IMG/VR virus record: IMGVR_UViG_2711768060_000010 | Length of the DNA stretch: 32,340 nt | Source of the DNA: a virus | Lineage: Duplodnaviria; Heunggongvirae; Uroviricota; Caudoviricetes | Strand: one strand, 5' to 3' | In this document: positions 1 to 32,340 of the stretch, in pieces | How positions within the stretch are numbered: the stretch's first letter is position 1 | Layout: each line of letters opens with the position of its first letter | Notes under the pieces: model-generated | The model's database searches: none | Seen by the model: the letters and a program-made list of their open reading frames with translations, nothing else | Told to the model about the DNA's origin: nothing | Program-made: the position numbers and the translations under genes

Positions 1-1053
1 CTATAGATCACCTGAATTAATAGAAAAGAGATCTTGGTGGGATTTCATTGATGCCAATGGATTAAATTTTAATGCAGCTTCCAAATGGTCTGGGGCAAGA
101 TGGGCATAGCGCATAGTCATTTTTATATCGTGGTGTCCCAGTATTTTTTGCAGTGCGAGTATATTTCCCCCGGACATCATAAAGTGAGCTGCAAAGGTAT
201 GTCGAAGGACGTGCGTGAGCTGGCCACGCGGCAGTATGATTGAGGTTTTATCCATCACTGATGCAAACTGAAAGTAGTAATCATCAAAAAACTTGAATCC
301 CTTCAGCGCTGTGATCTCTTCATAAAGTTCTTTGCTGATGGGGATGCTTCTATTTTTTTTACCCTTAGTCCTGGTGAAGGTGATGCGGTACTTAGTCACC
401 TGCGATCTGGTTAGGTTTACAGCTTCTCGCCATCGGGCGCCGGTGCTTAAACAAATCTTGACTACCAGCGTTAACAATTCGTTCTGGTGTTGGCAATCAT
501 AAAGCAATTCTGCAATCTGCTCGTGGGTTAGCCACGCCATTTCTTTTTCAGCGATGGTGAATTTGCGCATATTCTCCAAGGGATTAGGTTGCAACCATTC
601 CCCTAAACGGATCAGTTCACTAAAAGCACCGCTTAAATAGCTCTGCTCAAGATTGACGGTTACAGGGCTAGCGCCGTTTTTCCATTTTTCGCTGAAGTAA
701 ATTTCTCCGGTTAAACGCTTATCCCGATAATGAGCAAACATTTTTGGAGTGAGGGACGTGGCTAGGGGATTGCCTAGCGCATCTACTATCAAAATGAGTT
801 TTTCGTATACATGTTGTCCGGCAGACAAAGAGGTGCCGTGAAGTTTGTACCAAAGGTCTACGATATCCCTGAGAGTTCGACGATCTACCGTTTCTCCAAG
901 CCACGGTTTCGCCGCTGTTTCATCCATCGTATGGCGCTCAAATGCTAGCGCCTCGCCTTTGGTGGCAAACTGTTTTCTTACCCTGCGTCCGGAACGCCCG
1001 GAAGGGTAACACTCACAGATCCATCGACCTGTTTCAAGTTTACGAACTGCCAT
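1..1053 (-). CDS. int: Phage integrase, tyrosine recombinase (186/P2-type)
   Basis: 350-aa ORF; C-terminal tyrosine-recombinase motifs visible in translation (HVLRHTFAAH ... GHHDIKMTMRYAHL with catalytic Tyr; upstream TGARWRE Arg box). Lies downstream of the repressor on the same strand as in 186 (pL-cI-int). Stop codon is window bases 1-3, so attL lies outside the window. Confidence 0.9.
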   Translation of the reverse strand: MAVRKLETGRWICECYPSGRSGRRVRKQFATKGEALAFERHTMDETAAKPWLGETVDRRTLRDIVDLWYKLHGTSLSAGQHVYEKLILIVDALGNPLATSLTPKMFAHYRDKRLTGEIYFSEKWKNGASPVTVNLEQSYLSGAFSELIRLGEWLQPNPLENMRKFTIAEKEMAWLTHEQIAELLYDCQHQNELLTLVVKICLSTGARWREAVNLTRSQVTKYRITFTRTKGKKNRSIPISKELYEEITALKGFKFFDDYYFQFASVMDKTSIILPRGQLTHVLRHTFAAHFMMSGGNILALQKILGHHDIKMTMRYAHLAPDHLEAALKFNPLASMKSHQDLFSINSGDL

Positions 1054-1130
1054 TCCATACCCCTCAATAATGCTTATAGGGTATTTTTTACTGTTTATTT
1101 ATACAGTGTCAATGTTTGTTAAGTCTGGAT

Positions 1131-1751
1131 TCAAACATTGGACATAAGGTAGTAGTAGCATTTAGCCAATGGCTTAAGGTCGTTAATACCGCATTCAAAA
1201 GATTGGCCACCTGAAGCAGGTGTGACAAGAACTTTGCCTACTGGAACGCGGGTGAGTTGTTTGATACTTACTTTTCCTTCAATTTCTACAACCCATGTTC
1301 CATCTGATACTTCGTCGTTTTTCTGATCTGCTACATATTGAATGTCATCATCTAAGATGATCACCGGATTGATGAGGTGAGAGGGGATTATAGCCTTGTC
1401 AAACATGTAGAAATTTGAATCGAACAGATTTCCATCAATTATCTTTTTACGCGGAACAGTAACGACATCACCCAGTAAGTTCTCATTTGCGGATTTCTGT
1501 TCTTCAATTGAAGACTGTGCAGCAGAGCCACTGAATTTCTCACCTTTACCAAACGACAGCCACTCAACTGATGCGCCAGTTTCTATAGAGCACTGGATAA
1601 CCCAATCAGCAGGGAAGATGTCACGCATCCACCTTGTACCCATTGTACTGGTCGAAACATTCAACTGTTCACACAGAGCCTGCCTCGTCTTAAATCCATA
1701 AGCTTCAAGAAGCCTGTTAATAACGGCTTGACCTCCGTTTTTGAAATCCAT
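1131..1751 (-). CDS. cI: CI-like immunity repressor (phage 186 CI family, N-terminal HTH)
   Basis: 206-aa ORF leftward, directly upstream of int; N-terminal motif RLLEAYGF...STSTMGTRW resembles the 186 CI HTH region as I recall it; divergent from the rightward early operon. Confidence 0.7.
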   Translation of the reverse strand: MDFKNGGQAVINRLLEAYGFKTRQALCEQLNVSTSTMGTRWMRDIFPADWVIQCSIETGASVEWLSFGKGEKFSGSAAQSSIEEQKSANENLLGDVVTVPRKKIIDGNLFDSNFYMFDKAIIPSHLINPVIILDDDIQYVADQKNDEVSDGTWVVEIEGKVSIKQLTRVPVGKVLVTPASGGQSFECGINDLKPLAKCYYYLMSNV

Positions 1752-1763
1752 TATTTCGCCTCG

Positions 1764-1820
1764 GGAAAGTTAAAGGTTGACACTTTCCAAATGGAAAGTT
1801 ATTTTGCTGGCGAACTTTCC
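1764..1820 (+). promoter_or_regulatory. Lytic early promoter pR (TTGACA 1777-1782, 17-nt spacer, TATTTT 1800-1805) embedded in repeated GGAAAGTT/AACTTTCC operator half-sites
   Basis: Read directly: GGAAAGTT at 1764-1771 and 1793-1800, inverted copies ACTTTCC 1782-1788 and AACTTTCC 1813-1820; consensus -35 and near-consensus -10 with 17-nt spacing, pointing rightward toward the Apl-like gene and only about 26 bp from the cI start. Confidence 0.55.
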
Positions 1821-1887
1821 AAAAACAGATTGTTCACCCTTTATCACCGCTAGCCACGGTTAACGCTCAAATGAGGAATCTTGCACT

Positions 1888-2109
1888 ATGACCACGAACA
1901 TTTCAATCAGCCTGCCTGTGCCGTCTATCTCTAAAGAGAAATACATCGAACTCACTGGCTTATCTGAAGATACCGTTGACGCCATGCTTAAAGACGGCCG
2001 CTTACCACGCCATCGTCTTCGCAAAGACAAGGGGCGTGAAAAAGTGATGATCAACATAGCGGCAATGACGATTGACGCTCTGGCCGGTTCCAACGTCGTA
2101 ATCAACTAA
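1888..2109 (+). CDS. Apl/Cox/Cro-like small DNA-binding switch protein (putative excisionase/lytic repressor)
   Basis: 73-aa basic ORF, first gene of the rightward operon opposite cI; GAGGA about 10 nt upstream of ATG; position equivalent to 186 apl / P2 cox. Confidence 0.5.
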   Translation: MTTNISISLPVPSISKEKYIELTGLSEDTVDAMLKDGRLPRHRLRKDKGREKVMINIAAMTIDALAGSNVVIN

Positions 2110-2141
2110 TCCGATTTTGAGACGTACTGAGGGCGCTGACT

Positions 2142-2645
2142 ATGTTTGATTATCAGACTTCTAAACATGCTCATTTTGATGCCGCTTGCCGAGCATTTGC
2201 ACTGACACACAATCTGGAAGATGTGGCCGCTGCCGTTGGTATGCGCCCGCAACTGCTGCGCAATAAGTTAAACCCGCTTCAGCCTCACCGCCTGACCTGC
2301 GATGAACTTCTGGCCATCACTGACCACACAGAAGATGCGCGTCTGCTGGATGGAATGCTCGCGCAGATTAACTGTCTGCCGTCTGTTCCGGTCAATAACG
2401 CTACGGAAGGAAACATGCAGTTTTGCGCACTGAGCGCCACGGCCAGCGTGGGCGCGATTGCTGGGGAAGCAGTATCAACAGAGCACATGACCGCAGCCCG
2501 CCGAACCCAAATCCTTGATCGCGCCCGCGATGCAATCCGCAGCCTTTCTGTCCTGGCTTACACAGTTGAAGGCCGTATTCAATCCGCGCCGATTCTGGCG
2601 GCTGCCGTCGATATTGTGACGACTAACGCCACCGGCATGATGTGA
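2142..2645 (+). CDS. CII-like phage regulatory protein (186 CII / CP76 family)
   Basis: 167-aa ORF immediately after the Apl-like gene; size and position match 186 CII (169 aa). Confidence 0.55.
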   Translation: MFDYQTSKHAHFDAACRAFALTHNLEDVAAAVGMRPQLLRNKLNPLQPHRLTCDELLAITDHTEDARLLDGMLAQINCLPSVPVNNATEGNMQFCALSATASVGAIAGEAVSTEHMTAARRTQILDRARDAIRSLSVLAYTVEGRIQSAPILAAAVDIVTTNATGMM

Positions 2646-2654
2646 GGGATGACC

Positions 2655-2852
2655 ATGAAGCCTTTCGTTACTTACCTGAAAAAAGAATCTCCGCCTATGC
2701 AGTTGGCCAGTGGCTCAACCGGCTGGATCGAACTGCCTGATGGACAGCGCTGGAACCCGGCGCATAGCTACAAGTTCAATGGCAGCTTACCGCGCCGCAC
2801 GTGGATGCAGCGTATCTTCCGTTTGTTTGGAGGGCGCCAGAATGCCTATTGA
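2655..2852 (+). CDS. Hypothetical small early protein
   Basis: Protein-like translation (MKPFVTYLKKESPP...); GAGGG about 8 nt upstream of the ATG at 2655 (the in-frame ATG at 2649 is too close to the RBS). Confidence 0.4.
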   Translation: MKPFVTYLKKESPPMQLASGSTGWIELPDGQRWNPAHSYKFNGSLPRRTWMQRIFRLFGGRQNAY

Positions 2853-3270
2853 TAGCGAGAAGCAAAAGCGGGGGCTGGAGCACCTGCGGAACATTCGCCG
2901 GAAATATTTCAGCAACAGCAGTGAGGCCGCTGACTGGTGGGACAAGTTGAATCCTGAATGGCGCGGCGTTGTTCTGCATGCGGCTGCAGTCGCTTCCGGA
3001 TCGGATGTATTCAAAGCCCACCTTTCTAAATGTTGCTGGCGTGAGCTGTTCGAACGCCTGGACTACAGGGCGATGATTCAACTGCGCCAGGGCATATCCA
3101 GGGCGCGTCTGACGTTTGACGGGTTCGGAAGCCTCAGTGACCGTGACTTTTCAAAACAGAGCGCTAAGCGCCCGATTAAAAAGGCTCACCCGATCCGCAG
3201 TAATAACGGCGTACAGATGGTAATCGCGCCTCATATCGTTAACAAAATGCAGCAGCAGGAGGTCCACTAA
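2842..3270 (+). CDS. Hypothetical early protein (start trimmed to Met-45 of ORF 2710..3270)
   Basis: GGAGGG 7 nt upstream of ATG 2842; the longer N-terminal extension from 2710 is Ser/Arg/Cys-rich and overlaps the preceding ORF in another frame, so the internal start is preferred. Confidence 0.45.
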   Translation: MPIDSEKQKRGLEHLRNIRRKYFSNSSEAADWWDKLNPEWRGVVLHAAAVASGSDVFKAHLSKCCWRELFERLDYRAMIQLRQGISRARLTFDGFGSLSDRDFSKQSAKRPIKKAHPIRSNNGVQMVIAPHIVNKMQQQEVH

Positions 3271-3671
3271 TGGCCATTATTTCCGTAGACGCAAAAACAC
3301 TGGGGCAGGAGCTGGCCGCATGGTCTGTGCCGCACAATTACGCCATGCTCTTTCTGAAAAAAAGCACTGTGAAAAATGGCCGGGTGGCATTGCAGCCGTT
3401 TTTCTTCAACGACACGGAACACATGGCCAGCCAGCGCCACTGGCTGGCGGTCATTACGGCTTACTGGTGCTGCGTGTACCGTGAGGCAGAAAGCAAATAC
3501 CAGCAGGTTGAAGCGCTGGCTGGTATCCGCTCAATGTTCTACACCGCTGGCGCGTTAGGCGCAGGTGAAATCAAAGCGCTGATCCAAGAGTGGTGGCGGA
3601 ACACTTACGAGCTTCACCTGATTCCGGCGCCCAGCTATTCAGTTGCGCCCGCCGCCGTCCCTTTCCACTAA
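3270..3671 (+). CDS. Hypothetical early protein
   Basis: 133-aa ORF; start overlaps the previous stop (TAATG); followed by a terminator. Confidence 0.45.
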   Translation: MAIISVDAKTLGQELAAWSVPHNYAMLFLKKSTVKNGRVALQPFFFNDTEHMASQRHWLAVITAYWCCVYREAESKYQQVEALAGIRSMFYTAGALGAGEIKALIQEWWRNTYELHLIPAPSYSVAPAAVPFH

Positions 3672-3689
3672 TTAACCTACAGAATTTTT

Positions 3690-3720
3690 GGCCACCTCAG
3701 CCGTGGCCGGGGATTTTTTT
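3690..3720 (+). terminator. Rho-independent terminator
   Basis: GGCCAC ctcagcc GTGGCC hairpin followed by ggggaTTTTTTT, immediately after the stop of ORF 3270..3671. Confidence 0.6.
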
Positions 3721-3737
3721 GCCTAAAGGAAACTGAA

Positions 3738-3971
3738 ATGCATACGACACGTAATGAAATGACTGCGATTCGAACCGGTGACGAGCTGCTGGGCATGCTG
3801 GCGAAAGCCACGGCGGAAGGTAAGGCGGCAGCTGCCGATCTGTGCTCTGCGCGTCTGGAAAAGCTGGCCTCTCATGCGGCAAGCGAAGGGTTAAGCGCTG
3901 CGGAAATTGTGGAACTGGTACGAGAAGAAGCTATGGCTATTTGTAGCAAAGGCGGTGCGGCATGGAACTGA
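3738..3971 (+). CDS. Hypothetical early protein
   Basis: 77-aa ORF with AAGGA RBS upstream of ATG. Confidence 0.45.
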   Translation: MHTTRNEMTAIRTGDELLGMLAKATAEGKAAAADLCSARLEKLASHAASEGLSAAEIVELVREEAMAICSKGGAAWN

Positions 3972-4225
3972 CCAAACACGAACAAATCACAAACGAGCTG
4001 CTGATAGAGCACATCACTGCAAAGCTAGAACGTATCCCGCATCCAACCATCCGGGCATCAATGGCGTCGCAATGGGAAATAAATAAGCGCGTATTAGAAA
4101 TCGCACTGGCAGCGCTGAAGGCCAGTAAAGCACCGCGCGAGTATCAGAACGGATGGCCGCTAGATTACAGCGAGTATGCACAGGGGCGTAATGAGTGTCT
4201 GGATGAAATACGGGAGCCTGGATAA
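3962..4225 (+). CDS. Hypothetical early protein
   Basis: 87-aa ORF, overlapping starts/stops with neighbours (operon packing). Confidence 0.4.
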   Translation: MELTKHEQITNELLIEHITAKLERIPHPTIRASMASQWEINKRVLEIALAALKASKAPREYQNGWPLDYSEYAQGRNECLDEIREPG

Positions 4226-5091
4226 TGGAATTAAAAACCATTAAAACCCCGCTCAAATGGGTGGGCAGTAAAGCCCGCCTTATGCCGCAGCTGCGTCACC
4301 ATCTGCCGGAAGGTAAGCGCCTGGTTGAGCCGTTCGCCGGCTCATGCGCGGTGATGATGAATACGGACTATGACGAATATCTGATCGCTGATGTGAACCC
4401 GGATTTGGTCAATCTCTATAAGGTCGTGGCCTATCAGACAGAGGCTTTTCTGAAAGAGCTGGAGATCCTCTTTTCTGCCGGTTCCCTGGGCGATGGCGAA
4501 TCCCAGGCTGTTTTTTATTATGCAGTGCGGGATGCCTTTAACATGTCAGGCAAGGCTTCTGGCAGTGAAAGCGTTGAAGCTGCAGCGCGGTTCGTTTATC
4601 TGAACCGCCACGGTTTTAATGGGCTATGCCGCTATAACCGTCGTGGCATGTTCAACGTGCCATTTGGCAAATATAAAAAGCCATATTTCCCGGCAGATGA
4701 AGTTCGTGCGTTTGCAGAGAAGGCTAAGCGGGCAACGTTCATCACAGCACATTATTCCGAAACGCTGGATATGGTGCGCGATGGTGATGTGGTCTATTGC
4801 GATCCGCCTTATCTGACGGATTCCGGGAATTTTACCTCATACACTGAGGGTGGTTTCTCGCATCTGGATCAGGGCAGGCTGGCGCGTAAGCTGCGCCGCC
4901 TGGCCAGTAAAGGTGTGCCGGTGGTGGCCTCTAATGCCGATCTGGAAATGGTTCATTACCTGTACGCCGGGTTTGAAGCTGTGCGCATTAATGCCCCGCG
5001 CAGTGTTGGCGCCGCAGCTGCAAGCCAGAAAGTTGCCGCAGAGTTAATACTAAAGTCCCCGCTTGATTCCATAGCGGTGGCATGCGCATGA
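4225..5091 (+). CDS. dam: DNA adenine methyltransferase (Dam-like, N6-adenine MTase)
   Basis: 288-aa ORF; catalytic DPPY motif (YCDPPYL) and N-terminal AdoMet-binding region (KWVGSKARL ... EPFAGSCAV) visible in translation; overlaps the start of gene A by 10 nt. Confidence 0.85.
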   Translation: MELKTIKTPLKWVGSKARLMPQLRHHLPEGKRLVEPFAGSCAVMMNTDYDEYLIADVNPDLVNLYKVVAYQTEAFLKELEILFSAGSLGDGESQAVFYYAVRDAFNMSGKASGSESVEAAARFVYLNRHGFNGLCRYNRRGMFNVPFGKYKKPYFPADEVRAFAEKAKRATFITAHYSETLDMVRDGDVVYCDPPYLTDSGNFTSYTEGGFSHLDQGRLARKLRRLASKGVPVVASNADLEMVHYLYAGFEAVRINAPRSVGAAAASQKVAAELILKSPLDSIAVACA

Positions 5092-7109
5092 ATCCTGCCG
5101 CTAATGGCCAACATCACGCCGTCGATACCTGGCGGCGTGAGACGTTCGCGCCGGGTACGCCAGCTGATGCAACGATTACAGAGCGCCGCCTGTGGGCAGT
5201 TAACCCGCAGGATTACGAATGGCGCTCACAGTACCTTCATGAAATACCCGACTGGTTAGCCGGGTATTTTGGCAACCGCTACGAAAAACTTCTGGCTGGT
5301 CGTGATGGCCGTCGCCGTGCCAATACATTCCTGCGCAAAACCATCGGCGGGAATGTATTGCCACGTCTGCGGAAAGTGGCCGCGCGTTATGCGCTGGCTG
5401 AAGATGTCAGCGATCTCACCTTCGGAAAGGCTCTGCAGCGCCTGCCGTCGCTTGACCGCACCGATCTGAAAAAGCTATCTGGCCAGGTATCCAGTTGGAT
5501 GGCGCAAATGTTCTATGAGTTCACTGGCCAGCTGAAAGGAGCGCCGAAGGACGCGCGTGATATGCACCGGCGCACGCTGGACGCTTATCGTAACCTGTGC
5601 GCACTTTCGCTGATGCTGAACAATCAACCCCCGTACTGGGCTGAGCACGAAGCCAACGATGGGGTTCTGGAAACCCGCAAGGCTGAATCCGGCATTTTGC
5701 GCATGAAGGCGCCGGAATGGTGGTATCAGCGCCTGAAGCGTGCGCGTGATCTGCAGCGTGAACATCTGGCCATTGCCGTGGGGCAGGTACAGAAAGCGGC
5801 CAGCGCCTATGTATCACGCAAAACCCTGGGCGAATGGGTAGAGCAGAAAAAACGTAATCTGGAGTTCTTCAAAAAATTCGACCTGATGGACGAAGAAGGG
5901 AACCGCATTGCGCTGGATAGCATGGTGCATCGCAGCGTGGCTAACCCTGCGATCCGCCGATGTGAACTGATGGTGCGCATGCGTGGTTTTGAGGACATAG
6001 CCAATGAGCAGGGGCTTGCCGGTGAGTTCTACACTATAACCGCGCCTTCTCGCTTCCACGCGGTGCACAGTAAAGGCGGGTTTGTCTCTCAGTGGAACGG
6101 CTCCAGCCCGCAGGATACGCAGCGCTATCTGTGTAAGGTCTGGGCGAAGTGCCGCGCCGCCATTTCCCGTGCGGGTATCCACGTATTCGGCTTTCGCGTT
6201 GTAGAACCGCATCACGATGGCACGCCCCACTGGCATATGCTGCTGTTTATGCACCCCCAGGACGTGGACGCCGTGCGCGATATCCTTTGCTATCACGCCC
6301 GCATTGCAGATTCCGAAGAACTGCAGACACCCCACGCGCTTAAGGCGCGTTTTCACGTTGAGCCTATCGATCCCGAAAAAGGGTCGGCTACCGGCTATAT
6401 CGCTAAATACATCTCCAAAAACATCGACGGCTATGCGCTCGATGGTGAAGCCGATGAGGAAACCGGCGAAAACCTGCGTGATATGGCTAAGTCGGTGACG
6501 GCCTGGGCATCACGCTGGCGTATCCGGCAGTTCCAGCAGATTGGCGGGGCGCCTGTCACCGTGTGGCGTGAATTACGTCGCCTGGGCGATCAGCGCCTGA
6601 CTGATGCCCGGATGGATGCCGTGCTCGCTGCTGCTGATGTTGGCGACTGGGCAGCTTATACCCAGTTGCAGGGCGGGGCGCTGGTTGCCCGCCGCGATCT
6701 GATTGTTCGCCTGGCTTACGAAATTACAGAGCAGGGCAACGAGTATGCCGAAGATGTGCAGCGCGTTCAGGGCATCTATTCACCTCACATTCCAGATTCT
6801 GAAGTTTGCACGCGTCTGGTGAAGTGGCAGAAGGTTGCGAAGTTGGCCGAAGCGCCAGCGGAGGCTGGTTTTTCTGGCGGCAACGCCGCCCCTTGGAGTT
6901 CTGTCAATAACTGTACGGAGGGAGGAACCCGGAGACGGTTAAAACTGGAACTGAACCAGCGAGGGTTTGCCGGAACGGATGAAGAAATCGACATTCTGAA
7001 GCGGGGTGGCGGTCTCAAATTTGGCCGATCTGCCCTGATTTACAGGGAAGGGAGGTTGCAGGAGAAACGGAACAATCCGGAAGATGAGCAATGGCCAGGC
7101 TGGCAGTAA
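5082..7109 (+). CDS. Replication initiation endonuclease gpA (rolling-circle HUH protein, P2 A / 186 A-like)
   Basis: 675-aa ORF; HUH motif TPHWHMLLF and active-site Tyr motif GYIAKYISKNIDGY visible; size and position as in P2/186. Confidence 0.85.
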   Translation: MRMNPAANGQHHAVDTWRRETFAPGTPADATITERRLWAVNPQDYEWRSQYLHEIPDWLAGYFGNRYEKLLAGRDGRRRANTFLRKTIGGNVLPRLRKVAARYALAEDVSDLTFGKALQRLPSLDRTDLKKLSGQVSSWMAQMFYEFTGQLKGAPKDARDMHRRTLDAYRNLCALSLMLNNQPPYWAEHEANDGVLETRKAESGILRMKAPEWWYQRLKRARDLQREHLAIAVGQVQKAASAYVSRKTLGEWVEQKKRNLEFFKKFDLMDEEGNRIALDSMVHRSVANPAIRRCELMVRMRGFEDIANEQGLAGEFYTITAPSRFHAVHSKGGFVSQWNGSSPQDTQRYLCKVWAKCRAAISRAGIHVFGFRVVEPHHDGTPHWHMLLFMHPQDVDAVRDILCYHARIADSEELQTPHALKARFHVEPIDPEKGSATGYIAKYISKNIDGYALDGEADEETGENLRDMAKSVTAWASRWRIRQFQQIGGAPVTVWRELRRLGDQRLTDARMDAVLAAADVGDWAAYTQLQGGALVARRDLIVRLAYEITEQGNEYAEDVQRVQGIYSPHIPDSEVCTRLVKWQKVAKLAEAPAEAGFSGGNAAPWSSVNNCTEGGTRRRLKLELNQRGFAGTDEEIDILKRGGGLKFGRSALIYREGRLQEKRNNPEDEQWPGWQ

Positions 7110-7191
7110 TAGCCTGTAAGTGTGTGATATGTAAAACGTAAATTGTTACTGGTGTGAATAAAAAAATTCACAATTAATGCTTTTGAGTGTA

Positions 7192-7207
7192 CTGTATGTT
7201 TATACAG
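7192..7207 (+). promoter_or_regulatory. LexA box (SOS operator) over the -10 of a rightward promoter
   Basis: taCTGTatgtttatACAGtt: exact CTGT-N8-ACAG core with AT-rich spacer; upstream TTCACA (7167-7172) as -35, 17-nt spacer, TACTGT as -10 overlapping the box; 22 nt upstream of the RBS of the following ORF. Confidence 0.7.
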
Positions 7208-7228
7208 TTGTTTGCGTGGGAGGATACT

Positions 7229-7441
7229 GTGCAGGATTTATTTTTTGAAACCGTTGCCTTTCAACGGATCGCTTTAGTTGCAAAACTTATGGCAACCGCT
7301 GACTGTTCTGAAGATGAAAAGGATGTGGCGCTGGCCTGGCTTGGAGAGATGACGCAGGAACTGGGAAGGAAGCTGGATCAGTATGAAAAAAAACACCCCC
7401 ATAATGGGGGCGATTCAGGCGGCAGGGGCGGCTTTCAGTAA
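7229..7441 (+). CDS. LexA-regulated small protein; candidate Tum-like antirepressor/SOS-induction factor
   Basis: GTG start 7229 preceded by GGGAGG (7218-7223); about 70 aa; position after gene A and LexA control parallel phage 186 tum, but the product is shorter than 186 Tum and its identity is inferred from context only. Confidence 0.4.
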   Translation: MQDLFFETVAFQRIALVAKLMATADCSEDEKDVALAWLGEMTQELGRKLDQYEKKHPHNGGDSGGRGGFQ

Positions 7442-7738
7442 ATCCAGAGCCATTTGCTTCTGATTGGGTGACAGATTTTTTAATAAGGTTTGTACCAGAG
7501 CGTCACCCGTTTTAGCGCTGGGGCTGAGAGTGTGGGAAAACGTCAAATTCATAACAAAAGTGTGCCCACACTCCACATCTGCGCATGCGCAGTAAATATC
7601 TGCAATCTGGCGGTGCTTTCGGTTAGTTTTGCGAATCACAGCCTTAGATCCGCACTCCGGACATTCAATTTTCAGGACTCTCATATTCCATTCTCCGGCT
7701 GTCAAATAATGCCTGGATTTTAGCCTTTTTTGACTCAT
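7415..7738 (-). CDS. Ogr/Delta-family zinc-finger transcriptional activator (late gene activator candidate)
   Basis: Cys pattern CPEC...RKTNR...YCACADVECGHTF parallels Ogr/B (CPxC...RTSR...QCxNxxCxxTF); the ATG at 7738 overlaps the portal stop (ATGA), alternative internal start at 7684 has a GGAG RBS. Confidence 0.65.
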   Translation of the reverse strand: MSQKRLKSRHYLTAGEWNMRVLKIECPECGSKAVIRKTNRKHRQIADIYCACADVECGHTFVMNLTFSHTLSPSAKTGDALVQTLLKNLSPNQKQMALDLLKAAPAA

Positions 7739-8787
7739 GCTGCACCCTTCACCGTTGTTTCTTCAGTAAAATTCAAATGCAGGTGGCGCGGAATTTCCGG
7801 ATCGCTGTTGATGGCCATCGCCAGGCGGCGCTGAATGGGCAGCACTTCATTCTTTTTGTAGGTGCGCTCAATCTTTTCCGGGTCGCCCAGCCCGGCAGTA
7901 TTCTGCGGAACAATACCTGCAAGCCCGGCCGGAAAGCGGTGCGCGTTCAGAATGTCCTGGGCGCTGATGTTCTTCACGCTCGCAAATTCATCCTTGGCCG
8001 AAATGTCCCCCATCTCAATAAACTTGATCGCGTCACCGTCGCCGCCAGGGATGTTCACCAGGATGGTGGAGAAGTTGCCGATCCCCTTGCTGTCCCGCAG
8101 CTGCCGTTCAATCTCCTCCTCCATTTCGTCCGTCATGCTGGGGTCACGGGTATACAGAATGCCGCCCGTGTGTGCGCCGTTGTGGTAGTAGCGACGGCGA
8201 AAAATAACTGCCTCACTGTTCAGCAGGGCAGAGTGAACGCCGCCGATGTAGTCCGGCAGACCATAGATGTGCTGCTGCGGGTCGTACATCTTGATGAAAA
8301 TGATATCGTCAGGCGGGAACGCCAGCGGCTCGCCTTCCTGTAAAACCACGTAATCCCCTGGCACAGTCTCCGCGTTTTCTCTCTCCTTTCGTCGGCGGAG
8401 GTAAAGCCCCGGCAGCGGCTGAAGCCCGATCACGTCTCCCCAGCCATTACGGATTTTGGCCACAGCGATATCACCAAAGGTCAGGTAATCAAAAACAGCG
8501 GCCTCCAGCTCGTCGAACGTCAGGCCGCCGCCCTGATAGTCCGCCGTCACCATGTTTTTACGGGCGTGGATAATCCCGCCGTGCTGGCCGTTCAGGTTGA
8601 TAAGCTGCGCCAGCGCCAGACGGTCAATCGGCTGGGTGTAGTGGTCGGCGGCGTTGTCGTACCAGATTTCCCGGTAATCGGTTCCGGTAGTCAGTACCGG
8701 TTCTGGTTTGCCAAAGCTGATAATGCTCATTTTTTTGGACTTATCGCCGCGCTGTTCGCGCTTCACAAAACGTTTCTTTTTGCTCAT
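7735..8787 (-). CDS. Portal protein (P2 gpQ-like)
   Basis: 350-aa ORF directly downstream of the terminase large subunit on the same strand; size matches P2 Q (about 344 aa). Confidence 0.85.
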   Translation of the reverse strand: MSKKKRFVKREQRGDKSKKMSIISFGKPEPVLTTGTDYREIWYDNAADHYTQPIDRLALAQLINLNGQHGGIIHARKNMVTADYQGGGLTFDELEAAVFDYLTFGDIAVAKIRNGWGDVIGLQPLPGLYLRRRKERENAETVPGDYVVLQEGEPLAFPPDDIIFIKMYDPQQHIYGLPDYIGGVHSALLNSEAVIFRRRYYHNGAHTGGILYTRDPSMTDEMEEEIERQLRDSKGIGNFSTILVNIPGGDGDAIKFIEMGDISAKDEFASVKNISAQDILNAHRFPAGLAGIVPQNTAGLGDPEKIERTYKKNEVLPIQRRLAMAINSDPEIPRHLHLNFTEETTVKGAA

Positions 8788-10556
8788 GCTGCTTGTTTCC
8801 TTACACCCCAGCGGGATTTTGGTTTGTTTTCATAGTTGAGTGGTTCGTTATGCAGGGCGTGGGTGATTGCCCAGAATGCCTCTGCGTGGCCAGTGTCCTG
8901 GCTGCGGTCTGCAACAAAGGTCATTGCGTTACCGCTCTGCGTGGTAGTGCGCCGCACTGACATAAAGCTGGCGGGGATTTCCTTCAGGTTTTTGTCCCAC
9001 TCGATACGCTGGCTTTCCACCACATCGGCGGCCTTCAGTACCAGCTGGTTTTTGGTGTTCATGTCGTAGCGAATCGGGACAACAACCTTCATGGCAAAGT
9101 GCTGGATATTGTCAAACACCCCCTGGCCGATCCCGGTTACGTCCACGCCCAGATAAGTGAAGTTGTACTGGTCAAACAGCTTTTCGATCTGCTTTGCCTG
9201 GTGACGGAAGTTCATGCCCTTCCAGTAAATCACCTTCAGCACGCGGAATTTTTCCACGGCAAACATCGGCGGGGCGACAATCACAAAACACGACAAATCG
9301 CCGCTGCGTGCCGGGTCAAAGCCGCCCCATACTGGCCTGTCACCAAACGGCCGTTTTGCATCCGGGTCGTGATCCTGCCAGGTGTCCACCTCCACGCCGC
9401 ACGCTTCCAGGTCGGAAAAGCTGAAAACGGAATCCTTGCTGTCCACGAACACGCACATGTAAAGCATGTCGAATGTGGCGGTGTTGTAGCGGTTGCGCAG
9501 CTTCTCGATGTTGGCCAGATTGAAGCCACCCGCAATGGCATCTTCCATGGTGATGACATAGCGCCACTGGCCATCCGGGCAGAGCCGTCCACCGTTCCGC
9601 ATTTCATCGAACAGTGGAAACGTAATGGCCGCACGTTTCTTGCTGCCCTGTTTCCACTCTTCACCCGTCCAGAACGGATACGCCTGGTGCGTTTTGGCCG
9701 ATGGCGTGGAAAAGTAGGTGGTACGCCATTTGTCATGTGTGGCCATCGCGCTGGCCACTTCATTGAGTTTTGCAAAGTTGGGCACCCAAAAATATTCATC
9801 ACAGTAAAGATGGCCACTGTATGACTGGGCGGTGTTTTTGTTGGTAGACAGGAACCGCAGCTCTGCGCCGTTGCTTAAGCGGATCGGGTTCCCCGTCAGC
9901 GTGATGCCAAAATACTGTTCTGCAATGTTGACGATGTAAGACCGGAACACCTCCGCCTGTGCTTTGGATGCGGACAGGAAGATTTGCGGATCGCCCGTCA
10001 TTACCGCATTTTCGAACGCTTCAAACGCAAAGTACCAGGTTGCACCGATCTGGCGACTTTTCAGGATGTTCCTGACCAGCTGGCCTATGTTGCGGCGCAG
10101 GTGTTTCTGATATTCGAAAAGATGCTCCTCTGCCCAGGTGTCAAAATCCTCCTGGGTCAGAGACGAGATATCGTTTTTCTTGTACTTGCGTTTGCTGCGC
10201 GGCTCGTCGTCGTCCCCTCGCGCAGCTGCTTGCCGTTCCCCCTGGCTGGAGGCCAGCTTTTCTTTATGTTTATTGCTCTGGGCACGCAGCTTTGTGGCGT
10301 GAGCAATAAGCAAATCCATTTCTTTTAAATCCAGATCCGTTTTATTGTCGCGCCCGGCTAACAGCTGGTAACGGCGTTCAATTGCCTCCTCTGTGCTTTC
10401 GAAACTGAGCAGGTCAGCCCATTTATATTTTTCTGCCCAGTAGTAAACGATCCGCGCATTCGGCAGATTTAATTCTGATGCAATTTCTTTGGGCGTGTAA
10501 CGGCGCAAGTAGAGTGCGCGGACAACGCCTTTTAATTCGTCTGAGTATTTAGCCAT
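8784..10556 (-). CDS. Terminase large subunit, ATPase (P2 gpP-like)
   Basis: 590-aa ORF (P2 P is 590 aa); divergent from the O-N-M-L operon as in P2/186. Confidence 0.9.
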   Translation of the reverse strand: MAKYSDELKGVVRALYLRRYTPKEIASELNLPNARIVYYWAEKYKWADLLSFESTEEAIERRYQLLAGRDNKTDLDLKEMDLLIAHATKLRAQSNKHKEKLASSQGERQAAARGDDDEPRSKRKYKKNDISSLTQEDFDTWAEEHLFEYQKHLRRNIGQLVRNILKSRQIGATWYFAFEAFENAVMTGDPQIFLSASKAQAEVFRSYIVNIAEQYFGITLTGNPIRLSNGAELRFLSTNKNTAQSYSGHLYCDEYFWVPNFAKLNEVASAMATHDKWRTTYFSTPSAKTHQAYPFWTGEEWKQGSKKRAAITFPLFDEMRNGGRLCPDGQWRYVITMEDAIAGGFNLANIEKLRNRYNTATFDMLYMCVFVDSKDSVFSFSDLEACGVEVDTWQDHDPDAKRPFGDRPVWGGFDPARSGDLSCFVIVAPPMFAVEKFRVLKVIYWKGMNFRHQAKQIEKLFDQYNFTYLGVDVTGIGQGVFDNIQHFAMKVVVPIRYDMNTKNQLVLKAADVVESQRIEWDKNLKEIPASFMSVRRTTTQSGNAMTFVADRSQDTGHAEAFWAITHALHNEPLNYENKPKSRWGVRKQAA

Positions 10557-10728
10557 AGATTTAATTATGCCGTGGTGCTGATGAAAAAACGGCGGGGTTA
10601 ATTCGGGGCTGTTCGGTAATGGCTTATAACCGAACTGTTCAGAATAAAGCGTAATGCGGGGATGTGTTTAATTAGCAATAATCAAATCCACAGCAAGGGA
10701 AACAGTTAATCGACAGAGGGGGAAATAT

Positions 10729-11523
10729 GTGTCGCATTTAAAAACTGGCTGGCTGTGTGTTGCTACTGAAGGCGATACGGTTGATGGGCGAGTGCTGGAA
10801 CGGCAATGGATTATCGATATGGGGGAAACCTATGACCCTGACCATTACGCCGCTTTACTCTGGCCAGAACACGAGCGCTACGCCGGAAACTTTGGTGAAG
10901 TGCTGGAAGCGATGTGGCAGGACGGCGATGACGGGCTGGCGCGGCTGTATGTCAGCCTGTGCCCGAATAAGCGCCTGATTTATGCAAACGACGAAGGCCA
11001 GCTGCTGTATTTCTCCGTAGAGCCGGAGCTGAACTGGCGCGGAGGGGATCGTACATATCTGAAGGGGCTGGCTGTCACTGACAACCCGGCAAGTGTAGGA
11101 ACTACACGTCTGCGCTTTAGTCAGCGCAAATTAAACAAACAGGGATATTACAGTTGTGTGATTTCCCGTAACGGTAAAATTACGCAGGAAGGGAAGATGA
11201 AGAACTGGCAGAAGTTGTTTGGTATTAAGCCGAAATTTGAAGATGAAAATTCGCAGGACGATCCACCTGCTGATGATAAATTGCAGGCGCTGGCGAGTGC
11301 CCTGAACGATCTGGAAGCGCGGGTGGGCAAAATTGAAACCCAGCTTAATTCCGTGCAGGACGATGTTGACACTATTACCGAAGTAGTGGACACGGAAGAG
11401 TTTGCCGTTATTCGTGATAATGCAAAAGAGATTGTTACCCGCTTTAATGATTTGGGTAATAAGGGCGGTCAGCGCAAACAGCGTCAGGTGCAGTCCAAAT
11501 CCGGTAAATTTAGCTACCTGTAA
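10729..11523 (+). CDS. Capsid scaffolding protein (P2 gpO-like)
   Basis: GTG start with AGAGGGGG RBS; motifs ATEGDTVDGRVL and LKGLAVTDNPAS match P2 O (GVEGDTCDGRVI, LVGLAVTDDPAS) from memory. Confidence 0.8.
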   Translation: MSHLKTGWLCVATEGDTVDGRVLERQWIIDMGETYDPDHYAALLWPEHERYAGNFGEVLEAMWQDGDDGLARLYVSLCPNKRLIYANDEGQLLYFSVEPELNWRGGDRTYLKGLAVTDNPASVGTTRLRFSQRKLNKQGYYSCVISRNGKITQEGKMKNWQKLFGIKPKFEDENSQDDPPADDKLQALASALNDLEARVGKIETQLNSVQDDVDTITEVVDTEEFAVIRDNAKEIVTRFNDLGNKGGQRKQRQVQSKSGKFSYL

Positions 11524-11582
11524 TTAACCGCAACGCGAATAAGCAAAACATTTTTATTATCGCTTAATTGCGAGGGAGTCTT

Positions 11583-12605
11583 ATGTTACTGAATAACCGT
11601 GCGCGGGATTTACTGGACAATTATACGGCGGGGCTGGCGCAGCATTTTGGCACGCAAAACCCTGGCCGTTATTTTTCGCTAAATGACCCGCAGGAAACCG
11701 CGCTGCGTCTGGCCATGCTGGAGTCCGTCGAGTTCCTGAACTGGATCACCACGCTGGACGTTGACCAGCTGAGTGGTCAGGTCGTCAACGTGGGCGCATC
11801 TGTCCTTCATACCGGGCGCAGTGAAACAGGCCGTTTCGTCCGCCAGGTGGGTGTTGATGGCAATACCTATTCCCTGGTTGAAACGGACAGCTGTGCGGCG
11901 CTGCGCTGGGATCTGCTTTCCGTCTGGGCGAACGCCGGGAAGGAAGAAAATGAGTTTTACAACCTGGTGCAGACCTTCAGTACCCAGGCGTTTGCCATGG
12001 ATATGCTGCGTATCGGCTTTAACGGTACACACCGCGCCAAAACCACAGACCCGATTGCCAACCCGAACGGCGAAGATGTGAACATTGGCTGGCATGAAAT
12101 CATGAAAACCATGCTGGGCGGCAAGCAAATCATGACCGATCCGGTGGTGCTCGATCAGGCGGGTGATTATAAATCGCTGGATGCGATGGCCTCCGATCTG
12201 ATTAACGCCAAAATCCCGGCACAGTTCCGCAATGACCCGCGCCTGGTGGTGCTGGTAGGTGCTGACCTGGTGGCCGCTGAACAGTACCGCCTGTTCCAGG
12301 CTGCTGACCGCCCAACGGAGAAAATCGCGGCGCAGCTGCTGGGTAACACCATCGCTGGCCGTCAGGCGATTATCCCGCCGTTCATGCCGGGCAAACGCAT
12401 GGTGGTTACGCCACTTTCGAACCTGCATATCTACACCCAGCGCAACACGCGCCAGCGTAAAGCGCGCTTTGAAGATGACCGCAAACAGTTCGAAAACAGC
12501 TATCTGCGTAATGAAGGTTACGCGATTGAAGTGCCGGAGCTGTACGCGGCGATTGATGAAGATGCCGTGACCATCGGCAAGCCGTCTGAGCCAGTGGAGG
12601 GTTAA
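11583..12605 (+). CDS. Major capsid protein (P2 gpN-like)
   Basis: ATG at 11583 with GAGGGA RBS (the track start at 11568 is a TTG); motif GFNGTHRAKTTD...NIGWHEIMK parallels P2 N (GFNGVKRAETSD...AVGWLQKYR). Confidence 0.85.
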   Translation: MLLNNRARDLLDNYTAGLAQHFGTQNPGRYFSLNDPQETALRLAMLESVEFLNWITTLDVDQLSGQVVNVGASVLHTGRSETGRFVRQVGVDGNTYSLVETDSCAALRWDLLSVWANAGKEENEFYNLVQTFSTQAFAMDMLRIGFNGTHRAKTTDPIANPNGEDVNIGWHEIMKTMLGGKQIMTDPVVLDQAGDYKSLDAMASDLINAKIPAQFRNDPRLVVLVGADLVAAEQYRLFQAADRPTEKIAAQLLGNTIAGRQAIIPPFMPGKRMVVTPLSNLHIYTQRNTRQRKARFEDDRKQFENSYLRNEGYAIEVPELYAAIDEDAVTIGKPSEPVEG

Positions 12606-12608
12606 TCA

Positions 12609-13310
12609 ATGTCTCTTTCACCCGCGCAGCGTCATAACCAGCGCATTGCGATGGAACAAAAGCTGAAACAAAGCCTGGCCGTTGGCACCACGGAAAGCAT
12701 GCACCTTCTGATTAAGGCGCTGGAAACAGACGTGGAACAGGTGCGAAGCCTGCCGCTGATTGCGGATCGCGTTGAGCATAAGCGCAATGTGCTGCTGCCC
12801 AAATGGGTGCCGACTGTGGAAGCGTATCTGGCCAGCGGCCAGGTGTATGCCAATCCGGTTCTGGCCTGGTGCGTGATCTGGCTGTTTGACGTGGGCTATC
12901 TGGATAAGGCGCTGGAATGGGCTGATATCGCTATTGCCCAGCAACAGGCCACGCCGGAACGGCTGCGCAGCAATTTCCCGACGTTCGTGGCCGATACGAT
13001 GCTGGCCTGGGCTGAGGAGTCTGCGGGACGCGGGGAAAGCATTGAACCGTATTTTTCACGCACGTTTGAGAACGTGGCCACCCGGTGGCGGCTGCATGAG
13101 CAGGTGACGGCGAAATGGTTCAAGTTCGCCGGGTTGCAGCTGCTGCGCGGTGAGGATGGCCAGAAAACGGCGGCGGGTGTGGACGATGTGGAAACACTTC
13201 AGAAAGCCGATCAGCTGCTGGCCACCGCAGAACAGCATTACCTGAAAATCGGCGTTAAAACGCAGCGGCAGACCATCGCCGCACGCATCCGAAAACTGAC
13301 GCAGGGTTAA
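12609..13310 (+). CDS. Terminase small/endonuclease subunit (P2 gpM-like)
   Basis: 233-aa ORF immediately after the capsid gene, as in the P2 Q-P / O-N-M-L head cassette. Confidence 0.75.
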   Translation: MSLSPAQRHNQRIAMEQKLKQSLAVGTTESMHLLIKALETDVEQVRSLPLIADRVEHKRNVLLPKWVPTVEAYLASGQVYANPVLAWCVIWLFDVGYLDKALEWADIAIAQQQATPERLRSNFPTFVADTMLAWAEESAGRGESIEPYFSRTFENVATRWRLHEQVTAKWFKFAGLQLLRGEDGQKTAAGVDDVETLQKADQLLATAEQHYLKIGVKTQRQTIAARIRKLTQG

Positions 13311-13369
13311 AGACTACCGCAAGCCAGGCGGGCGCGGTGGAGGGCAGAAACACGATGTGATGCTGCGCC

Positions 13370-13861
13370 GTGGAAACCGGACAGCCCGCCTATTTTTTCG
13401 GGGGAGCCATGTTTAGTGGAAAGCCGCTTGATTATCAGGACGAGCCGCTAAAAAACGAAGGATTCTGGCCAGACCTGAACCTGAAGGACTTTCAGGCACA
13501 GCGAGCGATCCCGGCTGATGTTGAGGCGGACACCGTTGCCCAGGCGCTGCTGGCGGCTGTGGCGGAGGTGAACGCGGAGCTGGAAAAAGTGGAAGCCAGC
13601 TGGAAGGCAAATGGAGTTCTGAGCGCAGGGGACGCGCCGGGGGCACGGATGGGGGAATTAAACGCCCTCTGTGCGCAGTACATGAAGGCGGTTTTTGCCA
13701 GGGCAAAAGCTGACCTGTTGGGGGAGTTTGCCACCGTTGGGCGGCGTGACTCTCACCCAGGCCAGGAAAGCACGGAAACCCGCGCCGGATTGCTGGCAGA
13801 GGCGTCAGTTGTTATCCGCCGCATGAAGGGGCTGAAAAGGGCAACGGTAAAGAAGGTATGA
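13370..13861 (+). CDS. Head completion/stabilization protein (P2 gpL-like)
   Basis: 163-aa ORF (GTG start; alternative ATG at 13409); FWPDL...VNAEL region parallels P2 L (FFPDI...TNAEL). Confidence 0.65.
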   Translation: METGQPAYFFGGAMFSGKPLDYQDEPLKNEGFWPDLNLKDFQAQRAIPADVEADTVAQALLAAVAEVNAELEKVEASWKANGVLSAGDAPGARMGELNALCAQYMKAVFARAKADLLGEFATVGRRDSHPGQESTETRAGLLAEASVVIRRMKGLKRATVKKV

Positions 13862-14364
13862 GCCAGACACAGCTTGAAAACCTGACGGCGTTCTTTACCA
13901 GCAACGTGCCAGCCCGTGCGATGCAGTCGTTTGTTAGCGTAGTGGATGAAATGGAGTTCGTACCGGCTTCAAAGGATATGGGACTGGGGCAGTACCGCCA
14001 GGCGGTGATCCGCTATGACGCGGTACTGAGCTGGGAGCGTTTCCCGTATCGCCTGTGTCCGCCGCAACTGCTTATGTCGCTGATGGCTGCCTGGCTCGAT
14101 GAGGCAGACCGGGAATTACTGGACGAAATCGGGGTAACTGAGGCCGATCCGCAGTGGGATGTGTCGGTGGCCGATGAAGAAACCGCCGATATTGTCCTGA
14201 CGGTTCCCATGGCGGAAGAGCTGGTGATCCGTGAGGACGAAAAGGGATTAATTCCCTGGCAGGGCAAGCGCTGGTCACTGGTTGAGCCGGAAATCTGGAC
14301 GGCGCTGACCGCAACGATTTACGGCGTGGATGAGTCCGGTGCGCCTGTGGGCGATGCGTCGTGA
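13858..14364 (+). CDS. Putative tail completion protein (position of P2 gpR)
   Basis: 168-aa ORF with start overlapping the gpL stop; assignment by size and position only. Confidence 0.4.
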   Translation: MSQTQLENLTAFFTSNVPARAMQSFVSVVDEMEFVPASKDMGLGQYRQAVIRYDAVLSWERFPYRLCPPQLLMSLMAAWLDEADRELLDEIGVTEADPQWDVSVADEETADIVLTVPMAEELVIREDEKGLIPWQGKRWSLVEPEIWTALTATIYGVDESGAPVGDAS

Positions 14365-15068
14365 TTGCCGGAGGGGAGCTTAACAAGCGCCAGCTGGCGG
14401 AGCTGAAAAAGGCGCTGGCCAGCATGGAGCTGCCGCCCAAAAAACGGCAGCGGCTGCTGTGGCGAATGGCGAAATATGGCGTTATTGCCGCCGCCAAACG
14501 CAACGTGCGGAATCAGGAAACACCGGACGGGGAAGGCTGGGAAGGTCGCAAAACAAAGCGCAAAGGGAAGATGCTGCGCAACATGCCGAAACTGCTGCAT
14601 ATCCGGGAAATGCCTGAGATTCAGGCCGTGCGGATTTACTTGCAGGGTGGCGGCTACCGGAACGGGGAAACGCCTGTACCCGCTGGCACGGTGGGCTATT
14701 CGCAGCAAAACGGCATGCGCGTCCGGGTGAGTCGTGCAAGCCAGCCAGGGAAAGCACAGCCAGGCAAGATGGCCACCGCTGCGCAGGGAAAAAAACTGCG
14801 TGCGCTGGGCTACCGGGTGCGCCGGGGGAAGCGCTGGAAAAAGCCCACTATCCGGGAAATAACCAGCGAAATGCCATACGCACAGGCGGGGTTGCTTATC
14901 CGGAAGTTAAGCGGCAAGGCCGTCAAAACAAGCTGGACTATCGATCTTCCTTCCCGCGTATTTCTGGGAATGGGTGATGAGGACTTTAACAAGGCGCTGG
15001 CACGCCAGCTTCAGGCCATCGGCTTTGGCTGGGATGTGAATGCGCAGGATATCAGGGGGAGAACATGA
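14361..15068 (+). CDS. Putative virion morphogenesis/tail completion protein (gpS-like)
   Basis: 235-aa strongly basic ORF, GTGA overlap with upstream gene; resembles the phage virion morphogenesis family by composition and position; true start uncertain. Confidence 0.4.
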   Translation: MIAGGELNKRQLAELKKALASMELPPKKRQRLLWRMAKYGVIAAAKRNVRNQETPDGEGWEGRKTKRKGKMLRNMPKLLHIREMPEIQAVRIYLQGGGYRNGETPVPAGTVGYSQQNGMRVRVSRASQPGKAQPGKMATAAQGKKLRALGYRVRRGKRWKKPTIREITSEMPYAQAGLLIRKLSGKAVKTSWTIDLPSRVFLGMGDEDFNKALARQLQAIGFGWDVNAQDIRGRT

Positions 15069-16192
15069 CCTGGCCAAATGTGACCGTTAACCAGGTAAAC
15101 CAGCTACTGGGCGAAACCAATGAGGTGGAACGCGCGGTGCTGTTTATCGGTACGGGAACCAAAAATACAGGCAAGACCCTGGCTGTGAACACACAGAGCG
15201 ATTTTGACGCGCTTCTGGGTGAGGCTGACAGCCAGTTAAAAAGTGACGTGCTGGCTGCGGTGTCGAATGCTGGCCAGAACTGGTGGGGGTTCGTCCATGT
15301 GCTGGCTGCTGACAGCGAGCCGGAGGCATGGGTTAAAGCGGTGCTGGCTGCGCAGGTGTCGTGCTCGGTTGAAGGCGTGGTGCTGAGCAATGACATTTCC
15401 ACAAAGGCGGAAATTAACCAGGCTATTACGTTACGTGCGGATTTGATCGCGAAGTATGGCCGCTGGGTATGGTTCATTCTGGCCACGCAGGGAATGCAGG
15501 ATGAAGAGGGGCAGGCGGATTACCTTGTGCGTATGTCCACCCTTCAGGCTGGCATTGCGGAAAAGGCGGTGCAGCTGGTTCCCCGTCTGTGGGGAAATGA
15601 ACCGGGTGTGCTGGCTGGTCGCCTGTGTAGCCGCGCCGTCACTATCGCAGACAGTCCAGCGCGTGTGAAAACCGGGGCGCTGCTGAGTCTGGGCAGTGAT
15701 GAACTGCCGAAAGATGGCACTGGCGCGGTGCTGGAACTGGCAACGCTTCAGGCACTGGAGGCGCAGCGCTTCAGCGTGCCGATGTGGTATCCGGACTATG
15801 ACGGGTTCTACTGGGCAGATGGCCGCACGCTGGATGTAGAGGGCGGCGATTACCAGTCTGTTGAAACGCTGCGCGTGGCGGACAAAGCAGCCCGCCGTGT
15901 GCGTCTGCTGGCCATCGGCAAAATTGCGGATCGTTCACTGAACAGCACGCCGGGCAGTATCGCCGCGCACCAGACGCTGTTTGCGCGTCCGCTGCGGGAA
16001 ATGTCTACCGCCGCCAGTATCAATGGCGTGTCGTTCCCTGGCGAAGTGAAACCGCCGCAGGATGGTGATGTGTCCATTGTGTGGAAAAGCAAAAAAGCCG
16101 TGGAAATTTACATTGTGGTGCGCACGTGGGAAGTGCCTCTGCAAATCACGATCAGCCTGTTACTGGATGCCAGCCTGGAGGCCGCAGCATGA
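15065..16192 (+). CDS. Putative contractile tail sheath protein
   Basis: 375-aa ORF with GGGGGA RBS, immediately upstream of and coupled (ATGA) to a tube-sized ORF; inferred from size and order (P2 FI is 396 aa). Confidence 0.5.
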   Translation: MTWPNVTVNQVNQLLGETNEVERAVLFIGTGTKNTGKTLAVNTQSDFDALLGEADSQLKSDVLAAVSNAGQNWWGFVHVLAADSEPEAWVKAVLAAQVSCSVEGVVLSNDISTKAEINQAITLRADLIAKYGRWVWFILATQGMQDEEGQADYLVRMSTLQAGIAEKAVQLVPRLWGNEPGVLAGRLCSRAVTIADSPARVKTGALLSLGSDELPKDGTGAVLELATLQALEAQRFSVPMWYPDYDGFYWADGRTLDVEGGDYQSVETLRVADKAARRVRLLAIGKIADRSLNSTPGSIAAHQTLFARPLREMSTAASINGVSFPGEVKPPQDGDVSIVWKSKKAVEIYIVVRTWEVPLQITISLLLDASLEAAA

Positions 16193-16644
16193 CAAAGCGT
16201 ATTTCCGGTATGTCGTTTGATACCTATCTGGACGGCGATCTGATCCACATCGAAAAAATTTCGCTGGATATCACGGACAACAGCGCCGCCGCGCAGACCC
16301 GTGGAGTGCCGGATGGCCATGTTGATGGTGACGTGGCCGCAGAGGGTGAAATTGAGGTCAGTTCGAAAGTGCTGGCCGTACTGACAGCGAAAGCCCGCGC
16401 GGCGGGTTCGTGGCGCGGTATCGAACCGCTGGACTTTCTCTTCTATGCCAAAGCAGGCAATGAAGAGGTCAAAGTTGAGTCGTTCGGCAATAAATTGCAG
16501 CTGAGTAATCTGCTGGATATCGATCCGAAGGGTGGCGGCGTTGCCACGCACAAAATCAAATATTTTGTGACCAGCCCGAAGTTCGTAAACATCAACGGCG
16601 TGCCGTATCTGGAAGCGGAAGCCACAGAAAACCTGATCGGTTAA
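16189..16644 (+). CDS. Putative tail tube protein (start trimmed to ATG 16189)
   Basis: 151-aa ORF; GGAGG 7 nt upstream of ATG 16189, which overlaps the sheath stop; size and order match a tube protein. Confidence 0.5.
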   Translation: MTKRISGMSFDTYLDGDLIHIEKISLDITDNSAAAQTRGVPDGHVDGDVAAEGEIEVSSKVLAVLTAKARAAGSWRGIEPLDFLFYAKAGNEEVKVESFGNKLQLSNLLDIDPKGGGVATHKIKYFVTSPKFVNINGVPYLEAEATENLIG

Positions 16645-16653
16645 GGGGCAGGG

Positions 16654-16947
16654 ATGCAGGAATATGAAAAGGGGTTCATTGCGCTGATTGTCATGGGGGC
16701 ATTAATTGCCCTGGGCAAGATGCTGAACAGCGATGAGCCGATCACGTTACGTCTGGTTTTGGGGCGCGTTATCGTTGGCAGTGCGTTATCACTGGCGGCA
16801 GGCGTTGCACTCTATTTTGTACCGGACATTCATCCGCTGGCGCTTGCTGGTATCGGTTCGGCGCTGGGTATTCTGGGGCTTAACGGAGTGGAAGCCTGGC
16901 TGCGCAAAAAGGGGATTAGTTTTCTGGGTAAAGGGGTGGGGAAATGA
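16654..16947 (+). CDS. Holin (three predicted transmembrane segments, basic C-terminus)
   Basis: 97-aa ORF with three hydrophobic stretches (IALIVMGALIALG; VLGRVIVGSALSLAAGVALYFV; LALAGIGSALGILGL) and a Lys-rich tail; directly upstream of the endolysin. Confidence 0.55.
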   Translation: MQEYEKGFIALIVMGALIALGKMLNSDEPITLRLVLGRVIVGSALSLAAGVALYFVPDIHPLALAGIGSALGILGLNGVEAWLRKKGISFLGKGVGK

Positions 16948-17285
16948 CTCTGAGCGAAAAGCAGCAGCTGTTTGCCGTGATGGTGGCAGATCTTATTCAC
17001 TGGGCGCAGGAACACGGCTACCGCCTGACATTTGGCGAAGCGTACCGCACACCGGAACAGGCCGCGCTAAATGCCAAAAGTGGCAGCGGTATTTCAAACA
17101 GCCTGCATACGCAGCGCCTGGCCGTGGATTTTAATCTGTTCGTAAATGGGCAGTACAAGACCCGTACGGAAGATTATCTGCCGCTGGGTGAATACTGGGA
17201 GTCGCTGGGCGGTTCGTGGGGTGGGCGCTTCAAATCACGTCCGGACGGCAATCACTTCAGCCTGGAACATAACGGGGTGCGCTGA
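16944..17285 (+). CDS. Endolysin, peptidase M15 family (L-alanyl-D-glutamate or D-Ala-D-Ala peptidase type)
   Basis: 113-aa ORF with zinc-ligand spacing typical of M15 peptidases (SLHTQRLAVDFN ... DGNHFSLEH); sits between holin and spanins. Confidence 0.65.
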   Translation: MTLSEKQQLFAVMVADLIHWAQEHGYRLTFGEAYRTPEQAALNAKSGSGISNSLHTQRLAVDFNLFVNGQYKTRTEDYLPLGEYWESLGGSWGGRFKSRPDGNHFSLEHNGVR

Positions 17286-17653
17286 TGAGCATCCGCCAGT
17301 GGTTGCTGGTTGTGGCAGTGGCGTTTGTGTGGGGCTGGCTGGTCGCGGACTGGCGCAGGGATAGCCTGGAGCTGGCGATCAATACAGCGGCACAGGTTGC
17401 GGGGGATAAATCCCGCAATGCTATGCAGCTGATTGCCCGCGATTCAGCCAGGGGGCTGGAAGATAAGCTGGAGGCGCTGAACAATGGCAGACCGAAGGAA
17501 ATCAGGACTGAAATTATTAAGCCAGTTTTTACTAATGTGTGCGTGTCTGATGAGTTTATCGGGATGTTTAACGCCTCCGTCGAAAACACCGAACGTGTCT
17601 TATCAGGAAAACCTGAAGCGAAAATGCCCAACGGAAAACCTTCCGCGCATTAA
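17285..17653 (+). CDS. i-spanin (Rz-like, N-terminal membrane anchor)
   Basis: 122-aa ORF with N-terminal TM helix (WLLVVAVAFVWGWLVA) and charged periplasmic region; follows the endolysin. Confidence 0.55.
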   Translation: MSIRQWLLVVAVAFVWGWLVADWRRDSLELAINTAAQVAGDKSRNAMQLIARDSARGLEDKLEALNNGRPKEIRTEIIKPVFTNVCVSDEFIGMFNASVENTERVLSGKPEAKMPNGKPSAH

Positions 17654-17789
17654 AGGTAATACCGGGGCGGATGTTGCCGCCCCTGCTATTGAATATCAGA
17701 ATTTATATTCTGTTTGCGCAGCGCGTCACAATGCGCTGATTGATGAAATTGAATTAAGAGAGAAATCAGAAAATGGAAAACCAGATTAA
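17484..17789 (+). CDS. o-spanin (Rz1-like outer-membrane lipoprotein), overlapping the i-spanin gene in the +1 frame
   Basis: Signal peptide ending in lipobox LSGC, Pro-rich mature region; starts inside the i-spanin gene in a different frame and extends past it. Confidence 0.5.
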   Translation: MADRRKSGLKLLSQFLLMCACLMSLSGCLTPPSKTPNVSYQENLKRKCPTENLPRIKGNTGADVAAPAIEYQNLYSVCAARHNALIDEIELREKSENGKPD

Positions 17790-18033
17790 ATTAACCGTGG
17801 GCGGCGTGGATATTACTTTTGAGCCGAACCAGACCGCTTATAACAAATTCATTAACGAAATGGCGATGGATAATAAAGTTGCCCCGGCGCATAACTATCT
17901 GACGCGCATTGTGGCGGCGGAAACAAAAGACGCACTGGCGGAAATTCTAAAACGTCCGGGCGCTGCGCTTCAGCTTGCGGGAAAGGTAAATGAGATTTAT
18001 GCGCCTGAACTGGAAATTGAAGTAAAAAACTAA
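17773..18033 (+). CDS. Tail assembly chaperone (G/E-like), upstream part of a frameshifted pair
   Basis: 86-aa ORF immediately upstream of the tape measure gene; ends at a slippery heptamer followed by a stop. Confidence 0.6.
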   Translation: MENQIKLTVGGVDITFEPNQTAYNKFINEMAMDNKVAPAHNYLTRIVAAETKDALAEILKRPGAALQLAGKVNEIYAPELEIEVKN

Positions 18034-18224
18034 CAAAGCGAGTCCGGGCAATTGAAAACAACGGACTCGACCAGTATTTAATTTTACGCCGCCACTATTT
18101 ACCCCACGGGGATGATTCAGTTGATGATATTGCAGCTGCAATATGGCTGGACAATCGCCACTGGGATAATACGCGCATTGCTATTGCAAACGGAATAAAC
18201 ACTGCTTTTAAAGGCGCTGAATGA
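18024..18224 (+). other. Programmed -1 ribosomal frameshift site (A_AAA_AAC, 18024-18030) and -1-frame extension of the tail chaperone (GT/E'-like product)
   Basis: Hand translation: zero frame reads GTA AAA AAC TAA; after a -1 slip the frame is open for 64 codons (LTKRVRAIENNGLDQYLILRRHYLPHGDDSVDDIAAAIWLDNRHWDNTRIAIANGINTAFKGAE) and stops at TGA 18222-18224, overlapping the tape-measure ATG 18221-18223. Confidence 0.6.
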
Positions 18225-20287
18225 AACAGTTAGATTTTACATTAAGCCTGATCGATAAATTGTCACGCCCGTTAAAACAGGCGCAGGGCAGCGTGACCGG
18301 CTTTGCGGAAAAATCAAACGCAGCGTTTAAGCAGATTGGCGGCGGGGCGCTGGCGCTGGTCGGAACGGGGATGGCCATTAAAAGCGCTTTGTCTCCGGCC
18401 ATTGAGATGTATGACGCGCTGAACGATGCGGCCGCAAAAGGCATCGACAACACTGCGCTTAAGACGGTGCAGCGCGATGCGCTGACGTTCAGCATGACCT
18501 ACGGTGCCAGCGCACTGGATTTTGTTAAGTCCACTGAGGAGATTAACACCGCCATTGCCGGGCTGACCGGAACGGAACTGCCGAAAGTGACCAAAACCGC
18601 CAATACCCTGGCGTTTGCCCTCAAAGCCACCTCCGCGGATACGGCGGAGTTTATGGGGCAAATGTTCGGCAACTTCTCGTCAGATGCTGAGCGGCTGGGC
18701 AAAGTCCAGTTTGCGGAACAGCTGGCGGGCAAGATGGTTTTCATGCGCAAAACCTTTGGCACCGAAATGGCCACTATTAAAGACCTGATGGAAGGCGCGC
18801 GCGGCGTGGGTACAAATTACGGCGTAGGGCTTGATGAACAGCTGACCGTGCTGGGGCAACTGAACCGCACGCTGGGTTCTGAAGCCAGTAGTGCCTATGA
18901 AGGCTTTATGACCGGGGCGATTGAAGGCGGCAAAAAGCTGGGGCTGTCCTTCACGGACTCCACCGGGAAAATGCTGTCCATGCCTGAAATGCTGATCAAG
19001 CTGCAGGGCAAATATGGCAAGAGCCTGGAAGGGAACCTGAAAGCACAGGCGGAGCTGGATGAAGCCTTTGGTGACAGTTCGGCAGTGGTTAAGCATCTTT
19101 ATGGCAACGTGGCGCTGCTGCAGAGAAACATCACCGAACTGGGCGGCGCTGACGGGCTGAAGCGTACACAGGAAATGGCCAGCAAGATGGTGAAGCCGTG
19201 GGATCGGTTCGTGGCTATTCTGACGGCGATTAAAACCGTGATTGGGCTGACGCTGATCCCGGTACTGTATCCGGTGCTGAATCGCCTGGCGGATATGGGG
19301 CAGACGTTTGCACGCTGGATGCAGCTGTTTCCCAATATCGCGCGTGTGGTGGGTTATGCAGCGATGGCACTGCTTAGCTTTGCCGCCGTGGGTGCAGTGG
19401 TCAACATCCTGATGGGTGTTTCTGCTTTCGTTATGGGTGGCCTGCGCGGGATCTGGGTGGCGCTGGCCTCAGTGACGCGCATTTACACCGCCACTATCTG
19501 GCTGGCACAGAAAGCCGTTGTTGTCTGGAATATCACCCTGGGTGCGTTGCGAGGCATCCTGCTGGCGGTGCGTATGTCGGCAATTATGGCCGGGGTGGGC
19601 ATCAATCTTATGAGCCTGCCGATTCTGCTGGTTATCGGGGCGATTGCTGCGCTGGCCGCTGGTTGTTACCTGCTGATCCGTAACTGGGAAGCGATTAAAA
19701 CCGCTGTCATGAATACGGAAGCCTTTGCAGCAGCTGCAGCAGTGGTTAAGTGGCTGGCGGGTATTTTTGCCAGCGCCTGGCAATACATCAGCGATGGATG
19801 GAATGCCTTTACTGCATTGCTGGCCGGGTTCTCTCCTGCGCAGGCGCTTAGGGGAATGGCCACGGGCATCATGACGATGTTTGATAACGTCTGGCAGACC
19901 ATCAAAGACAGTTTCCTTAAATCATGGAACTGGATTGTAGAGAAGCTAAATAAAATACCGGGCGTGAATATAGGGCTGGCAGAAACTTCAGCGCAAGCAG
20001 CTGCGGTTCCGGTGCCTGAATTAAAACAGGTTGCTAAAGCAGAGGGGGCAGCATCATCCCTGCCACAAAATATTAACGCCAGTAATCCGCAGCCGCTTCT
20101 GACTTCAAATACTCTTTCCACAGGTGGTGAGTTAAAGGGCATTGAAAAGGGCGGTCTTTCAAAAACAATTAACAGCAATTCTAAATCTGTTGTTGATAAC
20201 AGTAAAAAAATTGAAAACGTTAATATTTATCCAAAAGAAATGTTAACGCCTGGCCAGTTAATGGAGTATCAGGAGTTGGGCGCATGA
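18221..20287 (+). CDS. Tail tape measure protein
   Basis: 688-aa ORF, Ala/Gly-rich with a central hydrophobic block; follows the chaperone/frameshift pair, the canonical position for a tape measure gene. Confidence 0.85.
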   Translation: MKQLDFTLSLIDKLSRPLKQAQGSVTGFAEKSNAAFKQIGGGALALVGTGMAIKSALSPAIEMYDALNDAAAKGIDNTALKTVQRDALTFSMTYGASALDFVKSTEEINTAIAGLTGTELPKVTKTANTLAFALKATSADTAEFMGQMFGNFSSDAERLGKVQFAEQLAGKMVFMRKTFGTEMATIKDLMEGARGVGTNYGVGLDEQLTVLGQLNRTLGSEASSAYEGFMTGAIEGGKKLGLSFTDSTGKMLSMPEMLIKLQGKYGKSLEGNLKAQAELDEAFGDSSAVVKHLYGNVALLQRNITELGGADGLKRTQEMASKMVKPWDRFVAILTAIKTVIGLTLIPVLYPVLNRLADMGQTFARWMQLFPNIARVVGYAAMALLSFAAVGAVVNILMGVSAFVMGGLRGIWVALASVTRIYTATIWLAQKAVVVWNITLGALRGILLAVRMSAIMAGVGINLMSLPILLVIGAIAALAAGCYLLIRNWEAIKTAVMNTEAFAAAAAVVKWLAGIFASAWQYISDGWNAFTALLAGFSPAQALRGMATGIMTMFDNVWQTIKDSFLKSWNWIVEKLNKIPGVNIGLAETSAQAAAVPVPELKQVAKAEGAASSLPQNINASNPQPLLTSNTLSTGGELKGIEKGGLSKTINSNSKSVVDNSKKIENVNIYPKEMLTPGQLMEYQELGA

Positions 20288-20613
20288 GTGAAATTCTGTA
20301 TATCGACTTATTTATCCAAAATGGTGACTTTGTTCTTAATACAGGTAATGAACCTGAATTATGCAACAACCGTAAAAGTATCGGGCAGGATATTATTCAT
20401 TCCATCATTGAAAGCGGTCTGGCCACACAGTTAATTGGTGAGCGCAGTCCAACGTTAAGGGCTGATATTTTCACCCGCCTGGAATTACTGATTGAAGATG
20501 ATGAACGCATTGTGCCGGGAACCGTGGAAATCAGCGAGGAAAGCCAGAAGCGTTTATGGATTACAGCCAGCACATATGATTTTGGCGGAATATCTGCCCA
20601 GGTGGATTTATGA
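20284..20613 (+). CDS. Putative baseplate wedge protein (gp25/W-like)
   Basis: 109-aa ORF between tape measure and the J-like gene; assignment by size and position. Confidence 0.4.
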   Translation: MSEILYIDLFIQNGDFVLNTGNEPELCNNRKSIGQDIIHSIIESGLATQLIGERSPTLRADIFTRLELLIEDDERIVPGTVEISEESQKRLWITASTYDFGGISAQVDL

Positions 20614-21794
20614 CGGAAAAGCCAGACGTAGATTTTGAGGCCGTAGTAAAGGCCAGCGGCATGCCCGTAACTGAAGCAGAAGTGCGGGAGCGCTTCAACG
20701 CGATAGTAAGCGATGAAGGCATTATCACCAACACTTCCAGAATGTCGCCTTTCTGGCGGTTAATCACGGCGATTGTTACCGCGCCAGTGATGTGGCTGAA
20801 GGATGCTCTGGTGTCCACGGTGCTGGCCAATATGTTTGTGGCCACTGCCAGCGGAAATATGCTGCGCCTTCTGGCGTGGGCGGTAAACATCACGCCTAAA
20901 CCTGCCAGCGCTGCCGAGGGGGTGATCCGCTTCTTCAAGGAGGATGCAAAAGCCGTGGTGACGGTGAAGGCCGGGACAATCGTACAGACGGAGCGGATTA
21001 ACGGAACGGTGTACGAGCTGGCCACCACACAGGATGTGGTGATCGCCTCCGGCGCGGCCAGCGCACTTCTTCCGGTTAAGGCCAGGGGTACAGGCAGTGC
21101 CTTCAACCTTGCGCCAGGGTATTACCGCATTCTGCCTGTTGCTGTCAGCGGTATCAGCCATGTGGCCAGCGAAGAGGACTGGCTGATCACTCCGGGCGCG
21201 GATGAGGAAAGTGATGATGAACTGCGTGAACGCTCCCGGAATCAGTTCAACCTGGTCGGCAACTATCACACCGATGCGGTTTACCGTTCGATGATCGCAA
21301 GCGTTGCCGGGTTGAGTATCGAACGGATTTTCTTTGAGCACGAAGCCCCCCGTGGGCCAGGTACGGCCAACGCTTATCTGCTTCTGGATAGTGGGGTTGC
21401 CTCCGCGCCGTTCGTGGATGCCGTGAACAATTACATCAATACGCAAGGCCATCACGGACATGGCGATGATATGCAGTGTTATCCCATGCCGGAAACGCTT
21501 CACGATTTGAGTGTGACCGTATACGTCAACAATCTGAGCAATTTGAGCGAAGACGAGACGAAAGCCCTGCGGGAAGGCGTGGAAAACCTGATCCGCTGCG
21601 CCTTCCGGGAAAATGCTGATTTTGACGTGCGCAAGACCTGGCCATATTCGCGGTTTTCGTTCTCCCAGCTGGGGCGCGAAATCCATAAAAATTTTGCACT
21701 GGCTGAATCTCTGGCTTTTTCGCTGGCGGATATCTCCAGTGAACTGAGCGTGCCGCGCCTGAAGTCCCTGGTGGTGAGAATCGAAAATGAATGA
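20610..21794 (+). CDS. Baseplate assembly protein J-like
   Basis: 394-aa ORF, translationally coupled to neighbours, followed by I-like and tail fibre genes as in P2 (J-I-H-G). Confidence 0.7.
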   Translation: MTEKPDVDFEAVVKASGMPVTEAEVRERFNAIVSDEGIITNTSRMSPFWRLITAIVTAPVMWLKDALVSTVLANMFVATASGNMLRLLAWAVNITPKPASAAEGVIRFFKEDAKAVVTVKAGTIVQTERINGTVYELATTQDVVIASGAASALLPVKARGTGSAFNLAPGYYRILPVAVSGISHVASEEDWLITPGADEESDDELRERSRNQFNLVGNYHTDAVYRSMIASVAGLSIERIFFEHEAPRGPGTANAYLLLDSGVASAPFVDAVNNYINTQGHHGHGDDMQCYPMPETLHDLSVTVYVNNLSNLSEDETKALREGVENLIRCAFRENADFDVRKTWPYSRFSFSQLGREIHKNFALAESLAFSLADISSELSVPRLKSLVVRIENE

Positions 21795-22374
21795 ATTTAT
21801 GAAAAAACTGGCCGGGCTGGCGCTTCCCTCCTGGATGCGTAAAGGCGAGCCGGAAAAGTTACTTAAAGCCGCGCAGCGCTTCTGGGCTGAGGTTTACGGG
21901 TGGATTACCTGGCCAATGAATCAGTTTGATCCGCTGACGTGCACGCCCGCATTGCTGAACCTGCTTGCCTATGACCGGGACATTACCCGCTTTGACGGGG
22001 AGCCGCTGAGCCTGTTCCGTAAGCGCGTGGCCTACGCCTTTATCAATGCCCGTGATGCTGGTTCGGTTGAGGGCTTTATCAACATATTTGATCGCCTGGG
22101 CATTGGCTATGTGGAACTACTTGAGCGCCAGCCGGGGATTGACTGGGATGTAATTCTGGTGCGCGTCACTGACAGCCAGATAGCCGATAACACGCAGCTG
22201 CTGATCCAGATTATCCGGCAATACGGGCGAACATGCCGCCGCTATCAGTTTGAAGTCATTACATCAGAAAAGCTGGCCATCAGGGCTGGCTGGGATCAGG
22301 GGGAATACGTTGTGTATCCGGCAACGCTGGCAGGAACGGAAACCCAGAGCGCCACGTTTAGCGCGAGTTTATAA
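21787..22374 (+). CDS. Tail protein I-like (baseplate)
   Basis: 195-aa ORF between the J-like gene and the tail fibre gene. Confidence 0.6.
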   Translation: MNEFMKKLAGLALPSWMRKGEPEKLLKAAQRFWAEVYGWITWPMNQFDPLTCTPALLNLLAYDRDITRFDGEPLSLFRKRVAYAFINARDAGSVEGFINIFDRLGIGYVELLERQPGIDWDVILVRVTDSQIADNTQLLIQIIRQYGRTCRRYQFEVITSEKLAIRAGWDQGEYVVYPATLAGTETQSATFSASL

Positions 22375-22383
22375 GGAGTCTTT

Positions 22384-24270
22384 ATGTCACAGACAGCTAT
22401 TACCCTGGCGTTTGAGCGATGGAAAGCGCAGCAGGGCGCGACGGGTGAGCCGGTATTACTTGATGAATTTGTTTTTGCCAACGTTCCGGGGCTGAATCCA
22501 GATACCCCCATTGACCGTAACGAGGTGTTACCGCCTGCGGCGCAAATTGTTCACCGTCAGCCCGTCACCCGCAGCGGCGTGGTGAATGAAAACAGCGTGG
22601 TGTTTTCTGCCGTTCTTGGCGCGGATGTGGGGGATTTTGTTTTCAACTGGATCGGGTTGCTGAACAAAGCCAGCGGTACGCTGGCCATGATTGTTCATGC
22701 ACCGGAACAGCAGAAGCTGAAAACCGCAGAAGGGCAGCAGGGTAACGTTTTAACCCGCTCTTTCCTGATGGAGTACAACGGCGCTCAGACAGAAACCGCG
22801 ATCACGACTCCGGCAGAAACCTGGCAGATTGACTTCACTGCGCGTATGACTGGAATGGATGAACGCCAGCGCGTGGAAAATCTGGACATTTTTGGTTCTG
22901 CGGCTTTTTTTGGTGACGGGTATCTGGTCGCTAAATCGGGTAGTCAGTTCTTTGTGACCAAAGGCACCGGATATGTGGGCGGGTTGCGTGCGTCGCTTGA
23001 GGCAAACCAGAATATTGCCGTTGCGGCGAAGCCAGTAAAGGTCTGGCTGGACGTTTGCTGGACAGGTTCACTAACCAGCGTATGGGGCGTGCAGACCAAA
23101 ATCACGCTGGCCACAGACCTGGCTAATTATCTGCAAAACGGGGTTCAACATTACGTATTTGCACTGGCCAGCATTGACGCAAACGGGAACATAACAGACC
23201 TGCGCCCGAAAGGGACGCTTAACGAGCAGGCCGCCAGTGACGCGCTGAAAAAACACGAACAGTCACGCAATCACCCGGATGCGACAACTGGCGCTAAAGG
23301 ATTTGTTCAGCTGAGTAGCGCAACTGACAGCACCAGTGAGGCGCTGGCGGCAACGCCAAAAGCGCTAAAAATCGCGATGGATAACGCCAATGCCCGACTG
23401 GCGAAAGACCGAAATGGCGCGGATATCCCGAACCCGGCTTTGTTCATCCAGAATATCGGATTGCAGCAAACGGTTGATCTGGCGAAAGGGGCAGTACCTT
23501 CCACGCGAAGGGTTAATGGAAAGGCGCTGTCAGGAGATATAGAGATTTTTCCCTCTGATATTTACGCCGGATCGGTAGCCCTGGGCGCTGGGGTGGATTT
23601 AAACGCAATTACCACACCGGGCCTCTACTATCAGCCGCAAAACGTGAACGCGCAAGGCGGGAAGAACTACCCCGAAGTAAACGCCGGATCGCTTGAAGTC
23701 CTTAAACATGCGGGTGTCACGCAGATTTACCGGATTTATAACAACTCAAAATGTTACTGGCGGGCGCTCTATGGCAACAACTGGTCAGCCTGGGCGAAAG
23801 TGTACGATAACAATTTCCGCCCGACTGCGGCGGAAGTTGGAGCACTCCCCAGTAGCGGGACGGCGGTTGCCGCCGTGAAACTGGCGACACCCCGCTTAAT
23901 TAACGGCATCGCCTTTGATGGGACGCAGAATATTGGTATCAGTGCGACGGCGGTCGGGGCTTACTCAAAAGCCGAAAGCGATGCCAAATACGGCGCAAAA
24001 AACACAATCGGTAAAGCGGCTAACGGATGGTTTAAAGATACGACCACAGGATTGATTATTCAGTGGGGATTTACCAACCAGACAGGCGGTTATCAAAATA
24101 TTACGTTCCCTATCGCATTCCCAAATGCGTGTCGAAATATTCAGGTTACGCCCTATACCGCCAACGTGGCCGGAACGCTCGAATGTTCGGTATCGCAATA
24201 TTCCAATACGACAGCAAGGCTTAACGCAAACCAGAACTATCCGTTGTTCTGGCAGGCAACAGGATATTAA
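22384..24270 (+). CDS. Tail fibre protein (gpH-like, receptor binding)
   Basis: 628-aa ORF directly upstream of a tail fibre assembly chaperone; AGGAG RBS. Confidence 0.75.
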   Translation: MSQTAITLAFERWKAQQGATGEPVLLDEFVFANVPGLNPDTPIDRNEVLPPAAQIVHRQPVTRSGVVNENSVVFSAVLGADVGDFVFNWIGLLNKASGTLAMIVHAPEQQKLKTAEGQQGNVLTRSFLMEYNGAQTETAITTPAETWQIDFTARMTGMDERQRVENLDIFGSAAFFGDGYLVAKSGSQFFVTKGTGYVGGLRASLEANQNIAVAAKPVKVWLDVCWTGSLTSVWGVQTKITLATDLANYLQNGVQHYVFALASIDANGNITDLRPKGTLNEQAASDALKKHEQSRNHPDATTGAKGFVQLSSATDSTSEALAATPKALKIAMDNANARLAKDRNGADIPNPALFIQNIGLQQTVDLAKGAVPSTRRVNGKALSGDIEIFPSDIYAGSVALGAGVDLNAITTPGLYYQPQNVNAQGGKNYPEVNAGSLEVLKHAGVTQIYRIYNNSKCYWRALYGNNWSAWAKVYDNNFRPTAAEVGALPSSGTAVAAVKLATPRLINGIAFDGTQNIGISATAVGAYSKAESDAKYGAKNTIGKAANGWFKDTTTGLIIQWGFTNQTGGYQNITFPIAFPNACRNIQVTPYTANVAGTLECSVSQYSNTTARLNANQNYPLFWQATGY

Positions 24271-24272
24271 AA

Positions 24273-24710
24273 ATGGACGAGCAATATTATTACAGTCCCT
24301 CGCGAAACGGTTTTTTCTTCGTTTCGCTGAAGTCTGACTATGAAGAATCAGAACGTGGCTGGCCTTCAGATGCCGTGGAGATATCGGAGCGCTGGTATCA
24401 ATACCTGATTGGCGGAAGTTCAACGCGAGTTATTACGGCAAATAAATACGGCCAGCCAGTGCTGGCTGATCCTCCTCAGGCCACGGAAGAGGAGTTAATT
24501 GCGCAGGCTGAAAACCAGAAAGCAGCGTTGATGCTTTCGGCAAGCAACGCTATTGCACCCCTGCAGGATGCGGTGGATCTGGGCGAAGCGACGGAAGATG
24601 AGCAAAAACGGCTGCTGAGCTGGAGAAAATACCGCGTGCTGCTGAGCCGTATTAATCCAGAAGATGCGCCAGAAATTGCGTGGCCGGAGGAGGTTGAAGA
24701 TGTGGCGTGA
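24273..24710 (+). CDS. Tail fibre assembly protein (Tfa/gpG family)
   Basis: C-terminal region AENQKAALMLSASNAIAPLQDAVDLGEATEDEQKRLLSWRKYRVLLSRINPEDAPEIAWPE closely parallels lambda Tfa ([58 protein letters not shown]) from memory. Confidence 0.85.
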   Translation: MDEQYYYSPSRNGFFFVSLKSDYEESERGWPSDAVEISERWYQYLIGGSSTRVITANKYGQPVLADPPQATEEELIAQAENQKAALMLSASNAIAPLQDAVDLGEATEDEQKRLLSWRKYRVLLSRINPEDAPEIAWPEEVEDVA

Positions 24711-25425
24711 AGCGCAGCTGGCGTTTACTGATTCATTGTCTGCCCTGAACTGTTCCATCGTTCCCGCGCATCCGTGGGTTTATGGGCTGGGACAGCAGAC
24801 TGATAACGGCGCGTATCTCAGCCCGGTTAACGCCGTACGCTACCTGGCTGAAAAAATGGCCGGGATGGGGGGTAAAGCTGATGTGGTGATCATGATGGTG
24901 ACTGGCCAGACGCATGAAACCTTTATGAAAAGTCTGGGCGATCTGGTTGATGTATTTCCGGCACCTGCTTTTACGCAGGTTAAGCGCCTGGCGCAGTCTG
25001 CTGCAGAACTGGCCATTGAACGAATGCAGATCCCTGCCAAAGTTTCTGCCGGGTTGCCCGCTTCCGTTCCGTTATCCGTACCGACGAGCAGAACGGCACT
25101 GGCAGCGGCGGCAATCAGCCAGGCGCAGAAGGCGGCAGGGGAAACGGTTGATATCAGTAGCCTTAAACAAAAGCTGGGTGAGTTTACGCAGCTGCGCGAA
25201 CAGCTGTTAGGTGAGGTGGCCAGCGGGCTGAGTGACCTGAAGGGTAAAAGCGCCCGCGCCTGGTTTTTCACTGCCAGTGATGATATCGGCACTACGTTAC
25301 TGGAGCTGGTAAAGGGAATACCGCAGCAGTCCGCCGTGTATACCGCAGCCATGATGCTGGTTGGTGATAATCTTGATGGTATTAAAGGAATGATACATGA
25401 CCTCGATCCCGACGCTGGCGCTTAA
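24700..25425 (+). CDS. Putative tail/baseplate structural protein (function unassigned)
   Basis: ATG 24700 with AGGAGG RBS, overlapping the Tfa stop; phage-like GC and tight packing with flanking structural genes. Confidence 0.35.
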   Translation: MWREAQLAFTDSLSALNCSIVPAHPWVYGLGQQTDNGAYLSPVNAVRYLAEKMAGMGGKADVVIMMVTGQTHETFMKSLGDLVDVFPAPAFTQVKRLAQSAAELAIERMQIPAKVSAGLPASVPLSVPTSRTALAAAAISQAQKAAGETVDISSLKQKLGEFTQLREQLLGEVASGLSDLKGKSARAWFFTASDDIGTTLLELVKGIPQQSAVYTAAMMLVGDNLDGIKGMIHDLDPDAGA

Positions 25426-25954
25426 CGGCGAAGCCATCCCCCTGAAAAATATGCGCGTGACACCCACGATGCAGTTTCAGGATAAAGACCAGTCTGGCCA
25501 GACAAGTTCCACCGCGAAATCAGAGCAGGGTATAAAGGGCAAAGAGCTGCGAATTTCCGGGGAGGTAGCGTTTAAAAACCCGGAAATCCTGCGCCGTATC
25601 TTTGAGCTGGCCAGCGCTACTGATGCCAGTGGCCAGCGCCAGAAATACCGGGTTGCGCATGATGTCGCGAGGGCGATCAATTTTCGTGAGGCAACTTTTA
25701 CCGGAACGCTGGACGCGCCGCAGCAGGATGGCCGCATGTCCTGGCTGGTCACGTTCACCCTGGCCGAGCACATCAGCGTACAGGAAAAACGAGAGGCCAG
25801 GGCAAGCGGGAAAACGGCCGCAACGAAACAGACTGCCGGTAATGGAACCGCAGGCGGAGCCGGGCAGGGTGGCCAGACAGCTGGCGAAGATAGTGAAAAA
25901 ATGACGTGGTTTGAAAGCAAGGTGCTCAAACCCGTGAATGATGCGCTGGGATAA
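25397..25954 (+). CDS. Putative tail structural protein (function unassigned)
   Basis: 185-aa ORF overlapping the previous gene end; Gly/Ala/Thr-rich C-terminal tail. Confidence 0.35.
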   Translation: MTSIPTLALNGEAIPLKNMRVTPTMQFQDKDQSGQTSSTAKSEQGIKGKELRISGEVAFKNPEILRRIFELASATDASGQRQKYRVAHDVARAINFREATFTGTLDAPQQDGRMSWLVTFTLAEHISVQEKREARASGKTAATKQTAGNGTAGGAGQGGQTAGEDSEKMTWFESKVLKPVNDALG

Positions 25955-25956
25955 GC

Positions 25957-27633
25957 ATGAAACCAATAAAACGCCTTTACCTTTCAACGGACGAAATTCA
26001 CCTGGCGGATGCCAGTCTGGTGCTGGAATTTAACAACTGCGGCCGGGGATTCATCACTGCCGGAACCACAGAGGACTATACCGGGAAAATGGTGCGTCTC
26101 GATGTGGGCTATCCTGATCTGGTGCTGCGCTGGTTCACTGGTTACGTGGAGCGATCCCAGCCAGCTGAAAACGGCTTTCAGCGCCTGTTTGTGCGAGAGC
26201 TGGTAGGTATCTTTGAGCGTATGTGGCCATGTTCATTTCAGCATCCGACGCTGCGAAGTGTGGCCAGCTGGTTAACGGAGCACAGCGGCTTAACTTTCAG
26301 TGTGCCGGATGCAGAATATTCAGACCGTCCGATCCCGCACTTCACGCATAGCGGCACGGGATACCAGCTGCTGGATAACCTGGGCAAGGCGTTTGGTATT
26401 ACAGATTACGTCTGGTATCAGCTACCGGATGGTGGGGTTTATACCGGGGGCGCAGAAAAGGCACTGTTTGCCGGGAGGCCGATCGATATTCCGGCAGAAT
26501 TCAGCCAGGGCGCAGCGGGTGGTAACACAATGACCGTTCCGCTGATCCAGAGCCTGCGGCCGGGCGTAGAGATGAACGGGGAGCGTGTGACGAAGGTTCA
26601 TCTGACCAATGACACAATGGCCATCACATGGACACCGCGCAATCGCGTCACTGGCCAGCCCCTGCAAAAAACACCATTACAACGGCAGATTGAAAGCCAT
26701 TACCCGGAGCTGGCATCGGGGCTACACGTGCCGAAATTCGCCAGGGTGGTAGCGCCCAGTGAAGCCGTGAAAAGCGGCAATTTCTCCGATCCGTTCAGGC
26801 CGCGCTATGCCGTGGATGTGCAGCTGCTGGACGCGGACGGGAATCCGGATCAGAACACGCCAGTTTACAGCGCCGTTCCGCTGCCAGTTCCAATGGCCGG
26901 TAATGATTCGGGGATGTTCCAGTTTCCGCCAGAAGGAACAATGGTCGAGGTGGGCTTTACGGGCGGCAGGCCGGATAAACCCTTTATCCGCCAGACCGTG
27001 CCAGACGGAACCAGCCTGCCGGATATTCAGCCTGGCGAGCAGCTGCAGCAGCAACGGGCGGAAGTATCGCAACGGGTAACGCAGGCAGGAGACTGGATAA
27101 GGCAGACAGACCAGACCATTAGTGAGACTTCAATGGCACGGGTTATCAGGGCTGACAGTGAGAACAGGGAGCTGGTTAGTCGTGAAACAACGATTAAGGC
27201 TGCAGACAATCTGACGGTGGTCGGAACGGCCAGACTTATGGCCGGGGCTATTCAGCACATCAGCACAGGCGATTACAGCCAGGCAGTTAAAAACCGGGTG
27301 GCCAGCATTGGCGGCAACGATACAACGGAGATTACCGGGGAAAAAAGCTTAACGACTGGCAAAGACCTGATCGAGCAGATTGGCCAGATTCGCAAAAGTG
27401 TGGCGGCAGTAAAGCAGGAAATCATTGCACCCGTGGTCTGGATAGGGTCGCAGAGCATCAACGTGGCACAACTGATGCTGGACACGCTGGACGTGGTTAA
27501 GCAGCTGGCAGAGCAGACCGCCAGCCATACGCACAGCAACACGGGCACCCCACAGAATGCGGGGGAGATTAAGAGCACAGGAAGCCAGGCGGACAGCCTC
27601 AGTAAGAAATATTCACCCGTAATCAGTAAGTAA
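25957..27633 (+). CDS. Putative baseplate hub plus central spike protein (gpD/gpV-like fusion, VgrG-like)
   Basis: 558-aa ORF, last gene of the tail operon; internal motif PPEGTMVEVGFTGGRPDKPFI resembles the spike OB-fold signature of P2 gpV (PSVGEQVLILAVGGELDTAFVLPGI); followed by a strong terminator. Confidence 0.45.
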   Translation: MKPIKRLYLSTDEIHLADASLVLEFNNCGRGFITAGTTEDYTGKMVRLDVGYPDLVLRWFTGYVERSQPAENGFQRLFVRELVGIFERMWPCSFQHPTLRSVASWLTEHSGLTFSVPDAEYSDRPIPHFTHSGTGYQLLDNLGKAFGITDYVWYQLPDGGVYTGGAEKALFAGRPIDIPAEFSQGAAGGNTMTVPLIQSLRPGVEMNGERVTKVHLTNDTMAITWTPRNRVTGQPLQKTPLQRQIESHYPELASGLHVPKFARVVAPSEAVKSGNFSDPFRPRYAVDVQLLDADGNPDQNTPVYSAVPLPVPMAGNDSGMFQFPPEGTMVEVGFTGGRPDKPFIRQTVPDGTSLPDIQPGEQLQQQRAEVSQRVTQAGDWIRQTDQTISETSMARVIRADSENRELVSRETTIKAADNLTVVGTARLMAGAIQHISTGDYSQAVKNRVASIGGNDTTEITGEKSLTTGKDLIEQIGQIRKSVAAVKQEIIAPVVWIGSQSINVAQLMLDTLDVVKQLAEQTASHTHSNTGTPQNAGEIKSTGSQADSLSKKYSPVISK

Positions 27634-27640
27634 CCCCCAC

Positions 27641-27664
27641 AGCCCGCAACCGCGGGCTTTTTTA
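27641..27664 (+). terminator. Rho-independent terminator of the tail operon
   Basis: AGCCCGC aacc GCGGGCT hairpin followed by TTTTTT, 8 nt after the stop codon at 27631-27633. Confidence 0.8.
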
Positions 27665-27670
27665 CGCCCA

Positions 27671-27718
27671 TATCCTCTAGCGGGGATAATCCCTGCTTTA
27701 TCCCTTTAAGGGGATACC
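27671..27718. repeat. Cluster of GGGATA/TATCCC inverted repeats (candidate Int/Xis/IHF arm-type binding sites, possible attR arm)
   Basis: Read directly: TATCC-N8-GGATA, the palindrome GGGATaATCCC, and TATCCC-N6-GGGATA within 48 bp, immediately after the last phage structural gene terminator. Confidence 0.4.
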
Positions 27719-28346
27719 TCACCACACGCAATCTGCCGCAGTATGCGCGGCGCTGACAGAATCAAACCCGCCTCAACACCCAAAACAGATCGTGAGCACA
27801 GCGAGCCGCTGAGCGCGTCACAGCCTGACAAAATAAATGTGTCGCAGACAAAAACGGCACTACACCGCACCCGCCTGCGGTTTTTGGATCATAAAAATTT
27901 TTCAGTTTTATTTTTCTGCAAACCAGACCGCCAGACCGCGCCAGCGCTAGCGGCTTTGCGGAAAACCAGAACTGAAAAGATTGAAAAGAATTTCAGTGTT
28001 TTTCACATTTATGGATCTGGAAAGGATCTTGGTAATGATATAAGTGATTGAAAAATAAATTTATTTTAAATTTTGTGTGTGTCGAAAGGATCGTTTTGGC
28101 CTTCCGCTTCGGTCTGTGGGGATGCAGCTGAAGCCAGAGCTGGGGCGGTACAAGGCAAAACAGAGCGGTACATAGAAAACTGAAAAAAACTGCATGCATT
28201 TCATGAAAACCAGCGACTAACAATTGCATCGAAATCTAATTTTAATCTTGGAACTTAAGAAAACTTTTGCCACATTAGTAGTCGCTTTTTAGTTGTGGAT
28301 TTTCTTCCGATGATTACTTGGCAGAGCTTACATTAAGGCATTCGAT

Positions 28347-29465
28347 ATGACTGAAAAATTCACCGCAATTTTGTTAGACACAAGTATCTACGATCAGTAC
28401 GGATTAAAGCTTGAGAAAGGACTACTGGGTAAGCTTTCCCAGTTCAGCCGAACCCCGACAACGTTTTTGATACCGGATGTAATTTACAACGAAGTCAAAA
28501 ATCATCTTGAAAGAAAAATCAGGACTTCACGTGGCTCTCTTGAGAAAGCTTTCGAAGAGGCTGGCGATCATCTTTTTTTTGATGGAAGCGAACTAAATGA
28601 CGCAAAAAGAACATTGATTGAAGGCAGAGAAGTTGAAGGATTAGGAAAGAGTAGATTAGACAGATTTGTTGGCGTAACAGATGCGGAGGTTTTGACTACT
28701 GGGGATTACGTTTCGGTACCTGAACTACTTGAACGATATTTCTCTTCTGAAGCTCCTTTCGCAGATACAGGGAAGAAAAAAAATGAGTTTCCTGATGCGA
28801 TCACATTAATGGCCGTCCAAGCTTGGGCTGAAGAGAATGGTGAAAATGTTCTTGCCGTAGCAAGAGATGACGATTGGCAGAGATTTTGTGCTGATGCTGA
28901 GAATTTGCATTATGAACCTGACTTATCAAAGGCTTTAGCACACTTCAATGAAGAAACCGCACCTTATGAACTAATTGATAACTTACAAAAAGCACTTGCT
29001 GAAGGACAGGCCGGTAAATTCTTGCATGATGTTGCTGTACACCTTGAGTCAACCTTTGACGGTTTTGCACCAGAACAAGAGGCAGATTCATATTTGTACT
29101 GGGAGGCTGATGGATGCTCAGGTGGATTTGAAGATTTTGAGTTTACAGATAATTACTTCACTGTCATTGACAAGGATGAAAACTGGGTTGTTTTAGAAGC
29201 ATTTGCAGAAATTTCACTTTACGCAGATGGTGATTTCTCCCTATCAGTTTACGATTCATTCGATAAGGATCATGTCTACATGGGGTCAATCACCAAGCGT
29301 GCCGAGGAAACATATACATCCAGAATACTAATAACAATCTCCGGAGACTTGTCAGGTTCTATAGATGATTTGACCGTTGAAGATGTGGAAGTAATAGAGC
29401 GTCCGACGTCGATGGATTTTGGGGAGCTGGAATTAGCATATGAACCTGACGAGCAAGATTTGTAA
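28347..29465 (+). CDS. PIN-like nuclease domain protein with acidic C-terminal domain of unknown function (accessory/cargo gene; candidate single-gene defence or toxin)
   Basis: 372-aa ORF with AAGG RBS; PIN-fold hallmarks in order: hydrophobic strand then Asp (AILLDTSIY), FLIPDVIYNEV, and NEFPDAITLMAVQAWAEENGENVLAVARDDDWQRF; about 35-40 percent GC by eye against about 55-60 percent in the prophage; isolated behind a terminator and a roughly 630-bp leader. Confidence 0.6.
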   Translation: MTEKFTAILLDTSIYDQYGLKLEKGLLGKLSQFSRTPTTFLIPDVIYNEVKNHLERKIRTSRGSLEKAFEEAGDHLFFDGSELNDAKRTLIEGREVEGLGKSRLDRFVGVTDAEVLTTGDYVSVPELLERYFSSEAPFADTGKKKNEFPDAITLMAVQAWAEENGENVLAVARDDDWQRFCADAENLHYEPDLSKALAHFNEETAPYELIDNLQKALAEGQAGKFLHDVAVHLESTFDGFAPEQEADSYLYWEADGCSGGFEDFEFTDNYFTVIDKDENWVVLEAFAEISLYADGDFSLSVYDSFDKDHVYMGSITKRAEETYTSRILITISGDLSGSIDDLTVEDVEVIERPTSMDFGELELAYEPDEQDL

Positions 29466-29565
29466 CAAATATGATTGGGCACTATCGCTGTCGCCATTTT
29501 GTCGCCAACTCAATCACCGTTTTATTGCAAGTATTTGAATTTAATGATTTTTATTTTCAGGCAAC

Positions 29566-29608
29566 AAAAAACCCATCAACCTTGAACCGAAATGGCGGGG
29601 TTGATGGG
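29566..29608 (-). terminator. Terminator-like hairpin (minus-strand orientation)
   Basis: CCCATCAACC / GGTTGATGGG 10-bp perfect stem with a 17-nt loop; the A6 run on the plus strand becomes a T-run after the stem on the minus strand; about 110 bp downstream of the ybjL stop. Confidence 0.45.
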
Positions 29609-29720
29609 CTCCACAAAATGGGGACATCAAAGAAAAGCAGTGGCACTAATTAAGACTGATGCCCTGCGGAAAAGTTCTGCGGTTGTGCAAAAAAATTTCA
29701 TTTTCAGGGCAACTTCAGTT

Positions 29721-31406
29721 TTATCCTAATCCTGGCCATACCATGACGATGATTGTCCCTGCCAGCGTCAGCAGGACGTTGGCGATTGCGTAGGTGCCCG
29801 CGTAGCCCAGCGCAGGGATGTTACTGCGAGCTGTATCACTGATGATCTCCATTGCCGGCGCGCAGGTGCGTGCGCCCATCATTGCGCCGAACAACAGTGC
29901 GCGGTTCATTCGCAATACATAAGCACCGAACAAGAAACAGATAACCACGGGCACAAGACTGACAATTAATCCGGCAATCAACATCTGACCGCCAATCGCG
30001 CCCAGGCCGTTATTAATACCGCTACCGGCGCTCAGACCAACGCCTGCCATAAACACCATCAAGCCGAACTCTTTCACCATGCTTAATGCACCTTGCGGAA
30101 TGTAACCGAAGGTCGGGTGGTTAGCACGCATAAAGCCCAGCATAATTCCGGCGAATAACAACCCGGCAGCGTTCCCCATGCCGAAACTGAATGTGCTGAA
30201 CTGGAAGGTGATCATCCCGATCATCAGCCCAATAACAAAGAAGGCGCAAAATGCCAGCAGGTCAGTGACCTGGCTGTGAATCGAGATAAAGCCGATGCGA
30301 TCGGCGATGGTTTTTACGCGACGGGCATCACCGCTGACTTGTAAAACGTCACCTTTGTTAAGCACGACGTTGTCATCTATCGGCATCTCAATCTGGCTAC
30401 GAATGACGCGGTTAAGGAAGCAACCGTGATCGGTCAACTTCAGTTGTGCGAGACGTTTACCTACAGCGTTATGGTTTTTAACGACCACTTCTTCAGTGAC
30501 GATACGCATGTCGAGAAGGTCACGATCGAAAACTTCTTTACCGTTACGGAAGCTGGGATCGAGTCGGGCATGGGCGTCGGGATAGCCTACCAACGCTATT
30601 TCATCGCCCATTTGTAGCACGGCATCACCGTCTGGATTTGCCAGAATCCCGTTACGTCGAATACGTTCAATGTAGCAGCCGGTTTGTCGATAAATACCCA
30701 GTTCACGCAGATTTTTGCCGTCGGTCCAGGCCACCAGCTCCGGGCCGACGCGATAGGCGCGGATCACCGGTAAATAAACCTTACGGTTGGCATCAGTGTC
30801 CAGGCCACGTTCGCGGGCGATTTGCTGGGCGCTGGTCTGTAAGTCCTGATGCTGCAATTTCGGCAAGTAACGCGCACCAACAATCAAACTCACCAGACCG
30901 ATTAAATAGGTTAAGGCATACCCGAGGCTCAGATTATCCAGTGCCAGTGAGAGCTGCCTGCTTTCCATGCCGGAATGACGCAGTGTATCGCCAGCACCGA
31001 CCAGAACCGGTGTCGACGTCATAGAGCCTGCTAACATACCGGCCGTCAGGCCAATATCCCAGCCAAACAGCTTACCTAACCCTAAGGCGATCACCAGCGC
31101 ACTGCCAACCATCACCAGTGCTAACATTAGGTAATTTTTCCCATCGCGAAAAAAAATGGAAAAAAAGTTCGGTCCGGCTTCGACCCCGACGCAGAAAATA
31201 AACAGCATAAAGCCAAGATTAAGCGCATCGGTGTTAATGCTGAAATGTTGTTGGCCTAATAACAGCGATACGACTAAAACGCCAATGGAATTACCCAGTT
31301 GGATCGAACCAAGTCGTAACTTTCCGAGACATAGCCCAAGCGCGAGGACCACAAATAATAACAGAATGTAATTCCCATTTAACAATTCGGCGACGTTTAT
31401 ATTCAC
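29721..31406 (-). CDS. ybjL: Putative AAE-family transporter YbjL (two membrane domains flanking cytoplasmic RCK-C/TrkA-C domains)
   Basis: 561-aa ORF recognised as E. coli YbjL from its translation ([20 protein letters not shown]...); chromosomal, not phage. Confidence 0.9.
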
Positions 31407-31675
31407 GGAGGCTAACTTCTTGTTTACTAGTAAGCTGTTGAAAGAAATGGTAATTTACGATAATGTTTTTTACCAGAATTCAGGGCGCAGATTCATTCAG
31501 CGCACCTAAACGATAGTAAAGTAACAATATATTTTACTAGTGTAATCACATTAGGTATCAACGGCTATATGAATTGCGTTGGCCTATATTAGCATGGAAT
31601 GCGAAGCGGCTTTATCTTACTGAACGCCACACTGGCGAAAAATGTGTTCGATAGACGCAGTGTCAGGAGGAACGA

Positions 31676-32053
31676 GTGAAACATAAACAACGTTGGGCGG
31701 GGGCAATCTGCTGTTTTGTCCTCTTCATTGTGGTGTGCCTTTTTCTGGCGACGCACATGAAAGGCGCTTTTCGGGCTGCCGGGCATCCTGAAATCGGCTT
31801 GCTATTTTTCATTCTTCCTGGAGCAGTCGCCAGCTTCTTTTCACAGCGTAGAGAAGTCCTGAAACCTCTGTTTGGCGCAATGCTGGCGGCACCCTGTTCG
31901 ATGCTCATTATGCGGCTGTTTTTTTCACCGACGCGCTCATTCTGGCAAGAGCTGGCATGGTTACTAAGCGCGGTGTTCTGGTGTGCGCTGGGGGCACTGT
32001 GTTTCTTATTTATCAGTAGTTTGTTTAAACCACAGCACAGAAAAAATCAGTAA
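31676..32053 (+). CDS. ybjM: Inner membrane protein YbjM
   Basis: 125-aa hydrophobic ORF, GTG start with AGGAGG RBS; order ybjL-ybjM-grxA matches E. coli K-12 as I recall it. Confidence 0.8.
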   Translation: MKHKQRWAGAICCFVLFIVVCLFLATHMKGAFRAAGHPEIGLLFFILPGAVASFFSQRREVLKPLFGAMLAAPCSMLIMRLFFSPTRSFWQELAWLLSAVFWCALGALCFLFISSLFKPQHRKNQ

Positions 32054-32073
32054 AGCCCTCAACGCGAGGGCTT
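32053..32073. terminator. Shared terminator hairpin between convergent ybjM and grxA
   Basis: AAGCCCTC aacgc GAGGGCTT stem-loop right after the ybjM stop; the A-run on the plus side gives a U-run for the minus-strand (grxA) transcript. Confidence 0.55.
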
Positions 32074-32082
32074 GTCAGACGA

Positions 32083-32340
32083 TCAGGCGTCCAGATTTTC
32101 TTTCACCCATGCAGCAAAATCGGTATAGCCGCCGATATGTTGCTGATCGACAAAAATCTGCGGCACGGTTTCTACGGGTTTACCTGCCTTTTGTTGTAGA
32201 TCTTCTTTAGTGATCCCTTCCGCACGAATATCTACATACTGATACTGAAAATCATCGCGTTCATTGCTCAATTTCTCAGCCAGATCTTTTGCACGCACAC
32301 AGTAAGGGCAACCCGAACGACCAAAAATAACGGTTTGCAT
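32083..32340 (-). CDS. grxA: Glutaredoxin 1
   Basis: 85-aa ORF with CPYC active site (MQTVIFGRSGCPYCVRAKDL...), matching E. coli GrxA; its start codon is the last three bases of the window. Confidence 0.95.
   Translation of the reverse strand: MQTVIFGRSGCPYCVRAKDLAEKLSNERDDFQYQYVDIRAEGITKEDLQQKAGKPVETVPQIFVDQQHIGGYTDFAAWVKENLDA

Follow-up and report, generated by a model that had tools for sequence, protein, structure and literature searches.

The CI repressor of phage 186 forms a 14-mer wheel which wraps and loops DNA. The lytic promoter pR of this phage bears three CI operators two turns apart, completed by the distal operators FL and FR, and CI relieves interference (PMC3675496). More generally, P2-like phages carry face-to-face lytic and lysogenic promoters, separated by 40-60 bp that include RDF sites (PMC7498355), and converging promoters are known in the P2 type as well as in the 186 type (PMC3448106). 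According to the annotation of the 186 GenBank record, the source used here for the 186 promoters and operator sites, the -35 and -10 boxes of pR are located at 23026 and 23049, 14 nt from the cI start, with three CI sites over pR; the sequence of the pR spacer shows the inverted repeat TATCTC-N8-GAGATA. The pL promoter has its -10 at 23131-23136 and its -35 at 23154-23159, inside apl (ATG at 23141), seven Apl sites are found between the two promoters, and the starts are 62 bp apart. The distal CI sites are FL, inside cI and 306 bp from the pR operator, and FR, at the apl-cII junction.

We analyzed a stretch of 32,340 nt of phage DNA (hereafter the window), which can be assigned from its sequence to a P2/186-like prophage of E. 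coli with an insertion site between rcdA and ybjL. The chromosome of E. coli LR-51 (NZ_AP027550.1) matches positions 1100-2150 at 100% identity, and this stretch was found in only one of 5,426 complete E. coli genomes. At the other end, reading of the ORF translations places positions 29721-32340 in the host chromosome (ybjL, ybjM, grxA), so that the prophage would end before about 29.7 kb. Based on ORFs and family matches, the left end shows the gene order of 186, with int and cI leftward, then apl, cII and fil rightward; a Dam methylase gene and the replication gene A follow to the right of fil. The genes and the interval of interest are:

1-1053, minus strand: int, from ORF and family matches.
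1131-1751, minus strand: cI, 186-type immunity repressor of 206 aa, from Pfam and PDB matches.
1752-1887: cI-apl gap holding the switch, 136 bp.
1888-2109, plus strand: apl/cox-like gene (phrog_575), first gene of the lytic operon, presumed excisionase and repressor.
2142-2645, plus strand: cII-like gene for an establishment activator (Pfam Phage_CP76, E 1.8e-45).
2649-2852, plus strand: fil-like gene (Pfam Phage_186_Fil, E 4e-9).

The CI protein (WP_053289300.1) has the domain architecture of its 186 counterpart: the HTH domain at the N-terminus is joined by a linker to the oligomerisation domain at the C-terminus. Both members of the Pfam pair defined on 186 CI were matched above cut-off (Phage_CI_repr, PF07022, E 1.9e-26; Phage_CI_C, PF16452, E 1.3e-29). 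Residues 10-198 match the 186 CI structure 2FJR (E 1.2e-23), which was counted as a full-length match, and the C-terminal domain is homologous to 2FKD/2FJR. Unlike these shared traits, the overall identity to 186 CI is only about 30%, and the linker is longer by roughly 14 residues. The product of the apl-like gene gives a match to phrog_575 ("Cox-like excisionase and repressor", E 5.7e-24) and a weak one to Pfam Phage_Cox, and resembles 186 Apl at its N-terminus, and the CII homologue is 46% identical to that of 186. Like the Pe-Pc switch of P2, the locus has a Cox/Apl-type RDF as its first lytic gene (PMC3448106, PMC1904263). The P2 C repressor, in contrast, is an unrelated, smaller protein with direct repeats as binding sites, and cII is absent from P2 (PMC3448106, PMC1904268); with a repressor of the 186-CI type and a CII homologue, the locus falls outside the P2 type. 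With a probability of about 0.8, we take the region for the switch between lysis and lysogeny in an E. coli prophage of the 186 type (P2-like), most likely working as the 186 switch does. This reading is based on protein homology, on motifs and their clustering, and on the base-level conservation of the promoters in relatives and in 186, where they have been mapped.

The predicted lytic promoter adjoins cI, as in 186:

1777-1805, plus strand: pR-like lytic promoter, TTGACA-17-TATTTT, 10 of 12 consensus positions.

Its hexamers TTGACA (1777-1782) and TATTTT (1800-1805) are separated by a 17-nt spacer, and transcription is predicted to start near 1812-1814. The TTgAC and TAnnnT positions do not vary in an alignment of 12 related switches, one of them that of 186. 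The first-pass annotation, made from the letters and ORFs of the window, had placed a strong rightward promoter about 26 bp from the cI start, and this was borne out, as 25 nt separate the cI ATG (1751-1749, minus strand) from the -35. The same annotation took it for the only strong sigma-70 promoter, which holds inside the cI-apl gap but not beyond it, since another promoter matching 10 of 12 positions lies before int (1112-1083, minus strand). It had also presented the switch as compact; pR is farther from cI here than in 186 (25 nt vs 14 nt), so compactness is not a distinguishing feature.

The pR region contains a repeated word. The 8-mer GGAAAGTT occurs exactly at 1764-1771 (plus), 1793-1800 (plus) and 1813-1820 (minus), and a fourth copy at 1781-1788 (minus), CACTTTCC, matches at 7 of 8 positions. 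All four copies contain the 7-mer core GGAAAGT without mismatch and follow one another within 57 bp in the order forward, reverse, forward, reverse. Four alternating 8-mer half-sites bracketing pR had been announced; their number and orientation are right, with the 8-mer exact in three copies only and the 7-mer in all four, and the outer copies do flank the promoter, but copies 2 and 3 fill the spacer between -35 and -10. In the whole 32-kb window GGAAAGT is present seven times, and the probability that four of seven copies fall within 57 bp by chance was 1.5e-6 by simulation. Moreover, when 1752-1887 was shuffled 20,000 times with dinucleotides preserved, no shuffle contained four non-overlapping copies of any complex 7-mer. 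The clustering of GGAAAGT is far beyond chance. A further GGAAAGTT at 31318-31325 (7-mer at 31319) is located in the host gene ybjL and was set aside as a chance occurrence unrelated to the switch.

Copies 2 and 3 together form a perfect 18-bp palindrome, ACTTTCCAAATGGAAAGT (1782-1799), which fills the pR spacer at the place of TATCTC-N8-GAGATA in 186. A dimer PWM was built from the pR half-sites only and compared with a background of 1.04 Mb of unrelated phage DNA, consisting of 120 unrelated chance matches from a pattern scan of viral contigs for GGAAAGTT-N5-TTGACA. Three candidate operators were obtained at pR:

1753-1770: left dyad operator candidate, ATTTCGC-CTCG-GGAAAGT, PWM score 13.8, second best in the 32-kb window.
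1782-1799: central dyad operator candidate, ACTTTCC-AAAT-GGAAAGT, formed by half-sites 2 and 3, PWM score 25.6.
1814-1831: right dyad operator candidate, ACTTTCC-AAAA-ACAGATT, PWM score 11.2.

No site in the 1.04 Mb of unrelated DNA scored 20 or more. The left dyad contains half-site 1 (1764-1771), is centred 29 bp to the left of the central dyad and has an equivalent in relatives. The right dyad, 32 bp to the right of the central one, combines half-site 4 with a degenerate distal half and lies over the predicted pR start. At 21 bp to the left and right of the central dyad, the scores are strongly negative (-18 and -35), and the flanking dyads are at 29 and 32 bp, roughly three turns as opposed to the two turns reported for 186, whose two-turn three-operator rule they do not follow. 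Our preferred reading of the four words is a set of three dyad operators, centred at about -29, 0 and +32 bp. It is plausible that the GGAAAGT words are CI operators, in view of their position, their dyad symmetry, their co-variation among relatives and the operator-like dyads found 300 bp away inside cI.

How CI would dock on these words can be conceived otherwise within the same switch, namely on two wide inverted repeats (1764-1770/1782-1788, spanning the -35, and 1793-1799/1814-1820, spanning the -10 and the start) or on the central palindrome alone. Such docking would make use of the exact inverted repeats, which are centred at -1, +13.5 and +29.5 relative to the start of the -35, it would do without the weak outer halves of the flanking dyads, above all that of the right one, and it would avoid a 29/32-bp spacing that misfits the two-turn rule of 186 (PMC3675496). 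We nevertheless hold it to be unlikely, as the outer half ATTTCGC of the left dyad is close to the ACTTCGC half-site which relatives carry in their central operators, three complete dyads with a comparable spacing exist in the related locus L012, and the FL-like sites described below are compact, with the same 11-bp half-site spacing as at pR. Returning to the three dyads, we tentatively propose, as a possibility to which we give well under even weight, that CI of this clade may dock on pR through three dyads about three turns apart, with an FL-like array of two-turn (21-bp) period. If this docking were true, the wrapping geometry at pR would differ from that of 186, perhaps permitted by the linker of roughly 14 additional residues, and the operator array would constrain the linker sequence of the repressor itself (NEN/SNEN codons).

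The closest deposited phages are the Escherichia phages ESSI2_ev129 and ev040 (Quadragintavirus, Peduoviridae), with a CI 74% identical to that of the window. Together with the uncultivated loci L006-L011, they show 81% DNA identity over the int-to-fil region and CI proteins 69-83% identical, and they share with the window the recognition helix, the promoters and the positions of the operators and of the FL-like sites. Their half-sites are less regular (ACTTCGC, GAGAAGT, AACATTCC), the window being the most regular with its four exact GGAAAGT cores. Our literature search found no experimental work on the switches of ESSI2_ev129/ev040 and L006-L011. An inverted repeat occupies the position of the pR spacer in every relative, and the word of each is repeated upstream of the -35 and downstream of the -10. 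The words themselves change with the CI clade: GGAAAGT in the window, CTCTTC/GAAGAG in L010, ATTCCG/CGGGAAT in L012, a unit of 15-17 nt, ATCTCGAAAAGTGAA, in a Yersinia clade and TTCAC/GTGAA in another clade. Fixed positions with changing words give the look of operators of heteroimmune repressors. In L012, the three clear dyads are about 29-31 bp apart, similar to the roughly three-turn spacing of the window.

Within the subclade of the window, the recognition helix VSTSTMGTRWMRD is identical, though the half-sites drift (ACTTCGC, GAGAAGT and AACATTCC again), so the recognised word would be looser, roughly TTTG[G/A/C][G/A]AAGT, and the exact word would not be strictly required. The GGAAAGT-type words of the window also differ from those of 186, which are TATCTC/GAGATA and ATTCAC/GTGAAT. 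The locus is best seen as an ordinary switch of the 186 type whose immunity specificity is new. In the IMG/VR contigs of loci L028-L040, the CI homologue (1501-2379, about 290 aa) carries its N-terminal HTH domain twice in tandem, followed by the C-terminal domain.

The pR-trained PWM also revealed sites far from the promoter:

1478-1516: FL-like distal cluster of two dyads, in the DNA coding for the cI linker (residues 79-92).

The first dyad, AGTTCTC-ATTT-GCGGATT (1478-1495), scores 11.3, which makes it the third-best fixed-spacing PWM site of the whole window, and is 304 bp to the left of the central pR dyad. The second one, GTTCTTC-AATT-GAAGACT (1499-1516), scores 8.5 and lies 283 bp from the central dyad and 21 bp from the first; in 186, FL is at 306 bp. 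Sites scoring at least 11.3 occur at 0.10 per kb in the 1.04 Mb of unrelated phage DNA, and the remaining 30 kb of the window contained none. In most of seven relatives, the best PWM site outside the pR cluster falls at -304. In L010, the best distal site is at -284, with a score of 21.1, higher than that of its own pR operator and than anything in the 1.04-Mb background. Relatives have more dyads at -283 and -262, in steps of 21 bp. The CI linker is hypervariable as a protein, yet its coding DNA keeps the motif TCATTTG(C/A)G. Simple mismatch counting gave no exact or near-exact half-sites at +/-300 bp, the FL-like sites being visible only with the family PWM, and word searches in more distant CI clades gave no FL-like copies. 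We regard 1478-1516 as a candidate FL equivalent, which supports a 186-like looping or wheel mechanism. An FL-like region with two or more dyads 21 bp apart is a departure from 186.

In a switch of the 186 type, the apl-cII junction, about 350 bp rightward, would be expected to carry FR over pE. No FR equivalent was found on the apl-cII side: an unbiased search for shared 17-mer pairs between the cI side and the apl-cII side, which recovered FL/FR of 186 as a control, gave a best pair of 14/17, within the null. One FR candidate (2108-2125) was dropped because of its PWM score of 0.6 and the negative pair search; an FR site of a different sequence type may be present. A near-palindrome, TATCTCTAAAGAGAAATA, is present at 1924-1941 inside apl, 144 bp to the right of the central pR dyad. 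Its position is shared by relatives with modest PWM scores, and its arms resemble the 186 pR half-site TATCTC/GAGATA; either weak CI binding or a coding constraint alone could account for it.

Between pR and pL, and at the beginning of cII, two further candidate elements can be read:

1833-1858, plus strand: candidate Apl (RDF) direct repeats, TTCACC / ATCACC / GCCACG, at 10-bp spacing.
2142-2169: CII-type site, ATGTTTG-N14-TAAACAT, at the 5' end of cII.

By analogy with the Apl sites of 186 (PMC7498355), it is plausible that TTCACC, ATCACC and GCCACG are Apl sites. They are conserved in close relatives, and the word is common (14 per kb) and carries no statistical support; similar words also occur near attL. 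At the sequence level, the CII-type site is nearly identical to the annotated 186 site, ATGTTTG-N14-CAAACAT.

As the promoter regions of P2 and 186 phages contain repeated words to which the RDF binds (PMC7498355), the GGAAAGT words could themselves be sites of an Apl/Cox-like excisionase-repressor instead of CI sites. We find this very improbable. An RDF recognises direct repeats that are spaced by about one helical turn and lie between the promoters (PMC7498355), whereas the GGAAAGT words alternate and make up a perfect palindrome in the pR spacer, the place of a CI operator in 186; in addition, operator-like dyads are found again within cI, at the position equivalent to FL.

For the lysogenic promoter, the best minus-strand candidate within 1700-1990 was:

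1878-1906, minus strand: pL-like lysogenic promoter, TTGAAA-17-CAAGAT.

The -10 is CAAGAT (1883-1878) and the -35 is TTGAAA (1906-1901), the latter inside apl; transcription would start near 1871-1872. Its consensus match is only 8/12. The offsets from the apl ATG are those of the annotated 186 pL (-10 at -10 to -5, -35 at +13 to +18), and the surrounding sequences are homologous, GGAATCtTGCAcTATG in the window vs GGAATCaTGCAaTATG in 186. The -10 CAxxAT and the -35 bases are invariant in the 12 switches including 186, the CI proteins of which are 30-83% identical to that of the window. The longest fully conserved run in the 1.6 kb compared among seven close relatives, AGGAATCTTGC (1874-1884), covers the pL -10 and the ribosome-binding site of apl; the overlap of pL with this site and with coding sequence could explain part of its conservation. 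Another leftward candidate, TGGCTA-16-AACAAT (1856-1829, 7/12), was dropped, as the final T of its -10 is lost in L007.

The predicted pR and pL starts converge at a separation of about 57-60 bp, vs 62 bp in 186. A face-to-face arrangement of pR and pL is thus supported at the level of sequence and homology. The convergent, 186-like layout proposed by the first-pass annotation agrees with the homology of CI, Apl, CII and Fil, with a pL at the 186 offsets and with a minus-strand scan in which no divergent promoter of the lambda PRM kind was detected beside cI. Its placement of the leftward cI promoter between pR and the apl gene was correct in that the predicted promoter faces pR from the apl end, but its -35 lies inside apl. 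The face-to-face layout is not peculiar to this locus but is the documented norm for P2/186-type phages (PMC7498355, PMC3448106).

Lambda serves as the comparison for 186 in PMC3675496 and in bioRxiv 10.1101/2021.10.29.466366. As at its PRM/PR region, the repressor of the window would occupy several dyad operators over the lytic promoter, and distant looping operators are present as candidates. The lambda promoters, in contrast, are back-to-back and PRM is activated by direct repressor contact, whereas the promoters of the window converge and activation would be indirect, via relief of interference. A lambda-like layout, with a leftward cI promoter overlapping pR and starting just upstream of cI, would be suggested only by the closeness of pR and cI (25 nt). 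It has even less to recommend it than an Apl/Cox origin of the words: no minus-strand candidate with at least 7/12 matches and the key -10 bases was found within 1752-1830, and in 186 the homologous promoter has been mapped to the end near apl, with bases invariant across the family. Lastly, that the palindrome and a T-run form an intrinsic terminator or RNA hairpin is scarcely credible, for although a scan flagged 1782-1799 plus TATTTTGCTG (fold energy -7.8 kcal/mol), the z-score is only -1.45 on the plus strand, no plus-strand gene reads into it, the hairpin is lost in L007 (CI 75% identical; -4 kcal/mol, other structure) and the palindrome is upstream of the predicted pR start, hence absent from pR transcripts.

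Under the 186-type reading, we infer the following course of events. The strong rightward pR would drive apl, cII, fil and the early genes, and the weak leftward pL would drive cI. Both promoters would fire at each other from starts about 60 bp apart, so that an active pR would suppress pL by transcriptional interference, and Apl would bind between them. CI would bind the GGAAAGT-type dyads in the pR spacer, upstream of the -35 near the cI start and over the transcription start; in this position it would occlude RNA polymerase at pR and indirectly help pL. The dyads at 1478-1516 would probably be bound by the same CI oligomer through looping, as is FL in 186, and induction would be of the Tum-like SOS kind.

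For general biology these observations matter little, as convergent pR/pL promoters, relief of interference by CI and looping operators have been worked out in 186. The locus shows that this design is conserved base for base in a heteroimmune E. coli prophage. For specialists, it could serve as a natural variant for the CI wheel model, with new words, a pR spacing of about three turns and a two-turn FL-like array, and possibly as a further orthogonal repressor/operator pair for synthetic circuits.

We also observed several elements of SOS type. Unlike in 186, where cI and int overlap, the window has a 77-bp gap between these genes (1054-1130), in which an int-directed promoter is found, TTGACA-18-AAAAAT (1083-1112, minus strand; sigma-70-like, 10/12). 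Exactly within the spacer of this promoter is a perfect LexA-type box, TACTGTTTATTTATACAGT (1091-1106). ESSI2_ev129 and L006-L009 have kept this box, in L010 it is degenerate, and other clades lack it. This LexA-box promoter suggests SOS-controlled integrase expression, that is, a direct action of SOS on int which would be an addition to the 186 scheme. Our literature search found no description of an SOS-controlled integrase of this kind in P2-like phages.

A second perfect LexA-type box, CTGTATGTTTATACAG (7192-7207), is situated just past gene A, ahead of a short ORF (phrog_698; box and ORF span 7192-7441). The product of this ORF has 30% identity over 37 residues to the N-terminus of 186 Tum, and the DinI-like C-terminal part is absent. 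The position downstream of gene A is that of the LexA-controlled p95-tum unit of 186, and the presence there of a LexA box with a Tum-N-like ORF makes SOS induction via an antirepressor likely. A third match to CTGT-N8-ACAG, CTGTTGTTGATAACAG, occurs at 20187-20202, with a poor internal AT pattern, and may be due to chance; in total, three matches were found vs 0.37 expected.

Two other genes may be mentioned. An Ogr/Delta-type zinc-finger late activator gene is present at 7415-7738 on the minus strand (Pfam E 1.6e-19); it overlaps by 4 nt the end of the preceding 350-aa ORF (7735-8787), so the two may be co-transcribed. In E. coli LR-51, just outside the left end of the window, a minus-strand ORF (locus L162, 1500-1860) is found between attL and int; it consists mostly of about a dozen tandem repeats of the GPGGG(L/M)YT type.

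Follow-up and report, generated by a model that had tools for sequence, protein, structure and literature searches.

The locus behind the replication gene A of this prophage raises a simple question: does a small open reading frame that follows a LexA (SOS) box connect the lysis-lysogeny switch to DNA damage in the host, and if so, by what route? The DNA analysed here, which we call the window, is the whole stretch of 32,340 nucleotides deposited as IMG/VR record IMGVR_UViG_2711768060_000010. It is a P2-family (Peduoviridae) prophage; the tested stretch of it is 100% identical to the E. coli LR-51 chromosome, and its nearest named phages are those of the ESSI-2/Quadragintavirus group. The gene list begins with int (1–1053, minus strand) and the gene for a 186-type immunity repressor, CI, of 206 amino acids (1131–1751, minus strand), and continues with a Cox/Apl-like gene (1888–2109), CII of the CP76 family (2142–2645), Fil (2649–2852), a DUF2732 gene, a Dam methylase and the A replicase (5082–7109). 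The small gene (7229–7441, plus strand), which we assign on the basis of the PHROG, BLASTP, hhalign and dN/dS results described below to the short, TumA-type antirepressors, comes after the A replicase gene, as in phage 186. It is followed on the minus strand by an Ogr/Delta-like late activator gene (7415–7684; Pfam Ogr_Delta, E = 1.6e-19), the portal gene (7735–8787) and the large terminase gene (8784–10556).

The CI protein of the window matches the Pfam models Phage_CI_repr and Phage_CI_C and carries no S24 peptidase domain. Since these are the domains of the 186 repressor, and since S24 is absent, the lysis-lysogeny switch is of the 186 rather than the P2 type; its gene set comprises CI, Cox/Apl, CII and Fil. 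RecA-prompted self-cleavage would not be expected of a CI with these domains. Four GGAAAGT/ACTTTCC half-sites (1764–1820) straddle a pR-like promoter on the plus strand (TTGACA-17-TATTTT, 1777–1805), and these half-sites, which are unlike the operators of 186, are probable CI operators at pR.

Upstream of the small gene, the sequence TACTGTATGTTTATACAGTT (7190–7209) agrees with the 20-mer LexA consensus TACTGTATATATATACAGTA at 17 of 20 positions and with the p95 operator of phage 186, TACTGTATGTTTATACAGTA, at 19 of 20. It combines the CTGT-N8-ACAG core, the AT-rich centre and the closeness to the consensus that characterize an E. coli-type SOS box. The site is beyond chance and statistically exceptional: two sites in the window, this one and another at 1089–1108, have no more than three mismatches to the consensus, where 100 shuffles gave an expectation of 0.00. 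The CTGT-N8-ACAG core occurs three times in the window (0.37 expected), and the third match, ATCTGTTGTTGATAACAGTA at 20185–20204, which has a poorer centre and lies in the structural-gene part, is likely a product of chance. The -10 hexamer TACTGT (7190–7195, plus strand) is formed by the first six bases of the box, and the -10 of p95 likewise lies inside its LexA box; the -35 hexamer TTCACA (7167–7172, plus strand) is kept in most relatives. Both hexamers are identical to those annotated for p95, with a spacer of 17 nucleotides in the window versus 18 in 186. The near-perfect SOS box overlapping a -10 element, with TTCACA as -35, that a preliminary description of this DNA had proposed is therefore present in full. 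A generic sigma-70 promoter scan made no call on the SOS promoter upstream of the small gene because TACTGT fits the -10 consensus at only three of six positions; the same poor fit, and hence the same miss, applies to the experimentally defined p95. In the annotated 186 record, p95 (‘SOS-dependent transcription of SOS operon’) and a LexA site are located directly before tum, downstream of gene A, in agreement with the genomic position that the preliminary description had assigned to an SOS-controlled antirepressor gene.

The open reading frame begins with a GTG codon at 7229 and ends at 7441 after 70 codons, and a strong ribosome-binding site, GGGAGG (7218–7223, plus strand), stands 5 nucleotides before the start, as had been described; more distant relatives have ATG in place of GTG. 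It is a real gene whose protein is under strong purifying selection, with a median dN/dS of ~0.13 for codons 2–55 across related loci. An exhaustive profile search (E up to 0.001) yielded a family of 84 clusters at 50% identity, nearly all of 47–123 and typically of 55–75 amino acids. With the family alignment as input, AlphaFold2 predicts a two-helix hairpin (residues 5–23 and 28–55) with a confident mean pLDDT of 85, and a tail (residues 56–70) of low confidence that is predicted to be disordered. The conserved core comprises residues 1–55. The DNA for residues 56–70 also carries, on its other strand, the terminator and the last codons of the ogr-like gene, and the functional unit of the modelled protein is therefore probably residues 1–55. 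A Foldseek search of the model against the PDB and BFVD returned only generic helical-hairpin matches, all with E values above 0.5; searching the sequences of the PDB with the family profile gave nothing meaningful, and no Pfam or NCBIfam model matches the open reading frame.

The protein matches three PHROGs, phrog_698 (E = 5e-17), phrog_8554 and phrog_1993, all of which are also hit by the N-terminal part of 186 Tum. BLASTP aligned its residues 7–43 with residues 7–43 of 186 Tum (30% identity, E = 6e-7), and a profile built from 43 family sequences aligned with Tum residues 4–44 at an hhalign probability of 95% (E = 3e-8). These sequence comparisons establish homology between the tum-like protein and the N-terminal, antirepressor region of 186 Tum. 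The remainder of 186 Tum is DinI-like and has no counterpart here: the Pfam and NCBIfam searches gave no DinI domain, so the protein does not have the full-length Tum-DinI form, and tblastn with the DinI part of 186 Tum gave no hit either in the window or in any of 38 related loci. Higher identities were obtained with two 62-residue proteins, STM2728 of Fels-2 (42%, E = 1e-16) and ECHS_RS04495, the tum product of the E. coli HS prophage DuoHS (42%, E = 7e-17).

What is known of these homologues bears directly on function. The ability of 186 Tum to bind CI and to block its operator binding is credited in PMC3121763 to Shearwin et al. 1998. Lemire et al. (PMC3121763) point out that Tum resembles a fusion of an antirepressor with DinI, that tum is split by a stop codon in Fels-2 and PSP3, and that the antirepressor activity of PSP3 resides in the upstream half of the split gene. 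In DuoHS, neither lysis nor virions were seen after mitomycin C when tum (ECHS_RS04495) was deleted, and likewise in a lexA(Ind-) background (Phollow paper, PMC12055606). The deletion phenotype means that a stand-alone 62-residue Tum already has experimental support, and the window gene, judged by its similarity to these proteins, is a diverged member of this stand-alone short Tum family. It unites homology to Tum, a LexA box over its promoter and a site after gene A in a phage with a 186-type CI, as expected of a short or TumA-type Tum. The proposal in the preliminary description of an SOS switch of the 186 type thus holds for the promoter elements, for the CI/Apl/CII/Fil gene set and for the protein. 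Its suggestion that the product, at 70 residues against the 146 of 186 Tum, might be a minimal antirepressor is supported by the N-terminal homology, and such a short form is not new.

The locus shares with the p95-tum operon of 186 its position after gene A, its promoter hexamers and its switch type. In contrast to 186, however, the protein lacks the DinI-like C-terminal half and the internal restart products, there are no orf97 and no t95 terminators, and the monocistronic gene shares its 3' end with a convergent ogr-like gene; even the shared region of the two proteins is only ~30% identical. The short tum genes of PSP3 (tumA/tumB), Fels-2 and DuoHS also encode small stand-alone proteins after gene A, with an upstream LexA box, but there the gene is still followed by a separate dinI-like gene (TumB) and by an orf97-like gene, where the window has the convergent ogr-like gene only. 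The Gifsy antirepressors GfoA and GftA and AntC of N15 follow the same logic, in which a LexA-repressed small antirepressor inactivates a non-cleavable repressor, and for these antirepressors a trans-acting, promiscuous action has been documented (PMC3121763). These proteins, however, show no detectable sequence relation to the window gene and belong to another phage type with another repressor family. Both the SOS-antirepressor mechanism and the short Tum form (PSP3, Fels-2) were therefore already known; four features are specific to the window's lineage: there is no dinI partner, the gene overlaps ogr tail to tail, one Tum goes with many CI types, and an extra SOS box stands before int.

For comparison we used the 38 related loci (viral contigs and one genome), to which 186, ESSI2_ev040, Fels-2, DuoHS and three distant metagenomic members were added. 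A canonical CTGT-N8-ACAG box is present in all 29 unique upstream sequences and in the distant members. It lies 39 nucleotides before the start codon in the window and 35–42 nucleotides before it in the relatives, compared with 61 in Fels-2 and DuoHS. The sequence around the box diverges freely while the box itself is kept, and LexA control is thus a defining, selected property of the tum-like family. No DinI-like sequence occurs in any of the ESSI-2-like loci, and in each of them the ogr-like gene converges on the tum-like gene and overlaps it, with portal and terminase next. A scan of species-representative genomes returned a single tum-like locus, and a word-indexed protein search with the tum-like protein returned close Enterobacter relatives only. 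In the close relatives and phage records that we inspected, the gene never bears a Tum or antirepressor annotation, and almost all copies are labelled ‘hypothetical protein’.

With the box and its conservation throughout the family, the homology of promoter and protein, the purifying selection and a switch of the 186 type in hand, we consider it about 80% probable that 7167–7441 is the SOS induction module, of the p95-tum type, of a 186-type P2-family prophage, and that it works as follows. In the lysogen, we infer, host LexA would sit on the box at 7190–7209 and cover the -10 element and the start region of the p95 counterpart. DNA damage would lead to RecA-stimulated cleavage of LexA and free the promoter, from which the 70-residue protein, a predicted two-helix hairpin with a disordered tail that corresponds to the antirepressor part of Tum standing alone, would be made. 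This protein would bind the non-autocleaving CI, its presumed target, and stop it from binding its operators; with CI off the operators, the lytic pR promoter would be released and the prophage would be induced.

The surroundings of the module have features of their own. The tum-like and ogr-like genes are convergent and overlap tail to tail by 27 nucleotides. The open frame of the ogr-like gene reaches up to 7738, and its start at 7684 was assigned by analogy with relatives. Its intrinsic terminator, a GC hairpin followed by T8 on the minus strand (7394–7412), falls inside codons 56–62 of the tum-like gene. A terminator scan and reading of the sequence revealed no good plus-strand terminator after the tum-like gene, and the SOS transcript may therefore run antisense into ogr. 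The ogr-like gene is directly downstream of portal, at the end of the portal-terminase late operon; this placement is unusual, and would allow positive feedback on ogr. In P2 and 186, by comparison, the position that it holds is taken by cos. Alignment with the 186 cos junction gave no convincing match in the interval from A to portal. Within the window, the 186 cohesive-end sequence is matched best at 13024–13042 (CGGGACGCGGGGAAAGCAT, with a 13-nucleotide identical run, GCGGGGAAAGCAT), a site that falls inside the terminase small-subunit (M-like) gene and does not adjoin portal.

The preliminary description had also drawn attention to an inverted repeat just upstream of the box and had suggested that a regulator other than CRP might bind it. 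The repeat, TGTGAAT-N6-ATTCACA (equivalently TGTGAA-N8-TTCACA, with arms at 7153–7158 and 7167–7172), is indeed present at 7153–7172 as a perfect 7-bp dyad, its right arm being the -35 hexamer. It is only marginally beyond chance: GTGAA-N6-10-TTCAC occurs once in the window against 0.07 expected, with at least one occurrence in 6 of 100 shuffles, and a stem of equal length arose in 13 of 300 shuffles of the local 50 nucleotides (~4%). Several candidate functions were considered and rejected. For a CRP site, the pentamers TGTGA and TCACA are separated by 10 nucleotides and not by the 6 that are needed, as the preliminary description had recognized. The half-sites GTGAAT and ATTCAC are those of the FL and FR sites of 186 CI (ATTCAC-N5-GTGAAT), but they are everted here (GTGAAT-N6-ATTCAC). 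The operators of the window's own CI are GGAAAGT repeats that bear no sequence relation to the dyad, and the dyad is unchanged across CI types. An Ogr activator site (TGT-N12-ACA) and a gene A terminator were dismissed on grounds of spacing, arrangement, stem weakness or non-conservation.

Could the dyad nevertheless be the operator of a second regulator, of host or phage origin, that gates the SOS promoter? Its overlap with the -35 hexamer, its half-sites, and the weaker TGTGA-N9-TCACA that 186 has in this position would all be compatible with such a role. However, the dyad is perfect only in the window's close lineage, and Fels-2 and DuoHS have a different inverted repeat at this position. 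The right arm is widely kept in the family, as expected of a promoter element, whereas the left arm is not kept in most relatives: it has a point mutation in locus L037, where TTCACA is retained, and is absent or mutated in L051, L054, L055, L039 and others. The identical promoter region, moreover, also accompanies unrelated CI types. Considering the local significance, the spacing and the everted half-sites as well, we regard a second operator as quite improbable and the dyad as, most likely, a by-product of the -35 hexamer and an A-tract; the suggestion of a different regulator, with conservation confined to the right arm, is unsupported. A still more remote proposition is that the output of the SOS promoter is the transcript and not the protein, so that antisense RNA through the ogr-like gene and the portal-terminase operon tunes late expression. 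The tail-to-tail overlap, the only good terminator in it acting on the minus strand, and the retention of this arrangement in all related loci would fit such a role. Against it stand the strong purifying selection at the protein level, the occurrence of the family in Fels-2, DuoHS and 186 contexts that have no ogr downstream, and the consideration that antisense silencing of a late activator would oppose lytic growth.

The most substantial alternative concerns the target. In loci L028–L061, an identical Tum core (residues 1–55, 100%) is paired with CI proteins that are 47–100% identical to that of the window, in several cases only 47–78%, and a 98% identical core occurs in a locus whose CI shows 35% identity. 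When all pairs are compared, the divergence of Tum is only weakly correlated with that of CI (Spearman 0.27), and antirepressor and immunity type do not change together. A highly specific antirepressor-repressor pair would not be expected to behave in this way, and finding one Tum core with many CI proteins calls either for a target surface that is conserved on CI or for another target altogether. The gene could accordingly be SOS-induced with a product that does not act on CI and serves RecA/SOS modulation or another damage function, induction of the prophage coming from elsewhere; the near-uniform labelling of the database copies as hypothetical proteins leaves room for this. Such a role seems unlikely to us, however, as it is the antirepressor half of Tum, not the DinI half, to which the protein is homologous, induction of DuoHS depends on its tum, the closest homologue tested, and a CI without the S24 autocleavage domain needs another SOS input to the switch. 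The invariant residues of CI cluster in its N-terminal DNA-binding domain (YGF..., FP.D, C..ET, WL.G.G). We favour, by analogy with the cross-acting Gifsy antirepressors, a model in which the antirepressor would recognize a surface conserved across the CI family over one in which it has another target.

Returning to the SOS induction module, the second of the two near-consensus LexA boxes, TACTGTTTATTTATACAGTG (1089–1108), may extend its reach. It is located in the 77-bp gap between the stop codon of cI and the start of int, within the spacer of a minus-strand promoter that leads into int (TTGACA, 18 nucleotides, AAAAAT; 1083–1112) and matches the consensus at 10 of 12 positions. Promoter and box are kept in all nine related loci that carry the same int type (9/9). 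Both are missing from loci in which a different int type adjoins cI directly, and also from 186, where cI and int overlap. The sequence thus suggests that int, too, is under LexA control in the window's lineage. A literature search, of incomplete coverage, gave no description of such a LexA-boxed prophage int promoter. The int leader also contains a minus-strand hairpin, ATACCCC...GGGGTAT (1054–1085), that covers the int ribosome-binding site (GAGGGG) by pairing with it and whose stem is kept, with sequence changes, in loci L042, L048 and L056; this hairpin may serve to control translation or to terminate cI. As a tentative proposal, for which we would claim less than even odds, the ESSI-2-like lineage might wire the SOS response into the prophage at two points, with a promiscuous, DinI-less minimal Tum that hits a conserved CI surface and a LexA-repressed int promoter, such that derepression and excision proceed in parallel.

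The module itself is real but ordinary, in that it represents a known route by which prophages are woken after DNA damage; the gene is new and unannotated. It provides a functional name for a family of about 84 protein clusters, and it probably means that a helical hairpin of ~55 residues is the smallest unit of Tum and needs no DinI partner in its operon. The mosaic combination of a single Tum with a range of CI proteins offers a simple system for mapping the part of the 186-type repressor that an antirepressor recognizes, and the SOS box before int is likewise a simple object of study. For the biology of these phages, our analysis predicts that the prophage of the window, and its many Enterobacter relatives, would be inducible by DNA damage, including that caused by antibiotics that trigger the SOS response.

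Follow-up and report, generated by a model that had tools for sequence, protein, structure and literature searches.

Proteins of the Ogr/Delta family are characterised as binding one zinc ion and as the phage factor both required and sufficient for late transcription, on which they act via the RNA polymerase alpha subunit. A gene of this type lies directly behind the portal gene of an Escherichia coli prophage and overlaps, tail to tail, a small gene preceded by an SOS box, which raises the question of how its expression is tied to the late genes and to the neighbour on the opposite strand. The first-pass annotation regarded the gene as relocated, translationally coupled to the portal gene, part of a feed-forward loop and open to antisense interference with the SOS-induced transcript. 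These points were followed up in the whole stretch of 32,340 nucleotides that was analysed (the window) and in related phages and prophages.

Prophage context and family of the zinc-finger gene

The region is 100% identical to the chromosome of E. coli LR-51 (NZ_AP027550.1), and 30 of 5426 complete E. coli genomes match it. The limits of the prophage are the integrase gene at window position 1 and a PIN-domain gene at 28347-29465, past which the host genes rybB and ybjL occupy 29563-31406. The prophage is about 29.6 kb long, and the window holds all of it except attL. It is a prophage of the ESSI-2/K139 type (Peduoviridae), integrated beside rybB in E. coli LR-51. Its genes include those for a 186-type CI (ORF 1131-1751, profile match to Phage_CI_repr and Phage_CI_C), a CP76-type CII, a Dam methylase and a gpA replication protein, and its late-gene layout is the same as in ESSI-2 and K139.

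The sRNA gene rybB (29563-29641, minus strand, Rfam 105 bits) is the immediate right-hand neighbour of the prophage and has its 3' end facing the phage, and rcdA lies on the far side of int; therefore, the rybB region appears to be the attachment site. Besides the SOS box discussed below, a second good one (TACTGTTTATTTATACAGTG, 1090-1109) lies in the minus-strand gap from the cI stop (1131) to the int start (1053), which suggests that transcription into int may be under LexA control. The spacer between cI and cox (1764-1820) contains four copies of GGAAAGT/ACTTTCC arranged as two inverted pairs, which are likely candidates for CI operators. CI control of the zinc-finger gene, as at the CI-repressed pB promoter of 186, was considered and rejected, because these operator-like repeats are located at cI/cox and none is present near 7400-7800.

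The zinc-finger ORF is located at 7415-7738 on the minus strand and encodes 107 aa in its long form. Residues 25-71 match positions 1-47 of the 47-position Pfam profile PF04606 (Ogr_Delta) with 70 bits (E = 1.6e-19), the curated cut-off of this family being 26.3 bits, and the ORF also matches PHROG 603, "transcriptional regulator" (E = 1e-44). The C4 zinc-finger core (7568-7663, minus strand), found by the Pfam match and by a six-frame motif scan, reads CPEC-X20-CAC-X4-C, that is C26-X2-C29-X22-C52-X4-C57. The Ogr cysteine motif has been given as CX2CX22CX4C (PMC3931495), and all four cysteines are invariant in an alignment of the protein with K139 Orf13 and P2 Ogr. Family, coordinates and cysteine spacing were thereby confirmed as first annotated, and the gene is already named in RefSeq as "ogr/Delta-like zinc finger family protein" (WP_044158755.1). 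Matches to the Lar family stayed below threshold in both Pfam (21.6 vs 28.6 bits) and NCBIfam (18.2 vs 39.6), and the remaining zinc-ribbon matches were all under their cut-offs. No NCBIfam model exceeded its cut-off for this protein or for its Tum-like neighbour, and no solved structure of any relative of the activator was found in PDB. In the literature searched, no experiments on any member of its clade were found.

The Ogr-spaced cysteine motif occurs once in a six-frame scan of the whole window, within this ORF. Three further matches to the looser pattern CxxC-X16-28-C-X2-5-C were rejected, as they lie in non-coding frames and are without the Ogr spacing, and the same scan found no second Ogr-type motif in the whole prophage. 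The first-pass annotation had made its reading depend on there being no canonical ogr/B gene elsewhere; the complete prophage was scanned, and none is present. Likewise, no other candidate late activator is listed in the complete genome of the relative ev040. The single Ogr-type copy thus stands in a P2-like genome with the head genes P, Q, O, N, M and L, and the ORF at 7415-7738 is predicted to encode an Ogr/Delta-type zinc-finger late-gene activator (the activator).

Late operon, late control region and gene position

The leftward late operon begins with the gene of the terminase large subunit (P homologue; 8784-10556, minus strand), assigned from its ORF and RefSeq annotation. The portal gene (Q homologue; 7735-8787, minus strand; Pfam Phage_portal; NCBIfam TIGR01540, 212 bits) is directly upstream of the activator gene, and head-to-tail overlaps of 4 bp join terminase to portal and portal to activator. 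At the second junction the plus strand reads tcat at 7735-7738, and the activator ATG (7738-7736) overlaps the portal TGA (7737-7735), which bears out the ATGA noted in the first pass. An intrinsic terminator (7384-7412, minus strand), consisting of a stem-loop at 7412-7394 (CGCCCCCAUUAUGGGGGUG) followed by U8, begins 2 nt past the ogr stop, within the Tum-like coding region, and most enteric loci carry a CCCCC-loop-GGGGG hairpin and a T-run straight after the ogr stop. A scan of the minus strand over 10556-7412 detected no other strong terminator-like site and one weak site at chance level. Consensus promoter scans called no promoter at 6900-8900 or 8700-10900, and no Rfam family was found in 6900-8000 at E <= 1.

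Given the overlapping P, Q and activator genes and the single terminator after the activator, every transcript started at the P promoter extends through the activator gene, and this would provide positive feedback. The link had been described as a feed-forward loop; it is positive feedback, and its principle is not new. According to the record of 186, tB serves for "termination of transcription from pB and late promoter", so that 186 B is also read from a late operon. The activator gene is most likely the last cistron of the late P-Q operon, and its product the sole late activator.

The spacer between the divergent P and O genes (10557-10728) contains no P2-type TGT-N12-ACA site. Such sites are found six times in the window (6.3 expected), all within genes or outside the prophage. 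A scan of the spacer also found no sigma-70-consensus promoter, as expected for activator-dependent promoters. Instead, a dyad, TTCGG-N13-CCGAA (10612-10634), is present within a 23-nt imperfect inverted repeat; it occurs as one exact copy in the window (0.28 expected) and, in an alignment with a mean identity of 48%, it is kept by all seven phages, which include K139 and represent seven genera. The dyad is found once per genome; the other late genes and the activator gene have no further copy in front of them. From its position and conservation, the dyad is a candidate target of the activator. The arrangement fits one bidirectional late control region, from which P-Q-activator would be transcribed leftward and the long O-first operon rightward.

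Further features of this spacer concern the transcript starts. The terminase ATG at 10556 (window 10554-10569) is not preceded by a Shine-Dalgarno sequence, and CATAAT is found at a fixed 7-8 nt before the P ATG in six of the seven aligned phages, with GCGTAT in K139. If CATAAT is the -10 element, the late P-Q-activator mRNA would be leaderless, and the dyad centre at 10623 would be about 66 bp from the leftward start, with a similar distance to the rightward start predicted from AATAAT (10677-10682).

In the window, the terminase, portal and zinc-finger genes follow one another on one strand and converge with the early operon; this order is common to Vibrio phage K139, Cronobacter phage ESSI-2, Escherichia phages ev040 and ev239, Yersinia phage vB_YenM_324 and Salmonella phages SW3 and SI7. 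It was also found in phages of Aeromonas (phiO18P), Pasteurella (F108), Pseudomonas (BIBS67) and Haemophilus (HP1, where the ORF is split and unannotated). The synteny is kept in at least 10 genera, including five enteric Peduoviridae genera; Burkholderia phage phiE202 is an exception, with its Ogr-like gene located elsewhere. For K139, statements on orf13 are drawn from its GenBank annotation, where the product is a zinc-finger protein, and from a previous study, which assigned the ogr homologue a place flanked by the portal and replication genes and already speculated on a different timing of late expression (PMC8537503). According to this synteny survey and the same study, the post-portal site is standard in the HP1/K139/ESSI-2 branch, and "relocated", as the gene was first described, applies only relative to 186, where gene B directly follows D and adjoins attP/int.

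In the HP1c1 record (U24159, locus L012), the Ogr-like gene downstream of portal (orf15) is found at 2427-2719, unannotated and in two frames, with CTVC in one and CAC-X4-C in the other. The match in HP2 is continuous, and the split in HP1c1 thus points to a frameshift or sequencing error.

K139 Orf13, with 59% identity to the activator, is the closest known case, and the homologues of ESSI-2 and ev040 show 87-89% identity. Family and synteny are shared between the window and K139, F108, phiO18P, ESSI-2, vB_YenM_324 and SW3/SI7. Within this group, K139-type phages have a spacer (and orf14) that parts the gene from portal and contains a CTGT-N8-ACAG palindrome, whereas the enteric clade has a 50-nt spacer without the palindrome, open in frame from the start codon at the portal stop. 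P2 Ogr and 186 B belong to the same Pfam family and share the CX2CX22CX4C motif and small size, but are only about 26% identical to the activator, whose C-terminal tail is longer and which can carry 18 additional aa at the N-terminus. 186 B follows the same logic, as a gene that closes a late operon, has a promoter of its own and shares the operon's terminator; however, it lies behind D beside attP/int, while the activator gene lies behind Q in the P-Q operon. The P2/186 branch has TGT-N12-ACA sites, unlike the late spacer of the window. P4 Delta is a satellite-borne covalent tandem of two Ogr-like domains, which carries the Ogr_Delta zinc-finger domain and activates helper late promoters. In contrast, the activator has a single domain (one Pfam stretch) and is encoded by a complete helper-type prophage.

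The CTGT-N8-ACAG palindrome (e.g. AACTGTACAAAAACACAGCT) is located 75-90 nt upstream of the Ogr-like CxxC, at 3938-3957 in K139 (L002), where the box upstream of orf13 reads CTGTACAAAAACACAG. The same palindrome is present in loci L013, L014, L074, L081, L082, L084, L085, L089, L092 and L093; its range covers phages and prophages of Vibrio, Photobacterium, Aeromonas (phiO18P) and Pasteurella (F108), and it is absent from the enteric clade and the window. It looks like an SOS-like box directly before the late activator gene.

Start codons and the 54-nt extension

Two start codons are in use among the records of this gene. Besides the 107-aa form, an inner ATG (M19, 7684-7682) defines a short form of 89 aa (7415-7684, minus strand), which in an alignment with Vibrio homologues begins where K139 and the others have their N-terminus (MRV.CPEC), and the RefSeq phage records of ev040, ev239 and SI7 annotate this start. 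A Shine-Dalgarno-like GGAG (7693-7696, minus strand) lies 8 nt before the inner ATG and recurs as an SD-like motif in 25 of 34 distinct sequences. The N-terminal extension also contains, 32 nt before the inner ATG, a -10-like TAAAAT (7717-7722, minus strand), which is a candidate for the gene's own promoter.

For comparison, 80 related loci were fetched from bacterial genomes. Each of the 34 distinct enteric sequences has a start codon placed at the portal stop or beside it and sharing the reading frame of the zinc finger; its form is ATGA (28), TAATG/TGATG (five) or TTGA (one). It is kept even where identity in the 54-nt stretch falls to 28%, and in ESSI-2 the ATG is shifted by one codon and re-created in frame as TGATG. 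This conservation supports real translational coupling.

The TAAAAT block is conserved to at least 97% at each of its six positions (38 distinct sequences) and is found at the same offset in 36 loci. The codon preceding it is always NTA (GTA 12, CTA 11, TTA 7, ATA 3), encoding V, L or I; the Lys codon within it is AAA in 32/34; and the codon following always starts with T, while its residue varies among S, F and Y. At TAAAAT it is thus the DNA that is under constraint, not the protein. Codon periodicity amounts to 0.88/0.96/0.60 in the core, where it is clear, and to 0.73/0.76/0.64 in the extension, where it is weak. Counting of stop codons as proof of a coding extension was dropped as weak, as a stop is present in only 8 of 34 sequences in the single alternative frame that is informative, the second frame always including the stop of portal. 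No recognisable -35 accompanies TAAAAT and the consensus scan made no call there; thus, an embedded promoter would be weak or factor-dependent.

Taken as they stand, these signals suggest two expression routes, in which the embedded promoter and its Shine-Dalgarno sequence would yield 89 aa and coupling to portal would yield 107 aa. The translational coupling proposed in the first pass is accordingly supported by the in-frame start in 34/34 sequences, but is probably not the sole route, given TAAAAT, the SD-like motif and the inner ATG in the extension.

The Tum-like neighbour and the alternative readings

The convergent ORF (7229-7441, plus strand) encodes 70 aa from a GTG start, and its final 27 nt run antisense to the 3' end of ogr. 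With ends at 7441 for this ORF and at 7415 for the zinc-finger ORF, the 27-bp overlap was correctly described. The start had been listed as GTG 7187, which is inside the SOS box; the RefSeq start is GTG 7229, 6 nt after GGAGG. The SOS (LexA) box (TACTGTATGTTTATACAGTT, 7190-7209, plus strand) is located 80 nt past the gene A stop; by manual count, 17 of its 20 positions agree with the textbook LexA consensus for E. coli. Of 90 loci, 37 (K139 among them) have an equivalent box at a distance of 190-280 nt past the ogr stop, and the pair of an SOS box and a small convergent ORF recurs in K139, ESSI-2, ev040, vB_YenM_324 and many genomic loci.

The protein matches PHROG 698 and no Pfam or NCBIfam model. 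In BLASTP it aligns with 186 Tum over residues 7-43 only (30% identity, pairwise E = 6e-7), where the similarity stops, and it has no DinI-like C-terminal half. As for 186 tum (p95/tum), an SOS box lies upstream, the gene is just past the replication gene, a short N-terminal stretch aligns and the partner is a repressor of the 186 CI type, which is not self-cleaving, and on these likenesses the label "Tum-like" given in the first pass is fair. In contrast, 186 Tum has 146 aa and its own terminator, whereas the window ORF is shorter and ends inside the activator gene.

Two further elements were observed near this gene. A perfect AT-rich inverted repeat, TGTGAAT-N6-ATTCACA (7153-7172), unique in the window, is located just upstream of the SOS box, and a hairpin with a T-rich run (7211-7235, plus strand) overlaps the SD and GTG start of the ORF; the latter could mask the ribosome-binding site, attenuate transcription or be due to chance.

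In most Enterobacteriaceae the overlap with the activator gene measures 27 nt, in Xenorhabdus and Serratia 24-30 nt; it is absent, with gaps of 1-22 nt, in several Erwinia, Pectobacterium and Xenorhabdus loci, and in K139 the same gene pair abuts with zero overlap. The overlapping Tum-like tail is Gly-rich and variable, with Tum homology ending near residue 45, and the Tum-like stop is the antisense of TTA, which encodes a Leu of the activator's conserved LDLL. A scan found no good plus-strand terminator past the Tum-like stop, the hairpin having its T-run on the minus strand only; read-through antisense to ogr is thus physically possible, and antisense interference with the Tum-like transcript may be possible as well.

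We propose, with a probability of roughly 0.8, that the zinc-finger protein is the sole late activator of an ESSI-2/K139-type prophage and is encoded by the last cistron of a terminase P-portal Q-activator operon. An initial dose of the 89-aa form would come from a weak or factor-dependent promoter with its -10 TAAAAT just past the portal stop, translated from GGAG and the inner ATG. The protein would then activate the divergent P and O promoters, probably via the TTCGG-N13-CCGAA dyad. Later transcripts from the P promoter would bring the activator cistron with them, and ribosomes ending portal would restart at the overlapping ATG, which would establish positive feedback and produce a form that is longer by 18 residues at its N-terminus. 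The tail-to-tail overlap with the SOS-controlled Tum-like antirepressor gene would follow from tight packing of the region.

Several other readings were weighed against this one. A zinc-ribbon regulator with another role, such as a repressor, an anti-restriction (Lar-like) protein or a packaging accessory co-expressed with head genes, would agree with the missing TGT-N12-ACA sites, the weak sub-threshold Lar matches in Pfam and NCBIfam and the operon shared with portal and terminase. However, the Ogr_Delta match is full-length and well over its cut-off while the other zinc-ribbon matches are sub-threshold, the prophage would be left without a late activator although its P/O spacer has no consensus promoters, and K139-type homologues have been termed ogr homologues (PMC8537503), so such a role is very improbable. 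It is far easier to imagine, though still on the unlikely side, that only the 89-aa, K139-like protein is produced, with transcription from its own promoter and translation from the inner ATG, and that the ATGA and the 18 open codons are by-products of a compact spacer with no functional coupling. TAAAAT, GGAG and the inner ATG are conserved, and these nucleotide signals explain most conserved positions of the extension, where codon periodicity is weak; moreover, homologues of Vibrio, Aeromonas, Pasteurella and Pseudomonas begin at MRV, 45-120 nt from portal, and the short form is annotated in three RefSeq phage records. Against it stand the in-frame start at or next to the portal stop in 34/34 enteric sequences with identity down to 28%, the junction geometry, which varies among ATGA, TAATG, TGATG and TTGA while the frame is always kept, and the constant enteric spacer length of 50 nt.

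The overlap itself might be a regulatory device, in which SOS-driven Tum-like transcription would pass antisense across the activator gene, late transcription would enter the Tum-like gene, and the two would damp each other via collision or RNA pairing. Its retention (24-30 nt) in many enteric loci and the read-through made possible by a minus-strand-only T-run and the lack of a good plus-strand terminator speak for it, but the K139 pair abuts without overlap, several Erwinia, Pectobacterium and Xenorhabdus loci have gaps of 1-22 nt, and the variable Gly-rich tail with a stop opposite the LDLL TTA fits passive compaction. In addition, Rho could end untranslated read-through and no Rfam family matches there, which makes a regulatory overlap doubtful. 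Equally speculative, and of similarly low probability, is an extended form of the two-route scheme, in which the spacer, which in K139-type phages would carry a promoter and an SOS-like box, became coding in the enteric ESSI-2-like clade yet kept its promoter, the 89-aa form would be made early and the 107-aa form late, the basic 18-residue extension would alter the long form (e.g. capping or retuning late transcription), and convergent SOS-driven transcription of the Tum-like gene would act as a timing brake.

With the activator read as the sole late activator and last cistron of the P-Q operon, the arrangement is a published one, and the discovery value is small: the gene is already correctly named in RefSeq and its position is typical of the phage lineage. 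The analysis adds two modest, testable points, a possible two-isoform design and a candidate operator, TTCGG-N13-CCGAA; a DNA site for this Ogr branch was not found described in the literature searched. For annotation, it is useful that start codons differ between records (107 vs 89 aa) and that the HP1 copy is unannotated. For the family, the same logic, a late activator riding a late operon, would have been built on two different operons in two P2-like branches.

Follow-up and report, generated by a model that had tools for sequence, protein, structure and literature searches.

Tail and lysis genes of an HP1-group prophage in Escherichia coli: an inherited gene order with a conserved frameshift site

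The window, a 32,340-nucleotide stretch of Caudoviricetes DNA (IMGVR_UViG_2711768060_000010), carries a prophage of about 30.3 kb in the 3' end of rybB of E. coli LR-51. Its interval 13858-27633 is almost certainly the half of the late operon that carries the tail and lysis genes, in an intact, ESSI-2-like prophage of the HP1 group of Peduoviridae with a vertically inherited layout. Nothing was found at odds with this classification. All of the genes described in the interval are present at their coordinates, on the plus strand:

13858-14364, plus strand, GpR tail terminator (Pfam P2_Phage_GpR, E 1e-25; PHROG 65)
14361-15068, plus strand, GpS-like tail completion protein (Pfam Phage_tail_S, E 2e-6; PHROG 26)
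15065-16192, plus strand, contractile sheath (DUF2586, Pfam E 3e-134; PHROG 907, E 1e-164)
16189-16644, plus strand, tail tube (Pfam Phage_HP1_Orf24, E 7e-62)
16654-16947, plus strand, holin (Pfam Phage_holin_3_2)
16944-17285, plus strand, M15 zinc peptidase endolysin (Peptidase_M15_4; motifs H55-x6-D62 and D101-x2-H104)
17285-17653, plus strand, Rz-like i-spanin (N-terminal transmembrane segment at 2-21)
17484-17789, plus strand, o-spanin Rz1, overlapping the i-spanin (lipobox LSGC at residue 25)
17773-18033, plus strand, tail assembly chaperone (Pfam Phage_TAC_10)
18030-18224, plus strand, -1 frame extension of the chaperone (Pfam DUF6890)
18221-20287, plus strand, tape measure (PHROG 28; Pfam PhageMin_Tail)
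20284-20613, plus strand, DUF2590 protein in the W position (Pfam DUF2590)
20610-21794, plus strand, J baseplate wedge (Pfam Baseplate_J)
21787-22374, plus strand, I baseplate wedge (Pfam Tail_P2_I)
22384-24270, plus strand, tail fibre H
24273-24710, plus strand, fibre assembly protein G
24700-25425, plus strand, HP1-orf33-family protein (PHROG 1677)
25397-25954, plus strand, HP1_ORF34-family baseplate protein
25957-27633, plus strand, predicted hub-spike fusion (PHROG 2258, E 3e-267; Pfam Phage_base_V at residues 308-344)

An earlier note read this interval as a mosaic, with P2/186-type head genes joined to a foreign tail cassette. The gene order on which it relied (sheath, tube, lysis, chaperone, tape measure, W, J, I, H, G and three more) is borne out by the PHROG and Pfam assignments, although its list does not include R and S, with which the interval begins. 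Its placement of the lysis genes between tube and chaperone (16654-17789) is likewise correct, as is its statement that P2 differs in carrying them between L and R, which the P2 and 186 records confirm. However, the mosaic reading fails because exactly this order is already found in well-characterised phages, HP1, K139 and ESSI-2 among them. Matching order was observed in seven phage records from seven ICTV genera, all Peduoviridae: Haemophilus HP1, Vibrio K139, Aeromonas phiO18P, Pseudomonas phi3, Yersinia YenM324, Cronobacter ESSI-2 and Escherichia ESSI2_ev015. The HP1 equivalents are orf21-orf24, hol, lys, Rz, orf26 and orf27-orf35.

Per-gene tblastn showed full colinearity of the window with ev015, ESSI-2, HP1 and K139. 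The matches are colinear in HP1 17524-32157 and K139 18870-32920, and for the tail comprise S, sheath, tube, chaperone, frameshift extension, tape measure, DUF2590, J, I, H and orf33-orf35; R has a tblastn match in K139 only, but its Pfam family is still GpR. The Pfam families of the tube and of ORF34 are themselves named after HP1. HP1 (Hpunavirus), K139, phiO18P, F108 and phi3 form the 'HP1-like' subgroup of Peduoviridae, in which the order is identical from Q-P/O-N-M-L to orf28-35, all tail genes are homologous to those of the window (26-60% amino acid identity) and a predicted fused hub-spike gene comes last; hosts and early regions differ from those of the window. 'HP1-like viruses' had already been split from 'P2-like viruses' because their six capsid genes follow the P2 order, yet their tail genes are generally without P2 similarity (PMC2771037); the two subgroups are defined in the literature by their tails (PMC2771037, PMC10612066). 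Published work also places Seongnamvirus, the genus of ESSI-2, in the HP1 group. The layout is thus standard for a long-known branch, and this is an ordinary E. coli prophage rather than a fresh mosaic.

The head genes are located as follows:

7735-8787, minus strand, portal Q (named in the source genome; tblastn)
8784-10556, minus strand, large terminase P, transcribed divergently from the O operon
10729-11523, plus strand, scaffold O
11583-12605, plus strand, major capsid N
12609-13310, plus strand, small terminase M
13409-13861, plus strand, head completion L

All six genes of the capsid block are in order, with Q-P divergent from O-N-M-L as in P2. The head genes had been called canonical P2, which holds for order but not for sequence: the head proteins are 33-51% identical to those of HP1/K139 and 25-43% to those of P2/186. 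The values are 49/44% against 34/33% for Q and 51/51% against 43/42% for P, and HP1/K139 are nearer for five of the six genes, O being tied. At the nucleotide level P2 and 186 cover only 1-2% of the head block. The L and R genes overlap by 4 nt, with no gene between them. With blastn, a single alignment to ESSI2_ev015 spans 13307-19971 at 79.3%, preceded by one over 4238-13292 at 80.5%, and a single alignment to ESSI-2 spans 11553-19971, from N through the lysis genes and chaperone to the tape measure. Divergence is uniform over the head/tail boundary and the lysis cassette.

These data bear on the possibility that a P2/186-type head module was joined, in this lineage, to a foreign tail cassette bearing its own lysis genes. 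The P2-like head order, the different layouts of P2 and 186, and the lack of tblastn matches in either phage for the tail proteins would agree with such an event. Against it, the head proteins are nearer HP1/K139 and the alignments run unbroken and uniform across the L/R junction and the lysis cassette, which argues that there is no head/tail recombination joint in the prophage; the head-plus-tail combination is moreover common to seven genera. We consider such a joining highly improbable, and head/tail recombination on a recent time scale is ruled out by the tblastn identities and blastn alignments. The layout came by vertical inheritance within the HP1 group and not from recombination in the present prophage.

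P2 (Peduovirus) and 186 (Eganvirus) belong to the same family as the prophage and resemble it in capsid order and in the divergent Q-P pair. The parts lists are nearly alike (R, S, sheath, tube, frameshifted chaperone, tape measure, J, I, H, G, U-like and D/V), and an Ogr-type activator, 186-type cI/cII immunity, a P2-Y-family holin and overlapped LysB/LysC-style spanins are shared. In P2/186, however, lysis genes (Y, K, lysA/B/C) occupy the space from L/X to R, in which the window has none. Their tail genes form two operons, V-W-J-I-H-G and FI-FII-E-T-U-D, which have activator sites of their own, whereas the tail genes of the window form one unbroken block, sheath and tube first. P2 and 186 also have gpX, and make V and D as two proteins. 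With tblastn (E<=1e-3), no match was found in P2/186 for the counterparts of FI, FII, T, U, D, V and W.

The modular recombination proposed earlier thus does not stand as an event in this prophage, but general module exchange, very deep and already published, does. At the split of the HP1 and P2 subgroups, one of them may have gained a much older, paralogous contractile-tail module, a result that the prophage would simply inherit. This conclusion has been published on the basis of timetrees for portal and sheath (PMC10612066), and it agrees with head proteins that still match P2/186 by tblastn at 25-43%, with sheath, tube, tape measure, W-like, J, I and the three terminal proteins that have no tblastn match there, and with R, S, J and I that are recognisable only at the level of Pfam families. 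Although faster evolution of tail proteins could give a like pattern, we regard the replacement as somewhat more likely than not. It would bear on how the HP1 group as a whole arose, and is compatible with vertical inheritance of the layout in the prophage rather than in competition with it.

The sheath and tube are 54% and 60% identical to HP1 orf23 and orf24. HP1 orf28 has been equated with gpW by HHpred (PMC10612066 Table S1); on that basis and by gene position the DUF2590 protein may be the gpW equivalent, while a shallow profile comparison of DUF2590 with gpW detected no match (probability 0.2%). In the fibre, only about the N-terminal 50% is conserved with relatives, and its C-terminal half and the fibre assembly protein differ from those of ev015 and ESSI-2. 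The C-terminus of the assembly protein is 52% identical to P2 G.

Two features of the tail block are newly found, a conserved A_AAA_AAC -1 frameshift site and the fold of the 25397-25954 protein. The slippery heptamer lies at 18024-18030, immediately 5' of the chaperone stop codon, and reading in the -1 frame stays open over 18021-18224, ending 4 nt inside the tape measure gene. The heptamer is conserved, together with the open -1 frame, in ev015, ESSI-2, HP1 and K139, making five phages with the window. By its heptamer, overlapping reading frame and position between tube and tape measure, the chaperone gene is predicted to undergo programmed -1 frameshifting, and it matches the frameshift chaperone type of lambda G/GT and P2 E/E+E'.

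The lysis cassette shows all canonical features for Gram-negative hosts: a holin, an endolysin and two-component overlapping spanins. The holin has two hydrophobic stretches, 6-26 and 30-57 (Kyte-Doolittle windows of at least 1.6), and Rz1 begins within Rz and extends 136 nt past its end. The endolysin is an M15 peptidase and not the P2 lysozyme, as had been noted: it carries the Peptidase_M15_4 motifs and matches neither P2 K nor the 186 P endolysin. In tblastn it had no match in HP1, K139, P2 or 186, and Rz and Rz1 had none in HP1 or K139. The slot between tube and chaperone nevertheless holds the lysis genes in HP1, K139, phiO18P, YenM324, phi3, ESSI-2 and ev015. K139, phiO18P and phi3 have an extra small DksA-like zinc-finger gene in it, and phiO18P also a methylase.

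The M15 endolysin probably reflects lysis gene content swapped within a conserved slot, not a new location. It is likely that this slot is ancestral to the HP1 group and that the enterobacterial branch took into it a P2-Y-family holin, a small M15 peptidase and matching spanins. The hol/lys genes of HP1, K139, phiO18P and phi3 occupy the slot, that of phi3 alone being annotated as a lysozyme. The M15 enzyme is common to YenM324, ESSI-2 and ev015 (81-90%), its next relatives being from Pseudomonas, Aeromonas and Vibrio phages of other types (45-56%), and ev015, ESSI-2 and the window share one type of cassette. The holin is 41-45% identical to P2 Y and 186 orf24, and 85% to that of ESSI-2 but only 53% to that of ev015. 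Such swaps are, however, routine for phage lysis cassettes.

Structure prediction had been suggested earlier for two unassigned reading frames. The 25397-25954 protein has a tail-tube fold resembling that of tube-initiator ('ripcord') proteins, and is predicted to be the analogue of gpU. The 24700-25425 protein gave an AF2 pLDDT of 39 and had no Pfam or PDB match. It is 26/25% identical to HP1 orf33 and K139 orf37, and mass spectrometry has detected a homologue in virions of ACA1 (PMC10612066 supplement); the protein is probably a minor virion or baseplate component. The last protein, previously described as hub/spike-like, is 38% identical to HP1 orf35 over 100% coverage. The description is supported by profiles for the C-terminal half, which is predicted to be gpV/gp5/VgrG-like: besides Phage_base_V, residues 311-480 of the family profile match VgrG1 (E 0.005) and T4 gp5 (E 0.006), members of the family match Gp5_C and the GpV Apex motif, and H524 and H526 (HxH) are invariant in the family. 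HP1 orf35 has been described as a gpD+gpV fusion (PMC10612066); by that published HHpred result and by gene position, the N-terminal half would be gpD-like.

Four further elements concern expression of the late genes and packaging:

7415-7738, minus strand, ogr/Delta-like zinc-finger late activator (PGAP name in the source genome), outside 13858-27633
10611-10635, no strand, perfect dyad GTTCGGT-N11-ACCGAAC in the P/O divergent intergenic region
27641-27658, plus strand, intrinsic terminator closing the late operon (AGCCCGC-AACC-GCGGGCT, then TTTTTT)
27860-27874, no strand, candidate cos region, 15 nt, CTACACCGCACCCGC

The ogr/Delta-like protein, 87-88% identical to those of ev015/ESSI-2 and 43-59% to those of HP1/K139, likely regulates the late operons. 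The dyad has no second exact match in the window and may be the site from which the two late promoters are activated. The classical P2 activator site TGT-N12-ACA shows no enrichment, with six occurrences against 6.3 expected and none in the P/O spacer. Junctions between late genes are mostly overlaps of 1-29 nt, with gaps of at most 98 nt; inside 13858-27633 the gaps are at most 9 nt, the frameshift extension excepted. No promoter-like or terminator-like site was found on the plus strand in the intergenic gaps of the late operon, and the terminator is a single strong one. An Ogr-type activator may turn on two divergent promoters between P and O, giving a rightward transcript of about 17 kb from O to just past the last tail gene. 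Genes would follow roughly the order of assembly: capsid; L, R and S; sheath and tube; lysis; chaperone, with its long form made by the -1 frameshift, and tape measure; then W-like, J and I, fibre and its chaperone, orf33-like protein, tube initiator and fused hub-spike. With the lysis genes co-transcribed in mid-operon, lysis timing would rest with the holin.

The closest relatives are the Peduoviridae Escherichia phages ev015 (Quadragintavirus), ev129, ev040 and ev239 and Cronobacter ESSI-2 (Seongnamvirus). The whole prophage is colinear with ev015 and ESSI-2, at about 80% and 75% nucleotide identity over most of its length, and its tail proteins are 75-92% identical to those of ev015. Of the 30.3 kb, about 23.9 kb can be aligned to ev015, at about 79%; coverage times identity (0.79 x 0.79) puts the intergenomic similarity at roughly 62%, which suggests a separate species. 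ICTV demarcates genera at nucleotide identity of at least 70% over the full genome length, and by this rough estimate the prophage possibly falls below that line with respect to ev015. The integrase/cI/cox module is only 41-46% identical to that of ev015 in amino acids, and Int is 93% identical to that of ev040/ev129. Mosaicism of a shallower kind is seen only where it is usual, in the integrase and immunity genes, in the content of the lysis cassette, and in the tip of the fibre together with the fibre assembly protein.

The window is 100% identical to NZ_AP027550.1, and the insertion is clean, with an empty rybB site found in K-12. The target gene is located as follows:

29563-29641, minus strand, rybB sRNA gene (Rfam RybB, 105 bits)

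The attR core corresponds to its 3' 14 nt (29563-29576), and the same 14-nt direct repeat is present at the left junction. The candidate cos, mapped from the record ends of ESSI-2 and ev015, falls between the last tail gene and attR: in the ESSI-2 record its 15 nt occur at either end, and the two termini of the ev015 record adjoin one another at the matching point. The window may resemble the HP1 group in having cos next to att/int, whereas cos of P2/186 adjoins Q. The right end carries a PIN_12 gene, where ev015 has a serine acetyltransferase.

The tail and lysis half of the late operon lies between positions 13858 and 27633, and all the genes listed for it in the earlier note are in place. 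Its first two genes, left unnamed in that note, encode tail completion proteins of the GpR and GpS types; they are followed by a DUF2586 sheath gene and a tube gene of Pfam family Phage_HP1_Orf24. Behind the lysis cassette come a Phage_TAC_10 chaperone, the tape measure, DUF2590, Baseplate_J, Tail_P2_I, the fibre and a fibre assembly protein, and three further ORFs close the interval. In a shallow profile comparison of DUF2590 with gpW (hhalign) the probability was 0.2%, so the W label for this gene rests on its position, its size and published HHpred results; HP1 orf28 is equated with gpW in Table S1 of the 2023 ACA1 paper (PMC10612066). Single-sequence PDB searches with the sheath and the three terminal proteins, the sole HP1-type tail proteins searched, gave nothing convincing and revealed no sequence relative among solved structures.

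The earlier note had interpreted this interval as a mosaic of P2/186-type head genes and a non-P2 tail cassette with embedded lysis genes. The deposited records of P2 and 186 confirm that both phages carry their lysis genes between L/X and R and have their tail genes split over two operons. However, a well-characterised phage family shows exactly the gene order of the window, which is what the earlier note had named as grounds against its own reading, and the interpretation as a noteworthy mosaic does not hold. The order in HP1 is orf21, orf22, sheath, tube, hol, lys, Rz, orf26, tape measure, orf28 to orf32, orf33, orf34 and orf35 (the HP1 and K139 layouts were taken from deposited records). 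K139, phiO18P, YenM324 and phi3 share the order of the window, as do the nearest relatives, Cronobacter phage ESSI-2 and Escherichia phage ESSI2_ev015 (ev015); together with HP1, these phages represent seven ICTV genera of Peduoviridae. Comparison gene by gene with tblastn showed that the prophage is colinear with these phages along its whole length. The "non-P2" order is thus the textbook order of the HP1 group, and there is nothing new in the architecture.

Nor are the head genes of P2/186 type by sequence. Q, P, N, M and L are all nearer to HP1 and K139, while O is equidistant.

Amino acid identity (%) of the head proteins to their counterparts in four phages.
Q: HP1 49, K139 44, P2 34, 186 33
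P: HP1 51, K139 51, P2 43, 186 42
N: HP1 33, K139 49, P2 25, 186 27
M: HP1 40, K139 42, P2 29, 186 27
L: HP1 40, K139 41, P2 29, 186 28
O: HP1, K139, P2 and 186 tied at 34-36

At the nucleotide level, the supposed head/tail joint is crossed by single alignments: ev015 aligns over 4238-13292 at 80.5% and then over 13307-19971 at 79.3%, and ESSI-2 aligns over 11553-19971 at 74.7%. P2 and 186 each cover 1-2% of the head or tail block. The L and R genes overlap by 4 nt. This lineage thus has no recombination joint. The distinction between the two groups is already published. Lavigne et al. (2009; PMC2771037) set the "HP1-like viruses" apart from the "P2-like viruses", with the P2 order kept in the six capsid genes and the other structural genes, mainly those of the tail, generally without P2 similarity. 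The ACA1 paper (PMC10612066) assigns all Peduoviridae genera to an HP1 group, which includes Seongnamvirus, or a P2 group on the basis of their tail proteins, and concludes that at the split between the clades one of them took up a far older, paralogous tail module. The analysis removes a false lead and leaves an ESSI-2-like prophage cleanly annotated, with a chaperone frameshift site, a fold assignment for HP1_ORF34, the rybB att site and a candidate cos site as further minor by-products.

The chaperone gene ends in ...GTA AAA AAC TAA, with a slippery heptamer A_AAA_AAC at 18024-18030 directly 5' of the stop codon. The -1 frame, open only from 18021, runs to 18224, shares its last 4 nt with the beginning of the tape measure gene and encodes a DUF6890 segment. 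Both the heptamer and the -1 ORF are kept in ev015, ESSI-2, HP1 and K139. PGAP annotates a separate "DUF6890 family protein" at 18051-18224 (+), starting at a non-canonical ATT codon. This gene model is better explained as a -1 frameshift extension of the tail chaperone, and the predicted frameshift is the HP1-group equivalent of P2 E/E+E'.

Of the three trailing ORFs, the last (25957-27633) can be aligned with HP1 orf35 from end to end. Its family profile, built from seven members, matched VgrG1 and T4 gp5 over residues 311-480 (E about 0.005); family members match Phage_base_V, Gp5_C and the GpV Apex motif, and H524 and H526 are invariant. These matches and the two histidines uphold the spike half of the hub/spike-like label proposed earlier; the hub half is taken from the literature, in which HP1 orf35 is a gpD-gpV fusion (PMC10612066). 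The middle ORF (25397-25954) belongs to the HP1_ORF34 family, which its fold would assign as a tube initiator, or ripcord; Table S1 of PMC10612066 tentatively equates HP1 orf34 with gpU. For the first ORF (24700-25425, HP1 orf33 family), a conserved gene of this type of tail, no relative of known function was detectable, and neither Pfam nor PDB yielded a link with a diverse profile whose family alignment had been widened down to 18% identity. The family has only 194 cluster representatives among 1.84 billion proteins, and the AlphaFold2 model was poor, with a pLDDT of 39 (44 homologues, 64-90% identical). Virions of phage ACA1 contain a homologue at low abundance (PMC10612066). The product might be a baseplate/hub accessory without counterpart in P2, T4 and pyocin baseplates, perhaps replacing the missing gpX LysM protein, a reading we regard as rather unlikely.

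The lysis cassette comprises a holin with hydrophobic windows in two stretches (6-26 and 30-57), a 113-aa Peptidase_M15_4 endolysin (H55-x6-D62 and D101-x2-H104), an i-spanin with an N-terminal membrane anchor, and an o-spanin with lipobox LSGC whose gene overlaps that of the i-spanin. The holin is 85% identical to that of ESSI-2 and 53% to that of ev015. The M15 endolysin and spanins are common to the enterobacterial branch (81-90%); HP1 and K139 lack them, their slot being filled by different endolysin genes. Between O (10729) and the last tail gene (27633), almost all junctions are overlaps of 1-29 nt or gaps of at most 9 nt, except O/N (59 nt) and M/L (98 nt). Two elements flank this run:

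10611-10635, P/O spacer: perfect dyad GTTCGGT-N11-ACCGAAC, unique in the window
27641-27658: terminator, the only good one

The dyad is a candidate site for the Ogr-like activator. The classical P2 activator motif TGT-N12-ACA occurs at chance frequency in the window and is absent from the P/O spacer. The lysis genes would be embedded in one long late transcript, leaving the holin to set the time of lysis.

The window matches the chromosome of E. coli LR-51 (NZ_AP027550.1) at 100% identity; there the prophage, about 30.3 kb long, is inserted between rcdA and ybjL. It sits in the 3' end of rybB:

29563-29641 (-): rybB sRNA gene (Rfam, 105 bits), regenerated by the right junction

A second copy of the 14-nt core, AACAAAAAACCCAT, lies at the left junction, a little beyond the window (8273-8286 of L003, the sequence carrying that junction), and the empty attachment site is present in E. 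coli K-12. Here the rybB site is used by an HP1-group prophage, whereas a survey found this hotspot occupied only by Felsduovirus prophages (PMC10121019). Besides the reviewed interval, the prophage carries int, cI, cox, cII, a dam methylase, a replication endonuclease, an ogr-like activator and the capsid genes. A defective prophage or tailocin was rejected because every gene for head, tail, lysis, replication, immunity and integration is an intact ORF and the att sites are clean. The prophage is a standard HP1-group (ESSI-2-like) member of Peduoviridae with an already published architecture, and at most a new member at the species level. A 2020 description of ESSI-2-like coliphages (PMC6969025) noted their rarity in E. 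coli; of 5426 complete E. coli genomes, only 40 carry the sheath-to-chaperone block. Between attL and int, also just outside the window, lies an unannotated minus-strand ORF of ~134 aa (L003 ~8600-8990), encoded by about 9-14 copies of a 24-nt tandem repeat and containing ~11 GPGGGxYT octapeptide repeats.

Real mosaicism is found in Int/cI/cox, the lysis genes, the fibre C-terminus with Tfa, and the right-end cargo, all of them familiar hot spots of exchange in temperate phages. Int, cI and cox are 41-46% identical to those of ev015, and Int is 93% identical to that of the related Escherichia phages ev040 and ev129 and 86% to that of Klebsiella phages. The C-terminal half of the fibre and Tfa differ from relatives, the Tfa C-terminus being 52% identical to P2 G. 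Within the fibre gene, a 183-nt segment (23296-23478, +) has 76.5% identity to phage 186 gene K at 12814-12996, a match that overlaps an annotated Mu-like inversion crossover site (12962-12987). This is probably a fibre recombination segment that has been conserved. The right end contains:

27860-27874: candidate cos site, based on the ends of the ESSI-2 and ev015 records
28347-29465 (+): gene for a 372-aa PIN_12-domain protein (Pfam E 8e-32)

The PIN_12 gene, in a stretch of 39.6% GC, is prophage cargo because it is placed between the candidate cos site and attR; ev015 has a serine acetyltransferase gene at this position instead. The protein had no match in PADLOC or PHROG, and five small early ORFs had none in PADLOC. 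The PIN_12 gene may be a moron or serve in defence. The ESSI-2 record carries the 15 nt of the candidate cos site, CTACACCGCACCCGC, at each of its ends, and this is also where the two ends of the ev015 record come together. Near its start, the ev015 RefSeq record contains an apparent Nextera adapter remnant, CTGTCTCTTATACACATCT.

What the first reader, a model, noticed from the sequence alone, without database searches (positions are those of the whole stretch)
18024..18224. Programmed -1 frameshift joining the tail chaperone to a 64-codon extension that ends on the tape-measure start codon
The chaperone ORF ends ...GTA AAA AAC TAA; A_AAA_AAC is a canonical X_XXY_YYZ slippery heptamer sitting directly on the stop codon. 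By hand translation the -1 frame stays open for 64 codons and terminates at TGA 18222-18224, overlapping the tape-measure ATG. The ORF track misses this because the extension has no start codon of its own. It is the conserved G/GT (lambda) or E/E' (P2) arrangement.
Basis: seen in the sequence. Interest (0 to 1): 0.5.

Follow-up and report, generated by a model that had tools for sequence, protein, structure and literature searches.

The report
Unannotated tail-chaperone frameshift in HP1-like prophage
The prophage's tail-assembly chaperone gene carries a conserved -1 ribosomal frameshift site that should add a 64-residue extension ending at the tape-measure gene: the familiar lambda G/GT or P2 E/E' trick, but databases list the extension as a separate protein of unknown function.

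Summary
The chaperone gene (17773-18033, Pfam Phage_TAC_10) ends GTA AAA AAC TAA. A_AAA_AAC (18024-18030) sits in the 10-nt window where both frames are open. The -1 frame then runs 64 codons with no ATG/GTG/TTG to TGA 18222-18224, overlapping the tape-measure ATG.

The extension is real coding sequence. It matches Pfam DUF6890 (E 2e-23) and shows third-codon-position variation in the -1 frame.

In 46 genomes and 80 viral contigs found through the chaperone protein alone, 124/126 carry AAAAAAC and all keep the 62-64-codon -1 frame. HP1, phiO18P and Vibrio, Pseudoalteromonas and Pseudomonas phages each have one in-phase A_AAA_AAN. Synonymous variation is near zero across the heptamer.

An 8-bp hairpin 8 nt downstream is kept, with compensatory changes, in the window's subclade only.

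No record examined annotates a frameshift. PGAP calls a "DUF6890 family protein" with ad hoc ATT/CTG starts. No in-frame chaperone-DUF6890 fusion appears among 1.84 billion representative proteins.

Verdict: a new, unannotated member of a well-known kind, unrelated in sequence to P2 E/E'. One correction: classical tandem slippage predicts the junction ...EVKN-LTK..., not ...EVKK-LTK....

The parts
17773..18033 (+). Tail assembly chaperone gene (0 frame, 86 aa), the G/E-like product
18018..18020 (+). Last stop codon (TGA) in the -1 frame upstream of the shift site. It limits the zone where a -1 shift is productive to 18021-18030.
   Evidence: Translation of the -1 frame. The overlap is 10 nt.
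18024..18030 (+). Slippery heptamer A_AAA_AAC, in phase with the chaperone frame (codons AAA 18025-27 and AAC 18028-30)
   Evidence: Read directly. AAAAAAC is present in 44/46 genome loci and 80/80 viral contigs anchored by tblastn. Third-position diversity of the last three chaperone codons is 0.00, 0.00 and 0.14, against 0.34-0.74 for most neighbouring codons. A_AAA_AAC is a proven -1 site in IS1 and was measured at 0.16-0.74% in E. coli (PMC4066793).
18031..18033 (+). 0-frame stop codon (TAA) of the chaperone, directly 3' of the heptamer
   Evidence: The stop adjoins the heptamer in all but one relative examined. It varies among TAA, TGA and TAG, while the -1 frame keeps a Leu or Ile codon there.
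18030..18224 (+). -1 frame extension: 64 codons plus the TGA stop. Predicted fusion CDS = join(17773..18030,18030..18224), 150 aa.
   Evidence: Open frame with no ATG/GTG/TTG. Codon-position diversity 0.29/0.22/0.58 in this frame, the same as the chaperone body at 0.31/0.25/0.57. The other two frames carry on average 2.9 and 5.5 stops. PHROG 7050.
18084..18215 (+). DUF6890 (PF21830) domain inside the extension (fusion residues 105-148)
   Evidence: Pfam E 1.9e-23, profile positions 1-44 of 44.
18039..18069 (+). Candidate frameshift-stimulating hairpin: stem CGAGUCCG (18039-46) with CGGACUCG (18062-69), a 15-nt loop, starting 8 nt after the heptamer
   Evidence: MFE -14.7 kcal/mol, z -2.95. RNAalifold gives the same helix. 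99.3% of cells pair in 19 distinct sequences; the closing pair is AU 12 / GC 7 and all other changes go to G-U. In 35 further unique viral sequences 276/280 cells pair, with a G-U intermediate and a second compensatory pair. The helix is specific to this subclade and only moderately stable against local background (16th percentile).
18221..20287 (+). Tape measure protein gene. Its ATG overlaps the extension's TGA (ATGA).
   Evidence: Pfam PhageMin_Tail. TIGR01760 and phrog_28. PGAP places the CDS at the same coordinates.

Best explanation
The window is a complete HP1-like (Peduoviridae) prophage of E. coli LR-51.

Most ribosomes translating the chaperone gene stop at TAA 18031 and make the 86-aa chaperone. 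A small fraction slip back one base on A_AAA_AAC (18024-18030). They then read CUA at 18030 onward and make a 150-aa fusion. Its C-terminal 64 residues are the DUF6890 domain, and translation ends on the tape-measure start codon.

By analogy with lambda gpG/gpGT and P2 gpE/gpE+E', the shared N-terminal part would coat the tape-measure protein. The frameshift-only domain would recruit the tail tube protein, with the two products made in a fixed ratio set by slip efficiency. The 8-bp hairpin 8 nt downstream probably raises the efficiency of this intrinsically weak heptamer in the window's subclade.

Shown here: the anatomy, coding selection on the extension, conservation of the slip motif, the absence of its own start codon, the chaperone fold, and hairpin covariation.

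Inferred: that slippage actually occurs, its rate, the hairpin's stimulatory role, and the roles of the two domains in assembly.
For: Anatomy: the heptamer occupies the only 10-nt zone where both frames are open.

Coding status of the extension:
- Pfam DUF6890, E 1.9e-23.
- Third-position diversity peaks in the -1 frame, 0.29/0.22/0.58.
- The other frames are full of stops.

Conservation in samples anchored on the chaperone protein, not on the motif:
- 44/46 genome loci have AAAAAAC, one has AAAAAAA, and one keeps an in-phase A_AAG tetramer. All have a 62-64-codon -1 frame.
- 80/80 viral contigs have AAAAAAC and a 64-codon extension. 78/80 end in ATGA on the tape-measure start.
- Yersinia vB_YenM_324, HP1, phiO18P, two Vibrio phages, a Pseudoalteromonas phage and a Pseudomonas phage each have exactly one in-phase A_AAA_AAN in the overlap.

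Synonymous suppression at the site:
- In the chaperone body Lys is AAA 74%, Asn is AAC 46%, and V/I/L codons end in A 13% of the time.
- At the site, all 56 sequences analysed have an A-ending codon followed by AAA. These 56 had been picked by the motif, so the counts describe the motif. The unbiased conservation counts are those.

No start of its own:
- Window: none. Relatives: the first in-frame start codon is most often at codon 47 or 51.
- PGAP's 'DUF6890 family protein' starts at ATT 18051 here, and at different places elsewhere, giving lengths of 27-71 aa.
- Of 63 hits among 1.84 billion representative proteins, 61 are 26-81 aa with ragged N-termini. None is an in-frame chaperone fusion.

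Further support:
- Chaperone fold.
- Same layout and sizes as annotated P2 E (91 aa) / E+E' (142 aa) / T.
- Hairpin.
- No promoter, relevant terminator or Rfam family in the gap.
- A_AAA_AAC is a proven E. coli -1 site in IS1 (PMC4066793).
Against: - There is no direct evidence of the fusion protein.
- A_AAA_AAC is a weak motif in E. coli: 0.16% alone and 0.74% even with the IS3 pseudoknot (Table S3 of PMC4066793). That is below the 1:30 gpGT:gpG ratio reported for lambda (PMC5009743).
- The hairpin is not unusually stable against local background (16th percentile). It is absent from many lineages that keep the heptamer: the family-wide median percentile is 0.34.
- The hairpin arms lie in conserved codons (R-V and G-L), so part of their conservation comes from protein constraint.
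- A stop codon directly after a heptamer lowered -1 frameshifting in a bacterial test system (PMC4373837).
Confidence: 0.9

Rival explanations
1. DUF6890 is a separate small gene, translated from its own non-canonical start codon as PGAP annotates it (ATT at 18051 here, CTG or others elsewhere). No frameshift is involved.
For: RefSeq carries it as a stand-alone CDS in many genomes. Some phage records list a 47-aa ORF there. ATT initiation is known in E. coli: IS911 is cited in the reference list of PMC4066793.
Against: - The window has no ATG/GTG/TTG in the 64 codons.
- Annotated starts map to at least seven different positions, and two different starts are used for essentially the same E. coli sequence.
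- The ATT codon is not conserved: it is ATC, ATA or CTT in relatives.
- Coding selection extends from the first codon after the heptamer, upstream of every proposed start.
- This model does not explain the invariant heptamer or the suppressed synonymous sites.
Confidence: 0.04
2. The fusion arises by transcriptional slippage. RNA polymerase adds one extra A in the A6 run (18024-18029), giving an mRNA subpopulation that encodes ...EVKK-LTK... in a single frame.
For: A homopolymeric A run is present. Some relatives have A7. The product would look almost the same as the ribosomal frameshift product. Transcriptional slippage is used by bacterial IS elements and secretion genes (PMC5009743, PMC4256274).
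Against: - From my own knowledge, efficient slippage by bacterial RNA polymerase needs runs of about 8-9 or more, and A6 is short.
- What is conserved is the phase-locked X_XXY_YYZ pattern with C at position 7, not the length of the run. Of the 126 protein-anchored loci, 124 have A6C and only one has A7.
- The Yersinia pekkanenii relative keeps only an in-phase A_AAG tetramer, which is a ribosomal slip motif (PMC4066793).
- A hairpin 8 nt downstream with compensatory changes fits a ribosomal stimulator.
Confidence: 0.04
3. The open -1 frame is a leftover that is not expressed. Only the 86-aa chaperone is made.
For: The motif is weak in E. coli. No expression data exist for this family in the literature searched.
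Against: The 62-64-codon frame is intact in all 126 anchored loci, at down to 51% chaperone identity, and in phages of six further host genera. The codon-position pattern shows purifying selection. The family has its own Pfam and PHROG models.
Confidence: 0.02

Closest known systems
Phage P2 gpE / gpE+E' (-1 frameshift at T_TTT_TTG, upstream of tape-measure gene T)
   Same: Same virus family (Peduoviridae) and a contractile tail. The chaperone is 86 aa against 91 aa, and the fusion 150 aa against 142 aa. In both, the extension lacks a start codon and its stop overlaps the tape-measure start. [quoted passage not shown]
   Different: - The protein families differ: Phage_TAC_10 + DUF6890 here, Phage_TAC_7 + Phage_P2_GpE in P2.
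- No sequence similarity was detected (BLASTP E 0.08; hhalign probability 0.6%).
- The heptamer differs: A_AAA_AAC abutting the stop here, T_TTT_TTG 18 nt before the stop in P2.
- Here the lysis cassette sits between the tube and chaperone genes.
- P2's frameshift is annotated and, according to its record, essential. This one is not annotated anywhere I looked.
Phage lambda gpG / gpGT (G_GGA_AAG; Levin 1993; Xu, Hendrix and Duda 2004, 2013, 2014)
   Same: The logic is the same. There is a chaperone and a frameshift-extended chaperone, both encoded just upstream of the tape-measure gene. The shift occurs at low frequency and sets a fixed ratio. The arrangement is conserved across long-tailed phages although the sequences differ (PMC5009743). 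The predicted chaperone fold matches the HK97 G-homologue structure 2ob9.
   Different: Lambda is a siphovirus, and this prophage encodes a sheath. There is no sequence relationship. Lambda's heptamer is among the most slippery in E. coli, whereas A_AAA_AAC is among the weak ones. Lambda's products have been studied biochemically; these have not.
IS1 insA-insB' -1 frameshift (A_AAA_AAC)
   Same: It uses the identical heptamer in E. coli and is a proven case of low-level programmed -1 frameshifting that makes a fusion protein (PMC4066793).
   Different: IS1 has no established stimulator. Here a conserved hairpin follows in the subclade. The proteins and the biology are unrelated.
Haemophilus phage HP1 orf26/orf27 region and other HP1-like phages (phiO18P, ESSI-2, vB_YenM_324, Vibrio and Pseudoalteromonas phages)
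   Same: These are true homologues. They have the same chaperone and DUF6890 families, the same A_AAA_AAN site and the same -1 extension ending at or just before the tape-measure start.
   Different: None of these records annotates a joined CDS. The extension is either left blank or listed as a short hypothetical or 'tail assembly chaperone' ORF. Their downstream RNA structures differ from the one in the window.

Membership tests
G/GT-type tail assembly chaperone frameshift (lambda G/GT, P2 E/E+E'; Xu et al. 2004) | Two overlapping ORFs lie directly upstream of the tape-measure gene and downstream of the tail tube gene | tested here: met
   The chaperone is 17773-18033, the extension runs to 18224, and the tape-measure gene starts at 18221. 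The tube gene (Phage_HP1_Orf24) ends at 16644, with holin, endolysin and spanin genes in between.
G/GT-type tail assembly chaperone frameshift (lambda G/GT, P2 E/E+E'; Xu et al. 2004) | The second ORF is in another frame, lacks its own start codon and overlaps the 3' end of the first | tested here: met
   It is in the -1 frame with a 10-nt overlap and no ATG/GTG/TTG in 64 codons. Annotated starts in relatives are inconsistent.
G/GT-type tail assembly chaperone frameshift (lambda G/GT, P2 E/E+E'; Xu et al. 2004) | A slippery sequence lies in the overlap, in phase, and is conserved among relatives | tested here: met
   A_AAA_AAC at 18024-18030. It is present in 124/126 loci anchored on the protein. 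Each distant HP1-like phage has one in-phase A_AAA_AAN. Synonymous variation is suppressed there.
G/GT-type tail assembly chaperone frameshift (lambda G/GT, P2 E/E+E'; Xu et al. 2004) | The upstream product has the tail-assembly-chaperone fold | tested here: met
G/GT-type tail assembly chaperone frameshift (lambda G/GT, P2 E/E+E'; Xu et al. 2004) | The fusion protein is made at a low, fixed ratio and both products are needed for tail assembly | not testable with these tools
   This needs reporter assays, proteomics and genetics. Published rates for this heptamer in E. coli are 0.16-0.74%.
G/GT-type tail assembly chaperone frameshift (lambda G/GT, P2 E/E+E'; Xu et al. 2004) | The frameshift-only domain binds the major tail (tube) protein, and the shared domain binds the tape-measure protein | not testable with these tools
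   The extension model is helical but of low confidence (pLDDT 68). No complex prediction was possible.
P2 gpE / gpE+E' protein families (Pfam Phage_TAC_7 + Phage_P2_GpE) | Significant sequence or profile match to those families | tested here: not met
   The window's proteins hit Phage_TAC_10 and DUF6890 only, even at E up to 10 for the extension. P2 E+E' hits Phage_TAC_7 and Phage_P2_GpE. BLASTP E 0.08. hhalign of a 16-sequence DUF6890 alignment against P2 E' gives probability 0.6% (the P2 side was a single sequence).
Pfam DUF6890 (PF21830) / PHROG 7050 | Score above the curated threshold over the full model | tested here: met
   82.4 bits against a cutoff of 23.6, profile positions 1-44 of 44. 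phrog_7050 E 5.7e-22.
Hairpin-stimulated bacterial -1 frameshift signals (dnaX and IS3-type) | A stable structure lies 5-9 nt downstream of the heptamer and is maintained by compensatory changes | tested here: inconclusive
   In the window's subclade the feature is met: 8-nt spacer, 8 bp, 99.3% paired, AU/GC switching with a G-U intermediate, and a second compensatory pair. However, the stability is ordinary against local background, and many lineages with the same heptamer have no such helix.

The most novel reading that the evidence does not exclude
Probability: 0.15. Interest if true: 0.4.

Novelty: new member of a known kind. Interest (0 to 1): 0.25.

Why it matters
Biologically this is expected. 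Nearly all long-tailed phages make a frameshift-extended tail chaperone, so a specialist would not be surprised.

The practical value is in annotation:
- Pfam DUF6890 and PHROGs 7050 and 1214 are listed as 'unknown function'.
- RefSeq's pipeline gives thousands of enterobacterial genomes a stand-alone 'DUF6890 family protein' with invented ATT, CTG or internal starts. One cluster alone is seen on 829 contigs.
- HP1-like phage records leave the region blank or call it hypothetical.

Reading it as join(chaperone, -1 extension) gives the domain a role. It removes a class of wrong gene starts and supplies a clean positive case for frameshift predictors.

The strict conservation of a low-efficiency heptamer next to the stop codon is a small open question about how the product ratio is set.

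Tried and rejected
1. To build a profile of P2 E', I scanned viral contigs with the P2 E' peptide. All 80 loci returned were 100% identical, so no profile could be made. The comparison of DUF6890 with P2 E' therefore rests on a profile against one sequence and on Pfam scans.

2. I tried to predict the structure of the whole fusion from one alignment of the fusion, chaperone homologues and DUF6890 proteins. MAFFT stretched the chaperones across the extension, so I dropped that alignment and modelled the two parts separately.

3. The extension model was of low confidence (pLDDT 68, pTM 0.37), so I ran no fold search on it.

4. Literature:
- 'DUF6890' gave no papers.
- Searches combining HP1, frameshift, tail chaperone and Peduoviridae found no description of this frameshift in HP1-like phages.
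- Xu et al. 2004 is not in the library. I could not check whether HP1 was among its 28 phages.

5. Rfam and the promoter and terminator scans found nothing relevant in 17400-18500.

6. Antisense ORFs 17852..18061 and 17947..18141 were rejected. Their third codon positions fall on the least variable column of the alignment.

7. I checked a family-wide downstream structure and rejected it. Only some lineages have a stable helix, and the helices are not homologous.

8. Searches used loci picked by a motif pattern, so their counts of the heptamer itself are circular. The unbiased counts are those.
Full report
**What is in the sequence.**

The ORF at 17773..18033 encodes an 86-aa protein ending ...EIEVKN, with codons GTA AAA AAC TAA. 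The heptamer A_AAA_AAC occupies 18024-18030 and is in phase with that ORF. The stop codon is 18031-18033.

The -1 frame has a TGA at 18018-18020. It is then open from 18021 to the TGA at 18222-18224. Both frames are therefore open together for only 10 nt, and the heptamer lies in that stretch.

From CTA at 18030 the -1 frame runs 64 codons. It ends in ATGA, sharing bases with the ATG of the 688-aa ORF 18221..20287. None of the 64 codons is ATG, GTG or TTG. This is why the ORF list shows a 187-nt gap there.

For this sequence alone the chance estimate is modest:
- About 0.7% for a classic heptamer in one of the two in-phase positions.
- About 4% for a 64-codon open off-frame run.

**Context.**

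The window is 100% identical to the chromosome of E. coli LR-51, NZ_AP027550.1. It holds a complete P2-family prophage of the HP1 type. In order it contains:
- integrase, CI and CII regulators, Dam methylase and the gpA replication protein;
- portal and terminase on the minus strand;
- scaffold, capsid, small terminase and head completion protein;
- tail completion proteins R and S, sheath (DUF2586) and tube (Phage_HP1_Orf24);
- holin, M15 endolysin and spanins;
- the chaperone, the tape-measure protein, DUF2590, baseplate J and I, and the tail fibre.

The nearest named phages are Escherichia phages ESSI2_ev015, ev040 and ev129 (Quadragintavirus) and Cronobacter phage ESSI-2, at about 80% nucleotide identity.

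**The upstream gene is a tail assembly chaperone.**

- It matches Pfam Phage_TAC_10 over its full length, E 1.3e-38.
- An AlphaFold2 model built from 24 homologues has pLDDT 92: a beta-hairpin followed by four helices.
- The named matches among predicted viral structures are mainly tail assembly chaperones, with TM 0.6-0.69.
- The downstream gene is a tape-measure protein.

**The extension is coding sequence, read in the -1 frame.**

- The conceptual fusion matches Pfam DUF6890 (PF21830) at E 1.9e-23 over the whole 44-position model. The extension alone matches phrog_7050.
- Across 55 distinct relatives, mean pairwise diversity at codon positions 1/2/3 of the -1 frame is 0.29/0.22/0.58. The chaperone body in its own frame gives 0.31/0.25/0.57.
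- The other two frames carry on average 2.9 and 5.5 stops over the same stretch.
- The antisense ORFs in the region do not fit this periodicity.

**Conservation of the recoding site.**

Two samples were collected through the chaperone protein alone, not through the motif.

- *46 genomes* (Enterobacterales and Aeromonas, 51-89% chaperone identity). 44 have AAAAAAC immediately before the chaperone stop and one has AAAAAAA. One, Yersinia pekkanenii, has GTA AAG GAA TAA. That sequence still carries the in-phase tetramer A_AAG, the most slip-prone tetramer in E. coli according to PMC4066793. All 46 keep a 62-64-codon -1 frame. In nearly all of them it ends at or within a few bases of the tape-measure ATG (in the Aeromonas and Y. 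pekkanenii loci the ATG is not within the bases examined).
- *80 viral contigs*. All 80 have AAAAAAC and a 64-codon extension. 78 end in an ATGA overlap with the tape-measure start.

The pattern extends to phages at 35-64% identity. Yersinia vB_YenM_324, Haemophilus HP1, Aeromonas phiO18P, Vibrio 1.202.O and yong1, Pseudoalteromonas PY3 and Pseudomonas UFJF_PfPro each have exactly one in-phase X_XXY_YYZ heptamer in the overlap. It is always A_AAA_AAN. In the Pseudomonas phage it is A_AAA_AAG, 21 nt before the stop.

Synonymous sites are frozen exactly at the heptamer. Third-position diversity of the last three chaperone codons is 0.00, 0.00 and 0.14, against 0.34-0.74 for most neighbouring codons. 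In the chaperone body, Lys is AAA only 74% of the time and Asn is AAC 46%. V/I/L codons end in A only 13% of the time. The loci were chosen by the motif, so its counts of the heptamer itself are circular. The unbiased numbers are those.

**No independent start.**

In relatives that have any in-frame ATG/GTG/TTG, the first is most often at codon 47 or 51. That would leave at most 17 residues.

RefSeq's pipeline nevertheless annotates a 'DUF6890 family protein':
- in LR-51 from ATT at window 18051 (57 aa);
- in other E. coli genomes as 46 aa and 27 aa.

Database entries range from 45 to 71 aa, with the first residue placed at seven or more different alignment positions. For essentially this same E. 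coli sequence there is both a 57-aa and a 47-aa version.

A profile search of 1.84 billion representative proteins found 63 hits. Of these, 61 are 26-81 aa with ragged N-termini. The other two are long proteins that look like chance matches. None is an in-frame chaperone-DUF6890 fusion. The top 120 chaperone homologues carry no DUF6890 domain either.

The domain is thus never found with a proper gene start and never fused in frame. This is what obligatory frameshift expression predicts.

**Downstream RNA structure.**

In the window, CGAGUCCG (18039-46) pairs with CGGACUCG (18062-69). The loop is 15 nt and the stem starts 8 nt after the heptamer. The MFE is -14.7 kcal/mol, z -2.95 against shuffles.

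In 19 distinct sequences of the window's subclade:
- 99.3% of cells pair;
- the closing pair is A-U in 12 and G-C in 7, and is never broken;
- every one-sided change goes to G-U;
- sliding the partner by one to three columns drops pairing to 4-40%;
- RNAalifold finds the same helix.

In 35 further unique viral sequences, 276 of 280 cells pair. There is a G-U intermediate between near-identical G-C and A-U sequences. There is also a second compensatory pair, G-C to A-U in L166.

The limits of this evidence are real:
- The arms lie in conserved R-V and G-L codons.
- The helix is only at the 16th percentile of stability against other 45-nt windows of the same locus.
- Lineages such as Providencia, Photorhabdus, Xenorhabdus, Serratia and Brenneria keep the heptamer without a comparable helix.
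- Ewingella and Rahnella, and the Vibrio phages, have different and in some cases much stronger hairpins.

I therefore treat the hairpin as a likely stimulator that is specific to this lineage. It is not a defining part of the signal.

**Mechanism.**

A -1 ribosomal slip on A_AAA_AAC is the best explanation. The motif is a proven -1 site in E. coli IS1 (PMC4066793). It is weak, however: 0.16% without a stimulator, 0.19% with the IS911 stimulators and 0.74% with the IS3 pseudoknot. A_AAA_AAG gives 0.29, 4.3 and 39% under the same conditions (Table S3).

The expected ratio of fusion to chaperone is therefore low. It is probably below the 1:30 reported for lambda and the two- to three-fold higher level of P2 (PMC5009743).

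The stop codon directly after the heptamer is conserved in all but one relative examined. In a bacterial test system a stop in that position lowered frameshifting and made it sensitive to release factor (PMC4373837). Whether it has a role here is open.

One consequence for testing follows. With the classical tandem slip, AAC has already been decoded as Asn. The junction is then ...EIEVKN-LTKRVR..., that is join(17773..18030,18030..18224), 150 aa. Both peptides should be searched for, with a protease other than trypsin.

**Rivals.**

- *Independent initiation* (the RefSeq model). It fails on the missing and inconsistent starts, on coding selection upstream of all proposed starts, and on the unexplained frozen heptamer.
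- *Transcriptional slippage on A6.* It would give almost the same protein and cannot be excluded from sequence alone. But the run is short. What is conserved is a phase-locked A6C rather than run length. One relative keeps only a ribosomal tetramer motif.
- *A dead remnant.* This is excluded by purifying selection across lineages sharing as little as about 35% identity.

**Comparison with known systems.**

The layout is that of P2 E / E+E' / T. There the chaperone is 91 aa and the fusion 142 aa, with the fusion's stop overlapping the start of T. The frameshift is annotated as a joined CDS.

The proteins are not detectably related:
- P2 E+E' is Phage_TAC_7 + Phage_P2_GpE; this one is Phage_TAC_10 + DUF6890.
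- BLASTP gives E 0.08.
- hhalign of a DUF6890 alignment against P2 E' gives probability 0.6%.

So it works like G/GT and E/E+E' and meets every sequence-testable criterion of that arrangement. It is not a member of the P2 E/E' protein families. A 2023 analysis reached a similar conclusion about tail modules in general: those of the HP1 and P2 subgroups are much more diverged than the rest of the genome (PMC10612066).

**Novelty.**

The kind is textbook. For this family I found no record that annotates the frameshift. This covers HP1, HP2, phiO18P, ESSI-2, the ESSI2_ev phages, vB_YenM_324, Vibrio, Pseudoalteromonas and Pseudomonas phages, and the E. coli RefSeq genomes.

I also found no paper in the searchable library that describes it. 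A 2024 paper on an Aeromonas relative lists the extension as a 144-bp hypothetical ORF.

I could not read Xu et al. 2004, so HP1 may already be in its list of 28 phages.

I rate this as a new, unannotated member of a known kind. Interest is low to moderate, and most of the value lies in annotation: DUF6890 and phrog_7050 are the frameshift-only domain of the HP1-type tail chaperone.

Noticed in passing
window 17979-17985: A second in-phase slippery heptamer lies inside the chaperone gene. It is G_GGA_AAG, the motif used by lambda G/GT and one of the most slip-prone in E. coli. A -1 slip there would meet TGA at 17991-17993 and give a truncated chaperone of about 72 aa. The motif is not conserved in ESSI2_ev015 or ESSI-2, so it is probably chance.
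   Followed up: partly
window 17484-17789 (+): An ORF lies out of frame within and beyond the Rz-like gene 17285-17653. It encodes a lipoprotein-type signal (…LMSLSGC…) and gives a weak Pfam LysC/Rz1 hit. This looks like the o-spanin. The RefSeq record for LR-51 has no CDS there, while relatives annotate a 62-aa gene in the same place, named O-spanin in vB_YenM_324. Its stop overlaps the chaperone start.
   Followed up: partly
window 18051-18224; L004 1276-1416; L005 1424-1507: RefSeq's 'DUF6890 family protein' CDSs use an ATT start here and starts at other positions elsewhere. Their lengths range from 27 to 64 aa for the same conserved 64-codon frame. The 64-aa versions begin at the Leu codon directly after the heptamer. 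This appears to be a systematic annotation artefact affecting many genomes.
   Followed up: yes
L050 (Yersinia pekkanenii), around 1736-1752: This is the only relative without the heptamer. Its chaperone ends GTA AAG GAA TAA, yet the 63-codon -1 frame is intact and an in-phase A_AAG tetramer remains. It may be a case of single-tRNA slippage or a decaying prophage.
   Followed up: partly
L006 and L038: Contigs labelled as Bacillota and Bacillales metagenome-assembled genomes carry this gammaproteobacterial prophage module, at 88% and 58% chaperone identity. They are probably mis-binned contigs.
   Followed up: no
window 28347-29465 (+): A 372-aa PIN_12-domain protein lies downstream of the tail genes, near the end of the prophage away from the integrase. 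It may be prophage cargo or a defence gene.
   Followed up: no
L055 and L059 (Vibrio phages 1.202.O and yong1), just after the heptamer: These phages use A_AAA_AAA followed by a much stronger hairpin (45-nt MFE -23 to -26 kcal/mol, the most stable window in each locus). In E. coli assays A_AAA_AAA responds strongly to stimulators, so their frameshift rate may be much higher than in the enterobacterial lineage.
   Followed up: partly

Follow-up and report, generated by a model that had tools for sequence, protein, structure and literature searches.

What a solitary, AT-rich nuclease gene is doing at the end of a prophage, and for whose benefit, is the question raised by a locus near the right end of the window, by which we mean the whole 32,340-nt stretch of DNA analysed here. 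A first-pass annotation, made from the sequence letters and a list of open-reading frames, had read the gene as cargo at the prophage/chromosome junction, encoding a PIN-like nuclease fused to an unassigned acidic domain, and had named it a candidate for a previously undescribed anti-phage system.

The open-reading frame lies at positions 28347–29465 on the + strand, begins with ATG and encodes 372 aa; the same protein is WP_053289330.1 in E. coli LR-51 (NZ_AP027550.1), where RefSeq labels it "PIN domain-containing protein". The reading frame, the RefSeq annotation, homology to the defence protein Cosus/Brc24 and the dN/dS ratio mark it as a complete gene of the PIN_12/DUF4935 (Cosus) family. 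Its GC content is 0.410 (GC3 0.336); the prophage has 0.536 and the chromosome next to it 0.490, in agreement with the earlier by-eye impression that the gene is more AT-rich than both. Residues 8–177 (28368–28877, + strand) match the full length of the Pfam profile PIN_12 (PF16289, formerly DUF4935; profile positions 1–172 of 172) with an E-value of 8.1e-32 and 111.4 bits, where the gathering threshold is 32 bits. The acidic residues that had been picked out by eye proved to be invariant, as D11, E49, E147, D150 and D174 are each present in all 95 sequences of an alignment of diverse full-length homologs that includes the protein here. The PIN domain consists of a VapC-like core with a long helical insert at about residues 44–111. 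An AlphaFold2 model computed from the 95-sequence alignment had a mean pLDDT of 94.7 and a pTM of 0.89, and Foldseek matched the PIN half to VapC15 (4chg) and VapC2 (3zvk) with a probability of 0.99 and TM-scores of 0.58–0.63 on the target. The profile-HMM and structure searches that the first-pass annotation had proposed thus support the PIN fold. PDB sequences searched with a profile of the family alignment gave zero matches, and the full protein had no informative match in NCBIfam or PHROGs.

This architecture is not new. In the account of DUF4935 by Matelska et al. (2017; PMC5499597) the N-terminal domain is PIN-like, belongs to the VapC group, has four to five conserved acidic residues and carries a long helical insertion behind strand 2; the genes are mostly monocistronic, the proteins have ~350–380 aa and no known function, and their alpha/beta C-terminal region is less conserved, with no detectable homology. 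The protein here fits that description exactly, with no structural difference, and a member of the family, Cosus, has already been validated in phage defence, so the proposal of a previously undescribed system falls. Literature searches with PF16289 and DUF4935 led only to the 2017 classification paper, beyond which we add a confident AlphaFold2 model, acidity across the whole family, an invariant DxxDxD loop and a prophage-hotspot context. The family has many members, and their length varies very little (about 370–376 aa). The VapC toxins VapC15 and VapC2 have the same PIN fold and similarly arranged acidic residues, but are only 15–17% identical in sequence; the protein here is nearly three times their length and carries two additions, a helical insertion of ~65 residues and a C-terminal domain of ~180 residues fused to the PIN part. 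In type II VapBC systems the VapB antitoxin gene lies directly upstream and the PIN toxin has ~130–150 aa, whereas no VapB gene accompanies the 372-aa protein here, which is preceded by a 713-nt gap holding hairpins and reading frames of 20–36 aa.

The two halves are connected by a helical linker (residues 193–236; 28923–29054, + strand), delimited by AlphaFold2 secondary structure and per-region identity, which is the least conserved part of the protein (mean pairwise identity 0.21). It is followed by an acidic, beta-rich C-terminal domain of long antiparallel strands (residues 243–361; 29073–29429, + strand). Residues 191–372 contain 44 D/E against 9 K/R, and the strong acidity is family-wide, the C-terminal net charge having a median of −30 (range −45 to −17) compared with −6 for the PIN half. 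Within this domain the 95-sequence alignment exposes an invariant acidic hairpin loop, D303-S-F-D306-K-D308 (29253–29270, + strand), in which D303 occurs in 95 of 95 homologs, D306 in 94 and D or E at position 308 in 94; the loop sits within the motif FSLSVxDSxDKDxVxxG, which is also present in Cosus, and further conserved sites are E253 and a DFG motif at residues 357–359. When 1.84 billion cluster representatives were searched exhaustively with just the C-terminal half, 269 matches came back, and in essentially all of them the domain occupies residues ~190–370 of proteins of ~370 aa; it is therefore exclusive to the PIN_12 architecture and not a shared module, and none of the 269 matches fused it to another effector. 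Two long outliers (P0138 and P0196) were considered as other fusions and ruled out as low-complexity repeat proteins. Searches of the C-terminal half against Pfam, NCBIfam, PADLOC and PHROGs gave no match, in line with the first-pass remark that it resembles no recognisable domain, and Pfam scans of 55 C-terminal domains returned scattered noise only. On these searches the domain appears to be family-specific, with no family to which it can be assigned. Among solved structures it has no relative, and an NTF2-like or cystatin-like fold is for it no more than a possibility.

The strongest pointer to function comes from Cosus, the product of the integron cassette brc24, which carries a PIN_12 domain and was reported under the title "Mobile Integrons Encode Phage Defense Systems" (bioRxiv 10.1101/2024.07.02.601719). 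Cells with Cosus were fully resistant to T7: plaques were absent, 1e8 pfu yielded no escape mutant, and any of the substitutions T12A, D14A or D96A lowered protection by more than 1e5-fold (bioRxiv 10.1101/2024.07.02.601719). Its defence thus rests at least in part on PIN-domain residues. Resistance holds at high as well as low MOI, and its persistence at high MOI argues against classical abortive infection. In the same study strong expression of Cosus carried a fitness cost of ~11%, introduction into P. aeruginosa under a strong promoter failed, and a T7 mutant that overcame the weakened D14A protein carried its change in gp12, a tail protein, a finding from which the authors suggest that genome entry may be affected (bioRxiv 10.1101/2024.07.02.601719). 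Eleven mutants were designed, D153A and D177A among them, and only T12A, D14A and D96A are named as defective and appear in the strain table (bioRxiv 10.1101/2024.07.02.601719), so even for Cosus the evidence stops short of a classical PIN mechanism with four acidic residues. A hexamer has been predicted for Cosus.

We traced Cosus to a protein record through its published DNA. The mutagenesis primers translate to stretches containing KKNEFPDAIALLALEGWA and AVSQDKGWKKF, both of which are invariant family motifs, the brc24 cassette sequence (Table S3) runs on into the C-terminal motif, and the cassette DNA maps to the IncC plasmid pKAZ2 (KR827391.1), at a locus which was also found by tblastn with the protein here. 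Cosus/Brc24 is ALG87191.1 (382 aa; PIN_12 E = 2e-36), and BLASTP aligns the two proteins collinearly over residues 5–371 of the query and 8–379 of the subject with 31% identity, 55% positives and an E-value of 1e-65. Cosus D14, D153 and D177 correspond to D11, D150 and D174 here, T12 corresponds to L9 (a position with T in 61 and L in 15 of the 95 family members), and D96 aligns with E92 in a poorly conserved loop. Both are single mobile genes of similar size (382 and 372 aa) whose products share, over their whole length, a PIN_12 domain, a helical linker and an acidic beta domain with the motif FxxSVxDSxDKDxVxMG; they differ in their carrier, which is an attC integron cassette for Cosus and a slot at a prophage end here. 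To judge from this full-length alignment, the protein belongs to the same family as Cosus and is a fairly divergent new member of it, and 31% identity leaves room for a different target range or function.

The gene's surroundings bear on whom it serves. The first letters of the window fall within an integrase gene, which belongs to a prophage whose head genes are of the P2 family and whose tail is of the HP1/ESSI-2 type. The last baseplate protein of this prophage is 71–76% identical to that of Cronobacter phage ESSI-2 and ESSI2_ev phages. At the other end lies the sRNA gene rybB (29563–29641, − strand; Rfam RF00110, 105.3 bits against a gathering score of 40), whose 3′ end at 29563–29576 (AACAAAAAACCCAT on the + strand) is the att core and the right prophage boundary. 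A second copy of this 14-bp repeat lies 728 bp beyond the left edge of the window, from which it follows that the 3′ end of rybB is the integration site of this ESSI-2-like (HP1-type) prophage; E. coli genomes that lack the prophage align from ~29536 onward. The stop codon of the PIN_12 gene falls 97 nt before the att core, so the gene lies inside the prophage: the first-pass annotation had correctly put it near the prophage end, but had placed it at the junction and taken that junction to be ybjL rather than rybB.

Within the prophage the gene stands by itself, as had been proposed, behind a terminator and a long leader. It is separated by 713 nt from the preceding baseplate gene, which is the last phage gene, and no partner reading frame adjoins it. 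A terminator-like hairpin with a 7-bp stem, six GC pairs and a T-run lies directly 3′ of the baseplate gene (27641–27658, + strand) and a second lies at 27864–27881. The latter part of the gap begins with a conserved non-coding phage segment (27807–28005, + strand; ~199 nt) with a hairpin and T-run, TTTCAG/CTGAAA repeats and GATC sites, which is 75–93% identical in about 20, and at least 20, of 25 related prophages and whose alignment contains non-triplet indels and invariant hairpin blocks. A 102-aa reading frame that overlaps it (27743–28051) was examined as a possible partner gene and rejected on account of the non-triplet indels, the hairpin and repeat blocks and the absence of a Pfam match. 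The segment is followed by an AT-rich leader (28006–28346, + strand) which travels with the cargo gene, as homology to the prophage EcPF15 stops at 28005. The leader holds no credible reading frame, only unsupported ones of 20–36 aa, and no match to the sigma-70 consensus on its + strand; an Rfam scan of leader and gene returned nothing, rybB being the only real match.

EcPF15 is a related, degraded prophage at the same site. Homology to it stops at 28005 and resumes at 29558, and EcPF15 holds two unrelated small genes in between, so the interval 28006–29557, at the prophage's right end, is a replaceable, hypervariable cargo slot with a GC content of 0.399 whose flanks are both conserved. A survey anchored on the last baseplate gene recovered 25 related prophage ends from different species, and beyond the conserved segment of ~199 nt the sequence is unrelated between genomes; rybB is the integration site in three of them as well (L027, L044 and L045). 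Six of the ten largest slot occupants match known or candidate defence models. For example, bSEFIR was found in the slot of L030 (E = 4e-68), an ApeA-like HEPN protein in L034 (Pfam HEPN_Apea), an FRG-domain protein assigned by PADLOC to PDC-S15 in L027 and L047, PDC-S64 in L033, L044, L045 and L049 (PADLOC), PDC-M03A/B (HipA-like plus HIRAN; PADLOC) in L046 and a single PIN_8 gene encoding 474 aa in L031 (Pfam PF18476). By its gene content we read the slot as a defence hotspot, because related prophages hold bSEFIR, ApeA-like HEPN, PDC-S15, PDC-S64 and PDC-M03 there. We know of no earlier description of such a hotspot in ESSI-2-type prophages at the end near rybB. Rousset and colleagues are said to have described, in 2022, accessory defence hotspots of P2-like phages and P4-like satellites; the slot here resembles them in its fixed position in a temperate phage, its conserved flanks and the swapping of unrelated defence genes between relatives, but it differs in lineage (ESSI-2/HP1-type) and in its position at the extreme right end, between the baseplate gene with its 199-nt segment and attR.

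A gene so placed could instead serve the phage itself, as a nuclease used in lytic growth or induction to degrade host RNA or DNA or to compete with co-resident elements. The prophage carries it just after the late tail operon and on the same strand, and a homolog in Vibrio cholerae lies within a filamentous phage genome. However, between it and the late operon lies the gap of 713 nt with two terminator-like hairpins, no match turned up among 50,697 phage records searched by tblastn, and the PIN_12 gene is present at 0 of the 25 related prophage ends in other species; this absence means that the gene is dispensable for the phage. Homologs are, moreover, common where no phage is close by, on plasmids, in integrons and in chromosomal islets, and we regard a role for the phage alone as quite unlikely.

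The distribution of the family also decides against a conserved housekeeping nuclease for RNA processing, a reading which draws on the presence of rRNA and tRNA maturation enzymes among PIN domains (PMC5499597) and on a homolog in Aeromonas that sits amid metabolic genes, inserted singly between fdhD and formate-dehydrogenase genes, where neither mobile nor defence genes adjoin it. The PIN_12 gene is found in 1 of 5,426 complete E. coli genomes and is absent from the other 5,425, and the family is extremely patchy and always in variable or mobile contexts. For example, the Vibrio cholerae homolog lies in a filamentous (Zot/Rep_trans) prophage, a Providencia homolog lies on an IncC plasmid beside psiA and parB, and full-length homologs occur in 46 plasmid records from Proteobacteria and Cyanobacteria. 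The first-pass annotation had held that a conserved housekeeping gene in prophage-free genomes would overturn its proposal, and this distribution effectively refutes the housekeeping reading.

Rarity raises the converse alternative, a silent or decaying AT-rich passenger with no function in the E. coli host. A GC content of 0.41 is typical of xenogeneically silenced DNA, the leader has no consensus promoter and only the single E. coli genome carries the gene, which may indeed be silenced in E. coli. Yet the reading frame is intact with all invariant residues present, and dN/dS against an Enterobacter ortholog (86% identity; dS above 1, about 1.5) is 0.05 in both halves, so the whole protein is under strong purifying selection. 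The same prophage with a 99%-identical gene at the same site is, furthermore, kept in many Enterobacter assemblies (129 member sequences on 58 contigs). We consider a functionless passenger very unlikely.

An anti-phage role, as the first-pass annotation had guessed from the cargo position, is likely because the protein is a full-length homolog of Cosus/Brc24 and because the slot holds defence genes in related prophages. Taken together, the analysis points to a lone, prophage-borne PIN gene of the Cosus type, most likely one that shields the lysogen from other phages. The gene probably acts against phages, but as a system it is of a known kind. Defence genes are neighbours of the family elsewhere, as a PARIS-like HEC-01 pair occurs in the same prophage lineage and the Vreelandella homolog adjoins a PD-T4-7 homolog. 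The HEC-01A/B pair lies with the PIN_12 gene between int and cI in a prophage remnant which retains both and has lost all structural genes. This ATPase/DUF4276 pair (in L013) was considered as PARIS and not accepted as such, as PADLOC assigns HEC-01A/B with secondary AriA matches.

Retention in that remnant, and the IncC plasmid copies beside partition and psiA genes, would also suit a single-chain addiction module resembling a toxin–antitoxin system, in which the acidic domain restrains a PIN RNase and the role is to stabilise the carrier element rather than to provide immunity. The VapC-like PIN core, the constant fusion of the acidic domain to the PIN domain, and the 11% fitness cost of Cosus with its failed entry into P. 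aeruginosa under a strong promoter fit such a module. There is, however, no separate labile antitoxin, which post-segregational killing needs; the homolog Cosus has validated phage resistance, and the other slot occupants are defence genes, not toxin–antitoxin pairs. Addiction is in our view unlikely.

Some observations run against protection of the lysogen, namely the leader with no promoter match, the Aeromonas homolog among metabolic genes and the lack of a PADLOC model. The last comes from the PADLOC check that the first-pass annotation had proposed, in which PADLOC-DB 2.0.0 (5027 models), a database older than the Cosus report, gave 0 families at E ≤ 10 for the PIN_12 protein.

If the gene does protect the lysogen in the manner of Cosus, a mechanism can be sketched from the parts of the protein. 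The PIN site D11/E49/D150/D174 would be an endonuclease that needs divalent metal ions and, like VapC enzymes, probably acts on RNA, and nuclease activity early in infection would halt the phage with no obligatory suicide of the host. The acidic C-terminal domain, with its charge of about −30 and its DxxDxD loop, would control or target the nuclease, either through a surface that resembles nucleic acid and serves autoinhibition or sensing, or by mediating oligomerisation. Whether the domain is an autoinhibitor, a mimicry sensor or an oligomerisation module is speculation, and we favour none of these; each may apply. In a more specific version the acidic domain would be a nucleic-acid mimic that occludes or tethers the PIN site until it is displaced by a phage nucleic-acid-binding protein, and the conserved 199-nt segment upstream would be a recombination handle or regulatory element of a previously unmapped HP1/ESSI-2-type hotspot. 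We hold this combined proposal to be doubtful; if it is true, Cosus-type proteins would be single-chain "decoy-gated" nucleases and the acidic domain a new kind of built-in regulator.

For the family, an anonymous "PIN domain-containing protein" gains a specific and testable label, that of a prophage-borne defence gene of the Cosus family, and the acidic C-terminal domain with its DxxDxD loop becomes the obvious target for working out the mechanism of Cosus. The family moves between integrons, IncC plasmids, filamentous and tailed prophages and chromosomal islets. For the prophages, a defence hotspot is mapped at the right end of the ESSI-2/HP1 type, a place where more systems could be sought, with the PIN_8 gene and several unknown occupants as examples.

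The integration target of the prophage is the gene for the small RNA RybB, which lies on the minus strand at window positions 29563-29641 (Rfam RF00110, 105 bits). Its 3' end coincides with a 14-bp att core (AACAAAAAACCCAT, 29563-29576), and a second copy of this core lies outside the window, 728 bp to the left of its first position. Transcription reading through from the PIN gene would be antisense to rybB. At the left prophage end, just beyond the window, the ~730 bp interval between attL and the integrase gene contains a Gly/Pro-rich repeat open-reading frame (~131-860 of locus L004, which extends past that edge) built from DNA units of the GGxCCxGGxCCxGTxTAC type, and this interval may be a second cargo position. 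Within the prophage, GC content falls to 0.39 around the cI/regulatory region (1001-1500) and to 0.41 in the tail-fibre region (20001-20500), both of which look like mosaic modules.

Before the hypervariable slot lies a conserved non-coding segment of ~199 nt (27807-28005), 3' of the last baseplate gene, which occupies this position in ESSI-2-like prophages of ~10 genera (at least 20 prophages); the variable slot begins where it ends. Its features are an invariant hairpin (ACCGCACCCGCCTGCGGT) with a T-run after it, TTTCAG/CTGAAA repeats and several GATC sites, and it may serve as a terminator, as a regulatory site or as a recombination handle. An open-reading frame of 102-122 aa that some pipelines annotate across the segment looks spurious.

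PIN_12 genes also occur in other settings. Two Enterobacter loci (L013 and L016, 1766-9119) carry a remnant of the same prophage from which the structural genes are gone, whilst the integrase, the HEC-01A/B pair (PARIS-like, an ABC ATPase with a DUF4276 protein), cI and the PIN_12 gene are kept, and both defence loci have therefore outlasted the decay of the phage. Three Vibrio cholerae loci (L019-L021) encode a PIN_12 homologue (54% identity) with a divergent 123-aa gene, the pair being flanked by Zot and the repressor within a filamentous prophage. The gene order is circularly permuted in contig L021, which shows that both genes are part of the filamentous phage genome.

Other occupants of the equivalent slot include a single PIN_8 gene of 474 aa in Buttiauxella sp. 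A111 (~7584-9007 of locus L031; 'PIN like domain' PF18476, E = 4e-58), for which PADLOC gave no match; it adds another lone PIN-type gene to the defence candidates of this hotspot. Several occupants of the slots in six related loci (L002, L026, L032, L035, L048 and L049) matched neither Pfam nor PADLOC. Among them, Citrobacter R56 has a Cys-rich protein of 265 aa and E. coli EcPF15 a pair of 120 and 132 aa; further ones are membrane proteins of 193-283 aa. These unmatched occupants are themselves candidates, and the hotspot that they occupy is proven for defence.
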